From: Paludibacter sp. | Lineage (GTDB): Bacteria; Bacteroidota; Bacteroidia; Bacteroidales; Paludibacteraceae | Direction of reading: 5' to 3' | Assembly: GCA_024710005.1 (NCBI GenBank) | Contig: JANJVQ010000018.1 | Location: 82,764-146,763, forward strand | DNA length: 64,000 nucleotides | Shown here: one piece after another, positions 1 through 64,000 of the stretch | Numbering within the stretch: position 1 is the stretch's first letter | How the letters are laid out: each line of letters opens with the position of its first letter | The notes under the pieces: model-generated | The model's input: the letters and a program-made list of their open reading frames with translations, nothing else | What the model was told of the DNA's origin: nothing | Databases searched by the model: none | Translations under genes and position numbers: made by a program

Positions 1-85
1 GCATTACAGCCTGTTGCGCCGCAATAACGGCGGGCAACAGGACTGTAGCTGATAAAATGCTATGTTGTTGAATGTGTTTTTTCAT
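1..85 (-). CDS. 5' fragment of an exported protein running off the left edge (probably the next PUL gene)
   Basis: ATG at 85 after an AT-rich leader; reads MKKHIQQHSILSATVLLPAVIAAQQAVM..., signal-peptide-like, open to position 1. Not in the ORF track. Confidence 0.6.
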   Translation of the reverse strand, partial: MKKHIQQHSILSATVLLPAVIAAQQAVM

Positions 86-168
86 GTAAATATTTTCGTA
101 TTAATATTTGGTCTCTATCAGCATATTAGAGGTTAACAGAAAAATGTGAGTGAATTCACTCCGTGCAA

Positions 169-1977
169 TTATTCATGGATTACATTGATAACCTCCTGAT
201 TGATTTTCTTCACCTTTTCAGGAATCAGTTTAACCACTTTCCTGTCGTAAGTCATCAAACCATTGATTTCACCTTCCACATCAGTGGTTTGTGTATAAAC
301 CGCACCTGAGAAACCACGTTTCACAAAGTCTTTCAGGTGATTCGCATATTTAATATACTCATTCGTAACTTCTTCCGAATTTTTGAACTGCACATATCCC
401 CAGTTGCGGTCGGTACGCCACAGGTGACCTTCAAGCGCCAACCCGATACCACCATATTCTCCGAGTACATTCACCCGTTTGGTATCGTACAGGTTCATTG
501 CCGGTCCGGGATAATGGTGCAAGTCCAGGATGTCACCGGTATGATAATGGTTTCCGCCACTGGCTGAGTTCACGAGGCGAGAAGGGTCATAATTCTTAGT
601 CCACTCGGTGATTTCTACTGTTTTAAACTGCCCCCAGGCCTCGTTGAAAGGTACCCAGACAGCAATCGAAGGATAGGGTCTGAATGCATCGATAATTTCT
701 TTCCATTCTTTGCGGAAATTAGCTTCCGACTCAGCAGAACGAACATTTTCTTTTCCATCGAAATAATTATTCATTTCCCAATGGGGTGAACGGTCACCAT
801 TCGGCATATCCTGCCATACAATCACACCCAGGCGGTCGCAATGGGTATACCAGCGTGCCGGTTCTACTTTCACGTGCTTACGGATCATGTTAAACCCGAA
901 TTCTTTGGTTTTGATGATATCGTAAACCAATGCTTCATCGGTAGGTGCTGTATATAAACCATCAGGCCACCATCCCTGATCAAGCGGTCCGAAATGGAAG
1001 TAGTTTTTATTGTTCAACTGAAAACGCATGATGCCGTTTTTATCGCGGGCAGCCGAGAATTTACGCATGGCGGTATAGCTTTTCGCTTTATCAACCACTT
1101 TGCCGTTTGCCAGCAAACTGATTTCCAAATCATATAAGAAGGGTGATTCGGGCGACCAGAGTTTAGCATCAGGTATGGCAATTTCGATAGACTGAGAAGC
1201 AACTGCTTTTGAGACAGCAATCACCTTTTGACCATCAAGCACTTTAACTTCTATAACATCAGCCGCTTTTGTGTTAGCCGTTGCAACATCTACTTTCACA
1301 AAACCTTTATCGATATCAGGAACCGTGTTTACATACGTAATATGCTTTTCGTTCACCGGTTCCAGCCATACGGTTTGCCAAATACCCGTTACGGGAGTAT
1401 ACCAGATCCCATCGGGTCTCACCACCTGTTTTCCACGGGGTTGATAACCGGTATCTGTGCCGTCCCAAACTTTCACAGTCAGCTTTTGTTCACCTTTTCC
1501 CAAGAAGGCAGTGATATCGAAACAAAAAGGAGTGAAACCGCCGGTATGACTACCAACTTTGATGTCATTCAGATACACATCGGCCTTCCAGTCAACCGCG
1601 CCAAAATGCAGGAGCACATTTTTATTCTTCCAGTTTGAAGGGATGGAAAACGTACGTTTATACCACAGCTCATTATTTTTACCTACCTCTTTCTGTACCC
1701 CTGAAAGGCTCGACTCAACAGCAAAGGGCACCAGAATTTTTCCATCGAAAGTCGCCGGCTCGGATTTTCCGGCAGGCAGGATTGCATAATCCCATAATCC
1801 GTTCAGGTTTTGCCAGTCAGAGCGCTCCAGAATAGGGCGAGGATACTCGGGCAACACTTGCTGCGGGTTTATCTGCTCTGCCCAGGGAGTTTTAATTTTG
1901 TCGCCTGCGGGCTTCCACTGCGAAAACGCATAAGTAACGCAAAAAATCGTTCCGATTACTAAAATTGTCTTTTTCAT
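169..1977 (-). CDS. Glycoside hydrolase family 2, probably periplasmic (beta-galactosidase / beta-galactofuranosidase-like)
   Basis: PEYPRP, NLNGLW, LHFGAVDW, GPLDQGWWPDGLYTAP, RKHVKVEP motifs; intact acid/base WVPFNE and nucleophile LGEYGG. Start moved to MKKTIL (1977), which gives a signal peptide. Confidence 0.9.
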   Translation of the reverse strand: MKKTILVIGTIFCVTYAFSQWKPAGDKIKTPWAEQINPQQVLPEYPRPILERSDWQNLNGLWDYAILPAGKSEPATFDGKILVPFAVESSLSGVQKEVGKNNELWYKRTFSIPSNWKNKNVLLHFGAVDWKADVYLNDIKVGSHTGGFTPFCFDITAFLGKGEQKLTVKVWDGTDTGYQPRGKQVVRPDGIWYTPVTGIWQTVWLEPVNEKHITYVNTVPDIDKGFVKVDVATANTKAADVIEVKVLDGQKVIAVSKAVASQSIEIAIPDAKLWSPESPFLYDLEISLLANGKVVDKAKSYTAMRKFSAARDKNGIMRFQLNNKNYFHFGPLDQGWWPDGLYTAPTDEALVYDIIKTKEFGFNMIRKHVKVEPARWYTHCDRLGVIVWQDMPNGDRSPHWEMNNYFDGKENVRSAESEANFRKEWKEIIDAFRPYPSIAVWVPFNEAWGQFKTVEITEWTKNYDPSRLVNSASGGNHYHTGDILDLHHYPGPAMNLYDTKRVNVLGEYGGIGLALEGHLWRTDRNWGYVQFKNSEEVTNEYIKYANHLKDFVKRGFSGAVYTQTTDVEGEINGLMTYDRKVVKLIPEKVKKINQEVINVIHE

Positions 1978-2065
1978 GAATAAATAATAAAATTGATTTA
2001 TATGTTGTTTAAATGAAATGCTGGCATCTCCCGGAGTCATGCAGAAACAAAAATATAACCTTAGC

Positions 2066-2106
2066 GGTTATCTTTAAGGTTACAAATTGGGTTACAAAGC
2101 AAAAAC
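2066..2106 (-). promoter_or_regulatory. Candidate operator/promoter: GGTTA repeated every 12 bp (2066, 2078, 2090), ending GGTTACAAAGCAAAAAA
   Basis: Near-identical arrangement at 30874-30914; both lie upstream of minus-strand PUL genes. Confidence 0.6.
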
Positions 2107-2143
2107 TTCTTTAATTTTTCTTGTAAGTTGCTACAATGAGGGT

Positions 2144-3316
2144 TTACATCACCACCTTCACCAATTCCTGCAAATCATGCTGATACCTGATTACCGCCAG
2201 GTATAATCCTGAATCCGGCATTATAAAAGAGAACGGTTGCTCCGCTTTACATCCGGCAAGCCGACCATCTATGGTATATAAACTGACATTTTGCACATCT
2301 GTACCTTCCACTTTAAATTGATTCCCGCTGATATAAATTTTTGCGCCGGACGGTTCCGTAACGGTTCTTATAGCCGTATTACTCCCTAAATATGCAGGCT
2401 GATAATCCTGACTTACAGTGAGAATACTCATTCCACGGGGAGGTTTTACAAAATCAACTGATGTAATGTATGTTTCCCTTGGATTGACAGTTGTCTCACT
2501 TTTATGCGCATGAAAAGCCATCTTCAGTTGATCGTCCTTGTCGCGGAACAGGCAATGATGGCCTGAGCCAACTAAACCATTCGGTTTTTGCAATACCGGG
2601 TTCCCATTATATTTTGCCCAACTTCCCTTGATATCCAGGGTAAATGCATAACCGACACCGTAATTGTGACTTTGGTAATGATTGGCAGAATAGGTCAAAT
2701 AATAATAGCCTTCATGTTTAATACAGAAAGGACCTTCGGCTATTTTTCCCCAATCGCTTTCCCACCCGCTGGTATTGGCAGTAAAACAAAGACGCCAGGT
2801 ATTGGCTTTTATCGTTTTATAATCAGATTCAAGTTCGGCCATCCAGATGGCATTTCCATCTGTAAAGCGGACACAAAACAGATAGGCACTTCCATCATCG
2901 TCAATAAAAAGTGAATTGTCGATGGCTTTATCTGCAAACATCGGTTGTTTTACATCCTGCACAAAAGGTCCCAGTGGCGACTGAGATGTTGCTACACAAA
3001 TGTGCTCGTCGGCCGAGTAATACATATAAAACTGACCATTAAGATAATACACCTCAGGCGCCCAGAACCAGCGATCGGCATAGGAATTATTTTTGTGTAA
3101 TGCCAGGCTTGAGGCTTTTGTCCAGAATTGCAGGTCGTCAGAGGTATAAACTACAATTCCGTTTGGATCGGAAGTACCGTAGGCATAATATTGATTATCG
3201 TGATAAAGGATGAAAGGGTCGGCCAAAGGAAGTTTTTGCACTGCCCATGTTAACATGGAATTCAAAAGAAGCAAAAAAAATAAAACCCTTTTCAACATGA
3301 AATAACCCATTTTCAT
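2144..3316 (-). CDS. GH43 glycoside hydrolase with T9SS C-terminal domain
   Basis: LADPF (base), WAPEV, AIDNSLF (modulator), IAEGPF (acid), SGHH; C-terminal YTIDGRL...GLYLAVI sorting-domain pattern. Start may be 3298. Confidence 0.88.
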   Translation of the reverse strand: MKMGYFMLKRVLFFLLLLNSMLTWAVQKLPLADPFILYHDNQYYAYGTSDPNGIVVYTSDDLQFWTKASSLALHKNNSYADRWFWAPEVYYLNGQFYMYYSADEHICVATSQSPLGPFVQDVKQPMFADKAIDNSLFIDDDGSAYLFCVRFTDGNAIWMAELESDYKTIKANTWRLCFTANTSGWESDWGKIAEGPFCIKHEGYYYLTYSANHYQSHNYGVGYAFTLDIKGSWAKYNGNPVLQKPNGLVGSGHHCLFRDKDDQLKMAFHAHKSETTVNPRETYITSVDFVKPPRGMSILTVSQDYQPAYLGSNTAIRTVTEPSGAKIYISGNQFKVEGTDVQNVSLYTIDGRLAGCKAEQPFSFIMPDSGLYLAVIRYQHDLQELVKVVM

Positions 3317-3328
3317 TTAATTAAAAAA

Positions 3329-4018
3329 TTAGAAAGAGAAATAAAGACCCAGATTGAAAAGCAGAGCCACATTCATATTTTCGTATTTTGTACCATAAAT
3401 GGCCGGACCTTTGTCGACAACATAACCTAAACCTACTCCGGCTTGCAAGAGTCTTTTGAGACGCAGGGTGAAAAATGGTCCCACATACGATGCGTAGTGA
3501 TTATCGAATACCCCCTGCTGCCAATAAACCAAAGATAAAAAAGATGAGTTTATTCTATCCTGAAGATGGTAATTAAGTCCAAGACCAAAAGAGCCGGCAG
3601 CAACACCTGTTCCGGCCTGAAACCCGAAACGCTTTCCAAGCCACACTTCAAAATCGAAGCCCACCAGATTACCGCCTCCCATCATAAATCCTGCACTAAA
3701 AGTCGACCTGTAATCTTTATTCGCTATAACTGTTTCGTCCTGTTCTGTTAACAATTCTTCCTCCTCAGGCTTCACCTGCTGAATTTCCGGTATCTTTTCC
3801 TTAGCTATTTTCTCCACATCAGACATTTGGACTACAGATACACTGCCTTCGTTTGTTTCAATTTTCAGCGATTCATTGGGGACTTGCTCCAGTATAATAC
3901 CACGAATAACATTACCGTTTTTGAGGTATACAACATCCTGATAGTTGGCATAATTTATCTGTGCAAACATCACTACCGTAATAAACGTGAATACAAAAAA
4001 AGCTATTATTTTTTTCAT
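3329..4018 (-). CDS. Hypothetical exported / outer-membrane beta-barrel protein
   Basis: Signal peptide, N-terminal DVVYLKNGNVIRGIILEQVP module, Glu-rich linker, amphipathic Gly/aromatic strands ending LGLYFSF. Confidence 0.7.
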   Translation of the reverse strand: MKKIIAFFVFTFITVVMFAQINYANYQDVVYLKNGNVIRGIILEQVPNESLKIETNEGSVSVVQMSDVEKIAKEKIPEIQQVKPEEEELLTEQDETVIANKDYRSTFSAGFMMGGGNLVGFDFEVWLGKRFGFQAGTGVAAGSFGLGLNYHLQDRINSSFLSLVYWQQGVFDNHYASYVGPFFTLRLKRLLQAGVGLGYVVDKGPAIYGTKYENMNVALLFNLGLYFSF

Positions 4019-4110
4019 TTTTTGTATGTTTTTTGATGAAAATAAATCAATTTAAAACAACTCAAATTAAAACAATAAATCCGATTCCGACTGATGGATT
4101 AAACCATATT

Positions 4111-6528
4111 TTATTTCATTTTCCCTTCCAGCATTTTAATAAAATACCCTCCAACAACCGAGCGTGCCTGAAAGCCCCTCTGCTCTGGTTTATCTGTCCA
4201 GTACCAATCAGTCATCGGCACACGGGAAACGGTTTCATTCATAAATTTATGCATCGGAGCAATAAATTGCTCGAATGTGGCTTTATCTTTACTCAAGGTT
4301 GCGGTCCACATGATCCAGTCGGCTTTCGTATATGTTTCGCGATTGTCAAGCGGCAACCCGTATTCATTTTGTTTAGTCAGATAAAACGCAATTTCCTTTT
4401 CAGCAACCTCATCAGGGAATATTCCCATGTGCATCAGCTTATCCCAAACCAGGTTATATTTCTGACTCCAGGAATCTGGCTGATCGAAAGTCAACCGGTA
4501 ATGCGTTCCGGCATCTGCCATTTTCATCCATTCTTTCGCCATTTGTTTTGCGGTTTGCATGTATTTCTCTGCTGCATCATCCTTGTTTAACATCGATGCC
4601 AGATAACCATACGAAGCTATTCCCAAAATGGCTTTTACCGATAAATTGGCATTGTGCGCAAAATGACCTGCAAAATCGTCGGTACACAACTGATTGACCG
4701 GATCCAACCCTTCTTTTACCAAGTAATCGGTCCAGGTAGTGAGCACTTCCCAATGTTTGGCAGCATAGTCGGCATTTCCTTCCATCGCCGCGATGGCAGC
4801 CGTGAGAATCAACATATTGCCCGATTCTTCCACCGGCATATCGCCGCCGTAAGTCTGACCGTTGGCAATCGGGTAAGTTCCTACATCGTGAGCAGCAAAC
4901 GGTTTGGTCCACCTGCCACTTTCACTGTAGTAGAAAATATGGTTCATCAGTCCTTTCACCAGTTCAGTGTTATATAACAGGAACAATGGCGCTGAGGGAT
5001 ACGTAATGTCAACTGTGCCAATAGAGCCATTGCTGAAATTCTCTTTTGACAGGAAAAGTAAATCTCCGTTTGGAGCTTCCACGAGTTTGTGTGCCGCAAT
5101 AGCCTGACGATAAGCCAGCGCACAAAGTTCGGCATATTTAACTCCGCCTGCTTTACGGGCATCCTGCATCAATTTCAAATCAAAATCGTCACATTTCTTC
5201 AATAATGAATTATATTGCTTATGCGCAGTCGCGAAGATATCAAATATATTCTTATCTCCACGACGATTCCAGTACGGACGGAGATTTTCGCCAAAATACT
5301 GAATAGAGTACAAGTCGTCGTAGCCCAGCATGATTTTTCCGGAAGCTTTGCTGGCATTACCTAAATGCTTTGTCAAACACAGCCTCTTATCTTCTACTGT
5401 GTAAGATGCATTTTCTTTTTCAGCCACAAGATAGAAATATCCCCAGTCGATGCGCAAATCATCACCTTTTTTAGCCAGCACCTGCTGTTCAACGCTACCG
5501 GTTTTCAGGTACACCAACCCATCACGTTCAATCACTTCTGAGGTTGATTGCTGATACGGAGTGTTCAGCGCCCAATTGGAAGAAGCTTCGAAATAAATCT
5601 CCACATCGTGTTTTTTACCATCATTCGATTTGGTTTCGTAACTCAGGTAGTTAACCGGTCTGGAAAGCAAATCCAGATCTTCCATCAACAAGGGAGCCGT
5701 AAATGTAATGTTCAAATCAACCGGGCCACAGGTAAAAGCATAACGGGTTTGTGTTGCCTGCACATCCACCGATTGCTGTATGGCTGTTTCTTCAAACTGC
5801 GCAGTGTGTTTTTGTGCCGCCAGGATGCCAAAATCGAGTAACCCGTTGGCTACTGTATTGTTACAATAAGCTGCCAGTACATTTTTGCCTTCCCTGATGG
5901 TTTTCAAGGCTTCATCGGGTATCCTGACAATCGCGTTTTTATTGCAACAGTTGCAACTTTCCATTATTTTTACCCCATTGAGATAAAATTCGGCATCGTC
6001 ATCGTTTGTGAACGTCAAATAAAGTTCTTTTTCTGTTATATCAGCAGGAAATTCGACTATGCGACGCACCCAGATGTATTCTTCCATCCAATCGGTTTTC
6101 GCTGAGGATTCCGTATACTTAGATATTGTTCCGAAAGCGCCTTCACCCGTTTTCCAGGAAGCATCATTGAAATTTTCACCCGTCCAGCCGGCAGCCGGTT
6201 TGGTCGTTGTATATTTTCCTTCCCATTTACCCATTTCAGAGGAAGGAATCAGAATCTCCATATCTGTAATCTCTTTCCCCATAAAACGATAGGGTTTTCC
6301 GTCGACTTTAATCACGCCCAGCAAGGGAAAATCCTTACCTGTCCAGTGTTTGACCGGGGCATCGTACAAATTGTCGATAAATGCCCATGCACTGGTGTAT
6401 GGATCGATTGTTACCAGCGGATAAGCCGGCGGACGAAGGTTGTTTTTAAACTCAGATTGTTGATTGGATGATGTGCAGGATAAGAACAAAAAGAGTCCTG
6501 CCAACATAATAAATGGATAAGATTTCAT
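4111..6528 (-). CDS. 'Glutaminase A-like' DUF4965/DUF5127/DUF1793 lipoprotein, paralogue 1
   Basis: LRPPAYPLVTIDPYTSAW, SKENFSNGSIGTVDITYP, MPVEESGNMLI, QLCTDDFAGH, WSQKYNLVWD, YGLPLD, FQARSVVGG; lipobox LFLSC. Confidence 0.85.
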   Translation of the reverse strand: MKSYPFIMLAGLFLFLSCTSSNQQSEFKNNLRPPAYPLVTIDPYTSAWAFIDNLYDAPVKHWTGKDFPLLGVIKVDGKPYRFMGKEITDMEILIPSSEMGKWEGKYTTTKPAAGWTGENFNDASWKTGEGAFGTISKYTESSAKTDWMEEYIWVRRIVEFPADITEKELYLTFTNDDDAEFYLNGVKIMESCNCCNKNAIVRIPDEALKTIREGKNVLAAYCNNTVANGLLDFGILAAQKHTAQFEETAIQQSVDVQATQTRYAFTCGPVDLNITFTAPLLMEDLDLLSRPVNYLSYETKSNDGKKHDVEIYFEASSNWALNTPYQQSTSEVIERDGLVYLKTGSVEQQVLAKKGDDLRIDWGYFYLVAEKENASYTVEDKRLCLTKHLGNASKASGKIMLGYDDLYSIQYFGENLRPYWNRRGDKNIFDIFATAHKQYNSLLKKCDDFDLKLMQDARKAGGVKYAELCALAYRQAIAAHKLVEAPNGDLLFLSKENFSNGSIGTVDITYPSAPLFLLYNTELVKGLMNHIFYYSESGRWTKPFAAHDVGTYPIANGQTYGGDMPVEESGNMLILTAAIAAMEGNADYAAKHWEVLTTWTDYLVKEGLDPVNQLCTDDFAGHFAHNANLSVKAILGIASYGYLASMLNKDDAAEKYMQTAKQMAKEWMKMADAGTHYRLTFDQPDSWSQKYNLVWDKLMHMGIFPDEVAEKEIAFYLTKQNEYGLPLDNRETYTKADWIMWTATLSKDKATFEQFIAPMHKFMNETVSRVPMTDWYWTDKPEQRGFQARSVVGGYFIKMLEGKMK

Positions 6529-6555
6529 TGAATTTATTGATTATTTCTGCATTAA

Positions 6556-7710
6556 TTATTTACGACTTTTTTTGAAAGGCGGAATCACCTGCATCAGGGC
6601 AGGGATACCACTGGCATCATAGCTTTCGATCTTTTCTATTCCCGGAGCCGGATTGGCGTAATCCTTATAGGTTATATTATTATTTTTCAATCTATTATTC
6701 CAACCCGCATTAATATTGGCACGCAACCAGGGCAGATATTGACGTTGCCCTCCGTCCTCAATCAACCGGATGATGTATTGAGCAAAAATCGCGTGATAAA
6801 TCCCCTGTTCAATTCCATTCTCAAAATGCAGGAATTCGTTTCCACTCATTGCTTTTGTATAATCAGCAGCCAATATCGCGTCGTTGAGATACATTTTATT
6901 GCCGGTTGCTTTGTAAAGCATCACCGCAGCTCCGATACAGGTTGCCTGATTATAAACATGCATTTTCCAGGCCGGATTTCCCGATCCGTGGCGCGAATCG
7001 GCTACTCGCCCGGCTTCTTTATCAAACAGGTTGGCACGGGCCCAGGCATATATTTCCCGGCCTTTTTTGAAATATGTCGAGTCGCCGGTAGCTTCAAACA
7101 GCGTCATTGCCCCAATGACGGTCGGATAATTGATACAGGCCATTTTCCCCATCGAAGCGGTGGGACTTCCCTCCGGATGTTGCTGGTTCCATGCCCAGTA
7201 CATCCCCCCACGCACAGGGTCGTAGCTCCCGTTATCTTTCAATACTTTTGATCCCGACCATACCCGTTCGAAACCGGTTTCCGATAACCTGAGCCATTCT
7301 GTCTCGCCTGTAATCAAATACGTTCTTCCCAGGGTGATTACCCACCACATGATATCGTCGTAAATAAACCAGACTTTACCATTGTCCCAGTTATACTGAT
7401 CATAATATCTCCGGTTACCTTCGAGCAGGGTTCTGAACAACAAACTGTCTTTCTCGCTTCGTGTCCGCAGATAGGCGTTTTGAGCGACATCGGCAAAAAT
7501 GGCCTGTGTCCAGATTGCGGCGACTTTCCCTCTTTGGGTTGATTTCTCATAATATATACCCAACGAAGGCGAAAGAAACTGTTGATTGAAAGCATCGTAT
7601 GCCTGATCTATATCTGCACGGGTATATGAAGATGTGTTTTTCCCGGCTAATGAGCTACAAACGGTCAAAAACAAGAAACACAAGGTAAGGGATGTGATCG
7701 CTCCTTTCAT
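6556..7710 (-). CDS. GH76 family (alpha-1,6-mannanase-like) glycoside hydrolase
   Basis: Catalytic YDDIMWW motif, GGMYW, KMACINYP, YNQATCIGAA; start moved to MKGAIT (7710), which gives a signal peptide. Confidence 0.85.
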   Translation of the reverse strand: MKGAITSLTLCFLFLTVCSSLAGKNTSSYTRADIDQAYDAFNQQFLSPSLGIYYEKSTQRGKVAAIWTQAIFADVAQNAYLRTRSEKDSLLFRTLLEGNRRYYDQYNWDNGKVWFIYDDIMWWVITLGRTYLITGETEWLRLSETGFERVWSGSKVLKDNGSYDPVRGGMYWAWNQQHPEGSPTASMGKMACINYPTVIGAMTLFEATGDSTYFKKGREIYAWARANLFDKEAGRVADSRHGSGNPAWKMHVYNQATCIGAAVMLYKATGNKMYLNDAILAADYTKAMSGNEFLHFENGIEQGIYHAIFAQYIIRLIEDGGQRQYLPWLRANINAGWNNRLKNNNITYKDYANPAPGIEKIESYDASGIPALMQVIPPFKKSRK

Positions 7711-7738
7711 GCTAAAAATTGATATTGGTTTATTAGTT

Positions 7739-7766
7739 CCCTGCTTTCCGATCAAAGAAAGCAGGG
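7739..7766 (-). other. Conserved 3' stem-loop (10-bp stem, 8-nt loop), copy 1
   Basis: CCCTGCTTTC-CGATCAAA-GAAAGCAGGG just downstream of the 1017-aa gene; second copy at 14724-14751. Confidence 0.7.
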
Positions 7767-7780
7767 TTATATACACATTG

Positions 7781-10700
7781 TTATTTCTTCAATATTCTTG
7801 CTGTTTGTCCATCAACTCTTATAATGTATGTTCCAGCTGGCAATACCGAAAGATCTATTTCAGTTTTGCTTCCTTTGATATCGTAAAGACCTGTACGAAC
7901 ACCCAATACATTGTAAACTTCAATCATTTTGTCGGTTGACTGAATATTGTCAATGGTGAGTAATCCATCAGTAACAGGATTTGGATACAGGTTCAATGAT
8001 TCTTTCCTGACATCATTCACATTGGTAGCTATTTCCCATTTTGCCCAGAATTCTTTATCTCCTGTGCTTCCCTGAGGAACAGATGTGATTGGAGTTCCGG
8101 TAAGTTCGCTGTTATCGTACCAACCCACAAAGTTAAATCCTTCCTTCGTTGGGAGAGGTAATACAATCGCCTCACTTTCTACAGTATAGGTGCTATCTGT
8201 AATACCGATGCCACCATCCAGATTGAAGGTAATAGTATACTCTTCGTTCCATTTTGCATAAAGAACAAGATCATTAGTTACCGGAGTATTAAAGTCATAA
8301 GCAGTGGTTAGCACCAAATTAGCATACCATCCTGCAAATTGATAACCGTTTTTTGTCGGATTAACCGGTTCTGTAACTGTACCATCCACTACCTGTGAAG
8401 CAACAGCAGAACCACCATTGGAATTGAATACTGCTGTATGAATGTAGGAACCTGTGTTATCTACTTTGATGTATTCCACTTCCACATCTGTACTTGAAGC
8501 TCCGGTAGATTTACCAAATGCTAAATAAGCATTGCCGTCTGATTCAGGCGCAGGAACGTAAACATCTTCTTCGAACAAGAACAAGTCGTCCAGATAGAAA
8601 TTAAACCAACCAGTGAATTTTGTAAACAGTCTCAACGTGCGGTTACTTGCCGTAGTAGAGAATGTTATCGACTGACGTGTCCAATTGATATATTTTGTCG
8701 AAAGTTCTTCTTCCCATAAGAGTTTATCACCATTGGCCACGGCTATCCTTCCTCTGTCTCCATAGTTGGAAGTTTTCAACCAAAAAACAAAAGTATATGT
8801 TTTGTTTGGCTCCAGTTCTTTTTTGAAGTCCAGATTTGTCCTGTATGCATTAGGCAACACGTCGTTAGCTAATCCTTCGAAAGCCTGTGCTTTACCATAA
8901 TCATCCAAATAAGAGAAGCGAAGCGCTTTGCTGCCGCTATGCGCCCATATAAGTCCGGTATCAGTGATTTTTTGTTTATCCTGAAGTCTTACATAACTTC
9001 CCCACATCTCGCTATATTTCACGGGATAGTTATCGTCGTCACCACTATACTCTGATGCCAGGGCCCAGGTATATGGTTGTCCATCGTTACCTAAGTTAAC
9101 ATCTTCGAAATCACCATTGGCTATTAAGTTGGTTTTTCCCTGAATCTGCGTATCAACCAGTGTAGTTTCCGCCATTTCATACAATACTAAATCATCAAAG
9201 AAAATATTCATCCAGCCTCCATGGGTATCTGACGTGCTATAAAGGTGCAATGTTTTATTTGCTTCGGAAGTGGTAAACACCAAATCACAGTTTGCCCACA
9301 CATTGTTTCTTCCTCCTAATTGATGTCCCCATATAATCTGATCTCCAATTTTCACTCTAATCCAACCATAGTCATTCCAATGCGGATTACGATGCCAGAA
9401 GTTAAAACGGTATGTTTTACCGGCTTCCAGTTCCTTCGTAAAATCAAAATTATTAGCTCCATTACCTAAAGTAGAAAATCGCAGAGACGATGTACCACTA
9501 CGTGCCCATTGTCCACCTAACTGGTCATCAGGCTTATCGTTCTTTTGAATACGCACATTTCCGTTCCAAAGAGGGTTAAGTGCAACCGGCTCATTGTTAT
9601 TTGCATCTGCTTCATTACTTAATGCCCAGATGTATTCCGAACCATCATGATTGATTGTATGATCTTCAAATCCACCATTTTGAATGAGATTTACGTAACC
9701 TTCGTGCAAAACAACTTCAGGAAAACCTGCTGTTGGATTAGGAGTAGCTCCTACTGTATTAGTTACTTTTTCACGGAAAGTAAAATTATCGAATGAAGAT
9801 GTTACACTTCTCTTATTACCATCGCGTTCCCATGAAGGAAATTCAAAACGGATTGTTTTCGCATCAGCAGGAGTTGTTATGGATTGATTATGTACCTGCC
9901 AAACACGATCATTGACACTTGCAAACATCGGACGACGTGCTTCGTCACGACCGTCTTCATTAATGCCTTTAAGACCTATACATCCTTTATTAAAGTCATA
10001 AAATGCACCCATATCACGCCAGGCCCAGGGCTCATTGGCAGTTCTTCTGCGGGTAATAGAAATATCATAATCTGTATTTGGTTTTACCGGAATTTCGCGG
10101 GTATGAGCACCTTCGATGTTACTATAACCGTTAGTGACCTTACCATCACTATTCATTTCCAACGCAAAATTACCATAACGTTTTAGTTTGGGATCAGTTA
10201 CCCTTGATAAAATACCATTGCTTGCAAAATCGGGATAGTCAGCATCTTCAAAACCACCGTTCTCGATGATGTTATCGAACTGGAAAGTCGTAAGCGGAAA
10301 AGTTCCCAAAAGGACATTGTCGCGATAAACAGCTGCCACACCCAGCGGAGAGCAGGCAATACGGAAGATGTGAAAACCGTCTCCGTTGGTAATATCAGAA
10401 GCCAATACCTTAGTAGCAGCAAAAGGATTTGTCTGCTCTGTTACAGCATTGTTCAGGATACCGATACGGAAGCCTTTCCCCGTTTTATCATATCCCTGGA
10501 TATTAAATGCTCCGGTTTTGTCGGCAACCGTAATTTTGGCTTTAATTTCGAGGGTAAAACCTGTATTCAAATTAAAATCCAAATCCGATTTAATCCATTT
10601 CCGCTCCGAAAACTGATTGACAGCATTCGTCGAAGTCAGTTTCAGCACACCACTTTCAACAGTGGCTGTTGTTGGAGCAGCAAGGTCGTTGACAGTAGCA

Positions 10701-10834
10701 TCGAGTTTTGATTCGTTCCATCCTTGTTCCGTTGGAACTGAAGCGCCTGAATACACGGTTACAGGCGACTGTGCGAAGCTTTGCCACGCAAAAAGTGGCA
10801 ACGCGCAGGTAAAAAGTAACGTTTTAATTTTCAT
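7781..10834 (-). CDS. T9SS-secreted multidomain protein, no recognisable catalytic domain: split beta-sandwich + 3 CBM4/9-like domains + 2 InlB B-type repeats + T9SS CTD
   Basis: Signal peptide; three NxxxNGxFE...DD/DN units; two FNxxGG...PTKxG(Y/F)xFxGWY...AKW repeats; LYPNPV...GTYIIRV CTD. Confidence 0.8.
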   Translation of the reverse strand: MKIKTLLFTCALPLFAWQSFAQSPVTVYSGASVPTEQGWNESKLDATVNDLAAPTTATVESGVLKLTSTNAVNQFSERKWIKSDLDFNLNTGFTLEIKAKITVADKTGAFNIQGYDKTGKGFRIGILNNAVTEQTNPFAATKVLASDITNGDGFHIFRIACSPLGVAAVYRDNVLLGTFPLTTFQFDNIIENGGFEDADYPDFASNGILSRVTDPKLKRYGNFALEMNSDGKVTNGYSNIEGAHTREIPVKPNTDYDISITRRRTANEPWAWRDMGAFYDFNKGCIGLKGINEDGRDEARRPMFASVNDRVWQVHNQSITTPADAKTIRFEFPSWERDGNKRSVTSSFDNFTFREKVTNTVGATPNPTAGFPEVVLHEGYVNLIQNGGFEDHTINHDGSEYIWALSNEADANNNEPVALNPLWNGNVRIQKNDKPDDQLGGQWARSGTSSLRFSTLGNGANNFDFTKELEAGKTYRFNFWHRNPHWNDYGWIRVKIGDQIIWGHQLGGRNNVWANCDLVFTTSEANKTLHLYSTSDTHGGWMNIFFDDLVLYEMAETTLVDTQIQGKTNLIANGDFEDVNLGNDGQPYTWALASEYSGDDDNYPVKYSEMWGSYVRLQDKQKITDTGLIWAHSGSKALRFSYLDDYGKAQAFEGLANDVLPNAYRTNLDFKKELEPNKTYTFVFWLKTSNYGDRGRIAVANGDKLLWEEELSTKYINWTRQSITFSTTASNRTLRLFTKFTGWFNFYLDDLFLFEEDVYVPAPESDGNAYLAFGKSTGASSTDVEVEYIKVDNTGSYIHTAVFNSNGGSAVASQVVDGTVTEPVNPTKNGYQFAGWYANLVLTTAYDFNTPVTNDLVLYAKWNEEYTITFNLDGGIGITDSTYTVESEAIVLPLPTKEGFNFVGWYDNSELTGTPITSVPQGSTGDKEFWAKWEIATNVNDVRKESLNLYPNPVTDGLLTIDNIQSTDKMIEVYNVLGVRTGLYDIKGSKTEIDLSVLPAGTYIIRVDGQTARILKK

Positions 10835-10887
10835 AATATTAAAAAATTTAATTGATAAAAGATAACTGTTAATAAAATTTGTATTGA

Positions 10888-12111
10888 TTAAGATATAAAG
10901 ATTTTTTTCACCATAGAATAACCGTTAATATGAATCCGGATGATATAAATTCCGGTAGCAAGACGAATTTGAGCTTGCTCATTTACAACTACCGCATCAA
11001 GCAGTTGACCGGTTGTTGTATATACTTTTGCTGACACCGGCAGTGAGGATTGTATGGTTAAACTTTTTTCACCGGGCTGCAATTGGACCAACCCTTCATA
11101 CACATTCCTTTGTCCGCTCGTTCCGAAAACAGGAGCTTCGGCTGTAATCGAAGGCGAAGCGGAGGTGACATAGGGCCACCCACTCCGGTCCCAACTTATT
11201 TTATTCAGCAATAAACCTCTCTTGTTGTCAGGAAAATCAACATCCCATCCATGAAAGAAAATCCAATCATTGCCGGCCTCGTCCGATACAATCTCGGAAC
11301 AATGACCATTACCGACAAATCGGCTATTGGAACCAACAACAAGCGAATAACCATTCGACATCATGCTGTCACCCTGCTTGTTATAGTAAGGTCCGGTCAG
11401 CGAATTTGAACGACCGACCACGAGTCTGTACGTACTGTTTATTCCGTTACAACAGCTGCCGATAGAAGCAAACATGAAATAATAATCTCCCCGTTTATAA
11501 ATGTATACACCTTCGAATGCGGTGCCGGCCACCTGTTGCGGTTGAGGATTTCCGGGATTTTTGAGCGCGAGTCCATTATCAGCCAGTTCAACATAATAAA
11601 TTCCCCTGAAACTACCCCAGAAAAGATATTTTTTCCCGTTATCTTCGATGTAGAATGGGTCAATCGAGTTTTGCACACCAATTTCATTACTTCTGAAAAG
11701 CTTTCCCATGTCAGTAAAGGGACCTTCCGGTTTATCAGCAGTGGCAATACCAACACCACAAGTCCACTCACCTCCCCATACCGACATGGAATAATACAAG
11801 ACATATTTCCCGTTGATATAATTGATATCCGGCGCCCAAAGTCCGCCATTCGGTTCAAAAGTCGGTCGTGTGGCATTGGTGAAAGCAGTTCCCATCAAAG
11901 ACCAATCAACGAGATTATTAGAACGATAGATCGGCGTATTCCGGATATCCTCGGTCGCGTACAAGTAAAAATATCCATCAGCTGCACGAATCAGGGTTGG
12001 GTCGGGCGTACTGCGTGTAATTACCGGATTCGTATAGGTAACTATTTCGGTGGCAAAAAAGCACGTGCTGAAAACCAAAAATAATATTACGGTAAAGCTT
12101 TTGAACATCAT
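10888..12111 (-). CDS. GH43 glycoside hydrolase (arabinanase-like clade) with T9SS C-terminal domain
   Basis: NPVI, TPDPT, LWAPDI, SIDPF, AFEGVY, GNGHCS; C-terminal VYTTTGQLL...GIYIIRI. Confidence 0.88.
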   Translation of the reverse strand: MMFKSFTVILFLVFSTCFFATEIVTYTNPVITRSTPDPTLIRAADGYFYLYATEDIRNTPIYRSNNLVDWSLMGTAFTNATRPTFEPNGGLWAPDINYINGKYVLYYSMSVWGGEWTCGVGIATADKPEGPFTDMGKLFRSNEIGVQNSIDPFYIEDNGKKYLFWGSFRGIYYVELADNGLALKNPGNPQPQQVAGTAFEGVYIYKRGDYYFMFASIGSCCNGINSTYRLVVGRSNSLTGPYYNKQGDSMMSNGYSLVVGSNSRFVGNGHCSEIVSDEAGNDWIFFHGWDVDFPDNKRGLLLNKISWDRSGWPYVTSASPSITAEAPVFGTSGQRNVYEGLVQLQPGEKSLTIQSSLPVSAKVYTTTGQLLDAVVVNEQAQIRLATGIYIIRIHINGYSMVKKIFIS

Positions 12112-12155
12112 TTATAATTTTGTATAAAACCGATATCTCCTATATGGAAAAATAT

Positions 12156-14699
12156 TTATTCTTTAATAAAGGCAACTGTATCATTTTTATCATCTGATTT
12201 TATCCTGATGAAGTACATTCCGGAAGTCAGATCCGAAACATCCACTTCACCATCAAATTTCCCGGGTGATTTTACCAGGGTTCCCAACACATTGTAAATG
12301 CCAGTAATTTCAATCTCCTGGTTTTCAGAGTCAATCCTCAAAAAGTCTTTAGCGGGATTTGGATAAACCTTTAACGCTTTTTTTTTTATGTCTCTGGTTG
12401 CTGTGTTTGTTCCATTATCCATAACTGAAACACCAACATCGATATATTGCCCACCGAATGTTTGCCGGCAATGCACAGCCAGGGTATTTTCACCACCTAA
12501 AACCAGCGCTGATGCTGCAGCAGCGGTAATATCATAGAAAGAATAATCACCTGTGTAACCCGACAATTCAAGCGCCAGCACACCATTTATGTAAATCTTG
12601 CAATCTTCATCGTGATGTACTTTCAGCATCAGTTTTCCCTTATCTAACGCATTTGCAGGCATGGTAAAATTGCGGCGCAGCCAGATATTGGAGGTATTCC
12701 ATACCGTACCGATAATTGCTCCGGGCGTTTTTTCAGTTCCAAAGCCACCATTGCCCGACTGCCACGACGAATCATCAAAGCTTTTGCCGTACCAGCTCAG
12801 GGTTGGGGGTTGACTGAGGGTGTATTTCCAGGTTTGTTTCTGTTCTTCCGAGGTAGGTACTATTTCGGTAAAATATTCATTATCATTAATAATGCGCTGA
12901 TTCACCGCGTAAAAGTCCGATTTATTACCTTTAATAACTTTACGGTCATACGTAATAAACCCGTTTAACTCCATTTCCACATCTGTAATCTCGGTATAAA
13001 CAGCTCCGCTCAGGCCTTTGTTGCTTTTGAAATAGACGAGCATATCACCATACTTTGCATACCGTTGCAGCAGCGCGGCATAACTGTTAACTGTTTCATA
13101 AGGATTACCTTCCTGCCAGATATGACCTTCCTCATAGTATCCTGTACCACCGTATTCACCGCACACGAGAATTTGCGAATTGGTTGAATTGGGTTTCGGA
13201 GCAACAGGGGGTGGATAATTATGATAATCGCGAATATCAGTATTGATATTATCGTACCTTGAGTCGCCGCCACTATTAATATTAACCAGTCGTGAAGGAT
13301 CCAGATTTTTCACAAAATTGGCAATATTGGCTTCATCGTGCGAACCCTGAAATTCGTTGAATGGCACCCACGAAACAATGGAGGGAGAGTTCCAGTGTGT
13401 TTTGATCATGGCTTCGAGTTCGGTCAGGTAAGCCGGGCGTTCCTGAGGCGGAACAGGGCGTAGCCTGGTATCAATGTACGAATTCATCGACGGCATATCC
13501 TGCCACACCAATATACCAAGCTTATCGCACCAGTAATACCAGCGTTGTGGCTCCACTTTGATGTGTTTTCGTATCATGTTGAATCCTAATTCTTTTGTCA
13601 GCTGAATATCAAACTTAAGCGCTTCATCGGTCGGTGCTGTATACACACCATCCGGCCAGAAACCCTGATCGAGTGGCCCCATGTGGAAAACAAACTTGTT
13701 GTTTAGCATCATTCTCGGATACCCATCCACCATCTCTTTCGAAATTTTCCGCATCCCAAAATAGGTTGAAATAGAATCATGTACCTCAGTTCCATTTACA
13801 AGATAGATTTTCATATCGTAAAGAAATGGACTGTCGGGTGACCAGAGTTTAAGAGGGCGGGGAATATCGATGGGAAATCCGTTCACACTGCTTCTGTCTT
13901 CCGCAGATGCAATTTTCACCCCGTTATCGTAAATTTCACAACGGATTTTTAGTCCCCGGATGTAAGTTCCTGCCACATTTGAAGAAACTGTCAGGGTTGC
14001 ATTATCTATATCCGGCACCATACGAATATCAGCAATATAGCTTTGCGGAACCATTTCAAGCCATACTGTTTGCCAGATACCGGTTGTTGAAGTGTACATG
14101 ATTCCACCGGGATACAAGGTTTGTTTTCCCCTCGGATAACCTTTAGCATCGGTCACATCGTTCACCCTGACAGCAATATCCTGTGACCCGGTGGTCAGAT
14201 AGGGTGTTATATCAAAAGAAAACGGGTCATAACCTCCCTGATGGGTACCAACACTGGTTCCGTTGATGAATACTTCGCACAAATAATCCACTGCTCCGAA
14301 ATGGAGTAAGATTCGTTGTCCCGACCAATTGGCAGGAACTGTAAATGACCTGCGATACCATACATTCTCGTGATGTTCCATTATTCCCGAAAGGGCTGAC
14401 TCAACAGGGAAAGGCACCAGAATTTCCCGGGAAAGATTACCGGCAGGCAGAGGTTCTGAGAAACTTGCTGCTGGCTGAAACTGCCAGATACCATTGAGGT
14501 TCAACCAGTTTTCACGAACCATTTGCGGACGGGGATACTCAGGTAAAACCGGATCGGTAGCTTGCAACGCTTCACCCCAGGGAGACATCAACGTAGCAGT
14601 TTTTTTTGCGTACGGAGTTTGAGAATAGGCAAGCTGCTGTAACAGCAGGGTGGCGCAGACCAAAATAAATGTTTGAATTTGTTTGTGCTTTTTAATCAT
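12156..14699 (-). CDS. GH2 glycoside hydrolase + jelly-roll accessory module + T9SS CTD
   Basis: PEYPRPQ, GPLDQGFWPDG, intact WVPFNE and CGEYGG; IWLRR...HHDED module; VYPNPAKD CTD. Confidence 0.9.
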   Translation of the reverse strand: MIKKHKQIQTFILVCATLLLQQLAYSQTPYAKKTATLMSPWGEALQATDPVLPEYPRPQMVRENWLNLNGIWQFQPAASFSEPLPAGNLSREILVPFPVESALSGIMEHHENVWYRRSFTVPANWSGQRILLHFGAVDYLCEVFINGTSVGTHQGGYDPFSFDITPYLTTGSQDIAVRVNDVTDAKGYPRGKQTLYPGGIMYTSTTGIWQTVWLEMVPQSYIADIRMVPDIDNATLTVSSNVAGTYIRGLKIRCEIYDNGVKIASAEDRSSVNGFPIDIPRPLKLWSPDSPFLYDMKIYLVNGTEVHDSISTYFGMRKISKEMVDGYPRMMLNNKFVFHMGPLDQGFWPDGVYTAPTDEALKFDIQLTKELGFNMIRKHIKVEPQRWYYWCDKLGILVWQDMPSMNSYIDTRLRPVPPQERPAYLTELEAMIKTHWNSPSIVSWVPFNEFQGSHDEANIANFVKNLDPSRLVNINSGGDSRYDNINTDIRDYHNYPPPVAPKPNSTNSQILVCGEYGGTGYYEEGHIWQEGNPYETVNSYAALLQRYAKYGDMLVYFKSNKGLSGAVYTEITDVEMELNGFITYDRKVIKGNKSDFYAVNQRIINDNEYFTEIVPTSEEQKQTWKYTLSQPPTLSWYGKSFDDSSWQSGNGGFGTEKTPGAIIGTVWNTSNIWLRRNFTMPANALDKGKLMLKVHHDEDCKIYINGVLALELSGYTGDYSFYDITAAAASALVLGGENTLAVHCRQTFGGQYIDVGVSVMDNGTNTATRDIKKKALKVYPNPAKDFLRIDSENQEIEITGIYNVLGTLVKSPGKFDGEVDVSDLTSGMYFIRIKSDDKNDTVAFIKE

Positions 14700-14723
14700 G
14701 ATATAGAATTTTTCTTATTTGTT

Positions 14724-14751
14724 CCCTGCGTTCCGATCAAAGAACGCAGGG
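14724..14751 (-). other. Conserved 3' stem-loop, copy 2
   Basis: CCCTGCGTTC-CGATCAAA-GAACGCAGGG downstream of the 1770-aa gene; differs from copy 1 by one compensatory pair. Confidence 0.7.
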
Positions 14752-14779
14752 TTGATTATATTTACAATTTATTCAGATT

Positions 14780-17700
14780 TTACCGGTTTACAATCTTCAC
14801 GGCTTTAACTACTCCGTTAGCAGCCGATTTGATGATGTAAACACCCTGTGGAAGAGCAACAGTCTGCTTGCCATTAACATCGGTACGTTCCACCAATGCA
14901 CCCTGCAGGTTGTAAATCCAGACTGCAGTAGGTTGAGAAGCTGTCATAACCACATTACCCGACACCGAATAAACTATCAGATCATTCACTTTTTCCACAC
15001 CCGGAACTGCTGATTCATCAATATCAAATTCAGCGCCCTGGATTGTTCTGAAGATTGGGAATCCACCACCTTTAGGTATACCCCAAACAGTCGTCATATC
15101 CCATCCGGCAGCACGATAAAGCGAATAACCTTTGAAATCATCGATTGGACGTTTCATTGCACTGGTTGCACGGGCATACTGACCACCACGATTCGGTGCA
15201 AATATCGGATCTAAGGTCATATCATTGCGGGTGAAGCAAGTGGTTGAGTCGATAACGATATATCCACCACCATTGAATGAGATGAACTCATTCCCTGATG
15301 CACTCAGTACTTCTGTAGCCAGTGATACAACTCCGTTGAAGTAGTTCTTTCCTCCTTCAGTACGTGCTACTATACCTGCAGCATCCCGGTTATCAGCCGT
15401 GAGACGATTTGCATGGGTAATTGCAACAGTACCGGTGAAGTAAGAATTAATGATACGGGTATCGCACATGATACCAACCAAACCGGCAGCCTGCCATTCG
15501 GTAGAAGTCACCTTACCATCAACAACATAAACATCCTTAATGGTCGACAGTTTTCCTGTTTCCAGCATACCTGCCACAACGCCTACGTGGTCGCGACCAC
15601 CAACCTCAGGTTGGTATTCACCCTTATCGAACACCACGTGTTCAACCGTTATACCTTTACCGCGACCGAGCAGGATACCGACATCGGCACCACCCTGAAC
15701 ATAGGCTTCAGTGAAACGCAGGTTTACAAAATGAGCACCATCGGCATAACCGAAGAGTCCGAGACGGTCTCCACCATTGATTTCCGGACATCTAACCGTA
15801 TGGTTCTGTCCATCGATATAACCTTTGAAAGGATTATCTGTGTTACCTATTGGAGTGTATTGTTCAGAATACAAATCGATATCAGCAGTCAGACGGTAGA
15901 AACCACTGAGATTATTCTTAATATTCATCCAGTCGGCGGCAGTTGCCACGTTAACCCAGACAGGCTCAGTTACAGGCTCTTCATAAGTAATGTCTTTGGA
16001 CAACTTATCTGTAGTTACTCCCAAATCCATACATGAACCACCACCGTTTTGTATAATATGAATGGCAAACAGGTTTTCGCCTCCATAATTGATTGCAGCC
16101 TTTGCTTCAGGATAAATATCAATTGTTACATAGTTAGTGCTCCATCCTGTATTGGTATGAGCCAACACGCCATTGATATAGAACTCATAATCTTCGTCGT
16201 AGAAAAGTCTGAAATTAAGCTTATCACCTTCTTCCAACACAGGAATATTCACTTTCTTACGGGCATAAAGTTCGATATTATCACCTTTCCAGGAAGTATT
16301 CCATGGGAAAGAAACCCCCATATTTCCTCCGAAAGCAGAACGACCTTCATTCCAGCCGGTCTCATCGAAGTTCATATTTGTATTCCATCCGGCAGCAACG
16401 ACTACTTCATTTTTCACACCAGAGACATATTTCCAGAGTTCTCCACCTTGTCCGCTCGTTTTCAGAACCGGAGCAGTAATCTTGGATTTCATGAAAGCAG
16501 TGGTATTTTTCAACACGCTATCGGCTTTAAGACCTGCTTTATAGACTTTACGGTCATAAGTCATCAAACCATTGATCTCATTTTCGACATCGGTGATTTG
16601 CACCATTGCCAAGCCAGCTATACCTGATAAGGTCAGATTTTTAGCAGCATTAGCAAATTCAGACAAACGAGATGCATAGGTTGCATCGTCTTTGATATCA
16701 CTCGAACTACTTGTATTCCAGAGATGTCCATTGATTGCATAATTATAATTACCTGTTACACCGCAGATTGAAGCACGCTCATTGTACGGATTGGCATGCA
16801 ATTGAGGTAATGGTAAACCATGACGGGAAACTACGTCACCCAATTCATAATTATCATCTCCTGATTCAGGCAACACAAGTCTGCCGTCATTCAGATTCCG
16901 GAATAACTTAACCGTGTTTTCAACATGACTCATATTGTATCTGCCCCAACCATCATTGAAACCTATCCAGGCTACTACTGACGGGAAGTTACGAATGCTC
17001 TTGGTCATAGCAGCTGTTTCACGCAGGAAGTTAGCTTTACGGGCAGCTTCTGTATTAAGTTCAGCAATCGCTGTACCCACATGAGCTGCAGGAATATCCT
17101 GCCATACAAGCAATCCAAGCGAGTCGGCGATATGGTACCAGATAGCCGGTTCGATTTTCACGAACTTACGTACTGCATTGAAGCCAAGTTCTTTCAGCTT
17201 AACAAGATCATGGCGCATTGCATCATAAGAAGCCGGAGTATACAAACCATCAGGGAAATAACCCTGATCAAGCGCTGCGAAATTAAATGTAAGCTGATCG
17301 TTCAGATAGATATACGGTTTTTCACGTGTTTTCTTCACCTCAATCTTACGCATTCCAAAGTATGACGTCACGTTATCAGTTGTTACACCTTCTTTTTTCA
17401 ATGCTACAGTCACATTGTATAGGAACGGAGTTTCAGGAGACCAAAGTTTTGCATTTGCGACCGGAATTGTAGTTTCAGCATCAACTGCTACATCCACTGA
17501 GGCAATTTCGGTTGTACCATCTAATATTTTTACCGTAGCAGTTGCTCCGGCAGCATTAGCAGCTTCAACTTTCACTTTAACCGCGTTGTTATTTACCGGT
17601 GTTAGTGCTACATCTGTAATATAAACAGGATTTACAACTTCGGTCCATACTGTCTGCCAGATACCGGTTACAGGTGTATATGTTGTAGCACCCGGCACCT

Positions 17701-20092
17701 GATCTTGTTTTCCTGAAGGTTGTCCCCCACGGGTAGGATCATATACCTGAACTACAATTTCCTGACTACCATTCGTGTTTAATGCATCGGTAATATCAGC
17801 AGAGAAAGGATTGAATCCTCCTTTATGTTCCACCACTTTCTGTCCGTTAACAAACACTATACTGTGCCAGTCAACCGCGCCAAAATTAAGCATTACACGT
17901 TTACTGTCTGCTGGTTTTTCAATGGTTACAACACGTTTGTAAGCATACGATTTATTCTGGTTGTTGTATTCAACATCCATGATACCGGAGAGGGCTGATT
18001 CTATCGGGAAAGGAACCAAAATTTGCTGACGATAAACTTCATTTGATTTGTAAGTTCCAAAATCATCTCTTGTCTTCCGGGTATAATCCCAGACACCGTT
18101 GAGGTTTGTCCATCCTTCGCGTTTGAGTTGCGGACGCGGATACTGATTCAATACCGGTTCGTTTGCATTCAGGCTTTCACCCCATACGGTCATCAATGGT
18201 GCTGTTTTCTTTTCATAAGGAGAGCTGAAAGTAGAACCATCGGGAGCATAAGCTCCGGTATTGTCAATTTTGATATACTCAATTTCCACCTCAGCACCTT
18301 GGGTACTGGTCTGTTTTCCGAAGAAAAGATGTGTTCCGTCTTCGGGCAATAATTCACCTTCGAATAAGAACAAGTCATCCAGATAAAGAACTCCCGGGGT
18401 GCTTCCATCGCGTTCGGTCAGGATTTGAAGCGCATGATCCGTAGCATCCGTTGTAAATGTAATGACCTGATTCGACCAATCGGCATGTTCAGAATTATTA
18501 ATCGTTTTACGGAAGATTTCTTTTGTTCCGTTTTTCACAACGAGTATCAGGTGGTCGCCACCCCATTTGGCAAAATGATAGGAGAAGAGGAAGGTATACG
18601 TTTTTGCAACACCCAGTTCGATAGGCACCGTTTTGATATTGCTGTTGCTACCTCTGTCTTCATTAGAACCCGCGGTAAAGTCACTTCCATAAGTTGTATT
18701 ATTACCAAAACAGTTGAAGAAACGCAGAGAGTATTTTCCCCTTGCATAGCGATTGCCTGCTTCACCGTTAGACGTTTGTTTGTTGTACTGTACACGTACG
18801 CGTGAGCCCCAGAATGGATGCCAGAAAGGAGCTGCATTATGCTCTGCATTATACGGAGGACTAAACCAAAGCGGATCATCATCAGCCCTGCCACCATAAT
18901 AAGCATCGGCAGAATATCTGTAATTTTCGGGACTTACCATGCAGGTATCGTTACGCGGATCCCCATCCGGGAAATAGTGTGCACAGGGATTTTCAAAATC
19001 TCCGTTCGGGAAAAGATTGATTGCACCTTCAGGAATACGGGAAGCAACGATGCGCTCGCTGAAAAGCATATCATCAATCGCCATTTGATTCAGATTTGCA
19101 TCACTGGTAGGAGTTTCTAAGATAAAACGTTGGAAATTGGCACCACCTTCCATGCCTTTTCTTTCATGATATTTCCAGTTCGGATTGTTTCTGTCACCAA
19201 CAAAATATACACTTCTATCACCGGCAGGATCAAACCATCCATTGACGTCACGCCAGGCTCCTTCAGGATAACTTATTGTCTTTGTCCAGGCAGACATATC
19301 GTAAATTGAACCCGGTTTTACAGGGATAAATTCATTTTTAAAGAATCCTTTGTCAACGAACATACCATATTTACCGCTTCGTACATGAGCTTGATCAGAT
19401 GATACAGTTAATGTACCCGGTTTTCCTTCATCCATCCAGCCCCAGCCATGTTCCGCTGCGCTTTTTCCGTTTTCGAAACCACCGTCTTTCAATATATTAT
19501 CAAGCATAAAGGTTTGTAGCGGTAGTTCACCCAGCAATACGCCATCCCGCCAAACACGCACTTTTTCGTCCGGAGCCACTGCCACACGATAGGTATGGAA
19601 GTCGTCGGTAGTACTTGCCGTACTCAACACGCGAACAGTATCCAATACATTGGCATGTTCAGTAAGCAGGCTGTTGGAAAATTCGAGACGGAAACCTTTC
19701 CCGCCACCAACACCTGAAACGGTGAAAGCGCCATCAGGAGAATTTACCACTTTCGCTCTGAACTCAACTGTAAAACCAATTGCAGGTGAAAAACCAGTGC
19801 GGGTCTTGTACCAGCCTAACTGAGAATACAAAGGGAAACCGAACTCATCTTGTACTTCATTTACTTTCAGTTTAAGTGCCGTTGAAGCAACTGCCGAAAG
19901 TTCAGAAGGGTTAACAAGTAAATCTTTTGTCGCTTGTTCCCATGGCATCGTGTTGTCAAATCGCAATTCTTTCCAACCTTGCTCAGTTGGAAGCGATGTA
20001 CCGTTAAATACACCCACAAGCGATTGAGCCTGTGTCTGCCACAAGAACAGGGACAGACACATCCATAATAAGTAAGTCTTACATGTCCTCAT
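14780..20092 (-). CDS. Giant T9SS-secreted protein: split beta-sandwich + 2 CBM-like domains + degenerate GH2 + jelly-roll module + GLUG-like region + CTD
   Basis: Start moved to MRTCKTY (20092; 1770 aa). GH2 motifs QYPRPQL, NFGAVDW, ALDQGYFPDG are present but catalytic sites read FNDGWG and CGVTGN. FYRLTADIDL...PIG...FKGYIDGQNHT is GLUG-type; IYNLQG...GVYIIK CTD. Confidence 0.85.
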   Translation of the reverse strand: MRTCKTYLLWMCLSLFLWQTQAQSLVGVFNGTSLPTEQGWKELRFDNTMPWEQATKDLLVNPSELSAVASTALKLKVNEVQDEFGFPLYSQLGWYKTRTGFSPAIGFTVEFRAKVVNSPDGAFTVSGVGGGKGFRLEFSNSLLTEHANVLDTVRVLSTASTTDDFHTYRVAVAPDEKVRVWRDGVLLGELPLQTFMLDNILKDGGFENGKSAAEHGWGWMDEGKPGTLTVSSDQAHVRSGKYGMFVDKGFFKNEFIPVKPGSIYDMSAWTKTISYPEGAWRDVNGWFDPAGDRSVYFVGDRNNPNWKYHERKGMEGGANFQRFILETPTSDANLNQMAIDDMLFSERIVASRIPEGAINLFPNGDFENPCAHYFPDGDPRNDTCMVSPENYRYSADAYYGGRADDDPLWFSPPYNAEHNAAPFWHPFWGSRVRVQYNKQTSNGEAGNRYARGKYSLRFFNCFGNNTTYGSDFTAGSNEDRGSNSNIKTVPIELGVAKTYTFLFSYHFAKWGGDHLILVVKNGTKEIFRKTINNSEHADWSNQVITFTTDATDHALQILTERDGSTPGVLYLDDLFLFEGELLPEDGTHLFFGKQTSTQGAEVEIEYIKIDNTGAYAPDGSTFSSPYEKKTAPLMTVWGESLNANEPVLNQYPRPQLKREGWTNLNGVWDYTRKTRDDFGTYKSNEVYRQQILVPFPIESALSGIMDVEYNNQNKSYAYKRVVTIEKPADSKRVMLNFGAVDWHSIVFVNGQKVVEHKGGFNPFSADITDALNTNGSQEIVVQVYDPTRGGQPSGKQDQVPGATTYTPVTGIWQTVWTEVVNPVYITDVALTPVNNNAVKVKVEAANAAGATATVKILDGTTEIASVDVAVDAETTIPVANAKLWSPETPFLYNVTVALKKEGVTTDNVTSYFGMRKIEVKKTREKPYIYLNDQLTFNFAALDQGYFPDGLYTPASYDAMRHDLVKLKELGFNAVRKFVKIEPAIWYHIADSLGLLVWQDIPAAHVGTAIAELNTEAARKANFLRETAAMTKSIRNFPSVVAWIGFNDGWGRYNMSHVENTVKLFRNLNDGRLVLPESGDDNYELGDVVSRHGLPLPQLHANPYNERASICGVTGNYNYAINGHLWNTSSSSDIKDDATYASRLSEFANAAKNLTLSGIAGLAMVQITDVENEINGLMTYDRKVYKAGLKADSVLKNTTAFMKSKITAPVLKTSGQGGELWKYVSGVKNEVVVAAGWNTNMNFDETGWNEGRSAFGGNMGVSFPWNTSWKGDNIELYARKKVNIPVLEEGDKLNFRLFYDEDYEFYINGVLAHTNTGWSTNYVTIDIYPEAKAAINYGGENLFAIHIIQNGGGSCMDLGVTTDKLSKDITYEEPVTEPVWVNVATAADWMNIKNNLSGFYRLTADIDLYSEQYTPIGNTDNPFKGYIDGQNHTVRCPEINGGDRLGLFGYADGAHFVNLRFTEAYVQGGADVGILLGRGKGITVEHVVFDKGEYQPEVGGRDHVGVVAGMLETGKLSTIKDVYVVDGKVTSTEWQAAGLVGIMCDTRIINSYFTGTVAITHANRLTADNRDAAGIVARTEGGKNYFNGVVSLATEVLSASGNEFISFNGGGYIVIDSTTCFTRNDMTLDPIFAPNRGGQYARATSAMKRPIDDFKGYSLYRAAGWDMTTVWGIPKGGGFPIFRTIQGAEFDIDESAVPGVEKVNDLIVYSVSGNVVMTASQPTAVWIYNLQGALVERTDVNGKQTVALPQGVYIIKSAANGVVKAVKIVNR

Positions 20093-20168
20093 AAACTTAG
20101 ATTTAAAATTAGTAAAAATCAATATTAAAAATTATTGCAAACTATCTACCCTGTTTGCAGAAAGGGTT

Positions 20169-21140
20169 TTACCATTCAAATATTTCCTGCTGATCTTCTT
20201 CGGGAATCTGTGTATTCCTTCTGCGTTCCAGCGTATAAGATCCTTTAAGCGTATATTTCACTGTATAACTCGGATTAGATACATCCTTGTAGCTGTATTG
20301 AAGCTCCATGGTTACAGTTCGTATCATCAGATAGGGTTGCAGCGGATCCATTTCTTCTTTAATATTCCAGGTACATTTTCCCGGAACCGGCGTAAATTCA
20401 ATTTTAGCGCTATCGGCCGTAAAACTAAGGGTATTGTCGGCATTGAATTTTGCTCTTACCTTGTAGGTTGCGCGGTCACGTGCATCTTCTTCACATAAAC
20501 CGGCATAAAAGAATACGACACTATCACTTACGACCCGCATGTCACGTGTTGCTTTTGAAGTTGGAGTTGCATCTCCTTCGGCTGTGATAGTTCCGGCACC
20601 AGCCGAATAAGTCCCTGAAAAATAATTGAAAGGAATGATGCGCATCAAAGTTTTCTTGTAATGATTTTTCGGTGATGGAACATATTCTGAGGTTGAAGAA
20701 ATTTTCAAAGGGAGTATATATTTCTCTACCAGATCCAAATCATTAACCCGGAAATCAACGTTGAGGTAACCAACATCCTTTCCTGCCGGGATTGTTACAG
20801 TAGTACCATTGGGGAAACTATAGTATTCTTCTCCCAACAACCTGAAAAACAAGTCATCCCGGGTATAAAACATCGTCCGGTTATGCGCCACGAGTGTATC
20901 GGCATCCAGCTCTACCTGAACAGTCACCTGCCGCTCATTTGTAGTTGACCCACTTACTTCGACCGGAATTTTATAATGAATAATTCCATCCGTCGTATTG
21001 GAATTCAAATACGTCTCTGTATATCCGGAGCGTACGAATGAAACATATTTTTGATACTGTTCACCTTTCCACTCGTCTTCGCAGGCATAAAACGCTATAC
21101 CCAGCGTTACCATGATTGTATAAAATAATATCTTCTTCAT
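20169..21140 (-). CDS. PUL surface lipoprotein (DUF4973/DUF1735, BT_3987-like)
   Basis: Lipobox FYAC; directly downstream of SusD; PVEVSGS, LDADTL, YILPLKI patterns. Confidence 0.75.
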   Translation of the reverse strand: MKKILFYTIMVTLGIAFYACEDEWKGEQYQKYVSFVRSGYTETYLNSNTTDGIIHYKIPVEVSGSTTNERQVTVQVELDADTLVAHNRTMFYTRDDLFFRLLGEEYYSFPNGTTVTIPAGKDVGYLNVDFRVNDLDLVEKYILPLKISSTSEYVPSPKNHYKKTLMRIIPFNYFSGTYSAGAGTITAEGDATPTSKATRDMRVVSDSVVFFYAGLCEEDARDRATYKVRAKFNADNTLSFTADSAKIEFTPVPGKCTWNIKEEMDPLQPYLMIRTVTMELQYSYKDVSNPSYTVKYTLKGSYTLERRRNTQIPEEDQQEIFEW

Positions 21141-21152
21141 TGTGTCCTTTTT

Positions 21153-23432
21153 TTATTCTTCAAATGTTTTCCATCCGGGATTTTGTGTCATTTTTCTGTT
21201 TTTTCTCAACTCACTGTGAGAAATTGGCCATAAATACATCTTTTCAGCAAAAATGGCTGGGACAAGTGAAATCTCACGTGGAGTCTGCCACAAAGTTCTT
21301 TGTAACTTATCACTTGCATTATAAGTCAATGGTCCGGTCATATCCATATTGTAGCCCCATACCGGCATTGCTTCTTCTCTTTCTGCATCTCCCCAACGGC
21401 GCAAATCATAATACCGGTGTGATTCGCCCATGAATTCAATTTGCCATTCACGTTTGATGCGTTTGCGCATTTCGTCCTTATCTGCAAAATAATCATCAGT
21501 AAAATCGGGTAAACCTGCCCGAACCCGTACAGGACGAAGTCCTTTGCTGATTTCACTTTTCGTTCTGCTGACTGTAATCATTCCAACTCCATCGTATGCC
21601 GGGATGTTGTAGGTACCACTCAGTTCATTCAGGGCTTCAGCATAAGTAAGCAACATATCGGCATAGCGTATCGCGGGTTCAGCTTTTCTCACGCGACCAC
21701 CCGACCAGTCTTCCGGATGATAGTATTTACGAATACCAATCCCTGTCCAGTAATAGAAGCCGGAAGCATCTTTACCATCTCCACCATTACGATAAATAAA
21801 TACCTGAGTGTAACGTTTGTTATCGTTTACATTAGTACCTTCATTTTCCCAAATACTGCCATTATAGGCCACCGAAGCATAAAAACGGGGTTCACGGTTG
21901 GCATTTTGCAAAGAAACACCCGGAGGTAGCGGAGCCCAGTTAGTATAAGATTGGTATCTCCTGTTGTTAATTTCTTCTGTAAATTCATTGGCATAAGCGG
22001 GAACAGTTGCTGAGGGGTCGCTGTAATAATAGGGACGACCTTCAGAATCGACTCCTTCTTTATAACGATAGAAGTCACTTCCATCAGCCATGTAATAGGC
22101 ATCATACATTTTCAATGTCAATCCATGACAATTCCAGCCTCCAAGTGAGCGAGGCATCTGGTGTATTGACAAGTTGTCCATGGCGTCGCCATAACCGCGG
22201 GAGAAAATCAGTTCGGGATTTGCATAAGCGGTCAACGAACCATCAAACAACTGTCGGTACGATTCAGTTGGATCAATATCGGCCCATCCGCAATTGTCAG
22301 CACCATCGTTAAATGGTTTATCTGAGTAACCCGGAATGGTTTGTTGTTGAATTTTCCATGTAGTACCCTCCTGAACAATGGTTGCACCCGGTTCAACAGT
22401 TTTGGGATATCGGTAAAAATCGAACGGAAGAGCCGATCCCTGTGCTCCTTTCATATTACTGGAGTTGTTCAGACGTTTAGGTACACTGTAGAGTTTATAC
22501 ACACCTAAATCCATTACCTCTTTGGCAGCAGCTGCTGCTTTGGCCCAACGTTCTTCTTTATATTCCGGGTCAATGAGTGGAGAACCATCATAGCTGATTA
22601 ACTGTTTCGCCCAATCGCTTGTATTTCCGTTATATTGCGGGCTTGCTCCAAACAAATACACCTTGGCACGGGCAGCAAGTGCGGCTCCTTTGGTTGGTTT
22701 GAAAATTTCCCTGTTATTGCGACCCGGTGGCAGGTCACGTGCTGCTATAGCCAATTCATTGGCTATATATTCCACACATACATCGTATCTACTACGCGGT
22801 ATTGAAAGTTCTTCATAACTTCCGGTAAAATCAACTCCTTCGTCAGGCAGAATTGGAATCGGACCATATTTACGAAGCAATTGCCAATAGTAATATGCCC
22901 GAAGGAAACGCGCCTCTGCTTTTGTTTCTTTAATGTAGGTATCTAACTGCTCAGCACTCATCTCATCACGGATGTTATCTCCATTTACCAATTGATCGAT
23001 ATTATGAATATAAATGGATGCATCGCGGATGCCGATGTAACAAACCCTCCATTGCTCTTGTAAGAATTGTTCTGTATACTGGCCACCACGATATATACGG
23101 TATGACGCCAACTGTCCAAAGACATAGTCATCTGCTTTTTCACGGTCGGTATAATACATATCGTCCGTTATAAAATTGAATTGATTGGCATTTTGTTCTT
23201 TGATACTCACATCCCAGTTATCACGGTTGCGTAAATGGCTGTAGACTCCAGCCAACCATCGCTTTGAGTAGTCCATACTTTCAAACACATCCTGCAAATC
23301 AAGCTGATCGTTGAGCAGATGCTCCACCTTCAGGAAATCACTACAGGCATTGAATGAAAGTGTTGTCGCTAAAACTGTCAGTATCGAAATCAACCTGACT
23401 TTTAGTTTATTTATTTTCGTTTTCATTTTCAT
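21153..23432 (-). CDS. susD: RagB/SusD family lipoprotein
   Basis: Lipobox SFNAC; AEARFLRAYYYWQLLRKYGPIP, IRYADMLLTYAEA, EWQIEFMGESHRYYDLRRWG, QNPGW. Confidence 0.95.
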   Translation of the reverse strand: MKMKTKINKLKVRLISILTVLATTLSFNACSDFLKVEHLLNDQLDLQDVFESMDYSKRWLAGVYSHLRNRDNWDVSIKEQNANQFNFITDDMYYTDREKADDYVFGQLASYRIYRGGQYTEQFLQEQWRVCYIGIRDASIYIHNIDQLVNGDNIRDEMSAEQLDTYIKETKAEARFLRAYYYWQLLRKYGPIPILPDEGVDFTGSYEELSIPRSRYDVCVEYIANELAIAARDLPPGRNNREIFKPTKGAALAARAKVYLFGASPQYNGNTSDWAKQLISYDGSPLIDPEYKEERWAKAAAAAKEVMDLGVYKLYSVPKRLNNSSNMKGAQGSALPFDFYRYPKTVEPGATIVQEGTTWKIQQQTIPGYSDKPFNDGADNCGWADIDPTESYRQLFDGSLTAYANPELIFSRGYGDAMDNLSIHQMPRSLGGWNCHGLTLKMYDAYYMADGSDFYRYKEGVDSEGRPYYYSDPSATVPAYANEFTEEINNRRYQSYTNWAPLPPGVSLQNANREPRFYASVAYNGSIWENEGTNVNDNKRYTQVFIYRNGGDGKDASGFYYWTGIGIRKYYHPEDWSGGRVRKAEPAIRYADMLLTYAEALNELSGTYNIPAYDGVGMITVSRTKSEISKGLRPVRVRAGLPDFTDDYFADKDEMRKRIKREWQIEFMGESHRYYDLRRWGDAEREEAMPVWGYNMDMTGPLTYNASDKLQRTLWQTPREISLVPAIFAEKMYLWPISHSELRKNRKMTQNPGWKTFEE

Positions 23433-23445
23433 TATAGATTTAATA

Positions 23446-26400
23446 TTATAAACTGATTGTCAGTCCACCTGTGAAACTTTTTGTAATCGGATAAGCCATA
23501 CCATTACCGCTACCCAACTCCGGATCCCAAAGCTTCAGGCTATCCCACACAAAAAGGTTCGAGCCGATAAAATGCAGTCGGATGCTATTGATATGCCACA
23601 TATTGGTTATTCTCTTCGGCACAGTAAATCCGATTTCAAGTGTTTTGAACCGGAGATATGCTCCGTTACGCAACCAATAGGTCGAAGCCCGGTAGTTATT
23701 CGCATTTCCACCATAACTCAGTCGCGGATATTTAGCATTGGGATTGGGATTACTTTCCGACCAGTAATTTCCCACCATATCAGTCAGAATATTACCCCAG
23801 GGCAATGTATTTCCGGCATGGATTTCAGAAAAAGGATATACAGCTGGTCCGTTGATGAAGTAGGATGATTTTCCTGCACCCTGAAAATGCACATTCACAT
23901 CAAGTCCTTTCCATGTTGCCGATGCACCTACACCATATATGAGGTTGGGCACACGGGTTGAACCGATTGCCACCACATCGTTATCATTGATTAAACCGTC
24001 ACCATTGATATCTTTATATTTTATATCACCCGGCATATAAGCGCCAAATTCCTGTTTCGGACTATTACGGATATCTTCATAACTTTCAAATAGACCCATA
24101 GCAATTAAGCCTTTAGCCTGCTCCCAACGATAACCCTGTGTCATCTTATAAGGCAAAGCGCTCGCCTCTTCGTCATATTCGAGTACTTTATTGCGGGTAT
24201 AGGTTATGTTCCCACGCATGGTCATTTCTACCTGATCAAATTTCTGGTTATAGTTAAATTGTCCGTCAAAACCCATGTTCTCCATCTTACCAATGTTGGC
24301 CCAGGGTTGCGAAGTGATACCCGTCATTTCCGACAAGTGCTTGCGCTGCATATAGATGTTACTACGTGTATCCTTAAATATATCAAATGCACCGGAGAAT
24401 TTATTGTTCCACAAATTAAAATCAATACCCAGGTTATGTTTGGTTGCAACCTCCCAGGTTAGATAATCAGCAGCATATTCTGTGATATGCATTCCCCGGT
24501 ATTGTGAAAGATTTCCTTCGCTTGCCAGACCACTGTAGTTCGGGCTATTGAGATCCCCGTAATTATATCCATCCACTAACCCAATTGCCCCCATATATGG
24601 GAAGCGAATTTCCTCATTTCCTCTTCTTATTTTATTGTTTCCAACCTGTCCGTATGAGTAACGAATTTTCAATAAGTCGAAAATCTTTGTATTTTCCTTT
24701 ACAAAAGGTTCTTCAGAGATGTTCCATGCACCCGAAACTGCCGGGAAAAATCCAAACTGATGACCGGTTTTAAACACTTCCGAACCGGTATATCCTCCAT
24801 TGAACTCAATAAAATACCGACTTAAATAATCATAGGAAATTCGACCTGACACACCCTGATCACGACGTGGAATACCGCGTGCAATATTATTACCCACATT
24901 TGAAGTTTCAGCCTGTTCACGTTGTGCATACTTCGTGAAAAGACTCACATTATGAGCATCAGCAAACATTCGGTTATACGACAACTCTCCTTCGAGGTTG
25001 TAGATACGTTCGCCCCAGGAATCTGACTCCTGTCCCATCAACCTCTCTGTGGAAACACGGTAGAAAACCAGATTACCACTACTATCGCGGCGACGTTGTG
25101 TGTTATGCTGTTCAGGCCATCGTACGTGTTTTATATTATTACGGTTAAACGAGTCAAATGCAAAACGCCCGACAAAGCGTAATCCTTTGGTGATGAAATC
25201 AAAATTTTGTTCCAACGTGATATTAGTCTCCACTTTATTGCGCCATGATTCATTATAACCTGATTGTGTACCTAATACCCAGGGATTCGTTAATTCTCCG
25301 GTTCCATAGGCAGGAGTTAATCCGTTAGAATATTCCAGTGGAGTTGCCAGAGGCGAATATCCTACAATTGATTTCCAGATATTGATACCATCACCGTTAA
25401 CGATTCTGTTCATAATAATCGTGTTATCATCAACATTGGTATATGTGTAGGTTTCAACCAAACCGGCACGATTTTGCTTTTCAAGAAAACCTGAAACACC
25501 GGTACGTAATACTGTAGTCGGCGTTATGTCAATATCTGTATTCATACGATAATTATAACGCTCCAGGTTGCTGTTTGTATTATAATCCCGGAGTGATTCG
25601 TCTGTTTTATACATACCACCTTCGCTCAAATAACTTCCTGAAACATAATAACGGGCAGTTGAAGCACCACCACTCAGATTTATTGAAGCACGATAAGTCC
25701 CCGCTCCGTCTTTCAGAAGAACGTCTTTCCAGTCAACGTTCGGATAAAGGTCAGGATCCAGGTTGTTTTCTATGATTTGCATCTCAATATCATTGTAGAG
25801 CGGTTCCATATTACGTGTACTTCTGGCTTCATTAATTAGCTTTGCATACGACAGTCCGTCTACAAACTCAGGGGTGCGTGTACGGGTGTTGTATCCGTAC
25901 TCCACTTTACCGTTAATATTGATTTTACCGGGATCACCTTTTTTAGTCGTGATAATAATAACCCCGTTAGCACCTCTGGAACCATATATCGCGGTAGCAG
26001 AGGCATCTTTCAATACCGAGAATGATTCGATATCTTCAATATTGATTTCATTAAACGGACGTTCAAATCCGTCGACAAGCACAAGAGCACTTGAACCGGC
26101 ACCAAAAGTAGAAATACCACGAATCCAGAACTCCGACTGGTTAGCTCCGGGTTCCCCGGATACCTGCATCGAAATTACACCGGCAATATTACCTGCCAGT
26201 GAATTGGTTATGTTAGCAGTAGGCACCCTCAGTGTTTTCATATCGACTGTTGAAATAGCACCTGAGATTGATGCTTTTTTTACTGCTCCTGTACCGGTTA
26301 CAACCACTTCATTCAACACATTGTTATCGTTACTGGCCATTTGCACATTAATGGTAGTTCTACCATCAACATCAACTTCCTTTTTATCATATCCGACATA

Positions 26401-26637
26401 CGAAAACACGAGTGTAGCATTCCTTTTTACTTTAATGGAGTATTTCCCATCCAGATTTGTATTTACACCAAAACCAGGTTCGTTTTTCACATAAATATTG
26501 ACACCTATCATAGGTTCTTTATTTTCGTCGGTCACTGTTCCCGAAACTGTGATGGTATTTTCCTGTTGTGCAAATGAATTGGGTATCATGCAAAACAGGA
26601 ATGATATTATGCAGATCAGAATTTGTATCTGTTTCAT
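23446..26637 (-). CDS. susC: SusC/RagA TonB-dependent transporter
   Basis: LNEVVVTG, LVLVDGFER, LKDASATAIYGSRGANGVIIITTK, LTWEVATKHNLGID, YLRFKTLEIG, WDPE. Confidence 0.97.
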   Translation of the reverse strand: MKQIQILICIISFLFCMIPNSFAQQENTITVSGTVTDENKEPMIGVNIYVKNEPGFGVNTNLDGKYSIKVKRNATLVFSYVGYDKKEVDVDGRTTINVQMASNDNNVLNEVVVTGTGAVKKASISGAISTVDMKTLRVPTANITNSLAGNIAGVISMQVSGEPGANQSEFWIRGISTFGAGSSALVLVDGFERPFNEINIEDIESFSVLKDASATAIYGSRGANGVIIITTKKGDPGKININGKVEYGYNTRTRTPEFVDGLSYAKLINEARSTRNMEPLYNDIEMQIIENNLDPDLYPNVDWKDVLLKDGAGTYRASINLSGGASTARYYVSGSYLSEGGMYKTDESLRDYNTNSNLERYNYRMNTDIDITPTTVLRTGVSGFLEKQNRAGLVETYTYTNVDDNTIIMNRIVNGDGINIWKSIVGYSPLATPLEYSNGLTPAYGTGELTNPWVLGTQSGYNESWRNKVETNITLEQNFDFITKGLRFVGRFAFDSFNRNNIKHVRWPEQHNTQRRRDSSGNLVFYRVSTERLMGQESDSWGERIYNLEGELSYNRMFADAHNVSLFTKYAQREQAETSNVGNNIARGIPRRDQGVSGRISYDYLSRYFIEFNGGYTGSEVFKTGHQFGFFPAVSGAWNISEEPFVKENTKIFDLLKIRYSYGQVGNNKIRRGNEEIRFPYMGAIGLVDGYNYGDLNSPNYSGLASEGNLSQYRGMHITEYAADYLTWEVATKHNLGIDFNLWNNKFSGAFDIFKDTRSNIYMQRKHLSEMTGITSQPWANIGKMENMGFDGQFNYNQKFDQVEMTMRGNITYTRNKVLEYDEEASALPYKMTQGYRWEQAKGLIAMGLFESYEDIRNSPKQEFGAYMPGDIKYKDINGDGLINDNDVVAIGSTRVPNLIYGVGASATWKGLDVNVHFQGAGKSSYFINGPAVYPFSEIHAGNTLPWGNILTDMVGNYWSESNPNPNAKYPRLSYGGNANNYRASTYWLRNGAYLRFKTLEIGFTVPKRITNMWHINSIRLHFIGSNLFVWDSLKLWDPELGSGNGMAYPITKSFTGGLTISL

Positions 26638-26662
26638 ATAATTATTAGATTTTAAAGTTCTT

Positions 26663-28156
26663 TTATTCTACTTTGATAGATCTGATACGACGATTATCGC
26701 GGTCAGCTATATAAAAGGTATTGATTTCATCGTCGTAGATGATACCGAAAGGTCCATCAAACTGAGCATCACGCAAAGCGCCGTCGGAATATCCGGGATT
26801 CTCGGGACGACCGGCATAAGTTGATACCTGTCCCTGAGGTGTCACCTTACGGATACAGTTATTTTCACCATCACATACATAGAAATTATCAAATTTATCG
26901 AAGGCGCCTTGTTGAGGTTGATTGAATAGCGTATTTCCAACCCCTACACCATCCTTAAAGCCGGCTCTTTTCTGACTACCCACAAAAGGTTGCGGTCGTT
27001 CAAATGCCTTCTTTTCGAAATTATATTCCATTTTGGCTATGTAGTGCTGATTTTTACTAACAATATACGCGAAACTTCCGCTGGGAGCAATCTGGATATT
27101 AAATTCCCAGTTATTATCCTGTACCAGAAAGAAAAAATTCACACCCTCTTTTCCGTCTTCATTTAACTTATCTGCACTTGGTCCCCCGTAACGCCAGGTC
27201 AATGCATCGCGTTTGAATACTTTATAAACCTGCGATTTTTCATACGAGTTAAACCAATAATCTCCGGATATGGGATGAATGGCACCTCCATTACATTGCT
27301 TATGATGCATCACAACGCGCCAGGGAACTGATATTCCGGGTTTCCCGAAACGACGTGTAACGGAATCGCGTGGAATAACGATTGTCCCTATATCCCCCCA
27401 GCCACCGGCGTCGTTGGCAATAATCATGGTATCTCTTATGTAAGCAGAGTTATTGGGGTCATTGAGCGTGAACGCAATTGTTCTGGGTCGGCCTACCCCG
27501 TTACCGGTACGGAAAACAGTGGACACTTCTTTGTTGTACATATCAATGAAGCGCACCCCATTGTTTTCTTCGATCAAATAAATATTTTTCTTCACCTTTC
27601 CATTTGAATCTTTCGGTCCGTCAACATCGGTATCGAATGCCATCCAGAAAGGACTTTGGAACTGGGCCTTTTCAAATGTTCCATCCACAATGGCCGTGTT
27701 GCCATCCTGATCAGTAAATCCCAGAAAAGTGGAAACGTTCTTTGTGAAAGTGTAAATTAATTTTTTTTCGGAAGTTACAGCTGTATTTCCAACTACAACT
27801 CTTACCGGAGCTTCAATTTCCTCTCCTTCCTCCCTGAAATCGTTTCCTCTTAATGAAGGTACGATACAATAAATGAGCGTTCCCCCGGGGTTTACACCAA
27901 TCACCGCGGCTTTCAGGTTGTTAATATAGACAGCGATGCTATCCTTATTGCCCCCGAAATTCTCACCTTTGATTAGCATTTGGGTAGCTACACGCCCGCT
28001 ATCAGGAGAGAACGACGTAATCGTAACTGGTCTTAATGGATCATGATCGATGATTTTTATTATTTCCGGCTCAACACAAGATGTGAAGTAAGCCAAAAAA
28101 AACAACAAAGACATCATTGACATCATCCTAAGCAATGATTTGTACGTGTTTTTCAT
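26663..28156 (-). CDS. IPT/TIG + NHL-repeat (beta-propeller) lipoprotein, probable surface glycan-binding protein
   Basis: Lipobox YFTSC; ITSFSPDSG...IKGENFG (IPT); DGTFEKAQF, FYVCDGENNCIRKV, FYIADRDNRRIR (NHL). Confidence 0.85.
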   Translation of the reverse strand: MKNTYKSLLRMMSMMSLLFFLAYFTSCVEPEIIKIIDHDPLRPVTITSFSPDSGRVATQMLIKGENFGGNKDSIAVYINNLKAAVIGVNPGGTLIYCIVPSLRGNDFREEGEEIEAPVRVVVGNTAVTSEKKLIYTFTKNVSTFLGFTDQDGNTAIVDGTFEKAQFQSPFWMAFDTDVDGPKDSNGKVKKNIYLIEENNGVRFIDMYNKEVSTVFRTGNGVGRPRTIAFTLNDPNNSAYIRDTMIIANDAGGWGDIGTIVIPRDSVTRRFGKPGISVPWRVVMHHKQCNGGAIHPISGDYWFNSYEKSQVYKVFKRDALTWRYGGPSADKLNEDGKEGVNFFFLVQDNNWEFNIQIAPSGSFAYIVSKNQHYIAKMEYNFEKKAFERPQPFVGSQKRAGFKDGVGVGNTLFNQPQQGAFDKFDNFYVCDGENNCIRKVTPQGQVSTYAGRPENPGYSDGALRDAQFDGPFGIIYDDEINTFYIADRDNRRIRSIKVE

Positions 28157-28206
28157 CTTTTTGTGTTTTGTAATATTAATTTAATGGTTCATTTATTTTT
28201 TTTCTT

Positions 28207-28259
28207 ACCATATAAGACATATAAGTTTTTTTTTTTACTACTTATATGACTTATATGGT
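28207..28259. repeat. Short CATATAAG-family palindrome (REP-like)
   Basis: ACCATATAAGACATATAAG, T11-ACTA loop, CTTATATGACTTATATGGT; 18/19 paired; same units as the 49851-50005 element. Confidence 0.8.
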
Positions 28260-28265
28260 TATATA

Positions 28266-30821
28266 TTATTTATTCAGTTTATCAAATAACATTTTCATAT
28301 AATAGCCTCCAACTACTGAGCGCGCCTTGAAATTTTGCATTTTCCCGTCGTTGGTATCGTGAAAATCACTGATGGGCACCCTGCTTTCCGTTTCGTTTGC
28401 ATAACGATACACTGGTGTAACAAACTGTTGGAAAGTGTTGTTATCAGGAGCCAGACAGGCTGTCCACAAAATCCAGTCTGATTTGGTGTAATCTTTTCTT
28501 GAATCCAGCGGAAGGCCATATTTATGCTCGGCCTGGCGCTTCAGGTAAAATGGGATTTCCTTTTCAGCAATCCCTTCAGGGAAGATATTCATATCAAACA
28601 ACTTATCCCATACGAGATTGTATTTTTGACTCCAGCTTCCAGGTCTGTCAAAGGCAAGCTTATAATGGTCACCATCGTCGGCCATCTTTACCCAGGCTTT
28701 AGCCATTTCTTTAGCTTCGCTGATATACCGTTTCGCGATTTCTGTTTCGCCAAGCATCTCAGCCATTTTGCCATAACCGGCAACTCCCAGTATGGCTTTA
28801 ATCGACAGATTGGCATTGTGGGCTAAATGTCCGGCAAAGTCATCTGTACACAATTGATTCTCGGGATCAAGTCCTTTTTCTAACAAGAAGTTAGCCCAGG
28901 TAGTAAGTGTATTCCAGTGTTTTTTAGCATAATCGGCATTCCCTTCTACTACCGAAATAGCCGTAACAAGTAAAATCATATTACCCGCCTCTTCCACAGG
29001 CATGTCTTCTCCGTAATTCTGTCCGTTCGCCCTCGGGTAATGTCCCAGATCGTGTGCAGGATAAGGTTTATTCCACCTTCCGCTTTCACTATAATAAAAT
29101 ATGCCGGTCAACATACCTTTCAGCAAATCGGGATTATAATAAAGGAATAAAGGAGCCGAAGGATAAGTTACATCTACGGTATTGATAAAACCTCCGCTAT
29201 GATTTTCTTTTGACAGAAACAGCAGATTTCCCTGTTTGTCGGTAATTAGTTTATGGGCCGCAACTGCCTGACGATAAGTAAGTGCACATAATGCGGCATA
29301 TTCATCCCCACCTGTTTTGCGGGCAACTTCAATAAGATTGCTGTCGAAAGCACGGCATTTTTCCATTAAGGACTTATAATCAGTTGCCGCGCGCTCAAAC
29401 GCCTGGATTATATCCACTTTCCCATCGTGCTTCCAGTAAGCCATGCGGCGTTCGAAGAAATATTCAATGGCATATACATCATCGTAACCAATCATCAGAT
29501 ATCCGTCTTTGCCTTCTTTTCCAACATTTCCAAGTTGTTGAGAATAGGCCAAAACCGGTATTTCTTTATCCAGATCGGAACGAAGAGGTGCTGTTGGTTT
29601 ACCGGAGAGTAACTTTCCTGTTTCGATGAATGCATTTTTCATCCCGAAATAATCTCCGATATTCAGCATTGTATTTACCCCGTTGCCGGAAGTAAGATAG
29701 GCATACCCCCAATCGATGCGTACCCCGTCGCTCGCACGGATGGTATACGGTTGATCTATCGTTCCTGTTTTCAGGTAAGCTTTACCATTCTTTACAATAT
29801 ATTCGGAAACCACGTTTTGCGAGAGGTCGTTTACCGCCAGCTGTGGTGTTGTTTCAAAATATATCTGTACATCATGCTCTTTTTTATCGGTGGAACGCAC
29901 CCTGTATGAAATATAATTGATGGGAGTTGATACCAAATCCAGATCTTCAGGCAATAAGGGAGCGGTAAAAACCACATCCAGTTCAACCGGTCCGCAGGCA
30001 AAGGTATAAAAGGTCTGAGTGGGTAGCACCTGTACGGACTTCTGAATAGCGTTGCTATCAAAACCTTTTTGGTCTTTTCTTTTATAGAGATTAAAATCCA
30101 CATAAGCTCCGCCCGTTTGATTCTGGCAATGGGCAGCAATTACATTTTTGCCTTTTTTTAGTTTTTTACGTTGTGCTTCGCTAAGAACCAGCTCTACATC
30201 GTTTTTCCATGAATAATCGGTTTTCACCAGACGTTCGCCATTCAGATACAATTCAAAAATGTCATCGTGGGAATACATCAAAACGAGCTGTTCGCGGCTC
30301 AGGTCATCATCAATATTAAAAGTGCGGCGAACCCATATATTTTTAGTATTCCAACGGGTCTTTACCCTGGGCATGTCTGAAGTACCAAAAGCAGCCTCTC
30401 CTTTTCTCCACTGGCTATCATCGAAGCTCACGCTATTCCAGTCTCCTGCGGGCTTGTCAAATGTATAGGATGCTGTCCAGTACTTTCCATCTTCAGCCGG
30501 GATAACCGACTGCAACGCAGGTTTATCCTTCCCCATAAAGCGATAAGTTTTTCCGTCTACCCGTAAAGCTCCTATAATAGGATGATCGGTACCGGTCCAA
30601 TGCTGAGAATTTCCCTGATAAAGATGGTCGAAAGGTGACCAGATTGATAAATTAGGATCTGAGAGTATCAGTGGTACTGCCGGTGCACGCAGTGTGAATT
30701 CATGAGCGGGTTTGTAATAATCAATTGGATTTGTGAGCTTACTTTCGGCATAGGATATTTTAAGCGCCGAAATCATTAATACAATAGTAACTAAATCTCG
30801 TGTTAATTTCATGTTCTTCAT
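28266..30821 (-). CDS. 'Glutaminase A-like' DUF4965-type protein, paralogue 2 (cleavable signal peptide)
   Basis: LRAPAVPLI, SKENHSGGFINTVDVTYP, MPVEEAGNMIL, QLCTDDFAGH, WSQKYNLVWD, FKARSVVGG. Confidence 0.85.
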   Translation of the reverse strand: MKNMKLTRDLVTIVLMISALKISYAESKLTNPIDYYKPAHEFTLRAPAVPLILSDPNLSIWSPFDHLYQGNSQHWTGTDHPIIGALRVDGKTYRFMGKDKPALQSVIPAEDGKYWTASYTFDKPAGDWNSVSFDDSQWRKGEAAFGTSDMPRVKTRWNTKNIWVRRTFNIDDDLSREQLVLMYSHDDIFELYLNGERLVKTDYSWKNDVELVLSEAQRKKLKKGKNVIAAHCQNQTGGAYVDFNLYKRKDQKGFDSNAIQKSVQVLPTQTFYTFACGPVELDVVFTAPLLPEDLDLVSTPINYISYRVRSTDKKEHDVQIYFETTPQLAVNDLSQNVVSEYIVKNGKAYLKTGTIDQPYTIRASDGVRIDWGYAYLTSGNGVNTMLNIGDYFGMKNAFIETGKLLSGKPTAPLRSDLDKEIPVLAYSQQLGNVGKEGKDGYLMIGYDDVYAIEYFFERRMAYWKHDGKVDIIQAFERAATDYKSLMEKCRAFDSNLIEVARKTGGDEYAALCALTYRQAVAAHKLITDKQGNLLFLSKENHSGGFINTVDVTYPSAPLFLYYNPDLLKGMLTGIFYYSESGRWNKPYPAHDLGHYPRANGQNYGEDMPVEEAGNMILLVTAISVVEGNADYAKKHWNTLTTWANFLLEKGLDPENQLCTDDFAGHLAHNANLSIKAILGVAGYGKMAEMLGETEIAKRYISEAKEMAKAWVKMADDGDHYKLAFDRPGSWSQKYNLVWDKLFDMNIFPEGIAEKEIPFYLKRQAEHKYGLPLDSRKDYTKSDWILWTACLAPDNNTFQQFVTPVYRYANETESRVPISDFHDTNDGKMQNFKARSVVGGYYMKMLFDKLNK

Positions 30822-30873
30822 TTCATCAGTCTATTAGCGTAATTTAAAGTCAGGTCAAAAGTAGAAAACGATT

Positions 30874-30914
30874 GATTATTTATTGGGTTACAAAGAGGGT
30901 TACAAAGCAAAAAA
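30874..30914 (-). promoter_or_regulatory. Candidate operator/promoter: G(A/G)TTA at 30874, 30886, 30898, ending GGTTACAAAGCAAAAAA
   Basis: Matches the 2066-2106 site; upstream of the main PUL operon. Confidence 0.6.
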
Positions 30915-31090
30915 TGCAGTAATTTGAGTCAAAATATCAGCGCAACAACCCTTAGTCTGTTTTAACAGCAATACTGATTAAAACAAATTTCTCAGAATTA
31001 TTCAACTGAAAATCAAAAGTGTAATTAAAAAAGAAAGCCTGACTCAAAGAAGCAAAATCAACTTAGCAGGGAAGCGGCAAATATAATCAT

Positions 31091-33631
31091 CTATTCCTTC
31101 CCTGATTGCATCTCTCCGCCTTTGTATTCCTCACCCGTCAGCATTTTATGGGTTCGTTTGTAGTTTTTCAGGAAAGATTTGGCTTCTTCTTTTTTGCCCA
31201 GTTTCTGGTAGGATTTCATACAAATATCCAGGATCTCCTGATTCAGTGCATCTATTGCAAAATAAACAGAAGATAAAAGAATTATTTTTTGATATTGCTT
31301 ATCTGTATACAAATATATCATGTAATCTTTGAGCAATTGTCCCAGTTTCTCTTCCTCTTTTGCCTTGTAATTGTCAACTCCGGAATCCTGTACACTTAGC
31401 AGGAAAGCTCCATTCCTGACAACTGCCACAAGTTGCTCCATACATGTCAGGTAAGACTCTTGTCCCGAAACCTGTTGTAACTGATGCAATACTGACGAAT
31501 ACTCCAGATAATCACAATAAAAAGGTTGCTCAAAAATAAAAAACCACTGATGATTCTGATGAACAAGTGATATTCCTTCAATATCTTCAAGAATATTTCT
31601 TAATCTATTGATGGTAACCCCGCGAATATTCTTGGCTCCGTTTACATCCTTATCCGGCCACAATGTCAGGGTCAGATTTTCGGTAGTGATCCCTGCCTCT
31701 CCATTCGTATTTAAGAGCACAAGTGAAAACAAAGCCCTCAGCTTCATACTGAAACGATAACTGATATCCATTCCTTTTTTGTCGAAAACAGTAAAATTCC
31801 CAAAAACATATACTGCCGACTGCTTTTGTATTTTTCTGTCGTATTCTTCTCCGGGTTGCTTTTGCAAAACATCAGACTGTGCTTTCTTAATGAATGCAGC
31901 TTTTCTTTTCAGATGTAAATATCTGATTAAATATACTCCACCACCGAGCATGAACACCGTGGCAACGATTAAGAATACCCACCAATAGGACCTTTGCGAA
32001 CGAATGGCACGTTCCAGGTAGGATTTTGTGACCGGTGGTGACATCAACGCATATATCTGAATGTTATTCTCTTTATTTTTATCTGAGAATTCACGAACAA
32101 CGGCATAAAACTCATTCATTTGTTTATTAAAAAACAGATTGACCGAGGTATTCATATCCTCTGACGTAAAATTGATGGAATCACTCATAATTTCATACGA
32201 TCCATCCTGAATATCAAAACAATAGAGGTATCCGGTTGTTCTCGGCATGTGGTGCGCATAACACAGGGCATAAAAACTCTTTTTATCCTTACTCAGAATC
32301 AGATTGCTCCCCGGAACAAATTCCATTTTAGGCAACTCTTTAAAACGCCACAAACGGGAAATTGTTTTTTTACTTATATTCAGTACATGCAGGTCATACA
32401 AATTACGTCCGCCATGTTCTTGTCGTCCTGTTTCATTCCCAAAACCACCAAAAAGCAATTTCTCATCCGGATTGACACCATCCCCTACCGCTGAATAATA
32501 ACGCGGTGTTATCCTGTCCCCGCTAAAATCTACAAACTCCCATTGCTGTTTTTCAGTATCATAACGCGAGACTTTCCCCGAATAGGCGTGATTTGCATAG
32601 CCACCGAATTGGTATATCTCTCCTGCTGCTGAAAAGAAAATGTTATGGTGGAGATAATTTCTTTGATCTGCATTACCCATGAAAGCAAATGCAAGATTCT
32701 CCTGCTTCTCTTCAGACCTTGATGTCCACTTGGGATTAAATATATAACATTGCTGTAAATACGGGTCAAAGACAGCATCAGTAATCCTGAAATCTGCTGG
32801 TAAAGCACCAAAGTTGTGTTGTTCCGTCTGATCAAAACGGGGGTAATAACTCACAATCGCTTGATTATTGATTATCAATATCCGGTTATTTTGTTCATCA
32901 TACGTAACACTTGCATCATTCTTCACCTTGAATCCGGATTTTTTCTCCCAATAATAATGCTTGTTGATAATCCACCCCGGGTTCTTTACGCGTGCTTTGG
33001 CCTTTGATATTTTATCGTAAGCAATTTCTCCTTCCGGTTCTTCCAGCGGGAAATAGAAAGATTTTCCCTTTTCGGATTGTATGCGCAGATTCCGTATCAA
33101 CATCTGCGGAACATCCAGATTCAGCCCATATAATCCAAATGCAAACTGGAGAAATGATGGGTCCTCAAGTCCAACCGGAGAACAGGTATATGCTGTATCC
33201 CTTAACTTAATGGTAACCTTATCATTCTTTAAATCAAATTTCATATCGAAATGTAAGGTAACCTTTTTATCGATATCTTCTTTGGTGATGGGAATCTTGA
33301 CCGACTCATGTGTTATCGGACTGTGAAAATCGAGATACATATTGTCAGTCCCGTAGAAATTAACAAATACAAATTCAACTTCCTGTCTTTTCTTGTTTAT
33401 CACGCGGAAAATATGGCCAAACTGACTGATATCCCATATTGACAAATCGAAGCTGACATTAAACGTGTCTTCAAACTTCTGAAGCTTATCGCCAAAAAGA
33501 ACAAGCGAAGTCCTTCTATCTACTTTCTCTTTGCTTGAAGTAAATAAAAGTCCACCCGTCGACTCTTCAGCATAAGCATTAAAAGAGCAAATACAGCAGG
33601 TTATAATAAACAGTTTTTTTATCAATTGCAT
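31091..33631 (-). CDS. Membrane-spanning one-component PUL regulator (periplasmic propeller sensor, TM helix, cytoplasmic wHTH/SARP-like domain)
   Basis: Signal peptide; kelch-like YQFGGY, LLFGGFGNE; TM WWVFLIVATVFMLGGGVYLI; cytoplasmic VFGNFTVFD...KLRALFSLVLL...TLTLWPDKD...RGVTINRLRNIL. Confidence 0.8.
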   Translation of the reverse strand: MQLIKKLFIITCCICSFNAYAEESTGGLLFTSSKEKVDRRTSLVLFGDKLQKFEDTFNVSFDLSIWDISQFGHIFRVINKKRQEVEFVFVNFYGTDNMYLDFHSPITHESVKIPITKEDIDKKVTLHFDMKFDLKNDKVTIKLRDTAYTCSPVGLEDPSFLQFAFGLYGLNLDVPQMLIRNLRIQSEKGKSFYFPLEEPEGEIAYDKISKAKARVKNPGWIINKHYYWEKKSGFKVKNDASVTYDEQNNRILIINNQAIVSYYPRFDQTEQHNFGALPADFRITDAVFDPYLQQCYIFNPKWTSRSEEKQENLAFAFMGNADQRNYLHHNIFFSAAGEIYQFGGYANHAYSGKVSRYDTEKQQWEFVDFSGDRITPRYYSAVGDGVNPDEKLLFGGFGNETGRQEHGGRNLYDLHVLNISKKTISRLWRFKELPKMEFVPGSNLILSKDKKSFYALCYAHHMPRTTGYLYCFDIQDGSYEIMSDSINFTSEDMNTSVNLFFNKQMNEFYAVVREFSDKNKENNIQIYALMSPPVTKSYLERAIRSQRSYWWVFLIVATVFMLGGGVYLIRYLHLKRKAAFIKKAQSDVLQKQPGEEYDRKIQKQSAVYVFGNFTVFDKKGMDISYRFSMKLRALFSLVLLNTNGEAGITTENLTLTLWPDKDVNGAKNIRGVTINRLRNILEDIEGISLVHQNHQWFFIFEQPFYCDYLEYSSVLHQLQQVSGQESYLTCMEQLVAVVRNGAFLLSVQDSGVDNYKAKEEEKLGQLLKDYMIYLYTDKQYQKIILLSSVYFAIDALNQEILDICMKSYQKLGKKEEAKSFLKNYKRTHKMLTGEEYKGGEMQSGKE

Positions 33632-33633
33632 GA

Positions 33634-36123
33634 TTAATTTGATTGAGAAATCAACTTATCTTCCATCATTTTAATAAAATATCCACCGAGTACCGATCTC
33701 GCACGAAACGCCACGTGTTCTGGTTTGTCGGTCCAGTACCAGTCTGACATAGGAATGCGGTCGGTAGTTTCATTCACAAAGCGGTATAACGGACTTATCA
33801 ATTGTTGAAAATCGGATTTACTCCTGGCCAGGGTTGCCGACCACACAATCCAATCCGCTTTCGTATATTGATGCCGGCTATCCAACGGTAAGCCATACTC
33901 ATTCTGCATCGTGAGATAATAGGCAATTTCTTTCTCTCTCACTTCGTGCGGAAAAACATTGATCTTCATAATTTTATCCCACACCAAATTGTATTTTTGA
34001 CTCCAGGTTCCGGGTTGGTCGAAAGCAAAACGGTAATGGTCGCCATCATCCGCTTTTTTTACCCATTCAAGTGCCATCTTTCGTGCCAATGCCGTATATT
34101 TCTGGGCAATATCATTCTTCCCGAGCATATCGGCTAATCGTCCATAGCAGGCAATGCCCTGTATCGCTTTTATCGACAGGTTTGCATTATGAGCCGATCG
34201 TCCGGCAAACACATCGGTATTCTCCTGATAATCCGGATCAAAACCTTTTTTTGCCAAGAAATCAGCCCATTGTGAAAGGGTGTTCCAATGTTGCTCGGCA
34301 TATCGGGCATCCCCTTCCATCGTTGCTATTGCAGTTGTGAGGATGAGCATATTACCCGACTCTTCCACCGGCAGATAAGTAGATGTAACCTGACCGTTCG
34401 CTATCGGGTAAATACCTATATCATGTGGTGCAAACGGATGACCCCATTTACCACTTTCTACATAGTAGAAAATAGGATTCAACATTCCTTTCATCAGATC
34501 AACATTATATAGCAGGAACAAAGGCGCAGAGGGATAGGACACATCAACGGTTGCAATGGAGCCACTGCTATAGTTCTCCTTGGAAAGAAAAAGCAAATCT
34601 CCGTTAGGGGCTTTCAATAACTTATGGGCTGATACAGATTGCCGGTATGCCAAAGCACACAGTTCAGCATACTCCACGCCTCCGGAGCGTATAGCCTCCT
34701 TCATTAGCGTATTATCAAATTTATCGCAGGCCTTTTTTAATTTTTCATACTCATTGGCCGCAACAGGGAAAATATCATATATGGTTTTGTCTCCGTTTTT
34801 ATTCCAGTATGGACGAAGATTCTCTCCAAAATACTGGATTGAATATATATCATCATAACCCAGCATAAAATATCCGCTGACCGATTTCTTAACTTTTCCC
34901 AATGTACGGGAAAATGCCAGTCTGTTCTGCTCATCAGGTGAAGCCGGATTTTTTTTAGATACAGTCCCTGAATTGATAAAATCTTCACGCATCGAAAAAC
35001 TATTTCCAACTCCTGCACGTGTATTTTCTTTTTCTGCACACAGATAGAAATACCCCCAGTCAATACGTACATCATCCCCTTTTTTACCCAGAATTTGCTG
35101 ATTCTTGCTTCCGGTTTTCAGATATAATAAATTATTCTTCTCAAATGTTTCACTGACACTTGCCTGATTAAACATATTTAACGCCCAGGCAGTGCCCGCT
35201 TCCAGATATATATCCACCGAGTGGGACTGTGAATCGTTAGACTCTATAGTATAGGTTATGTAATTAACCGGTCGCGACAACAACTCCAAATCATTCATCA
35301 GCAATGGAGCTGTAAATGTTAACTCCAGATTGACCGGACCACAGGTGAAATTATAAATGGTTTGCGTCGGTAGTGCCTCAACCGAATTTTGTACAGCTGT
35401 CTCTGTAAAACTGGGCTTATTATAAACTTCCACGCTGAGTCCGAAATCCAGATAAGCATAACCTCCCCTGTTCCTGCAATAGGCTGCAATAACATTTTTC
35501 CCCTCCTGTAACGACAACAGGGCTTCTCCCTGCAATTCATGGAGGGCATTATCCTGACATCTGCCCGAGACATCAACAACCTCTTTTCCATTAATATAAA
35601 TTACAACATCGTCATCGTGTGAGTACTCAAGAAACACTTTCTGCTCCGACAAATCTTCTTCCAGTATAAACTCCCTTCTAACCCAAATGTGTTCAGTCTC
35701 CCATGCTGTGCTGATTTCAAAATTATCACGCATACCGAATACTGCCTTACCCTGTTGCCATTTTTCATCATTATAGTCTTTAGCCATCCAGTTATTTCCC
35801 GGACTTTCTGTGACATAGCGGGCTAACCAGGCCTCGCTCTCACCCATTTGTTGCACCGGTTTCAGCAGGTTGTTTTCAACACCCATAAAACGATATACTT
35901 TCCCATCAACCCGAACGGCGCCCAACAAGGGAAATTCTTTCCCTGTCCAGTGCGATGGCTGATGTTGATATAAGGTATCACCAAACAACCAGGCATTCGT
36001 ATATGTATCGATGTTGATTAATGGATATGCCGGCGCTCTTAACCGGCTTGAAATGCGGGATTCATTTTTTTCTGTACATGCGCAGACAATTAGAATCGAC
36101 AAAAGAAAAATAAGCTTTTTCAT
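33634..36123 (-). CDS. 'Glutaminase A-like' DUF4965-type lipoprotein, paralogue 3
   Basis: Start moved to MKKLIF (36123); lipobox IVCAC; LRAPAYPLI, SKENYSSG, LPVEESGNMLI, WSQKYNLVWD, FRARSVLGG. Confidence 0.85.
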   Translation of the reverse strand: MKKLIFLLSILIVCACTEKNESRISSRLRAPAYPLINIDTYTNAWLFGDTLYQHQPSHWTGKEFPLLGAVRVDGKVYRFMGVENNLLKPVQQMGESEAWLARYVTESPGNNWMAKDYNDEKWQQGKAVFGMRDNFEISTAWETEHIWVRREFILEEDLSEQKVFLEYSHDDDVVIYINGKEVVDVSGRCQDNALHELQGEALLSLQEGKNVIAAYCRNRGGYAYLDFGLSVEVYNKPSFTETAVQNSVEALPTQTIYNFTCGPVNLELTFTAPLLMNDLELLSRPVNYITYTIESNDSQSHSVDIYLEAGTAWALNMFNQASVSETFEKNNLLYLKTGSKNQQILGKKGDDVRIDWGYFYLCAEKENTRAGVGNSFSMREDFINSGTVSKKNPASPDEQNRLAFSRTLGKVKKSVSGYFMLGYDDIYSIQYFGENLRPYWNKNGDKTIYDIFPVAANEYEKLKKACDKFDNTLMKEAIRSGGVEYAELCALAYRQSVSAHKLLKAPNGDLLFLSKENYSSGSIATVDVSYPSAPLFLLYNVDLMKGMLNPIFYYVESGKWGHPFAPHDIGIYPIANGQVTSTYLPVEESGNMLILTTAIATMEGDARYAEQHWNTLSQWADFLAKKGFDPDYQENTDVFAGRSAHNANLSIKAIQGIACYGRLADMLGKNDIAQKYTALARKMALEWVKKADDGDHYRFAFDQPGTWSQKYNLVWDKIMKINVFPHEVREKEIAYYLTMQNEYGLPLDSRHQYTKADWIVWSATLARSKSDFQQLISPLYRFVNETTDRIPMSDWYWTDKPEHVAFRARSVLGGYFIKMMEDKLISQSN

Positions 36124-36328
36124 TCTGTTTATATTGTTCATTATAAGATCGTTCACACAATCAGGCTAAAGCCCATAACAGGCATTTTGCCAACGCATAG
36201 AACGAGTGATTTCCAGTACTGTAGTTTTACAACCCGACAAAGCAACCTTTCATCATATACAATAATATTGAAGTTGATGCAGGAAAGTTTAATCACCTGA
36301 TTTTTCTACCGGGTTATATAAGTTGAAT

Positions 36329-36336
36329 ACAAAGTT
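36329..36336 (-). promoter_or_regulatory. Bacteroidota -7 promoter box (TAACTTTG) for the paralogue-3/regulator unit
   Basis: Exact TAnnTTTG match on the minus strand, about 200 bp upstream of the start. Confidence 0.5.
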
Positions 36337-36594
36337 ATTATTTTTTTTCAAAATCAGGGGGTATTCCACAAAAACAGAAAAAATAATTATCTGATTATTT
36401 CCATCTCAACTTATTTTGCGCATGAAGCGACATGACATCTTAATAAGCTCAATGAACAAGAAGAATTGGATGAAATAATCATTTATGCGAATCAGTAGTA
36501 GAAAGGTTATTATCAGAAGTATTTGAAACATGAGCGAATGTATTCTTGCTTCGTAAACGAAGCAGAAAATGCACTTATAAAGTCCTGATTCGCA

Positions 36595-38250
36595 TTATTT
36601 ACTATCCTTCTCCCTAATCTCTGTCCTTCTTATTTTGCCACTGATGGTTTTGGGTAGTTCGTCCACAAACTCGATGATGCGGGGATATTTATAAGGTGCA
36701 GTAACGGTTTTTACATGCTCCTGAATTTCCTTTATCAAAGCCTCACCGGCTTTGTCTTTGTAATCTTTGGCTAAGATAATGGTGGCTTTCACAATTTGCC
36801 CGCGAATTTCGTCGGGAACTCCGGTAATGGCACATTCAACCACGGCCGGATGGGTCATCAGGGCGCTTTCGACTTCGAACGGACCAATGCGATAGCCTGA
36901 ACTTTTGATAACATCGTCGGTACGCCCCACGAACCAGAAAAATCCATCTTCATCGCGCCAGGCCACATCGCCGGTATGATAGATATTGTCGTACCAGGCT
37001 TCATTAGTAAGAGCTTCATTGCGGTAATAACCCTTGAACAGCCCAACCGGATATTGTTTGTCAGTGCGGATAACAATTTCGCCCTGCTCACCGGCTTCTG
37101 CGGTACGACCGTCCGAAGTCAGCAAATCAATGTCGTAATGGGGATTTGGAAGTCCCATAGAACCTGGTTTCGGGTTGGTCCATGGTGAAGTAAAAATGGT
37201 CAGCGTCGTTTCACTCTGTCCGTAACCTTCACATAACTTCACACCTGTCAGTTTGAGAAACTGCTCATATACAGCGGGATTCAATGCCTCTCCGGCAATG
37301 GCACAGTATTCCAGCGATGATAAATCATATTTGCTGACATCTTCACGGATGAGAAAACGGAAGATGGTAGGAGGTGCACACAACGAAGTGATGCGGTATT
37401 TTTCTATCATGGCCAACATGTCTACCGGCGTAAATTTATCATGGTCGTACACAAATACACAGGCGCCCACAATCCATTGTCCGTACAATTTTCCCCAAAC
37501 GGCTTTCAGCCAACCGGTATCGGCAATGGTGAGGTGCAGACTGTCCTCATGCAGGTTGTGCCAGTATTTGGCCGTAACAATATGCGCCAGTGGGTAAACA
37601 TAATCCAGCATCACCATTTTCGGATTTCCGGTAGTTCCCGAAGTAAAACTGATAATCAGTGGATCGGTATTCTCGTTGACTTTTTCAATCTTGGTGAAAG
37701 CAGGCGCTGTTTCAATACCCTTGTGAAAATCGAGCCATCCCTCCGGCACAACCGGTCCAACCGAGATCAACATTTCAATAGTAGGCGATTCTGCTCTGGA
37801 ATCATTGATATGTGATAGAATAGGCTCCTCTCCTACTGCTATTATGGCTTTGATATCGGCCGCGTTGTTGCGGTAAACCAAGTCTTTTTTAGTCAGCAAA
37901 TGGGTTGCAGGTATGATGATGGCGCCAATCTTATGCAGCGCGATGATCGTGAACCAGAATTCATAACGACGTTTCAGGATCGCCATCACGATGTCGCCCT
38001 TTTTGATTCCCAGACTTTGAAAGTAAGATGCTGTCTGATCGGAATAATATTTTAGTTCCGCGAAAGTAAATTCGCGACATTCTCCTTTATCATTCGTCCA
38101 CAACAAGGCTCTTTTATCGGGTTCCTTTTCAGCCCAGGCATCAACGACATCATATCCGAAATTAAAATTGTCGGGAACAACTAATTGATAGTTCAATTTG
38201 AAATCTTCGAAGTCTTTAAACTGGGTTTGTTGTAGGAATTGTTCGAGCAT
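36595..38250 (-). CDS. AMP-binding acyl/acetyl-CoA synthetase
   Basis: FTSGTTGNPK, EGYGQSET, YHTGD, GRTDDVIKSSGYRIGPFEVES, LPKTISGKI. Confidence 0.92.
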   Translation of the reverse strand: MLEQFLQQTQFKDFEDFKLNYQLVVPDNFNFGYDVVDAWAEKEPDKRALLWTNDKGECREFTFAELKYYSDQTASYFQSLGIKKGDIVMAILKRRYEFWFTIIALHKIGAIIIPATHLLTKKDLVYRNNAADIKAIIAVGEEPILSHINDSRAESPTIEMLISVGPVVPEGWLDFHKGIETAPAFTKIEKVNENTDPLIISFTSGTTGNPKMVMLDYVYPLAHIVTAKYWHNLHEDSLHLTIADTGWLKAVWGKLYGQWIVGACVFVYDHDKFTPVDMLAMIEKYRITSLCAPPTIFRFLIREDVSKYDLSSLEYCAIAGEALNPAVYEQFLKLTGVKLCEGYGQSETTLTIFTSPWTNPKPGSMGLPNPHYDIDLLTSDGRTAEAGEQGEIVIRTDKQYPVGLFKGYYRNEALTNEAWYDNIYHTGDVAWRDEDGFFWFVGRTDDVIKSSGYRIGPFEVESALMTHPAVVECAITGVPDEIRGQIVKATIILAKDYKDKAGEALIKEIQEHVKTVTAPYKYPRIIEFVDELPKTISGKIRRTEIREKDSK

Positions 38251-38368
38251 GGTGTAACGATATTTTGATTAATTCGGCTGCAAAGGAAATATCTTCATTC
38301 AGAAAACTGCACAAACAGGGGCAAAACGTGAAGATATGGGATAAAATGCTTCATAATGGGATAAAATT

Positions 38369-38917
38369 TCATCCGATTATTGCCAGGAATCTCACTTTTT
38401 TACCTCCGACAGCTTTCATTCCATGGGGTTTTGTGGCATCGAAATAAATGCTGTCACCTTCGTTCAACACCAGGTCATTCCCGGCAATATGCAGCTGCAA
38501 GGTACCTTCCAATACCTGATTAAATTCTTGTCCGGCGTGCGTGTTCAGCGTAATGGGTAAATCATTGGGCTCAACTGTGACCTCAAACGGAGCCATCTTT
38601 GCCTGACGAAATCCATGCGCCAGCGACAGATATTTGTAAGCCCTGGTTCGTTCAACGCTAACACCGGTTCCCTTTCGGGTAACAAAATAAGCCGACATGT
38701 GCGGCTCCTCCCCCGACATCAGCGTACTACATTCCACACCATAACATTGGGCAAACTGACAAATAAAACTCACCGGAATATCACTTGTACCTGACTCATA
38801 ACGGATTAATTCAGCTTCAGTTACCCCGCATTTTGCAGCCACATCTTCTACCGAAATATTCAACACTTCTCTTAATCCGTGTATTCTTTGGGCAATTTGT
38901 TTGATTTGAGTGTTCAT
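38369..38917 (-). CDS. XRE-family HTH + cupin transcriptional regulator
   Basis: N-terminal HTH (IHGLRE...YESGTSDIP), C-terminal cupin (HAGQEF...FDATKPHG); TACATTTG box at 38948-38955 (-). Confidence 0.9.
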   Translation of the reverse strand: MNTQIKQIAQRIHGLREVLNISVEDVAAKCGVTEAELIRYESGTSDIPVSFICQFAQCYGVECSTLMSGEEPHMSAYFVTRKGTGVSVERTRAYKYLSLAHGFRQAKMAPFEVTVEPNDLPITLNTHAGQEFNQVLEGTLQLHIAGNDLVLNEGDSIYFDATKPHGMKAVGGKKVRFLAIIG

Positions 38918-39034
38918 AACAGTATTAAATTTAATTTTTTATTATCGCAAATGTAAGCAATTCTGTTGATATACATAGTTTTCAGGTTCAGCTTTTTTGC
39001 CTATCTTTGCAGCCCAAATCAAATCATAGTTATA

Positions 39035-40135
39035 ATGGCGTTACAATGTGGTATTGTCGGACTACCCAACGTGGGTAAATCGACCCTTTTCAACTGTTTA
39101 TCGAATGCAAAAGCCCAGGCGGCGAACTTTCCTTTCTGTACCATCGAGCCCAACGTGGGTGTCATCACAGTACCTGATGAAAGATTGAATAAATTAGCCG
39201 GACTGGTGAACCCGCAACGCATTGTCCCCACTACTGTCGAGATAGTTGACATTGCCGGATTAGTGAAAGGCGCCAGTAAAGGGGAAGGTCTCGGGAATAA
39301 ATTTTTAGCCAACATCAGGGAAACTGATGCCATCATCCACGTGTTACGTTGCTTCGAAAATGATAATATCGTGCATGTCGATGGCAGCATCAATCCGGTG
39401 AGAGACAAGGAAATCATCGACACGGAATTGCAACTGAAAGACCTTGAAACGGTTGAAAGCCGCATCAATAAAGTCCAGAAACAAGCGCAAACAGGTGGTG
39501 ATAAAACGGCTAAAATCGTGTACGACATCCTGTTGAAATACCGCGAGGCTTTGTTGCAGGGCAAATCAGCCCGTACGGTTATCCTCGACAAGGCAGAAAG
39601 ACCCTATGTCAAGGATCTGTTCCTGCTTACCGACAAACCGGTGATGTATATCTGCAATGTAGATGAAGCATCGGCAGTAAATGGTAATACCTATGTAAAT
39701 GCCGTCAGAGAGGCTGTTAAAGATGAAAATGCAGAAATACTTATTGTAGCGGCAGCTACTGAAGCCGACATTGCCGAACTGGAAACTTACGAAGAACGTC
39801 AGATGTTCCTCGAGGAAGTCGGTTTAACTGAATCTGGTGTTGCCCGATTAATTAAATCAGCCTACAAATTGCTGAACCTGCAAACCTATTTCACAGCGGG
39901 TGTTCAGGAAGTGAGGGCATGGACATTCCATGAAGGCTGGAAAGCACCCCAATGTGCCGGAGTTATTCATACCGATTTCGAAAAAGGGTTTATACGCGCC
40001 GAAGTCATTAAATACGATGATTTTATAGCCCTGGGATCTGAAGCTGCCTGCAAAGAAGCGGGAAAAATGAACGTTGAAGGCAAGGATTATGTGGTTCAGG
40101 ACGGCGACATCATGCACTTCAGATTTAATGTGTAA
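39035..40135 (+). CDS. ychF: Redox-regulated ATPase YchF
   Basis: [40 protein letters not shown]; start moved to MALQCG; TATCTTTG box at 39002-39009. Confidence 0.98.
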
Positions 40136-40169
40136 AGTAATTCCAGAAGCTAAATAACTTCGCAAAACG

Positions 40170-40211
40170 ACAAGGCACCGATCTTTTTACAGATTCAGTG
40201 CCTTGTTTTTT
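40170..40211 (+). terminator. Intrinsic terminator of ychF (possibly bidirectional)
   Basis: ACAAGGCAC...GTGCCTTGT stem followed by a T-run. Confidence 0.75.
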
Positions 40212-40454
40212 ACTTCTCAGGAAAGCAAATTTTGCAAACTCACAAATCATTTCATCGGTTAAGTGATTTCATTTAAGTCAGTAAAGTTCAATAAAATGTT
40301 GTATAATTCGGTACAAAGATACAGAAATAACATCTTATATGCAAATGCAATAACTTTTGTTTATTGAAATCACAAAAAAACTACACTAATACGCCATATT
40401 AATCATAATATACGTACTATATTAATTGAACCCCAAAACGCAATTTCAGTTCAA

Positions 40455-41165
40455 CTACTTAAGTTCTATACAACGATCGATGATTTCCTGATCAACCCCT
40501 GCATCTCTTAACTTCTGCGCGATTTGATGTTTCTCCTGCTGGTGTTTTAATTCCGAGAAAAACAAAGAAATAAGCTGATCAAGCGCTGCATCAAGCCTTT
40601 TCTTCCCTGATCTTGAAGAAAAATCAACATCACAGAATTTTGAAATGTTTTGATGCATAATCAGATAATACACCCCCGAGATACACAAAGCAGTTAGGAC
40701 ATTGATGTCGAGTCCTGACCCTTCAAAACGTTGCTCCAACAATTGGATCAAAGATTTGTTAAGTGTTTCTCGCTGAATAGCTGTTCTGCGTGTTACCGGA
40801 TTTTCATCAGACAATTCCCAAATCAGCAATCGCTGCATGATTTTGTTACCATAGAGTTCCTTTGCCAGATTTTGAATAATCCATTTAAACGCATCTTCGT
40901 CGCTCAGATCTTTCGGCATCTTCAAGGCAACACTCCCAAACCAGTAATCGTACTTTCTGGTATAATCATCAAATAATGCATCGAGGTTATTGTATCTGCG
41001 ATAGAACACAGATGCCTCAATTTTTGCCCGTTGAGCAATTTCTTTCAGGGTAACCCTCCCGAAACCAAAATCTTCGATTACAGAGGTTACCGCATCAAGC
41101 ACATCTTTCTCAACATTTTTCTTGGTACGACGGGGCCTTCTTGTTTTTTTTACTTCTTCAGTCAT
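40455..41165 (-). CDS. TetR/AcrR family transcriptional regulator
   Basis: FGRVTLKEIAQRAKIEASVFYRRY HTH; TATCTTTG box at 41212-41219 (-). Confidence 0.88.
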   Translation of the reverse strand: MTEEVKKTRRPRRTKKNVEKDVLDAVTSVIEDFGFGRVTLKEIAQRAKIEASVFYRRYNNLDALFDDYTRKYDYWFGSVALKMPKDLSDEDAFKWIIQNLAKELYGNKIMQRLLIWELSDENPVTRRTAIQRETLNKSLIQLLEQRFEGSGLDINVLTALCISGVYYLIMHQNISKFCDVDFSSRSGKKRLDAALDQLISLFFSELKHQQEKHQIAQKLRDAGVDQEIIDRCIELK

Positions 41166-41421
41166 CTTCTAATTCTCCTAAATTTCAACGAATTAATCAT
41201 TCATTTCGATGCAAAGATATAAAGTTTATTGAAACAATTCAACTCTATTAAAAAAATAATTTGTGCTCGTTATTTTCGAGAGACAATCATAACAACCGGC
41301 AAACCAGCTTCGCAATTGAATATCATAACTGAATATATCTTCCTGTGAATTCAAAAAACTCAAAATTAATTTTGGTGATTCGCGCAAAAACATTACCTTT
41401 GCACACGCAAAAAGCAAAAAT

Positions 41422-41495
41422 GGCTCCGTAGCTCAACTGTATAGAGCATCTGACTACGGATCAGAAGGTTAAAGGTTAGAATCCTTTCGGAGTCA
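41422..41495 (+). tRNA. tRNA-Arg(ACG)
   Basis: GGCTCCG/CGGAGTC acceptor, TCTGA-CTACGGA-TCAGA anticodon arm, AAAGG-TTAGAAT-CCTTT T arm; TACCTTTG box at 41394-41401. Confidence 0.93.
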
Positions 41496-41505
41496 CAAAT
41501 GCAAC

Positions 41506-41543
41506 AAATGCCCTGTAAATAAAATATTTGCAGGGCATTTTTC
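41506..41543 (+). terminator. Terminator downstream of tRNA-Arg
   Basis: AAATGCCCTGTAAAT/ATTTGCAGGGCATTT inverted repeat ending in a T-run. Confidence 0.75.
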
Positions 41544-41576
41544 ATTTTCCGGAGTATCGTGATTTTAGCGTAAAAC

Positions 41577-41614
41577 AAAAAAGCGCCGCAATAATTAAAT
41601 TGCAGCGCTTTTTT
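41577..41614 (-). terminator. Terminator downstream of tRNA-Phe (bidirectional shape)
   Basis: AAAAAAGCGCCGCAAT...ATTGCAGCGCTTTTTT. Confidence 0.75.
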
Positions 41615-41619
41615 CAACG

Positions 41620-41692
41620 TGGTGCCACCAGGAATCGAACCGGGGACACAAGGATTTTCAGTCCTTTGCTCTACCAACTGAGCTATGGCACC
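41620..41692 (-). tRNA. tRNA-Phe(GAA)
   Basis: GGTGCCATAGCTCAGTTGGTAGAGCAAAGGACTGAAAATCCTTGTGTCCCCGGTTCGATTCCTGGTGGCACCA; TATATTTG box at 41708-41715 (-). Confidence 0.97.
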
Positions 41693-41787
41693 TTGCTTTA
41701 GCGGGTGCAAATATACGGCGAAATTTCAAATTGGCAAATTCTTTTCGAAAAAAAATTGTATTTTTGCAACAAACCACAAATAAATAC

Positions 41788-43284
41788 ATGACAATAAATT
41801 TCGACCTATTTTTACTTGTCGCATCTATACTCTTGTTCCTCAGCCTTATTGCCGGGAAAACGGGCTATCGTTTTGGTGTACCTACTTTATTATTGTTTCT
41901 TTTTATCGGCATCATTGCAGGAAGCGGAGGACTGGGACTCCAGTTCAGCTCCCCTGATATAGCCCAGTATATCGGTGTGGTTGCCCTTAACATCATCCTT
42001 TTCTCGGGTGGGTTGGATACGCGCATATCCGAACTTAAACCAATTGCTGTGCAAGGCGTACTGATGGCTACTGTCGGCGTACTGATTACGGCGCTCGCCA
42101 CCGGTTTTTTTATCTACTGGATTACGAACAATGTATTGCAAAGCGTCACTTTCAGTTTATTCGAGTCGCTATTACTCGCCGGAATCATGTCGTCAACCGA
42201 TTCTGCATCGGTGTTTTCAATCCTAAGATCAAAGAATTTATCGCTAAAACAAAACCTGAGACCTTTATTGGAGCTCGAAAGCGGTAGTAACGATCCCATG
42301 GCCTTCATGATTACCATCGTGATGTTACAACTACTTACCCTGCCCGAAATCAGCGGGTGGATTGTTTTACTGAAATTCATGCAGCAGTTAGTCTTTGGGG
42401 CTGCTCTGGGTTATTTCCTCGGCAAGTTTGCTGTCCGCCTCATCAATAAAATTAATCTTGACAACGATGCGTTGTACTCTGTCCTGATGCTAACCATCAT
42501 GTTCTTCCTGTTCGGATTTACCAGTTTCGTTGGGGGCAACGGATATTTGGCAGTTTACGTGGGAGGATTGATGATTGGCAATCATCGCGTGGTACACCGC
42601 AGAAGCACCATGAAATTTTTCGACGGACTAACCTGGCTGTTTCAAATCATCATGTTCCTCACGTTGGGATTATTAGTCGAACCCCGGGAGTTATTACCGG
42701 TTGCGGGAGTGGCTGTTCTTATTGGATTGTTTCTGATGATTGTCGCAAGGCCTCTCGCGGTATTCACCACTTTTCTTCCATTCAAAAATCTTACTTTCAA
42801 GGCAAAATTATTCACATCCTGGGTAGGACTCAGGGGGGCGGTTCCAATCATCTTTGCAACTTACCCGTGGATTAACGATGTACCACAGGCTAAAATGATT
42901 TTCAATATCGTTTTCTTCATCACAATAATTTCTTTGATGCTCCAGGGAACCACCGTTTCCACCATGGCGAACTGGCTTGGACTGACACAAATTGCGGCTC
43001 AGAAAAGGAAACTGAAGGAATTTGATGTGGAATTTTCTGATGAAATTAAATCAGCTACCTGCGAAATTAAAGTGGATAAGAACATTCTAAAACAAGGAAA
43101 TCAACTGATGAACATCAATTTGCCCGAGCATACACTTGTGGTAATGGTCAAAAGGAATCAACGTTATTTTATACCTCGCGGGAACACCATGCTGGAAGAA
43201 GGAGACTCGCTTCTGGTAATAACCGACGACGAAGAAGCCATGCGGGAAACGTACCGCCAGTTGGGCATACCTCCCCTGGAATAG
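41788..43284 (+). CDS. cvrA: Potassium/proton antiporter (CPA1, CvrA/NhaP2-like) with C-terminal RCK_C domain
   Basis: STDSASVF, LELESGSNDPMA, GNGYLAVY, WVGLRGAVPII; start moved to MTINFD; TATTTTTG box at 41759-41766. Confidence 0.9.
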   Translation: MTINFDLFLLVASILLFLSLIAGKTGYRFGVPTLLLFLFIGIIAGSGGLGLQFSSPDIAQYIGVVALNIILFSGGLDTRISELKPIAVQGVLMATVGVLITALATGFFIYWITNNVLQSVTFSLFESLLLAGIMSSTDSASVFSILRSKNLSLKQNLRPLLELESGSNDPMAFMITIVMLQLLTLPEISGWIVLLKFMQQLVFGAALGYFLGKFAVRLINKINLDNDALYSVLMLTIMFFLFGFTSFVGGNGYLAVYVGGLMIGNHRVVHRRSTMKFFDGLTWLFQIIMFLTLGLLVEPRELLPVAGVAVLIGLFLMIVARPLAVFTTFLPFKNLTFKAKLFTSWVGLRGAVPIIFATYPWINDVPQAKMIFNIVFFITIISLMLQGTTVSTMANWLGLTQIAAQKRKLKEFDVEFSDEIKSATCEIKVDKNILKQGNQLMNINLPEHTLVVMVKRNQRYFIPRGNTMLEEGDSLLVITDDEEAMRETYRQLGIPPLE

Positions 43285-43285
43285 C

Positions 43286-43864
43286 CTATTTCAGCTGCTT
43301 ACCAATGACATCTTCAATTATTTTAGGAAAATGGAGATATTCCAGTGCATGCACTTTCTCTGCAACCGTATCGGGGGTATCATCATTCGCTACTTCACAT
43401 GTAGCCTGAAAAATAACATTTCCTTCGTCGTATTGCTCATTCACATAATGAATCGTAATGCCCGACTGCGTTTCTCCGGCATCCACGACGGCCTGATGCA
43501 CATGATGTCCGTACATGCCCTTTCCTCCGAATTTGGGTAAAAGCGCCGGGTGGATATTGATAATTCGATCCGGATATGCTTCCAGTATCGGCATGGATAT
43601 CTTCAGCAAAAACCCGGCAAGCACGACAAAATCAACCTCGTATTTCTTTAGCAATGAGACTATTTCACATCCATCCGCAAACTCATCTCTTGAAAAGGTA
43701 ACCGACGGAATTCCCAGCTTTTTTGCCCTTTCATGCACAAAGGCATCCTGTTTATTGGATAAAATCAGGGGAAATTCAGCCGTTCTTTTTTCGGCAAAAT
43801 ACCGGACGATATTTTCTACATTAGATCCGGAACCGGATGCAAAAAGAGCAATTTTAGGGGTCAT
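43286..43864 (-). CDS. purN: Phosphoribosylglycinamide formyltransferase
   Basis: FASGSGSN, VLAGFL, INIHPALLPKFGG, SGITIHYV; start moved to MTPKIAL. Confidence 0.96.
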   Translation of the reverse strand: MTPKIALFASGSGSNVENIVRYFAEKRTAEFPLILSNKQDAFVHERAKKLGIPSVTFSRDEFADGCEIVSLLKKYEVDFVVLAGFLLKISMPILEAYPDRIINIHPALLPKFGGKGMYGHHVHQAVVDAGETQSGITIHYVNEQYDEGNVIFQATCEVANDDTPDTVAEKVHALEYLHFPKIIEDVIGKQLK

Positions 43865-44012
43865 AGAGGGATAAATTTTGCGCAATGTTATGAAAAATGT
43901 GCAAAAAACAGTAATTTTTTCAACAAAGTAGAGGTTATGTCGAGAAAATTATTTTACTTTGCAGCGCAAAATTAAAAAACAAATTTTATTTATCAACTTA
44001 AAAAACAAAATT

Positions 44013-44243
44013 ATGTCAGAAGTTGCAGCTAAAGTAAAAGCGATCATCGTGGAGAAATTAGGTGTTGACGAGTCAGAAGTGGTTCCAACAGCAAGTTTTA
44101 CTAACGATCTGGGAGCAGATTCATTAGACACTGTAGAATTGATCATGGAATTCGAAAAAGAATTCGGAATCACCATTCCTGAAGATCAGGCAGAAAAAAT
44201 CTCTACAGTTGGTGATGCTATCGCATACATCGAAGCATTATAA
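44013..44243 (+). CDS. acpP: Acyl carrier protein
   Basis: [20 protein letters not shown]; start at MSEVAAKV. Confidence 0.98.
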
Positions 44244-44264
44244 TAATTATTCCTTAAGAACATT

Positions 44265-45527
44265 ATGGAATTAAAAAGAGTTGTAGTAACCGGTCTTGGT
44301 GCCGTTACTCCTCTTGGTAATACTATTCCGGAATTCTGGAATAGTATTATCAATGGAAAGAGCGGTGCTTCACTGATTACCCGCTTTGATACTACTAATT
44401 TTAAGACTAAGTTTGCCTGTCAGGTAAAAGATTTCGATCCGAATCAACATTTCGACCGGAAAGAAGCCAGAAAAATGGACATTTATGCGCAACTCGCGAT
44501 GGTATCTGCCAAAGAAGCAATTGAGCATAGTGGATTAGATCTGGAAACGGTTGATAAAGATGAAGTAGGAGTTATCTTCTCTGCAGGAATTGGTGGTATA
44601 ACTACTTTTGAGCAGGAAATTGGGTACTATTATCAGAACCTTGAAAACGGTCCGAAATTCAATCCCTTCTTTATCCCGAAAATGATCGCGGATATTGCAG
44701 CCGGACAAATTTCAATCACTTATGGATTCAGAGGTCCCAACTATTCTATTGCTTCTGCCTGTGCTTCTTCTACCAATGCATTAATTGATGCTTTCAATTA
44801 TATCCGGTTAGGAAAAGCGAATGTAATCATTACCGGAGGTGCTGAATCGGCATTAACTCCCGGTGGTGTGGGTGGTTTTAACGCGTTGACAGCGTTATCG
44901 ACAAGAAACGATAGCCCTGAAACTGCATCCCGCCCATTCAGTGGTAGTCGTGATGGTTTTGTAATGGGTGAAGGTGCCGGATGTCTGGTTTTTGAGGAAC
45001 TGGAACATGCACTTGCCCGTGGCGCAAACATCATTTGCGAAGTTGTTGGCGGCGGCCTTTCTGCTGATGCTTATCACCTGACAGCAACACATCCAGACGG
45101 ATTAGGCGCCATGCTGGTGATGAAGAGGGCTTTGAAAGATGCCGGCTTAAAACCTGAAGACATTGACTATATCAATGTGCACGGAACTGCGACACCCGTT
45201 GGAGACCCATCGGAAGCCAAAGCTATCAAAGAAGTTTTCGGAGATCATGCCTACCAACTGAATATCAGTTCTACAAAATCAATGACCGGTCATTTACTGG
45301 GAGCTGCAGGTGCTGTTGAAGCCATCGTAGCTGTACTGTCTGTTGTAAATGATATTGTTCCTCCGACTATCAATCACGAGGAAGGCGACAATGACCCGGA
45401 AATCGATTATAACCTTAATTTTACGTTTAACAAAGCTCAAAAGCGCACGGTAAATGCCGCCCTCTCAAATACCTTCGGGTTTGGCGGTCACAACGCGAGC
45501 TTAATTGTAAAAAAGTTCAAAAGATAA
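44265..45527 (+). CDS. fabF: 3-oxoacyl-ACP synthase II
   Basis: RVVVTGLG, ASACAS, INVHGTATP, STKSMTGHLLGAAG, SNTFGFGGHN. Confidence 0.98.
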   Translation: MELKRVVVTGLGAVTPLGNTIPEFWNSIINGKSGASLITRFDTTNFKTKFACQVKDFDPNQHFDRKEARKMDIYAQLAMVSAKEAIEHSGLDLETVDKDEVGVIFSAGIGGITTFEQEIGYYYQNLENGPKFNPFFIPKMIADIAAGQISITYGFRGPNYSIASACASSTNALIDAFNYIRLGKANVIITGGAESALTPGGVGGFNALTALSTRNDSPETASRPFSGSRDGFVMGEGAGCLVFEELEHALARGANIICEVVGGGLSADAYHLTATHPDGLGAMLVMKRALKDAGLKPEDIDYINVHGTATPVGDPSEAKAIKEVFGDHAYQLNISSTKSMTGHLLGAAGAVEAIVAVLSVVNDIVPPTINHEEGDNDPEIDYNLNFTFNKAQKRTVNAALSNTFGFGGHNASLIVKKFKR

Positions 45528-45528
45528 G

Positions 45529-46305
45529 GTGTTTAAATATTTAGCAAGAAAAATAAGGCTCTTATCGAATGCTCGAAAAGAGCCTTATTTGCAATTCTTT
45601 CATATCCTGGGATTCTATCCGGATAAAATCGATTACTACCAGTTAGCTCTTCGACACCGCTCGATGACACGTTCATCGGCCAGCGGACATTTTCTGAGCA
45701 ATGAAAGGCTCGAGTTTTTAGGAGATGCAGTGCTTAATTCGGTGGTTACCGATATTTTGTTTACCCGTTACGACCGCCAACGGGAAGGTTTCCTTACCAA
45801 CACCCGGTCGAAATTAGTAAAACGCGATTTTTTAAACCAACTGGCTCTGGAAATGGGCCTTGATAAATTGGTTGTAAAATCACGTCACATTGGTAACAAT
45901 GCCAACAGCAACATCTATGGAAATGCTTTTGAAGCCCTAATTGGTGCTATATACCTCGATCAGGGATACAAACAATGTAAAAGATTTGTGGAGACAAGGC
46001 TCTTCAAAACCTTTATTGATCTCGATAAGGTGGTTATTGATGAAAAAAACTACAAGTCCAAGATTATTGAGTATTGTCAGAAATATCATCTGAAGTATGA
46101 ATTTGTATTGCTGGAAGAGGAAGTATTTTCAGCCAACTCACACCTTTTCCGTACTGGACTGGTGATCAACGGTAAAAACATCTGTGAGGCCAGCGGTACC
46201 AGCAAAAAAGAATCACAACAAAATGCCTCTTACAAAGCATTCTGCCAGATACAGGAAAATCCTGATTTCTTAAAGGAAACAGAAGCGCTTACTGTCGTGG
46301 AATAA
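45529..46305 (+). CDS. rnc: Ribonuclease III
   Basis: NERLEFLGDAVL, GNAFEALIGAIYLD, C-terminal dsRBD; GTG start immediately after fabF. Confidence 0.96.
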   Translation: MFKYLARKIRLLSNARKEPYLQFFHILGFYPDKIDYYQLALRHRSMTRSSASGHFLSNERLEFLGDAVLNSVVTDILFTRYDRQREGFLTNTRSKLVKRDFLNQLALEMGLDKLVVKSRHIGNNANSNIYGNAFEALIGAIYLDQGYKQCKRFVETRLFKTFIDLDKVVIDEKNYKSKIIEYCQKYHLKYEFVLLEEEVFSANSHLFRTGLVINGKNICEASGTSKKESQQNASYKAFCQIQENPDFLKETEALTVVE

Positions 46306-47344
46306 TAATCCCGAGTATCCTACCGGTAGGCACATCCACCGTAATTTTAATCCCCGGGGTACGCAATAATGATTCGGGTAATGTCACCAACTGTCCAAAC
46401 TGCGGTATCGGGATTGTCTGTTGCAATACCTGATTTACTCCATCGCTGACTGTAACCGTTGTAAGGGCCGGTAAAACCGTATATAAGCCTGCGCTTTCCA
46501 CTTTCGCCTTCGGATCGCGTTCCTGCATTCGTATTTTCTCAGGTGCAATGGTGATAAAATAAGGCTCTCCACTCAAATCATCCTTGGCAACAACACCACG
46601 TGTTGCCGACAAACGAAACAATACCTCATTAGAAACAACATTATCAGGACTCAAATTTAACTTGTAGACCTTCGTATTTTTTCTAACAGAACCGATAAAT
46701 AACGCTGTCAACTCTTTTTCCTTAGCATCAAGTCCGCTGAGCATGGTTTTTAGCGCCTCACCATCCGGCAAATGGTCCATTTCTCCTGACAAAAGGTTTA
46801 AACGACTGGCACGGATGTCATAAATCTGTTTGGCAGCGCCTTCTGCCATCTTAGCTGTAGAACCGGCCATCATATACTCCTGAGTTAACGACAACAATTC
46901 AGGCTCAGATCCGGCAACTTCCTGCTTCTGCATGTTACTGACGTCAGTTTTAGCAGCAGATGGAGAGGCCGGAACAATATTAACTCCGCATAAAATCCCC
47001 TGCTCGTTTACCACAATACCATTCAGGGGAGATTTCGCCATAGGCTCTACCGCGAACCGGCGATTCACATCCGGCACTGTAACGGTTTGCATGCTGATAG
47101 ATTTCACTTTAGAGCTGGTTTTCTCTTCCATCACAACCTGACTGGTCGCCAGATACCGTTGAGAATACAAATAAAATACACCCGGTTTTTCTACCGTAGT
47201 TTCCACCTCTATTTCGAAACAAAGGTTTGTTTTTGGCAGTGCATACACCAAGGCTGGTACTCCATCCGTCAGTGCAAATGCTGACTGCGCACGAATACCG
47301 GCAATTCCAACAAAAAGCAGGCTGATGATAATTAATTTCTTCAT
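46289..47344 (-). CDS. Conserved exported protein (DUF4831-like)
   Basis: Signal peptide; VYALPKT, PGVFYLYSQRYL, MAEGAAKQIYDIRASR, IPQFG. Confidence 0.7.
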   Translation of the reverse strand: MKKLIIISLLFVGIAGIRAQSAFALTDGVPALVYALPKTNLCFEIEVETTVEKPGVFYLYSQRYLATSQVVMEEKTSSKVKSISMQTVTVPDVNRRFAVEPMAKSPLNGIVVNEQGILCGVNIVPASPSAAKTDVSNMQKQEVAGSEPELLSLTQEYMMAGSTAKMAEGAAKQIYDIRASRLNLLSGEMDHLPDGEALKTMLSGLDAKEKELTALFIGSVRKNTKVYKLNLSPDNVVSNEVLFRLSATRGVVAKDDLSGEPYFITIAPEKIRMQERDPKAKVESAGLYTVLPALTTVTVSDGVNQVLQQTIPIPQFGQLVTLPESLLRTPGIKITVDVPTGRILGIIIPRQ

Positions 47345-47362
47345 GTGAATTATGCAATTTAA

Positions 47363-47409
47363 TTAGTGGTTAGTGGTTAGTTAGTTGACAATTAACCACT
47401 AACCACTAA
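47363..47409. repeat. Hairpin built from TAGTGGT heptamer repeats
   Basis: TTAGTGGTTAGTGGTTA (47363-47379) / TAACCACTAACCACTAA (47393-47409), perfect 17-bp inverted repeat. Confidence 0.85.
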
Positions 47410-47419
47410 CAATTATACC

Positions 47420-49744
47420 CTATTTTTTTCGAAATCCTTTTTTCTTCGGCTTCGCAGTTCCCTGTTGCTCTACCAATTCCTTACATTTATCTGCCGTCAG
47501 GGTTTTGGGGTCAATACTTTTAGGTATTTTGTAATTATTCTTTTCAAACGTAAAATAGGGACCGAAACGGCCATTCAACACCTGGTATTCGTTTTGTTCC
47601 CCCAACACAGCTATTACCTTATTCTTTTCAGCTTCACGTTTTTCCTCTATAATACTGATTGCCCGTTCAGCAGCGACACTCAGCGGATCATCGGTCTTGG
47701 GAAGGGAATAAAAACTTCCATCGTGACGGATATAAGGGCCAAAACGGCCAATGGCAACGGTCATCTCTTTACCCTCAAATTCACCCAATTGCCGGGGCAG
47801 TTTAAATAATTCCAAGGCATCTTCCAGGGTAATGGTCTCAATCAATTGATCTTTCCGGAGCGATGCGAAAACTGGTTTTTCTTCTTCCTCAGCAGTCCCG
47901 ATTTGGGCAACAGGTCCGAAACGACCAATCTTCACCGAAATCTGGCGACCTGATTTGGGATCAGTTCCAAGTATCCGCTCGCCTACCTGCCGTTCCGAAT
48001 TCTTCAGCGTATCTTCCACTACCGGATGAAATTGCTTGTAGAACTTATCAATCGAGCTCACCCAGTTAATTTTTCCATCGGCAATACTGTCGAACTCTTT
48101 TTCGACCTGAGCCGTAAAGTTGTAATTTAATATTGTCGGGAAGTATTCAGTGAGAAAGTCATTGACAACCATCCCGATATCGGTAGGAAACAACTTGGAT
48201 TTTTCCGCACCCGTATTCTCAGTTTTAATTTTATCTGAGATCTTCCCTTCCTTGAGAACTAACATATTAAACGTACGCTTTTCTGCCGGACGATCGCCCT
48301 TTTCAACATAGCTTCTGTTCTGAATCGTCGTAATTGTGGGAGCATAGGTCGAAGGTCGGCCAATCCCTAATTCCTCAAGCTTTCTTACCAGACTGGCTTC
48401 CCCATAACGTGGTGGTTTTTGTGTGAAACGCTGCTGAGCAACAATTTCATCTGCTTTCAATGACTGATTTGCTTTCAGCGCCGGCAACCTGTCAGCTGCT
48501 TCTTCATCCTCATCGTCTGTTGATTCGAGATACACTTTCAGAAAACCATCAAAAACAATCACTTCTCCTGTTGCTACAAATTGATGCTGGTTGCAGGAAC
48601 AGTTAATAAAAACGGATGTTTTCTCCAACTCAGCATCCGCCATCTGAGAAGCAATAGTACGTTTCCATATTAAATCATAGAGTTTCTTTTCCTGCGCCGT
48701 ACCTTCAATGGTATGCGCATTCATATAGGTCGGACGAATCGCTTCGTGCGCTTCCTGAGCACCTTTGGTATTTGTTGTGAATTTTCTGATTTTCACATAT
48801 TTTTCTCCCGCCATCGACGTAATTTCAGCACGGGAAGTATTCAGCGCTAAATCCGACAGGTTTACCGAGTCGGTACGCATATAGGTAATTTTACCGGATT
48901 CGTATAAAGTTTGCGCCACCCGCATGGTCTGGGAAACGGAAAAGCCGAGTTTCCGGGCAGCCTCCTGCTGCAAGGTAGAAGTGGTAAATGGCGGAGCAGG
49001 CGATTTTTTCGCCGGTTTCGTAACAATATCACTGATGCTGAAGGAGGCACCTTTACTATGCTCCAGAAAAGCCATAGCATCTTCCTTATTGGAAAAGCGG
49101 TGTTGCAACTCAGCTTTCAGCTCAGCAGGATTTCCCTTCACATCAACAGCCTGAAAAACGGCATTGACACGATAGGATGATTCAGCTACAAAATTATTGA
49201 TTTCGCGTTCGCGTTCCACAATCAACCTGACCGCGACCGATTGTACACGTCCCGCTGAAAGCGATGGCTTTACTTTTTTCCACAAAACCGGCGACAATTC
49301 GAAACCCACAATGCGGTCGAGTACCCGGCGCGCCTGCTGCGCATCTACCAGGTGATCGTCAATTTCACGGGGATTCTCGATGGCTTTGACGATTGCATCT
49401 TTGGTAATTTCATGAAAAACAATGCGTCTGGTTTTTTTCTTATCTAATTTTAATTCGTCGAATAAATGCCAGGCTATGGCTTCTCCTTCACGGTCTTCAT
49501 CGGAAGCCAGCCAAACAGTTTCAGCTTCCTTCGCCGCTTTTTTAAGTTCTGAAACTACTTTCTTCTTATCAGACGAAACTACATAAAGTGGTTTGTAATT
49601 GTGCTCGAAATCGATACCGATACCTTTCTCTGCCAAATCCCGGATGTGACCGAAACTGGACATAACCTGATAATCGGAACCGAGAAATTTTTCTATGGTC
49701 TTGGCTTTTGCAGGAGATTCTACAATGACTAGGTTTTTTGACAT
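47420..49744 (-). CDS. topA: DNA topoisomerase I
   Basis: LVIVESPAK, ASDEDREGE, SAGRVQS, ITYMRTD, GIGRPSTY, C-terminal GRFGPY repeats. Confidence 0.98.
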   Translation of the reverse strand: MSKNLVIVESPAKAKTIEKFLGSDYQVMSSFGHIRDLAEKGIGIDFEHNYKPLYVVSSDKKKVVSELKKAAKEAETVWLASDEDREGEAIAWHLFDELKLDKKKTRRIVFHEITKDAIVKAIENPREIDDHLVDAQQARRVLDRIVGFELSPVLWKKVKPSLSAGRVQSVAVRLIVEREREINNFVAESSYRVNAVFQAVDVKGNPAELKAELQHRFSNKEDAMAFLEHSKGASFSISDIVTKPAKKSPAPPFTTSTLQQEAARKLGFSVSQTMRVAQTLYESGKITYMRTDSVNLSDLALNTSRAEITSMAGEKYVKIRKFTTNTKGAQEAHEAIRPTYMNAHTIEGTAQEKKLYDLIWKRTIASQMADAELEKTSVFINCSCNQHQFVATGEVIVFDGFLKVYLESTDDEDEEAADRLPALKANQSLKADEIVAQQRFTQKPPRYGEASLVRKLEELGIGRPSTYAPTITTIQNRSYVEKGDRPAEKRTFNMLVLKEGKISDKIKTENTGAEKSKLFPTDIGMVVNDFLTEYFPTILNYNFTAQVEKEFDSIADGKINWVSSIDKFYKQFHPVVEDTLKNSERQVGERILGTDPKSGRQISVKIGRFGPVAQIGTAEEEEKPVFASLRKDQLIETITLEDALELFKLPRQLGEFEGKEMTVAIGRFGPYIRHDGSFYSLPKTDDPLSVAAERAISIIEEKREAEKNKVIAVLGEQNEYQVLNGRFGPYFTFEKNNYKIPKSIDPKTLTADKCKELVEQQGTAKPKKKGFRKK

Positions 49745-49850
49745 AAAAACTGTGTTTTGGTTACTTTTAGCTCATAATCGGCTGCAAAATAACAAAAACA
49801 ATATGTTACAAACCAAATTTTGAGGGATTTATTTTTATATTTTAATAATA

Positions 49851-50005
49851 AACCATATAAGTCATATAAGATACATATACGTTTTAGTAAAATGGAGTTC
49901 AGTATTTGCATGACCAATTTTCTGCCTAAACAGGTAAATAATTTGTATCACAGAGTTCTATATACGCTCCAAAACTTATATGTATCTTATATGACTTATA
50001 TGGTT
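49851..50005. mobile_element. 155-bp MITE/REP-like element with 35-bp terminal inverted repeats
   Basis: Left AACCATATAAGTCATATAAGATACATATACGTTTT (49851-49885) vs reverse complement of 49971-50005: 34/35 identical; 85-bp interior; no clear target-site duplication. Confidence 0.65.
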
Positions 50006-50011
50006 AAGAAA

Positions 50012-52825
50012 CTATTCCCCCGGCATCATTACCACTTCCAGCACATTTCCCTGTTCTGTCAGTTTCTTCAATGTCGACTGAATTTTTTCTGATGTCAGGG
50101 CTTCTACTGCTGCCGTGTAATCTTCTACGAAGTTCAGCTTATCCTGATAGAACTTGGTAATGGAGCCCGACCACCAGTTATTTTCTCTCAGGTCCTCAGC
50201 GTATTTCTTGATCATGTTTTCCTTTACTTTACCAAGATCATCTGCACGCGGACCTTTTTCAACAATTTCATCGACTTCTTTGTGAATAATACTCATCAGG
50301 TGCGCCTGTTTCTCCGGATCGGTATCAAACTGCATCATTACATTGGCCTGATCAATCGGGGTATTAACCAAACCGCCTCTTACCCCTACACCATACGATC
50401 CGCCTTCTTTTTCACGTATGCTCTCAAGATAACGCATATTCAGGATATTTCCGATGGCATTCATGGCAACATAATTCTCCATATTAAAAGGAAGATGACC
50501 TGTGTAAAGTATGAAGTTAGATGCTTTTTTTATCTGCATATCACGCTTGAAGTGATTATTAACCAATCCCCTCGGGTAACGGATGTTGTTGTCGACAAAG
50601 TTTTCATGCTGCTTTTTCGACTTCAGACCGCCGAGATACGTCAACACTGCTTGTTTAACCGCTTCGTTCTCCGGATCAACATTTCCGGTAAACACAAAAG
50701 TAAAATCAGCAGGAATAGCAAACCGGTCTTTATAAATAGCCAACGCTTTGTCCTGATCCAGTTTATTGAGCGTTTCCATATTGAAAATCACAGTCCTGGG
50801 ATGACGATTATAAATCATGAGTGAAACCGAATCTGAGAAGGCCCTGCGCGGGTCGTTGGCACTGTTTGCAAGACTCGTCTTATACATATTCACCAAAGCA
50901 CCAAACGCATTATCATCTTTTCGTGGAGCAGTGAAATACAGATAAACCAATTGCAGCATCGTTTCAAAATCGGCAACAGATGATTTTCCACTGAACCCTT
51001 CATCATACTGACCAATTTTTGGACTTACAGATGCAATCTTACCTGTCAGCATTTTATTCAGCTCAATCAGTGAAAACTCACCTACACCGTTATTCGCGAC
51101 GATAGTTGCTGCAAGCATTCCGGATACCATATCCCCGGCATCTTTCACTTTCGACAATCCTCCTTCGCTGAAAGCATTCAACAAAACCTCATCATTTTTA
51201 AAGTCTGTTTTCTTAAACACAACCTTCACTCCATTCGCAAGTTTCCACGTCGTGGTTCCAAATGTTTTATCCTGTTCTGTCTTTTTAATTTTACCTGCTT
51301 TCGGAGCCTTCTCAATCAGCGGTCTATTCAAATCTTCCTCTTCCCTGGCTGTCAACTCAGCAGCTTTAACCTCTGCTATTGTCTGAAGAATAATTTCTTC
51401 AGATGGCACCAATACAGAAGGCTTATCAGGAGCCATGAATGAAACAATCATATTTTCATCTGTCACGTAATTTTTTACAACCTGATTAATCAAATCAGCA
51501 GTCATTTGTGGAATCAGCATCTGGGCGGTTTGATATTCCCACTCTATACCGGGTATCACTTCTCCATCCAGGAAATGACGAACATATTCACGTACCAAAT
51601 CCCTGTTGCGCTGGTTCTCCCGATCGTTATAGGCATTTTCGAGTGATTTTAAGATATCTGTTTTAGCTCTTTCCACTTCAGCATTCGTAAAACCGAATCT
51701 TTTCATTTTCTCGGCTTCGAGTAATAATGCTTTCAGTCCCTGATGCTCCTGACCTTCTTTAGGAATCGCCAGCAATTGAAACGCATCTTTTGATTTCACC
51801 AATTCGCCGTATTCAGCAAAACCTGCTACAAAAGGCGCATCTGCCTGCTGTGTGATTTCCTCAAAACGATATCCCATAATCGTAGAAACGACAGAATTCA
51901 AGAGACCTGTCATATATCCGGCCAGAGTAGATTTTATTTCATCAGGCATAACCTCATGCTTGTACTCCAGTTCTATACGGGTCATACGTGCTTCTTTGTC
52001 TTTTACAATTGAAATGATTGGTTCCTTATTATCCAAAATTGGATATACCGGACGTTCGCCTGCATTTTCCTTTGCTGAAATATCAGCAAACATCGTTTTT
52101 ATTTTTGCTTCCACCTGATCAACATCTACATCGCCCACAATCAGTATTGCCTGCAAATCGGGACGATACCATTTGCGATAAAAATCACGCAATGTTTCAT
52201 GACTGAAGTTATTAATCACAGCCGTATCACCGATAACATCTCTTTTAGCATATTGAGAACCGGGATATTTCAGATAATTGGAAGCTTTCCACATCCTCCG
52301 TTCAGGACCTGCACCAGTACGCCATTCTTCACGGATCACTCCCCTTTCTGAATCAATTTCTTCACCAAGCAAAGAAATAAATCCCGACCAATCGTGTAAA
52401 ACCAGCAAAGCACTGTCGATAACACTCTCACGCACCGTTGGCACATCCGACAGGTTGTAAACCGTTTCGTCTAAAGACGTATATGCATTTATATTAGAGC
52501 CAAATTTAACACCGATCTTTTCGAAATACTCGATAATCATTTTGTCGGGAAAGTTTTTAGTCCCGTTAAAAGCCATGTGCTCGAGAAAATGCGCCAACCC
52601 GTTCTGATCATCATTTTCCAGAATCGCACCTACATTTTGCGCGATGTAAAATTCGGCCCTTTGCTTTGGCTGCTGATTTTGACGAATATAATAGGTCAAA
52701 CCATTTTCTAATTTACCATAACGTACTTTCGGGTCAATGGGAACAGGAGGCATTTGCTGGGCAAATACAGGGGTTGTCATCCCAAATAAAACCAGCATGA
52801 CAAAAAATAACTGCAAATTTTTCAT
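50012..52825 (-). CDS. M16 family zinc protease (insulinase/PqqL-like)
   Basis: GKLENGLTYYI, AHFLEHMAFNGT (HxxEH), NAYTSLDETVY, LESIREKEGGSYG; signal peptide. Confidence 0.95.
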   Translation of the reverse strand: MKNLQLFFVMLVLFGMTTPVFAQQMPPVPIDPKVRYGKLENGLTYYIRQNQQPKQRAEFYIAQNVGAILENDDQNGLAHFLEHMAFNGTKNFPDKMIIEYFEKIGVKFGSNINAYTSLDETVYNLSDVPTVRESVIDSALLVLHDWSGFISLLGEEIDSERGVIREEWRTGAGPERRMWKASNYLKYPGSQYAKRDVIGDTAVINNFSHETLRDFYRKWYRPDLQAILIVGDVDVDQVEAKIKTMFADISAKENAGERPVYPILDNKEPIISIVKDKEARMTRIELEYKHEVMPDEIKSTLAGYMTGLLNSVVSTIMGYRFEEITQQADAPFVAGFAEYGELVKSKDAFQLLAIPKEGQEHQGLKALLLEAEKMKRFGFTNAEVERAKTDILKSLENAYNDRENQRNRDLVREYVRHFLDGEVIPGIEWEYQTAQMLIPQMTADLINQVVKNYVTDENMIVSFMAPDKPSVLVPSEEIILQTIAEVKAAELTAREEEDLNRPLIEKAPKAGKIKKTEQDKTFGTTTWKLANGVKVVFKKTDFKNDEVLLNAFSEGGLSKVKDAGDMVSGMLAATIVANNGVGEFSLIELNKMLTGKIASVSPKIGQYDEGFSGKSSVADFETMLQLVYLYFTAPRKDDNAFGALVNMYKTSLANSANDPRRAFSDSVSLMIYNRHPRTVIFNMETLNKLDQDKALAIYKDRFAIPADFTFVFTGNVDPENEAVKQAVLTYLGGLKSKKQHENFVDNNIRYPRGLVNNHFKRDMQIKKASNFILYTGHLPFNMENYVAMNAIGNILNMRYLESIREKEGGSYGVGVRGGLVNTPIDQANVMMQFDTDPEKQAHLMSIIHKEVDEIVEKGPRADDLGKVKENMIKKYAEDLRENNWWSGSITKFYQDKLNFVEDYTAAVEALTSEKIQSTLKKLTEQGNVLEVVMMPGE

Positions 52826-53025
52826 TTTGAATCGTTTTAATTATGAGAACTGAATTGTTATTTATTCATCTGAGTATAAACCAAAATAAAGCATGTAAGG
52901 TTGAATCTGTAACTTTATTCTTTTAATTTACATTTTCAGAACATGCAAAGTAAATGAATAATTCACTTTTATCAAAATAAAAATTTATATCTTTGACGCA
53001 CTTTAATAAAAATATACAAATTTAC

Positions 53026-53499
53026 ATGGCTATAAACATCGTTTTTGAGCAATGCAACTGGCAAAATCCGGAACACACAGGAGCCTTTCTTAACCTCCTG
53101 AATCATTACATGTCGGATCCAATGGGAGATTATCCTCCTCTGAATGAACATGATAAACAAAAGCTCTTAGTTCATTTAAGTAACCATCCCACAGCAGAGG
53201 TATTATTAATGAAATACGAAAACGATTACGCCGGTATGGCTACAACATTTATCAATTATTCAACCTTTAAACTGAAGCCCTACATGTACATTCATGATGT
53301 GGTTGTTTTGGACAAGTACAGGGGCAAAGGGCTGGGAAAAGCGTTGATAAGGGAATTAATCAATATTTCAGAGAACCGGGACTATTGCAAACTCACGCTT
53401 GAAGTCAGGGAAGATAACCCTGCGGCGCAACAAGTGTATAAAAACCTGGGATTTGAAGAATGTAAACCAAGGATGTATTTTTGGGAGAGAAAGATATGA
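53026..53499 (+). CDS. GNAT family N-acetyltransferase
   Basis: IHDVVVLDKYRGKGLGKAL, LEVREDNPAAQQVYKNLGF; start moved to MAINIV; TATCTTTG box at 52988-52995. Confidence 0.9.
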   Translation: MAINIVFEQCNWQNPEHTGAFLNLLNHYMSDPMGDYPPLNEHDKQKLLVHLSNHPTAEVLLMKYENDYAGMATTFINYSTFKLKPYMYIHDVVVLDKYRGKGLGKALIRELINISENRDYCKLTLEVREDNPAAQQVYKNLGFEECKPRMYFWERKI

Positions 53500-53604
53500 G
53501 TGAGTTACCGGGGTTCGATATTTTATTTATAAAATACGCATAAAAAAAAGGAAACATATTCTTAATTTTACATCCATAATTAAAATTATTAGTACAATCA
53601 TACT

Positions 53605-54141
53605 ATGCCAACCCGACTCCTCGCCCTCCTCCGCGGCATCAATGTAGGCGGAAACAACATCATCAAAATGGCCGACCTGAAAGCTTGTTTCGAAGCTATG
53701 GGTTTTACAAATGTGGTTACGTATATCCAGAGTGGCAATGTTCTTTTCGATGCTGAAGATGCCGATACAAAGCTACTCACCAGCGCAATAGAACAAAGAT
53801 TATCGGAACAATTCGCTTATGCTTCGCGCATTGTGCTGATTACACAGGAAAAACTACTCCGTATTATTCAACAGGCTCCCGATGGTTTTGGCGTTTATCC
53901 TGAAACCTATCGTTATGATGTGATTTTTCTGAGACCGCCGGTTTCGGCAGCAGAAGCCCTGTCGAAGATTAAAACAAAAGAAGGAGTGGATTTTGTGAAG
54001 CCTGGCGAAGGTGTATTGTATTTCTCACGTCTCAGCAGCAAATCGTCGCAAAGCCACATGACAAAGATGATTGGAACGGCTATTTACAAAGAAATGACCA
54101 TCCGTAACTGGAATACGACTACGAAGTTGTCTAAAATGTAG
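53605..54141 (+). CDS. DUF1697 family protein
   Basis: ALLRGINVGG, VVTYIQSGNVLF, TIRNWNT. Confidence 0.88.
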   Translation: MPTRLLALLRGINVGGNNIIKMADLKACFEAMGFTNVVTYIQSGNVLFDAEDADTKLLTSAIEQRLSEQFAYASRIVLITQEKLLRIIQQAPDGFGVYPETYRYDVIFLRPPVSAAEALSKIKTKEGVDFVKPGEGVLYFSRLSSKSSQSHMTKMIGTAIYKEMTIRNWNTTTKLSKM

Positions 54142-54250
54142 CTCCCGGATTTATTCCTCAACAAATCACAAATAAATTCAAGTTAAGCTGAATCAATTAT
54201 ACCATAAAAACCGTGCTTATATATTAAATTTGCATCTTTAAAAAACCAAT

Positions 54251-54736
54251 ATGACCGAAGATTTAAAAATCGCTCAAACAGGAGACAAGCAGGAGAAATA
54301 TATCACGCTGATCTCCCAATTACATTCACTTATATTTGGCGAACCGGACATTGTAGCCAACTTAGCCAACATCTCTGCCGCGCTGAAAGAAACTTTCAAC
54401 TGGTGGTGGGTAGGTTTTTATCTTGTAAAAGGAGATGAATTGGTGTTGGGACCGTTTCAGGGACCGATAGCCTGCACCCGTATCCGGCATGGGAAAGGCG
54501 TGTGTGGCACTGCATGGAAAGAAAAGAAAAGTCTACTCGTTCCTGATGTAAATGCATTTCCGGGACATATTGCCTGTAGTGCAGCATCCGTTTCAGAAAT
54601 TGTAACACCAATATTGAATAAATCAGGGGAGGTGGTTGGTGTGTTGGACGTTGACAGCGAACACTATGATGTGCTGGACGATACCGATGTCCGGTTTTTG
54701 GAGGAAATCAGCCAAATTTGCAGCAAACTCCTGTGA
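54251..54736 (+). CDS. msrC: GAF-domain free methionine-(R)-sulfoxide reductase
   Basis: WVGFYL, LGPFQGPIACTRI, GKGVCG, HIAC, SEIV, LDVDS; TAAATTTG box at 54225-54232. Confidence 0.88.
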   Translation: MTEDLKIAQTGDKQEKYITLISQLHSLIFGEPDIVANLANISAALKETFNWWWVGFYLVKGDELVLGPFQGPIACTRIRHGKGVCGTAWKEKKSLLVPDVNAFPGHIACSAASVSEIVTPILNKSGEVVGVLDVDSEHYDVLDDTDVRFLEEISQICSKLL

Positions 54737-54784
54737 AAATGGAAATAGTTGCTGCTTTACGCGCTTATTCACACGCTGCAAATT

Positions 54785-55261
54785 TCACAAGTTAACGCCT
54801 TCAGCACGCAACATTTGTTGCTTTAAGGCAAGTCCCCATCGATATCCTCCCAATCCACCATCGGTGCGAACTACCCTGTGACAGGGTATCAAATATGCGA
54901 TGGGATTAGCCCCAATGGCTGTACCTACAGCCCTGACTGCTTTAGGTCTCCCGATTGCATCCGCTATCTGTGCATAAGTTCGCGTTTCTCCTGCAGGAAT
55001 CTCTTGTAACGCTTCCCAGACCAATTGCTGAAAAGATGTGCCCTGTGGAGACAATCCAACAGGTTCTTTCAGTTTGAAAACTTTATCTCCCAACAACTTT
55101 ACTTGTTCTGATTCTTCCGTAAAATCAACACCCGGAAATCTCCGCTGTAAATCAGCAAGTGCAATTTCTTCCTGATCTGCAAAAATCAGCGCTGATAAAC
55201 TCTCAGTTGTAAAAGCCATACAACAGGTTCCAAATGGTGAGGTGTAAAATCCGTAGTTCAT
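54785..55261 (-). CDS. ogt: Methylated-DNA--protein-cysteine methyltransferase
   Basis: GTSFQQLVW, RAVGTA, IPCHRVV, LGGYRWG. Confidence 0.93.
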   Translation of the reverse strand: MNYGFYTSPFGTCCMAFTTESLSALIFADQEEIALADLQRRFPGVDFTEESEQVKLLGDKVFKLKEPVGLSPQGTSFQQLVWEALQEIPAGETRTYAQIADAIGRPKAVRAVGTAIGANPIAYLIPCHRVVRTDGGLGGYRWGLALKQQMLRAEGVNL

Positions 55262-55266
55262 TTAAT

Positions 55267-55298
55267 CAGTGGTTAGTGGTCAATGGTTAGTGGTTAGT
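55267..55298. repeat. Tandem heptamer repeat (T/C)A(G/A)TGGT, about 4.5 units
   Basis: CAGTGGT TAGTGGT CAATGGT TAGTGGT TAGT; same unit as 47363-47409. Confidence 0.8.
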
Positions 55299-55324
55299 TT
55301 AAGTGTTCAAAAGTTTAATTATTG

Positions 55325-55359
55325 TTCGCTATTCACTATTCGCTATTCGCTATTCGCTA
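55325..55359. repeat. Tandem heptamer repeat TTC(G/A)CTA x5
   Basis: TTCGCTA TTCACTA TTCGCTA TTCGCTA TTCGCTA; the last unit overlaps the TAG stop of the TonB receptor. Confidence 0.85.
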
Positions 55360-57450
55360 AAACAAGACCTTCGCTTTCAAGAAGATATTTCTGCCCGGTT
55401 CCAAACGATTAACGCCCCTGAGCGACGACAGATGCTCTTCATAAGCCAGATTCATAATATTGTGTATTCCACCCATAAATTGAACCTGAATCAAGCCCAT
55501 CTTTCGGGGTGTGGTATGAAATCCGGCATTGAAAATGGCATGGCGATGGGCTTCCTGGTTTTCTCCATGTTCCTCTTCCGACTCATATTCCCAATCCATT
55601 TCGGCATAAGCACCGATTTTATCATGAAAATGATAATGCAATTTCACAATTCCATGCAATGCGGGGATAAAGAGCAAATGCTCTTTTGTTTTTGCATCAA
55701 CTGCATACACATACGAAGCATGCGTTTCAAATTCAAGTTCGTGTGAAATCAACCATTTTAAATCAAATTCGCCACCCAAATACAGAGCCCGGTCGACATT
55801 CGTGCTGATTAAAGCATCTGTTCCTGAGTAGGTTCCTTTCTTTTCAGTAATCAAATCAAAAAGATAATTGGCAAAAACATCTGTATTGAACAATAATTTC
55901 TTTCCCGTATACGCATAGCTCAGGTTGGAGAACAATCCCTTTTCCGGTTTTAAATTCGGATTGCCAACCAGCGGCATACCCAACTGATCTATGTATTTGA
56001 ATCTTTCTTCAATCGATGCTACCCGGTATGCATTAGCAACAGAAAAAATAAGTTTATGGCGTTCAGCTGGTTTAAATGCAACATCAATGTGCGCCGAATA
56101 AGCCAGTTCGTTTTTAGTTCCTTCTTGGAACAACACTGTTTTGTTTGCAGGCATTTCTGTCCTGACACCATTCACGTACTTGTGTTTGGAGATCTCCCTG
56201 AACGCTGTATCATTGGCAGTTCTGATAAAATCGAGTCTCAATCCGGTATTGATGGTCCAGTATTTCGGGTCCACCACCCATTTATGTTGAGCAAAAACTC
56301 CGATATCAAACATGTTAGCCTTTGGGGTGGGCTGCTCCCGGATCACAATGGTATCGGAAGCTGTCGAGATTTTCATTCTGGAGGTTTGCTGATCGCGGTT
56401 CCATCCTTCAACCCCAACGGTCATGGTCTCATAGTCATTAAAATACAAATCCGCGGTAGCTTTTAATCCGGAAGTAACATTGTAACTACCCGGAAATACG
56501 GCAGTAGTAGGATTAGCAATATTTTCCACCTCTCTTTTGATATTTTGCGTATATGCTTTGATGCTCAACATCTTCAACACATGCGATAAATCCCTGAAAA
56601 CATATTCTCCGTTCAATTGATTTCGTGCAAAACCTAAATAACGCACCGTAGCATTGGGAGAAAAAACACTTCCTCCGGGTAATCCGACGTTCCAGGCCTC
56701 AAAATGATTGTAGTTAACCAGCAACTCCTGATTATCGCCATTCCTCATTCCTCCTTTCAACCCCCAGGAGGCATCATTAAACTGGCTATTGGGCAGCTTC
56801 CCTTGCGGAGTCATGGTGTTTTGCGCCATACGGTAACTTCCGTCTAATGCCAGATACCAGTCCTGGTTAGTCATGTTGACATTGAGATTATTTTCCCATA
56901 AACTATTTACAGTATGAAATCCGGTTGAAAAATGACCGGTGGTCTTAAACCTCTCTGTGTAACCGGGACGTTTTGTAATAAAATTAACCACACCCCCCAT
57001 GGCTCCTGTACCATATATAACAGAACCGGCACCCTTAATCACTTCAATTTTATCCAGATTTCCCATATCGACAGTCGACAACACACCGGCAATATCCGAT
57101 GCCGTTTGCATCCGGTCACCATCAGTCAGAAAAAGTAATTTTGATTCTGAAAAACCACGGATATTCACTGAAGTTGCCCAAATTGCATCGCGACTCAGCG
57201 CTACCCCCGGCACATGATGCAAAGCATTAGCCGGTGTTATAAAACCATGGTTAACAGCTTCTTCCCCCTGAATCATTTGATAAGGAAAATTCAACTTGTT
57301 GGCCAGTATACCCTGCACGGTTATTTCAGATATCTGTTTATGGGTAAGTGAATCTGCAATTTCATGATCGTGATCATGATTATGATGTTGCGCGAATACA
57401 ACAAAAGGTAGCATCAGAACTACCACAATCGAAAATATTATCTTAAACAT
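55357..57450 (-). CDS. TonB-dependent receptor with His-rich N-terminus (metal/cofactor uptake-like)
   Basis: Plug motifs NIRGFS, IEVIKGAGSVIYGTGAMGGVVNFIT; GNPNLKPE; PGRNIFLKAKVLF; HHNHDHDHE after the signal peptide; TATTTTTG box at 57485-57492 (-). Confidence 0.88.
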   Translation of the reverse strand: MFKIIFSIVVVLMLPFVVFAQHHNHDHDHEIADSLTHKQISEITVQGILANKLNFPYQMIQGEEAVNHGFITPANALHHVPGVALSRDAIWATSVNIRGFSESKLLFLTDGDRMQTASDIAGVLSTVDMGNLDKIEVIKGAGSVIYGTGAMGGVVNFITKRPGYTERFKTTGHFSTGFHTVNSLWENNLNVNMTNQDWYLALDGSYRMAQNTMTPQGKLPNSQFNDASWGLKGGMRNGDNQELLVNYNHFEAWNVGLPGGSVFSPNATVRYLGFARNQLNGEYVFRDLSHVLKMLSIKAYTQNIKREVENIANPTTAVFPGSYNVTSGLKATADLYFNDYETMTVGVEGWNRDQQTSRMKISTASDTIVIREQPTPKANMFDIGVFAQHKWVVDPKYWTINTGLRLDFIRTANDTAFREISKHKYVNGVRTEMPANKTVLFQEGTKNELAYSAHIDVAFKPAERHKLIFSVANAYRVASIEERFKYIDQLGMPLVGNPNLKPEKGLFSNLSYAYTGKKLLFNTDVFANYLFDLITEKKGTYSGTDALISTNVDRALYLGGEFDLKWLISHELEFETHASYVYAVDAKTKEHLLFIPALHGIVKLHYHFHDKIGAYAEMDWEYESEEEHGENQEAHRHAIFNAGFHTTPRKMGLIQVQFMGGIHNIMNLAYEEHLSSLRGVNRLEPGRNIFLKAKVLF

Positions 57451-57642
57451 TCGGTCTGTTTTTTGTAAGTAATTTCAAAACATGCAAAAATACAAAAAAG
57501 TTGTCACAAACTGTGTTTTACTCTGGCGAGGCAACTTTCAAAATGGCATGCATTTACTTATAGAACAACTGTATAAATATTGTAATAAATAAAATTATTG
57601 TATTATCTTTGTTCGCCTTTTCACGTAAAAAGACAATTCAGG

Positions 57643-59301
57643 ATGAGATTTATTGTAACATTATTAATATTCATATTCTCGGCCTCCTTTCGTGTTTTTT
57701 CCTGCACAAATTTAATTGCGGGAAAACTGGCGACTGTCGATGGCTCCACGATGATTACCTACGCAGCTGATTCCTACGGGTTATTTGGTTCGTTGTATCA
57801 TTACCCGGCACGCACCTATCCTCCGGGTACCATGCTCGACATCTATGAATGGGACACCGGAAAATATCTTGGACAGATAAAACAGGTTGAAAAAACACTC
57901 GCCGTCATCGGCAACATGAATGAGAATCAGGTTTCGATTGCTGAAACAACTTTCGGAGGCAGGGAAGAATTAAGAGATACCACCGGCATTATAGATTACG
58001 GTAGCCTGATGTACATTGCACTGCAACGTTCCCGTTCTGCACGCGAAGCCATCCGCATCATGACCTCACTGGTTGAGGAATACGGCTATTACAGTTCCGG
58101 CGAATCATTTACAATTGCTGATCCAAACGAAGTCTGGATCATGGAAATGATAGGCAAAGGGCCTAAAAACAAAGGCGCTGTCTGGGTTGCACAACGTATT
58201 CCTGACGATTGCATTGCAGCCCATGCCAATCAGGCCCGCATCACCACCTTCCCTTTCGACGACAGGAACAATTGCCTTTATTCAGTTGATGTCATAGCTT
58301 TTGCCCGCGAACAGGGTTATTTTAAAGGCAAAAATAAAGATTTCAGCTTTTCCGACACCTATGCTCCACTGGATTACGGTGCATTGAGAGCCTGTGAGGC
58401 CAGGGTGTGGAGTTTCTTCCGACAGGTAAATCCGGAGATGGAAAAATACATCACTTATATCAAAGGAGAGACCGTGGAACGTATGCCCCTTTGGATTAAA
58501 CCAGCCAAAAAACTGAGCGTTCAGGATATGAAAAGCTTCATGCGGGATCAGTACGAAGGTACCGAGCTTGATATCACTAAAGGATTTGGTGCCGGACAAT
58601 ACGGAAGTAAATTGCGCTTGAGTCCCCTGAGTTTCAAAGTCGACGGAGTTGAATACTATCACGAACGTCCGATTGCCACCCAACAAACCGGCTTTTCTTT
58701 TGTCGCCCAGATGCGCAACTGGCTACCTCCTTATGTTGGAGGCATCCTCTGGTTTGGAGTCGATGATGCTGCCTCGTCGGTATATGTACCCATGTATTGC
58801 GGCATCAACAGTGTACCGGAATGCTTTAGCGAACAAAACGGTAGTCTGCTGGAATACTCTTCCACGGCAGCTTTCTGGGTTTTCAACCAGGTATCAAATT
58901 TTGCTTACCCAAGGTATTCACTCGTCATGCCCGATATAAAAAAGGTACAACAGCACTGGGAAACAAACTTCCATACCATGATCCCGAGCATCGACAAAAC
59001 GGTAATGGGTTTACCGGAAGAAAATGCACGGGAATTTCTAACGACATTCAGTCATACACAGGCTACAAACGCTACAGCCGCGTGGAAGAAACTGGGAGAA
59101 TTCCTGCTGGTTAAGTATCTCGATGGTGTAATTAAAAAAGAAGAAAACGGTAAATTCCTTCAAAACGATAAAAAGATTCCTGCAGAAATAATTCGTCCGG
59201 GCTATCCGGAAGAATACCTGAGACAACTGATAAAGGAAACTCCGGGTATGAAAGCCAAAATGCAGGAAGAACTGAATAGCCGCAAGTCAATGCAACAATA
59301 A
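57643..59301 (+). CDS. Peptidase C69 family dipeptidase
   Basis: Mature N-terminal nucleophile [33 protein letters not shown]; start moved to MRFIVT; TATCTTTG box at 57604-57611. Confidence 0.9.
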
Positions 59302-59338
59302 ATATTTTTTGTACCTTTGTGGCAAATTTCAGAATTAT

Positions 59339-60859
59339 ATGCTTGAAAAAATAATCATCCTCGACTTTGGTTCACAAACCACCCAGCTTATCGGCAGAAG
59401 ATTACGCGAGTTAAAAGAGTACTGTGAAATCGTACCTTACAATAAATTTCCGGAAAAAACCGACGACATCCGGGGAGTTATTCTTTCCGGAAGCCCATTT
59501 TCCGTTTACGACCCGACTGCATTTACAACAGTTCTTTCCAACATCAGAGGTAAATTTCCGGTATTGGGAATTTGTTATGGAGCACAGCTGATGGCACATC
59601 AGGAAGGTGGTAAGGTAGAAGCTGCAGGCTCACGCGAATACGGTCGCGCCAATTTATCGTACATAGCAGATGGAGACGAACTTTTCAAAGGCATATCTGC
59701 CGGATCTCAAATCTGGATGTCGCACGGCGACAGCATCACACAACTTCCTGAAAAATTCAGGAAAGCAGCCAGCACTGAAGATGTAGAACTGGCAGCGTAT
59801 AAAATTGAAGGCGAAAGAACCTGGGGTGTTCAGTTTCATCCGGAAGTATTCCACACACTTGACGGTATGTTGTTATTGGAGAATTTCCTGAATATCTGCG
59901 GATGTAAGCGCGACTGGTCACCGGCCTCATTTATTGAAACAACTGTCAGCGAGCTAAAAGCTCAACTTGGCAACGACAAGGTTGTACTCGGACTTTCAGG
60001 CGGTGTTGATTCATCAGTTGCAGCGGTTTTACTTAACAAGGCGATAGGCAAAAATCTGACCTGCATCTTTGTTGACCACGGACTACTCAGGAAAAATGAA
60101 TTTGATACTGTATTGAAAGATTATGAGCATCTGGGACTGAATGTAATAGGAGTTGATACACGGGATTATTTCTACGGATTACTAAAAGGAGTCTCTGAAC
60201 CTGAAAAGAAACGCAAAATCATCGGCTCAGCTTTCATTGACGTATTCGACAAAGAAGCGCACAAAATAAAGGATGTAAAATGGCTTGCCCAGGGAACTAT
60301 TTATCCCGATATCATAGAATCACTTTCAATCACAGGTACAACCATCAAATCGCATCACAACGTGGGAGGGTTACCCGAGAAAATGAATTTGAAACTGTGC
60401 GAACCTTTACGTTTATTATTTAAAGATGAAGTGAGAAAGGTTGGGACTGAGCTTGGCATGATGAGCCACCTCATTAAACGGCATCCGTTTCCGGGTCCCG
60501 GACTGGCAGTACGCATATTAGGAGATATAACTCCCGAGAAGGTAAGAATTTTACAGGATGCCGATGATATCTTCATCAACGGACTCAGAGAATGGAATCT
60601 GTATGACAAAGTCTGGCAGGCCGGAGTAATCCTGTTACCGGTACAATCGGTAGGTGTTATGGGCGATGAACGTACGTATGAGAATGCGGTCGCATTACGC
60701 GCGGTAACTTCAACCGATGCCATGACGGCCGACTGGGCGCAGTTGCCGTATGAATTTCTGGCAAAAGTTTCGAATGACATCATCAACAAAGTAAAAGGAG
60801 TAAACCGGGTGGTTTACGACATCAGCTCAAAGCCACCTGCAACCATCGAATGGGAATAA
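59339..60859 (+). CDS. guaA: GMP synthase (glutamine-hydrolysing)
   Basis: [47 protein letters not shown]; start at MLEKII; TACCTTTG box at 59312-59319. Confidence 0.98.
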
Positions 60860-60862
60860 GTC

Positions 60863-61636
60863 ATGATCGACACGCATGCACATTTATATGCTGAAGAATT
60901 TGATTCGGACAGAGATGCAGTAATCGAAAGAGCTAAGGCTGCCGGAGTGACGAATATTATTTTACCGAATATCGACAGCAGTTCACTGGATGCCATGCTT
61001 AAACTTGAAGAAAAACATCCCGGGTTTTGTCATGCTGCAATAGGATTACATCCAACCAGCGTAAATGCTGATTATCAGAGAGAATTAAACCTGATTGAAT
61101 CTGAATTAAAGCGCAGGCCATACCTTGCCATTGGCGAAATCGGCATCGATTTGTATTGGGATAAAACCTATGCCAAAGAACAAATACTGGCATTTCAGCA
61201 ACAACTAAAATGGGCATTGGCATACAATAAACCGGTCATTATCCACGTTAGAAATTCATTCAGGGAAACCATGCATGCTATGGAACCTTTCAGAAACAGA
61301 GGTTTAAGGGGAGTATTCCATAGTTTTGGCGGAACAATAGAAGAAGCAACAGAGATCATTGAGTTTGGCGGGTTTCTGCTCGGAATAAACGGCATTCTTA
61401 CGTTTAAAAATTCAATGCTCGGAGATGTTCTAAAACAAATTGAGTTAAGACATATCGTACTTGAAACAGATGCGCCATACCTCACGCCCGTACCATATCG
61501 GGGCAAAAGGAACGAAAGCGCTTTTCTGTCATACACAGCACAAAAGATAGCCTTATTACAGGCAATACCCTATGAAGCTGTCGTTAAACAAACTACGAAA
61601 AACGCATTAAACCTTTTCAAACTAAGTTCAAAATAA
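60863..61636 (+). CDS. tatD: TatD family deoxyribonuclease
   Basis: IDTHAH, GLHP, IGEIGID, IIHVR, FHSF, LETDAPY. Confidence 0.94.
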   Translation: MIDTHAHLYAEEFDSDRDAVIERAKAAGVTNIILPNIDSSSLDAMLKLEEKHPGFCHAAIGLHPTSVNADYQRELNLIESELKRRPYLAIGEIGIDLYWDKTYAKEQILAFQQQLKWALAYNKPVIIHVRNSFRETMHAMEPFRNRGLRGVFHSFGGTIEEATEIIEFGGFLLGINGILTFKNSMLGDVLKQIELRHIVLETDAPYLTPVPYRGKRNESAFLSYTAQKIALLQAIPYEAVVKQTTKNALNLFKLSSK

Positions 61637-61738
61637 TCATTATCCGTTTTGTTTACTTAAAAAAACATTTTTTGACTTACAAAATAATTTATTTTTATTT
61701 GTATGTCATAAATTTTTGCTAACTTGCGCCGCTAATTC

Positions 61739-61828
61739 GGAGAGGTGCTCGAGTGGTTGAAGAGGTACGCCTGGAAAGCGTATATACGGTGTGGAATCGT
61801 ATCGAGAGTTCGAATCTCTTCCTCTCCG
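61739..61828 (+). tRNA. tRNA-Ser(GGA)
   Basis: GGAGAGG/CCTCTCC acceptor, TACGC-CTGGAAA-GCGTA anticodon arm, long variable arm, GAGAG-TTCGAAT-CTCTT T arm. Confidence 0.96.
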
Positions 61829-61893
61829 CAAACAGATAAAAACGAGATAAATAAACACAAAATAAAAATTCAAAAACTCAAAAAAAAAGTAAA

Positions 61894-62676
61894 ATGAAAA
61901 AGGTATTTGCAACTTTCTCAATCGTGGCACTTTTCACTTTTGGCATTACATTAAATGTGATTGCACAGGATTCTATTCAGGCTGAAGGAGGTGACACCAC
62001 CGTAAGCGAAGTAGTGGAAACAACAGCTCCGGCCGTTGTAGAAGAACAAGGAATGCATAAAGCATTAAAACAAAAATTCATCGAAGGTGATGCTATGTGG
62101 ATGGCTCCGGTAGCATTTGCATTGATTTTAGGTTTGGCTTTAAGTATTGAAAGAATTATTTATTTAAGCTTATCATCAACCAACACTAAAAAGCTGTTAA
62201 CCAGCATCGATGAAGCTTGGGAAAAAGGTGGTGTAGAAGCCGCAATGGAAGTATGCCGCAACACGCGTGGTCCTGTAGCATCTATTTTCTACCAGGGACT
62301 TTCCCGCTATGATGAAGGTATTGAAGTAGTTGAAAAATCAGTTGCCTCTTATGGTGGTGTTCAGTTAGGTCTGCTTGAGAAGAACCTTACCTGGATTTCA
62401 TTGTTCATCGCGTTGGCTCCATCTCTCGGGTTCCTCGGAACAGTAATCGGGATGATTCAGGCCTTCGACAAAATCCAACAGGTAGGTGATATTTCTGCAA
62501 CCGTTGTTGCTGGTGGTATCAAAGTGGCTCTTTTAACAACTGTATTTGGTTTGATCGTTGCAATGATTCTGCAGGTATTCTACAACTATATTCTTACAAT
62601 CATTGAAAGTCTTACCAATGATATGGAAGATTCATCGATTTCATTGTTGGATATCATTGTAAAACATTCTAAATAA
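61894..62676 (+). CDS. exbB: MotA/TolQ/ExbB proton channel protein
   Basis: APSLGFLGTVIGMI, GGIKVALLTTVFGL. Confidence 0.93.
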   Translation: MKKVFATFSIVALFTFGITLNVIAQDSIQAEGGDTTVSEVVETTAPAVVEEQGMHKALKQKFIEGDAMWMAPVAFALILGLALSIERIIYLSLSSTNTKKLLTSIDEAWEKGGVEAAMEVCRNTRGPVASIFYQGLSRYDEGIEVVEKSVASYGGVQLGLLEKNLTWISLFIALAPSLGFLGTVIGMIQAFDKIQQVGDISATVVAGGIKVALLTTVFGLIVAMILQVFYNYILTIIESLTNDMEDSSISLLDIIVKHSK

Positions 62677-62685
62677 GAAGCAACT

Positions 62686-63159
62686 ATGTTTAAAACAATC
62701 AAAATATCAGGCCTGATACTGGTACTTGTTTCATTCCTTTTACTCATTGCATTTTATGCAACAATGGGACAGGGAAGTGAATCAATTGCAAGTGCTGCAG
62801 GCGAGGCCATTCATGTGCCTCTATTAACAGACACAATTATTTACTGGTTATATATTTTATTCGGAATTGCTATCGTAGTTACAATTTCCATGGCGCTGAT
62901 TCAGTTTATTAAATCACTGATAAGCACTCCTGGTGCTGCACTAAAATCATTAATTCCGATCATAATTTTTGCAGGTATATTTGTAGTTTCGTATTTTCTT
63001 GGTAGTGGTGAAAAGATGAACATAATTGGATATGAAGGCACACAAAACGAGGGAGTTTGGGCACAAATTTCTGACATGTTTATGTATACCATCTATACTC
63101 TGTTCGTGGTCATCATCCTGACTATTTTTGGTTCCAGGATTTATACCAGTCTAAAGTAA
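62686..63159 (+). CDS. Conserved inner-membrane protein of the exbB-exbD operon
   Basis: Four hydrophobic segments; sits between exbB and exbD. Confidence 0.75.
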   Translation: MFKTIKISGLILVLVSFLLLIAFYATMGQGSESIASAAGEAIHVPLLTDTIIYWLYILFGIAIVVTISMALIQFIKSLISTPGAALKSLIPIIIFAGIFVVSYFLGSGEKMNIIGYEGTQNEGVWAQISDMFMYTIYTLFVVIILTIFGSRIYTSLK

Positions 63160-63192
63160 TTATCAAACGTACACCTAATTATTACAAAAATA

Positions 63193-63774
63193 ATGGCTAG
63201 AAAATTAAATGAAATAAATGCGAGCTCGATGGCCGACATCTCGTTCCTGCTTTTAATTTTCTTCCTTGTAACAACATCGATGAATGTCAGCACAGGGTTG
63301 ACAAGGCGTCTTCCGCCACCGTTACCCCCTGACCAAAAACCACAGGATATTGACATTAAAAAGAGAAATATCTTCGTTGTTAAAATCAATAGTTTGAACC
63401 AGTTATTGGTACAAGGTGAGGAAATGAACATCCGGGACCTGAAAGAGAAGGCAAAGGAGTTCGTGAAAAATGAAGCGAACGACATGCACCTGCCTGAGAA
63501 ATTCACCAAAGAATTTGAAACTCTCGGCGTGGTTGAATATACACGTGATCACGTAATTTCTGTACAGAATGACGTTGACACTCAATATCAGGCATATATC
63601 GACGTTCAGAATGAATTGGTTGCTGCTTACAATGAATTGCGTAATGAACTGTCGCAACTCAAATTCGGAAAAAAGTTTGACGAATTAAATGAATTGCAGC
63701 AAAAAGATGTTCAAGCGGTTTATCCTCAGAAAATATCAGAGGCCGAACCTAAAAATTATGGAGGATCCAACTAA
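63193..63774 (+). CDS. exbD: Biopolymer transporter ExbD
   Basis: EINASSMADISFLLLIFFLVTT. Confidence 0.92.
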   Translation: MARKLNEINASSMADISFLLLIFFLVTTSMNVSTGLTRRLPPPLPPDQKPQDIDIKKRNIFVVKINSLNQLLVQGEEMNIRDLKEKAKEFVKNEANDMHLPEKFTKEFETLGVVEYTRDHVISVQNDVDTQYQAYIDVQNELVAAYNELRNELSQLKFGKKFDELNELQQKDVQAVYPQKISEAEPKNYGGSN

Positions 63775-64000
63775 TGGCAGTAATAAGAAAAGGAGAAAAA
63801 AGGGGAACACCTGCGCTTAGCACATCGTCCCTACCCGACATTATCTTTATGTTATTGTTCTTCTTCATGGCTGTTACAACCATGAAAGAGGTAACTTATA
63901 AAGTCCGGGTATCACCACCTTCTGCAACGGAACTTCAGAAACTTGAAAACAAATCACTTGTTCGCTACATCTATGTAGGTGAACCGACAAGAGAATTCAG
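63774..64000 (+). CDS. exbD: Second ExbD, truncated by the window end
   Basis: TAATG overlap; MAVIRKGEKRGTPALSTSSLPDIIFMLLFFFMAVTTMKE... open to 64000. Not in the ORF track. Confidence 0.88.
   Translation, partial: MAVIRKGEKRGTPALSTSSLPDIIFMLLFFFMAVTTMKEVTYKVRVSPPSATELQKLENKSLVRYIYVGEPTREF

What the first reader, a model, noticed from the sequence alone, without database searches (positions are those of the whole stretch)
14780..20092. 1770-aa T9SS cargo carrying an apparently dead GH2 (pseudoenzyme): both catalytic glutamates lost
The two other GH2s in the window have acid/base WVPFNE and nucleophile GEYGG. The aligned positions here read WIGFND (Asp codon GAT at 16952-16954) and ICGVTGN (Val codon GTA at 16757-16759). 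Neighbouring residues also differ (RKH to RKF, H(H/N)YP to HGLP). The ORF is intact and the scaffold motifs (YPRPQ, FGAVDW, LDQG..PDG.YT, TDVE.EINGL.TYDRK) are kept. That fits a barrel retained as a binding domain, not a decaying gene. It is fused to the nested CBM-like module, the shared jelly-roll module and a GLUG-like region, lies next to SusC/D and sits beside an active secreted GH2. Inference: a very large extracellular lectin or scaffold built from an inactivated hydrolase.
Basis: partly seen in the sequence, partly recalled or inferred. Interest (0 to 1): 0.82.

Follow-up and report, generated by a model that had tools for sequence, protein, structure and literature searches.

The report
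Catalytically disabled GH2 surface protein
A giant secreted protein in a Bacteroidales sugar-harvesting gene cluster carries a furanosidase-type GH2 enzyme domain that has lost its catalytic residues yet is tightly conserved, so it most likely holds its sugar target rather than cutting it, beside a working enzyme.

Summary
ORF 14780-20092 (-) encodes a 1770-aa protein. Its GH2 module (residues 640-1205) is a close relative of furanosidase-type GH2s (7SF2, ORF1110/9J6N). It reads ND for the acid/base NE and GVTGN for the nucleophile GEYGG. Four independent metagenome assemblies carry identical bases.

The loss is wider than reported. Eight residues invariant in 24 intact relatives are replaced: H977F, E1047D, D1089S, Y1093L, E1112V, Y1163M, T1164V and one Tyr loop. 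The residues that bind sugar O2/O3/O5/O6 in ORF1110 are kept (K795, Y805, N1046, E1172), as is the Mg site.

Twenty orthologues (65-93% identity) share the loss. A sister clade of 13 has the same architecture at the same PUL position and keeps every catalytic residue.

The barrel is not decaying: dN/dS is 0.046, it is the best-conserved domain, and 28 versus 3 fixed changes fall on its stem branch.

In 6/6 disabled loci, and 0/4 intact ones, an ~850-aa intact T9SS GH2 follows immediately.

Best reading: a surface glycan-holding protein derived from an exo-furanosidase, with cleavage probably done by the neighbour. Binding is inferred, not shown. A remodelled active site (invariant new E1076) is not excluded.

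The parts
14780..20092 (-). Whole CDS, 1770 aa plus stop codon: signal peptide, three CBM-like domains, disabled GH2, jelly roll, GLUG beta-helix and T9SS CTD.
20027..20092 (-). Residues 1-22, MRTCKTYLLWMCLSLFLWQTQA: Sec-type signal peptide with no lipobox. Read by eye; no predictor was run.
   Evidence: sequence
18248..20026 (-). Residues 23-615: three beta-sandwich CBM-like domains. They are homologous (28% identity, E 3e-48) to the N-terminus of the neighbouring 1017-aa T9SS protein.
   Evidence: model pLDDT 87.5; fold matches to CBM22 tandem, CBM61, CBM16 and a CBM4-derived domain
17633..18175 (-). Residues 640-820: GH2 jelly-roll domain. It keeps the Mg-site ligands D741, D785 and Q796, and the pocket residues K795 and Y805.
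17339..17632 (-). Residues 821-918: GH2 Ig-like domain.
16478..17338 (-). Residues 919-1205: GH2 TIM barrel with the catalytic machinery replaced. It is under strong purifying selection.
17162..17164 (-). F977, replacing the O3-binding His of RKH (ORF1110 H401). Phe in 21/21 of the disabled clade; His in 24/24 intact relatives.
16952..16954 (-). D1047 (GAT), at the acid/base Glu position (ORF1110 E464). In the clade this position is 18 Asp, 2 Glu and 1 Asn.
16865..16867 (-). E1076 in the PESG motif: a new acidic residue invariant in the disabled clade (21/21). Intact relatives have Ala, Asn, Gly, Val or Met here. It is the candidate for a relocated carboxylate or a new ligand contact.
16814..16816 (-). 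L1093, replacing the invariant Tyr of HNY (ORF1110 Y512). This position is variable in the clade (L, F, I, T, D, K, V), which indicates relaxed constraint.
16757..16759 (-). V1112 (GTA), at the nucleophile Glu position (ORF1110 E530). In the clade it is Val in 16 and Ile in 5.
16007..16477 (-). Residues 1206-1362: jelly roll resembling the GH2 N-terminal sugar-binding domain and the PA14 carbohydrate-binding domain.
15023..15970 (-). Residues 1375-1690: beta-helix of GLUG type. The best structural match is 3N6Z (BACOVA_03286), with TM-score 0.65 on the target.
14783..14995 (-). Residues 1700-1770: T9SS type A C-terminal sorting domain.
12156..14699 (-). Adjacent 847-aa GH2 with a T9SS CTD and the full catalytic residue set (WVPFNE, GEYGG). 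This is the constant downstream partner of the disabled protein.
20169..26637 (-). Genes directly upstream: the SusE/F-like gene (DUF4973/BT_3044-like, 20169-21140), SusD (21153-23432) and SusC (23446-26637). They define the PUL.

Best explanation
The gene encodes a Sec- and T9SS-exported, probably cell-surface-attached, 1770-aa PUL protein. Its ancestor was a multi-domain exo-furanosidase of the GH2 group III / GH2_18 type. That ancestral state survives, catalytically intact, in a sister clade at the same PUL position. In the lineage of the window, the TIM barrel underwent a burst of fixed substitutions. These removed the nucleophile Glu (now V/I), the acid/base Glu (now mostly D), the O3-binding His (now F), two active-site Tyr and three further invariant residues. 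Ordinary retaining hydrolysis should therefore be abolished. The barrel was then kept under strong purifying selection. It still has the residues that in ORF1110 hold O2, part of O3/O5 and all of O6 of galactofuranose, and it still has the Mg site. The module, together with three N-terminal CBM-like domains and a PA14-like jelly roll, most likely captures and holds a furanoside-decorated glycan (Galf or Araf termini) at the cell surface, next to SusC/D. Cleavage is probably left to the intact ~850-aa T9SS GH2 (and usually a GH43) that is always encoded immediately downstream. Shown here: the residue losses, the selection, the clade structure, the synteny, the domain folds and the CTD. Inferred: lack of activity, sugar binding, ligand identity and division of labour.
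For: Residue mapping onto the ORF1110-inhibitor complex (PMC11627007) gives K212/Y228/N463/E594 = K795/Y805/N1046/E1172. These are kept in 21/21, 21/21, 19/21 and 21/21 sequences. H401, E464, Y512, E530 and Y551 are lost in all 21, while all 24 intact relatives keep all nine. The TIM barrel has the highest within-clade identity of any domain (0.742) but the lowest identity between clades among the large domains (0.454). dN/dS between the window and L009 is 0.046 for the barrel, at an unsaturated dS of 0.73. Fixed changes on the stem to the disabled clade versus the intact clade are 28 vs 3 in the barrel and 2 vs 2 in the jelly roll. In the NJ tree the two clades are sisters, with a long stem to the disabled one. 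Synteny: both clades sit after TIG-SusC-SusD-DUF4973. An intact ~850-aa GH2-CTD follows immediately in 6/6 disabled loci and 0/4 intact loci. Five further disabled-clade members share a contig with a partner orthologue, judged by matching contig lengths, and no intact-clade member does. Accessory domains have CBM-like folds. The CTD passes TIGR04183 in 10/10 tails tested. An engineered acid/base mutant of ORF1110 keeps specific Galf binding, so the principle works (PMC11084152).
Against: No binding or activity data exist. Half of the sugar contacts are gone, and the pocket has gained F977, V1112, M1163 and V1164, so it may no longer bind a hydrophilic sugar in the old way. Retention of K795/Y805/E1172 is only weakly significant, because about 35% of module columns are invariant in the clade, and these residues may be kept for structural reasons. 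The closest published analogue, the conserved dead GH26B of a Segatella copri PUL, showed no binding to any glycan tested (PMC12704710). The partner association is phylogenetically one event and is not 10 independent observations. The partner is only 38-41% identical to the disabled module, so it is not a recent duplicate that visibly took over. Invariant new acidic residues (E1076, D1069, D1136) are unexplained by a pure lectin model.
Confidence: 0.55

Rival explanations
1. The module is still an enzyme but works by a non-canonical mechanism or on a new substrate. The remodelled pocket would use relocated carboxylates, namely the invariant E1076 just after the next barrel strand, with or without D1047, D1069 or D1136. 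The activity could be inverting hydrolysis, transglycosylation, lyase-like or phosphorolytic chemistry, or action on a more hydrophobic or modified furanoside.
For: Six acidic residues are gained specifically in the disabled clade, three of them invariant (E1076, D1069, D1136). Selection on the barrel is very strong. The burst of 28 fixed changes looks like adaptation and not mere loss. The GH2 subfamily study leaves open whether NE-motif variants in the neighbouring subfamily GH2_19 (7XYR, NE to TV) are active by original mechanisms (PMC12243196).
Against: D1047 is not fixed (2 Glu, 1 Asn; P0004 reads HN). E978 is absent in the window protein itself. Eight invariant active-site residues are lost at once, including both transition-state Tyr. 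None of the ORF1110 inhibitor contacts lies in the E1076 loop. An intact GH2 of the same subfamily is always adjacent, so hydrolytic activity is not missing from the locus.
Confidence: 0.15
2. The barrel is kept only as a structural body or protein-protein interface, with no ligand in the old pocket. It would act as a spacer that presents the CBM-like domains and beta-helix, or as a docking partner for the adjacent GH2 or other PUL surface proteins.
For: Conservation is uniform over the whole module and is not focused on the pocket. Y1093 is relaxed. The pocket has become hydrophobic. The dead GH26B of S. copri bound nothing tested. The partner gene is constant.
Against: ORF1110 is a monomer, so there is no precedent for oligomerisation in this subfamily. 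A mere spacer would not need 28 fixed changes concentrated in the barrel followed by dN/dS of 0.046. The polar pocket residues K795, Y805 and E1172 and the Mg site are all invariant.
Confidence: 0.2
3. The finding is a decaying pseudogene or an assembly or sequencing artefact.
For: None beyond the missing catalytic residues.
Against: The 1770-codon ORF is intact here and in 20 orthologues of 1753-1808 aa. dN/dS is 0.062 over the whole gene. Four independent assemblies carry the same bases at both codons. Short metatranscriptome contigs map inside the gene (weak evidence).
Confidence: 0.01

Closest known systems
ORF1110 beta-D-galactofuranosidase of Streptomyces sp. JHA19 (GH2_18; PDB 9J6M/9J6N) and BACCELL_01794 (PDB 7SF2)
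   Same: The three-domain GH2 fold aligns end to end (E 2e-107 and 2e-112). The Mg-site ligands and the residues that hold O2, O3 and O5/O6 of the furanose (K, Y, N, E) are identical. The Trp that stacks on the sugar in other GH2s is absent, as in the rest of group III.
   Different: The window protein lacks the nucleophile Glu, the acid/base Glu, the His and two Tyr. It is embedded in a 1770-aa T9SS protein with CBM-like domains and a GLUG beta-helix. No activity is expected by the Koshland mechanism.
GalfNeoLect, the engineered E464Q mutant of ORF1110 used as a Galf-specific lectin (PMC11084152)
   Same: A GH2_18 furanosidase in which the catalytic carboxylate is replaced. The engineered protein keeps specific Galf binding, which is the same principle proposed here.
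   Different: GalfNeoLect is man-made, carries one substitution and has residual activity. The window protein is natural, has eight or more substitutions including the nucleophile, and its pocket is remodelled, so its ligand may differ. Binding has not been measured.
GH26B of Segatella copri PUL 7 (PMC12704710)
   Same: A surface-predicted GH homologue in a PUL with both catalytic Glu replaced. The replacement is conserved across many genomes, and the gene is encoded beside active enzymes of the same family.
   Different: It belongs to a different family (GH26) and is a single-domain protein. It was tested experimentally: no hydrolysis, and no binding to the glycans tried. No intact orthologous sister clade at the same position was reported.
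GH2_19 members with altered NE motif, e.g. PDB 7XYR with TV (PMC12243196)
   Same: They belong to the same GH2 group III, and the acid/base motif is replaced in a natural protein. The significance is explicitly stated as unknown.
   Different: They belong to a different subfamily and are mostly intracellular. The published note concerns only the NE motif. No lineage-wide loss of both Glu, no selection analysis and no partner enzyme were described.
Other glycosidase-derived pseudoenzymes: beetle GH28 pseudo-polygalacturonases (PMC6549527) and GH18 chitinase-like lectins (from my own knowledge, not tested here)
   Same: The catalytic residues are lost, the fold is kept under selection, and the proteins act alongside active paralogues.
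   Different: They are eukaryotic, belong to other folds and families, and are not part of a PUL or T9SS surface system.

Membership tests
Glycoside hydrolase family 2 (group III, GH2_18-like furanosidases) | Jelly-roll + Ig-like + TIM-barrel architecture with significant sequence similarity to family members | tested here: met
   Pfam PF02837, PF00703 and PF02836 all score above their cut-offs. Similarity to 7SF2 is E 2e-112 and to 9J6N E 2e-107 over about 545 residues.
Glycoside hydrolase family 2 (group III, GH2_18-like furanosidases) | Acid/base Glu in the NE motif at the end of barrel strand 4 | tested here: not met
   The window protein reads ND (D1047). Across the clade the position is 18 D, 2 E and 1 N. 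All 24 intact relatives have E.
Glycoside hydrolase family 2 (group III, GH2_18-like furanosidases) | Nucleophile Glu on barrel strand 7 (GE(Y/F/T)GG) | tested here: not met
   The window protein has V1112. The clade has 16 V and 5 I. All 24 intact relatives have E.
Glycoside hydrolase family 2 (group III, GH2_18-like furanosidases) | Hydrolytic activity on beta-D-Galf or alpha-L-Araf glycosides | not testable with these tools
   This needs an enzyme assay.
Pseudoenzyme (catalytically dead homologue kept by selection) | Clear homology to an enzyme family with loss of essential catalytic residues | tested here: met
Pseudoenzyme (catalytically dead homologue kept by selection) | Purifying selection on the dead domain, with the state shared across a clade | tested here: met
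   Barrel dN/dS is 0.046. Twenty-one sequences at 65-93% identity share the state. The barrel is the most conserved domain.
Pseudoenzyme (catalytically dead homologue kept by selection) | Demonstrated absence of catalytic activity | not testable with these tools
   Absence of activity is inferred only. ORF1110 E530A and E464A strongly reduce activity (PMC11627007).
T9SS type A cargo | C-terminal sorting domain matching TIGR04183 / PF18962 | tested here: met
   The tail alone scores 32 bits against a cut-off of 23, and 10/10 orthologue tails pass. In the full-length protein the score is 22.0 bits, and Pfam gives 14.7 bits against a cut-off of 27.
T9SS type A cargo | N-terminal Sec signal peptide | tested here: inconclusive
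   MRTCKTYLLWMCLSLFLWQTQAQS looks like a type I signal, read by eye. No predictor is available.
T9SS type A cargo | T9SS machinery encoded in the genome | not testable with these tools
   Only 64 kb of the genome is held. Three other CTD proteins in the window imply that a T9SS is present.
Polysaccharide utilisation locus component | Co-oriented and adjacent to a SusC/SusD pair, conserved across species | tested here: met
   SusC, SusD and a DUF4973/BT_3044-like gene lie directly upstream in the window and in all 9 related loci. L003 has an HTCS gene inserted between them.
Surface glycan-binding protein (SGBP, SusE/F-like) | Lipoprotein anchoring and demonstrated glycan binding | tested here: not met
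   There is no lipobox Cys after the signal peptide, and anchoring would be through the CTD. Binding is not testable. The protein may work like an SGBP but is not a member of that group.
Carbohydrate-binding modules (N-terminal region and 1206-1362) | Beta-sandwich fold similar to solved CBMs | tested here: met
   Foldseek matches to CBM22 tandem, CBM61, CBM16, a CBM4-derived domain, PA14 and the GH2 N-domain. This is at fold level only. Sequence hits to PF02018 and MAM are below their cut-offs, and ligand residues were not examined.
GLUG domain | Beta-helix similar to BACOVA_03286 or the IgA1-protease GLUG region, or a Pfam PF07581 hit | tested here: inconclusive
   The fold match to 3N6Z has E 5e-8 and TM-score 0.65 on the target. 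PF07581 is not found in the window protein and is listed only for some homologues.

The most novel reading that the evidence does not exclude
The remodelled barrel is not dead but is a new active site. After losing the Koshland pair, the lineage fixed new carboxylates (the invariant E1076, D1069 and D1136) and a hydrophobic floor (F977, V1112, M1163, V1164). This would create a GH2-fold enzyme with a non-canonical mechanism, or with specificity for a modified (for example esterified or methylated) furanoside. The 28 fixed barrel changes would then be adaptive.
Probability: 0.12. Interest if true: 0.85.

Novelty: new variant of a known kind. Interest (0 to 1): 0.55.

Why it matters
Conserved catalytically dead glycosidase homologues keep turning up in PULs, and their role is unsolved. 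For the S. copri GH26B, for example, no ligand was found. This case is unusually tractable for four reasons:
- An orthologous sister clade with the same 1770-aa architecture at the same locus position is intact, which gives a natural active/disabled pair.
- The substitutions are mapped onto a solved inhibitor complex.
- The change coincides with a constant neighbouring enzyme.
- The exact gene is present in many sludge, sediment and wastewater metagenomes.

If the module binds furanoside termini, it would be a natural counterpart of the engineered Galf neolectin. The authors of that work built it because no natural Galf-specific lectin was available, and such reagents are wanted for detecting fungal and bacterial Galf glycans. 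If it is instead catalytic, it would extend the mechanisms known for GH2.

There is also a practical consequence for annotation. All 21 proteins would be counted as GH2 enzymes by domain-based CAZyme annotation, and one is named 'Beta-galactosidase'. At least three other nucleophile-less lineages exist among the nearest 147 cluster representatives.

Tried and rejected
It returned only relatives of 40% identity or less. It named no organism for the window and added nothing to the clade A/B question.
2. Structure prediction returns no coordinates. I therefore could not measure whether E1076, D1069, D1136 or D1047 lie near the anomeric position. I used the two prediction jobs on the unknown N- and C-terminal regions instead.
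3. dN/dS is usable for one pair only (window vs L009). In all other pairs dS is saturated or undefined, so protein-level rate comparisons were used.
4. RNA evidence is weak. Only short low-depth contigs map to the gene. They come from one metatranscriptome and three ambiguously labelled 'metagenomic RNA-Seq' runs, so this is weak support for expression.
5. The idea that the small partner GH2 is a recent tandem duplicate of the big protein's module is rejected. It is 38-41% identical, against 49-52% for the intact sister clade, and it forms a separate clade.
6. The literature search for 'GH2' plus 'pseudoenzyme' matched only GH28 papers, by word-start matching. No description of a GH2 lacking both Glu was found in the searched library, which does not prove that none exists.
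It was replaced by scanning ten C-terminal tails.
Full report
**1. The observation**

The minus-strand ORF 14780..20092 encodes 1770 aa from its ATG.
- Pfam finds the three GH2 domains above their cut-offs at residues 708-786, 823-915 and 956-1084, and a weak T9SS tail.
Asp1047 is GAT at 16952-16954 and Val1112 is GTA at 16757-16759.
- The two other GH2s of the window (12156..14699, 847 aa; 169..2040, 623 aa) read WVPFNE, GEYGG, RKH and H(N/H)YP.
- A phmmer search of residues 640-1220 against PDB sequences gives end-to-end alignments to 7SF2 (E 2e-112) and to the beta-D-galactofuranosidase ORF1110, 9J6N/9J6M (E 2e-107).
- In those alignments ND faces NE, GVTGN faces GE(Y/F)GG, RKF faces RKH and HGL faces H(N/H)(Y/V).
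- Contigs from four unrelated metagenome runs (sludge, sediment, oil facility, freshwater) match 16700-17000 over both codons; one contig has a single difference near its end. The bases are therefore real.

**2. What kind of GH2 this is**

The GH2 subfamily study places ORF1110 (9J6M) in subfamily GH2_18 and 7XYR in GH2_19. Together these form group III, the only GH2 group acting on furanosides (beta-D-Galf, alpha-L-Araf) (PMC12243196).

The ORF1110-iminogalactitol complex names the pocket residues (PMC11627007):
- K212 binds O3 and O6.
- Y228 binds O6.
- H401 binds O3.
- N463 binds O2.
- E464 is the acid/base.
- E530 is the nucleophile.
- Y551 contacts the ring N and O5.
- E594 binds O5 and O6.

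In a MAFFT alignment of 45 modules these map to K795, Y805, F977, N1046, D1047, V1112, a deleted position inside a conserved SSSSD loop, and E1172. ORF1110 Y512 (the Tyr of HNY) maps to L1093.

Three more residues are invariant in every intact relative and replaced here: D1089S, Y1163M and T1164V. The Mg ligands of ORF1110 (D157, D201, Q213) are kept as D741, D785 and Q796.

The loss is therefore far wider than two glutamates. The catalytic half of the pocket is gone and has become hydrophobic. The half that grips the exocyclic diol and O2 is intact.

**3. Relatives**

A search of the 5.8-billion-protein collection returns 33 full-length proteins of 1711-1808 aa. They fall into two groups.
- **Clade A** is the window protein plus P0001-P0020, at 65-93% identity. 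The named members come from Paludibacter, Ca. Ordinivivax, Dysgonamonadaceae and Tannerella MAGs. All lack the nucleophile (16 V, 5 I), the His (21 F) and both Tyr. The acid/base position is 18 D, 2 E and 1 N.
- **Clade B** is P0021-P0033, at 44-54% identity. It has the same architecture and keeps every one of the nine residues. So do the small partners, the 623-aa GH2 of the window, 7SF2 and ORF1110, giving 24 of 24 intact.
- In an NJ tree of the modules, A and B are sisters with a long stem leading to A. The small GH2s form a separate clade outside them.

**4. Selection**
- Within clade A the TIM barrel is the most conserved domain (mean pairwise identity 0.742). Between A and B it is the least conserved of the large domains (0.454).
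- For the only pair with unsaturated dS (window vs L009, dS 0.73), barrel dN/dS is 0.046 and whole-gene dN/dS is 0.062.
- I polarised fixed differences with the outgroup consensus. Twenty-eight changes fall on the stem to A and 3 on the stem to B in the barrel. The jelly roll has 2 vs 2 and the Ig domain 1 vs 0.
- This pattern is a domain-specific burst followed by renewed constraint. It indicates a change of function, not decay.
- Two positions behave as expected when catalysis no longer matters. The Tyr-1093 position drifts (L, F, I, T, D, K, V) and the acid/base position is not fixed.

**5. Genomic context**

In the window the gene follows TIG-domain, SusC, SusD and DUF4973/BT_3044-like genes. 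It precedes the 847-aa GH2 with a T9SS CTD, a GH43, a 1017-aa T9SS protein and a GH76-like gene.
- Nine related loci were fetched. Both clades occupy the same position after SusC/SusD/DUF4973.
- An intact 840-852-aa GH2-CTD follows immediately in all six clade A loci (window, L002, L006, L007, L008, L009).
- None of the four clade B loci (L001, L003, L004, L005) has it there. Those continue with GH76, a GH51-like gene, an esterase or a sulfatase.
- Because clade A is monophyletic, this is one evolutionary association. It is stably inherited.
- The small GH2 is only 38-41% identical to the disabled module, so it is an older paralogue and not a fresh duplicate.

**6. The rest of the protein**
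- An AlphaFold model of residues 23-640 (pLDDT 87.5, pTM 0.85) shows three beta-sandwich domains. Their best PDB matches are CBM22 tandems, CBM61, CBM16 and a CBM4-derived domain.
- This region is 28% identical to the N-terminus of the neighbouring 1017-aa protein.
- A model of residues 1207-1702 (pLDDT 89.7) shows a jelly roll like the GH2 N-domain or PA14, followed by a beta-helix. The helix best matches 3N6Z (BACOVA_03286, the GLUG-type 'putative IgA1 protease').
- The last 95 residues score 32 bits against TIGR04183 (cut-off 23), as do the tails of nine orthologues.
- All these accessory parts are shared with the intact clade B. They are ordinary targeting and anchoring modules and are not in themselves evidence for a lectin.

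**7. Mechanism**

The best-supported reading is as follows.
- An ancestral surface exo-furanosidase lost retaining hydrolysis in one lineage.
- It was kept as a glycan-holding module that works with the CBM-like domains, next to SusC/D.
- The adjacent intact T9SS GH2 (and GH43) does the cutting.

The engineered ORF1110 E464Q 'neolectin' shows that a catalytically blunted GH2_18 keeps specific Galf binding (PMC11084152).

The steps are at different levels of support. The residue loss, the selection, the synteny and the folds are shown. Inactivity is inferred from established GH2 chemistry and from the ORF1110 E530A/E464A data. Binding, ligand identity and division of labour are inferred.

Three facts count against a simple lectin reading. 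The pocket has become hydrophobic. Clade A has gained new invariant acidic residues: E1076, D1069 and D1136, and in 19 of 21 members a Glu or Asp at position 978, which the window protein lacks. The dead GH26B of S. copri gave negative binding results (PMC12704710).

I give the holding-protein model 0.55, a ligand-free structural or docking role 0.20, a non-canonical enzyme 0.15, and decay or artefact about 0.01.

**8. How unusual it is**
- A full HMMER pass over 1.84 billion cluster representatives finds 15,852 relatives. Clade A is a single 50% cluster (P0013), plus a fragment.
- Of the 147 other nearest representatives, 119 have the full nine-residue set, and most of the rest vary only at the Y551 position.
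- The nucleophile is missing in three: P0170 (E to V, H to Y, Y to F), P0123 (E to Q) and P0110 (E to R).
- Loss of the nucleophile in this subfamily is therefore rare but recurrent.
- The GH2 subfamily paper already flags NE-motif variants in GH2_19 as unexplained.
- Dead GH homologues in PULs and GH pseudoenzymes in general are known.
- I found no description of a GH2 clade lacking both glutamates with an intact orthologous sister.
- I rate it a new variant of a known kind and of moderate interest, mainly because it is so well set up for experiment.

Noticed in passing
window 4111-6528, 28266-30821, 33634-36156 (all minus strand): Three paralogous 805-851-aa proteins with DUF4964 + DUF5127 + GtaA six-hairpin domains lie in the same cluster. 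The same family flanks the related loci. One database protein (P0035, 1461 aa) fuses such a protein to an intact GH2_18 module, which suggests a functional link between the two families.
   Followed up: partly
window 7781-10834 (minus strand): A 1017-aa T9SS protein has an N-terminal ~600 aa that duplicates the triple CBM-like region of the big GH2 protein (28% identity, with an internal repeat). It continues with Listeria-Bacteroides repeats and has no catalytic domain. It is conserved in related loci (L006, L007, L009).
   Followed up: partly
proteins P0170, P0123, P0110 (one search hits; not in the window): These are independent GH2_18-like representatives without the nucleophile Glu. P0170 (626 aa) reads RKY / FNE / HKF / GVYGG, P0123 reads GQYGS and P0110 reads GRANRN. 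Disabled members therefore recur in this subfamily.
   Followed up: partly
window 31091-33631 (minus strand): An 846-aa protein with Kelch-type beta-propeller repeats sits inside the glycan-utilisation cluster. A similar gene precedes the PUL in L007.
   Followed up: no
L005 21767-25226; proteins P0209, P0225: One intact-clade locus carries a further ~1318-aa GH2_18 paralogue 6.5 kb downstream. Some orthologues of the small partner are fused to GDSL esterase and/or GH43 domains. This points to a substrate with esterified furanoside side chains.
   Followed up: no
window 16500-17300: This exact stretch (90-100% of sampled 31-mers) occurs in metagenomes from bioreactor and activated sludge, freshwater and other sediments, wastewater, biofilm and an oil-production facility. 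The carrier organism is therefore widespread in anoxic engineered and natural habitats.
   Followed up: partly
window 15413-16036 and 16049-16627 (plus strand): Two antisense ORFs of 207 and 192 aa lie wholly inside the big gene. Given the strong purifying selection on the minus-strand frame, they are most likely spurious.
   Followed up: no
window 6556-7776; L001 15651-17780; L004 19089-21173; L005 18189-20513: GH76-like genes (the family of alpha-1,6-mannanases) accompany the furanosidase-type GH2s in both clades. Together with Galf-ase-type GH2s this would fit a fungal galactomannan-like target. However, GH115, GH51-like and esterase genes in related loci point to plant heteroxylan or arabinogalactan instead. 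The substrate is unresolved.
   Followed up: no
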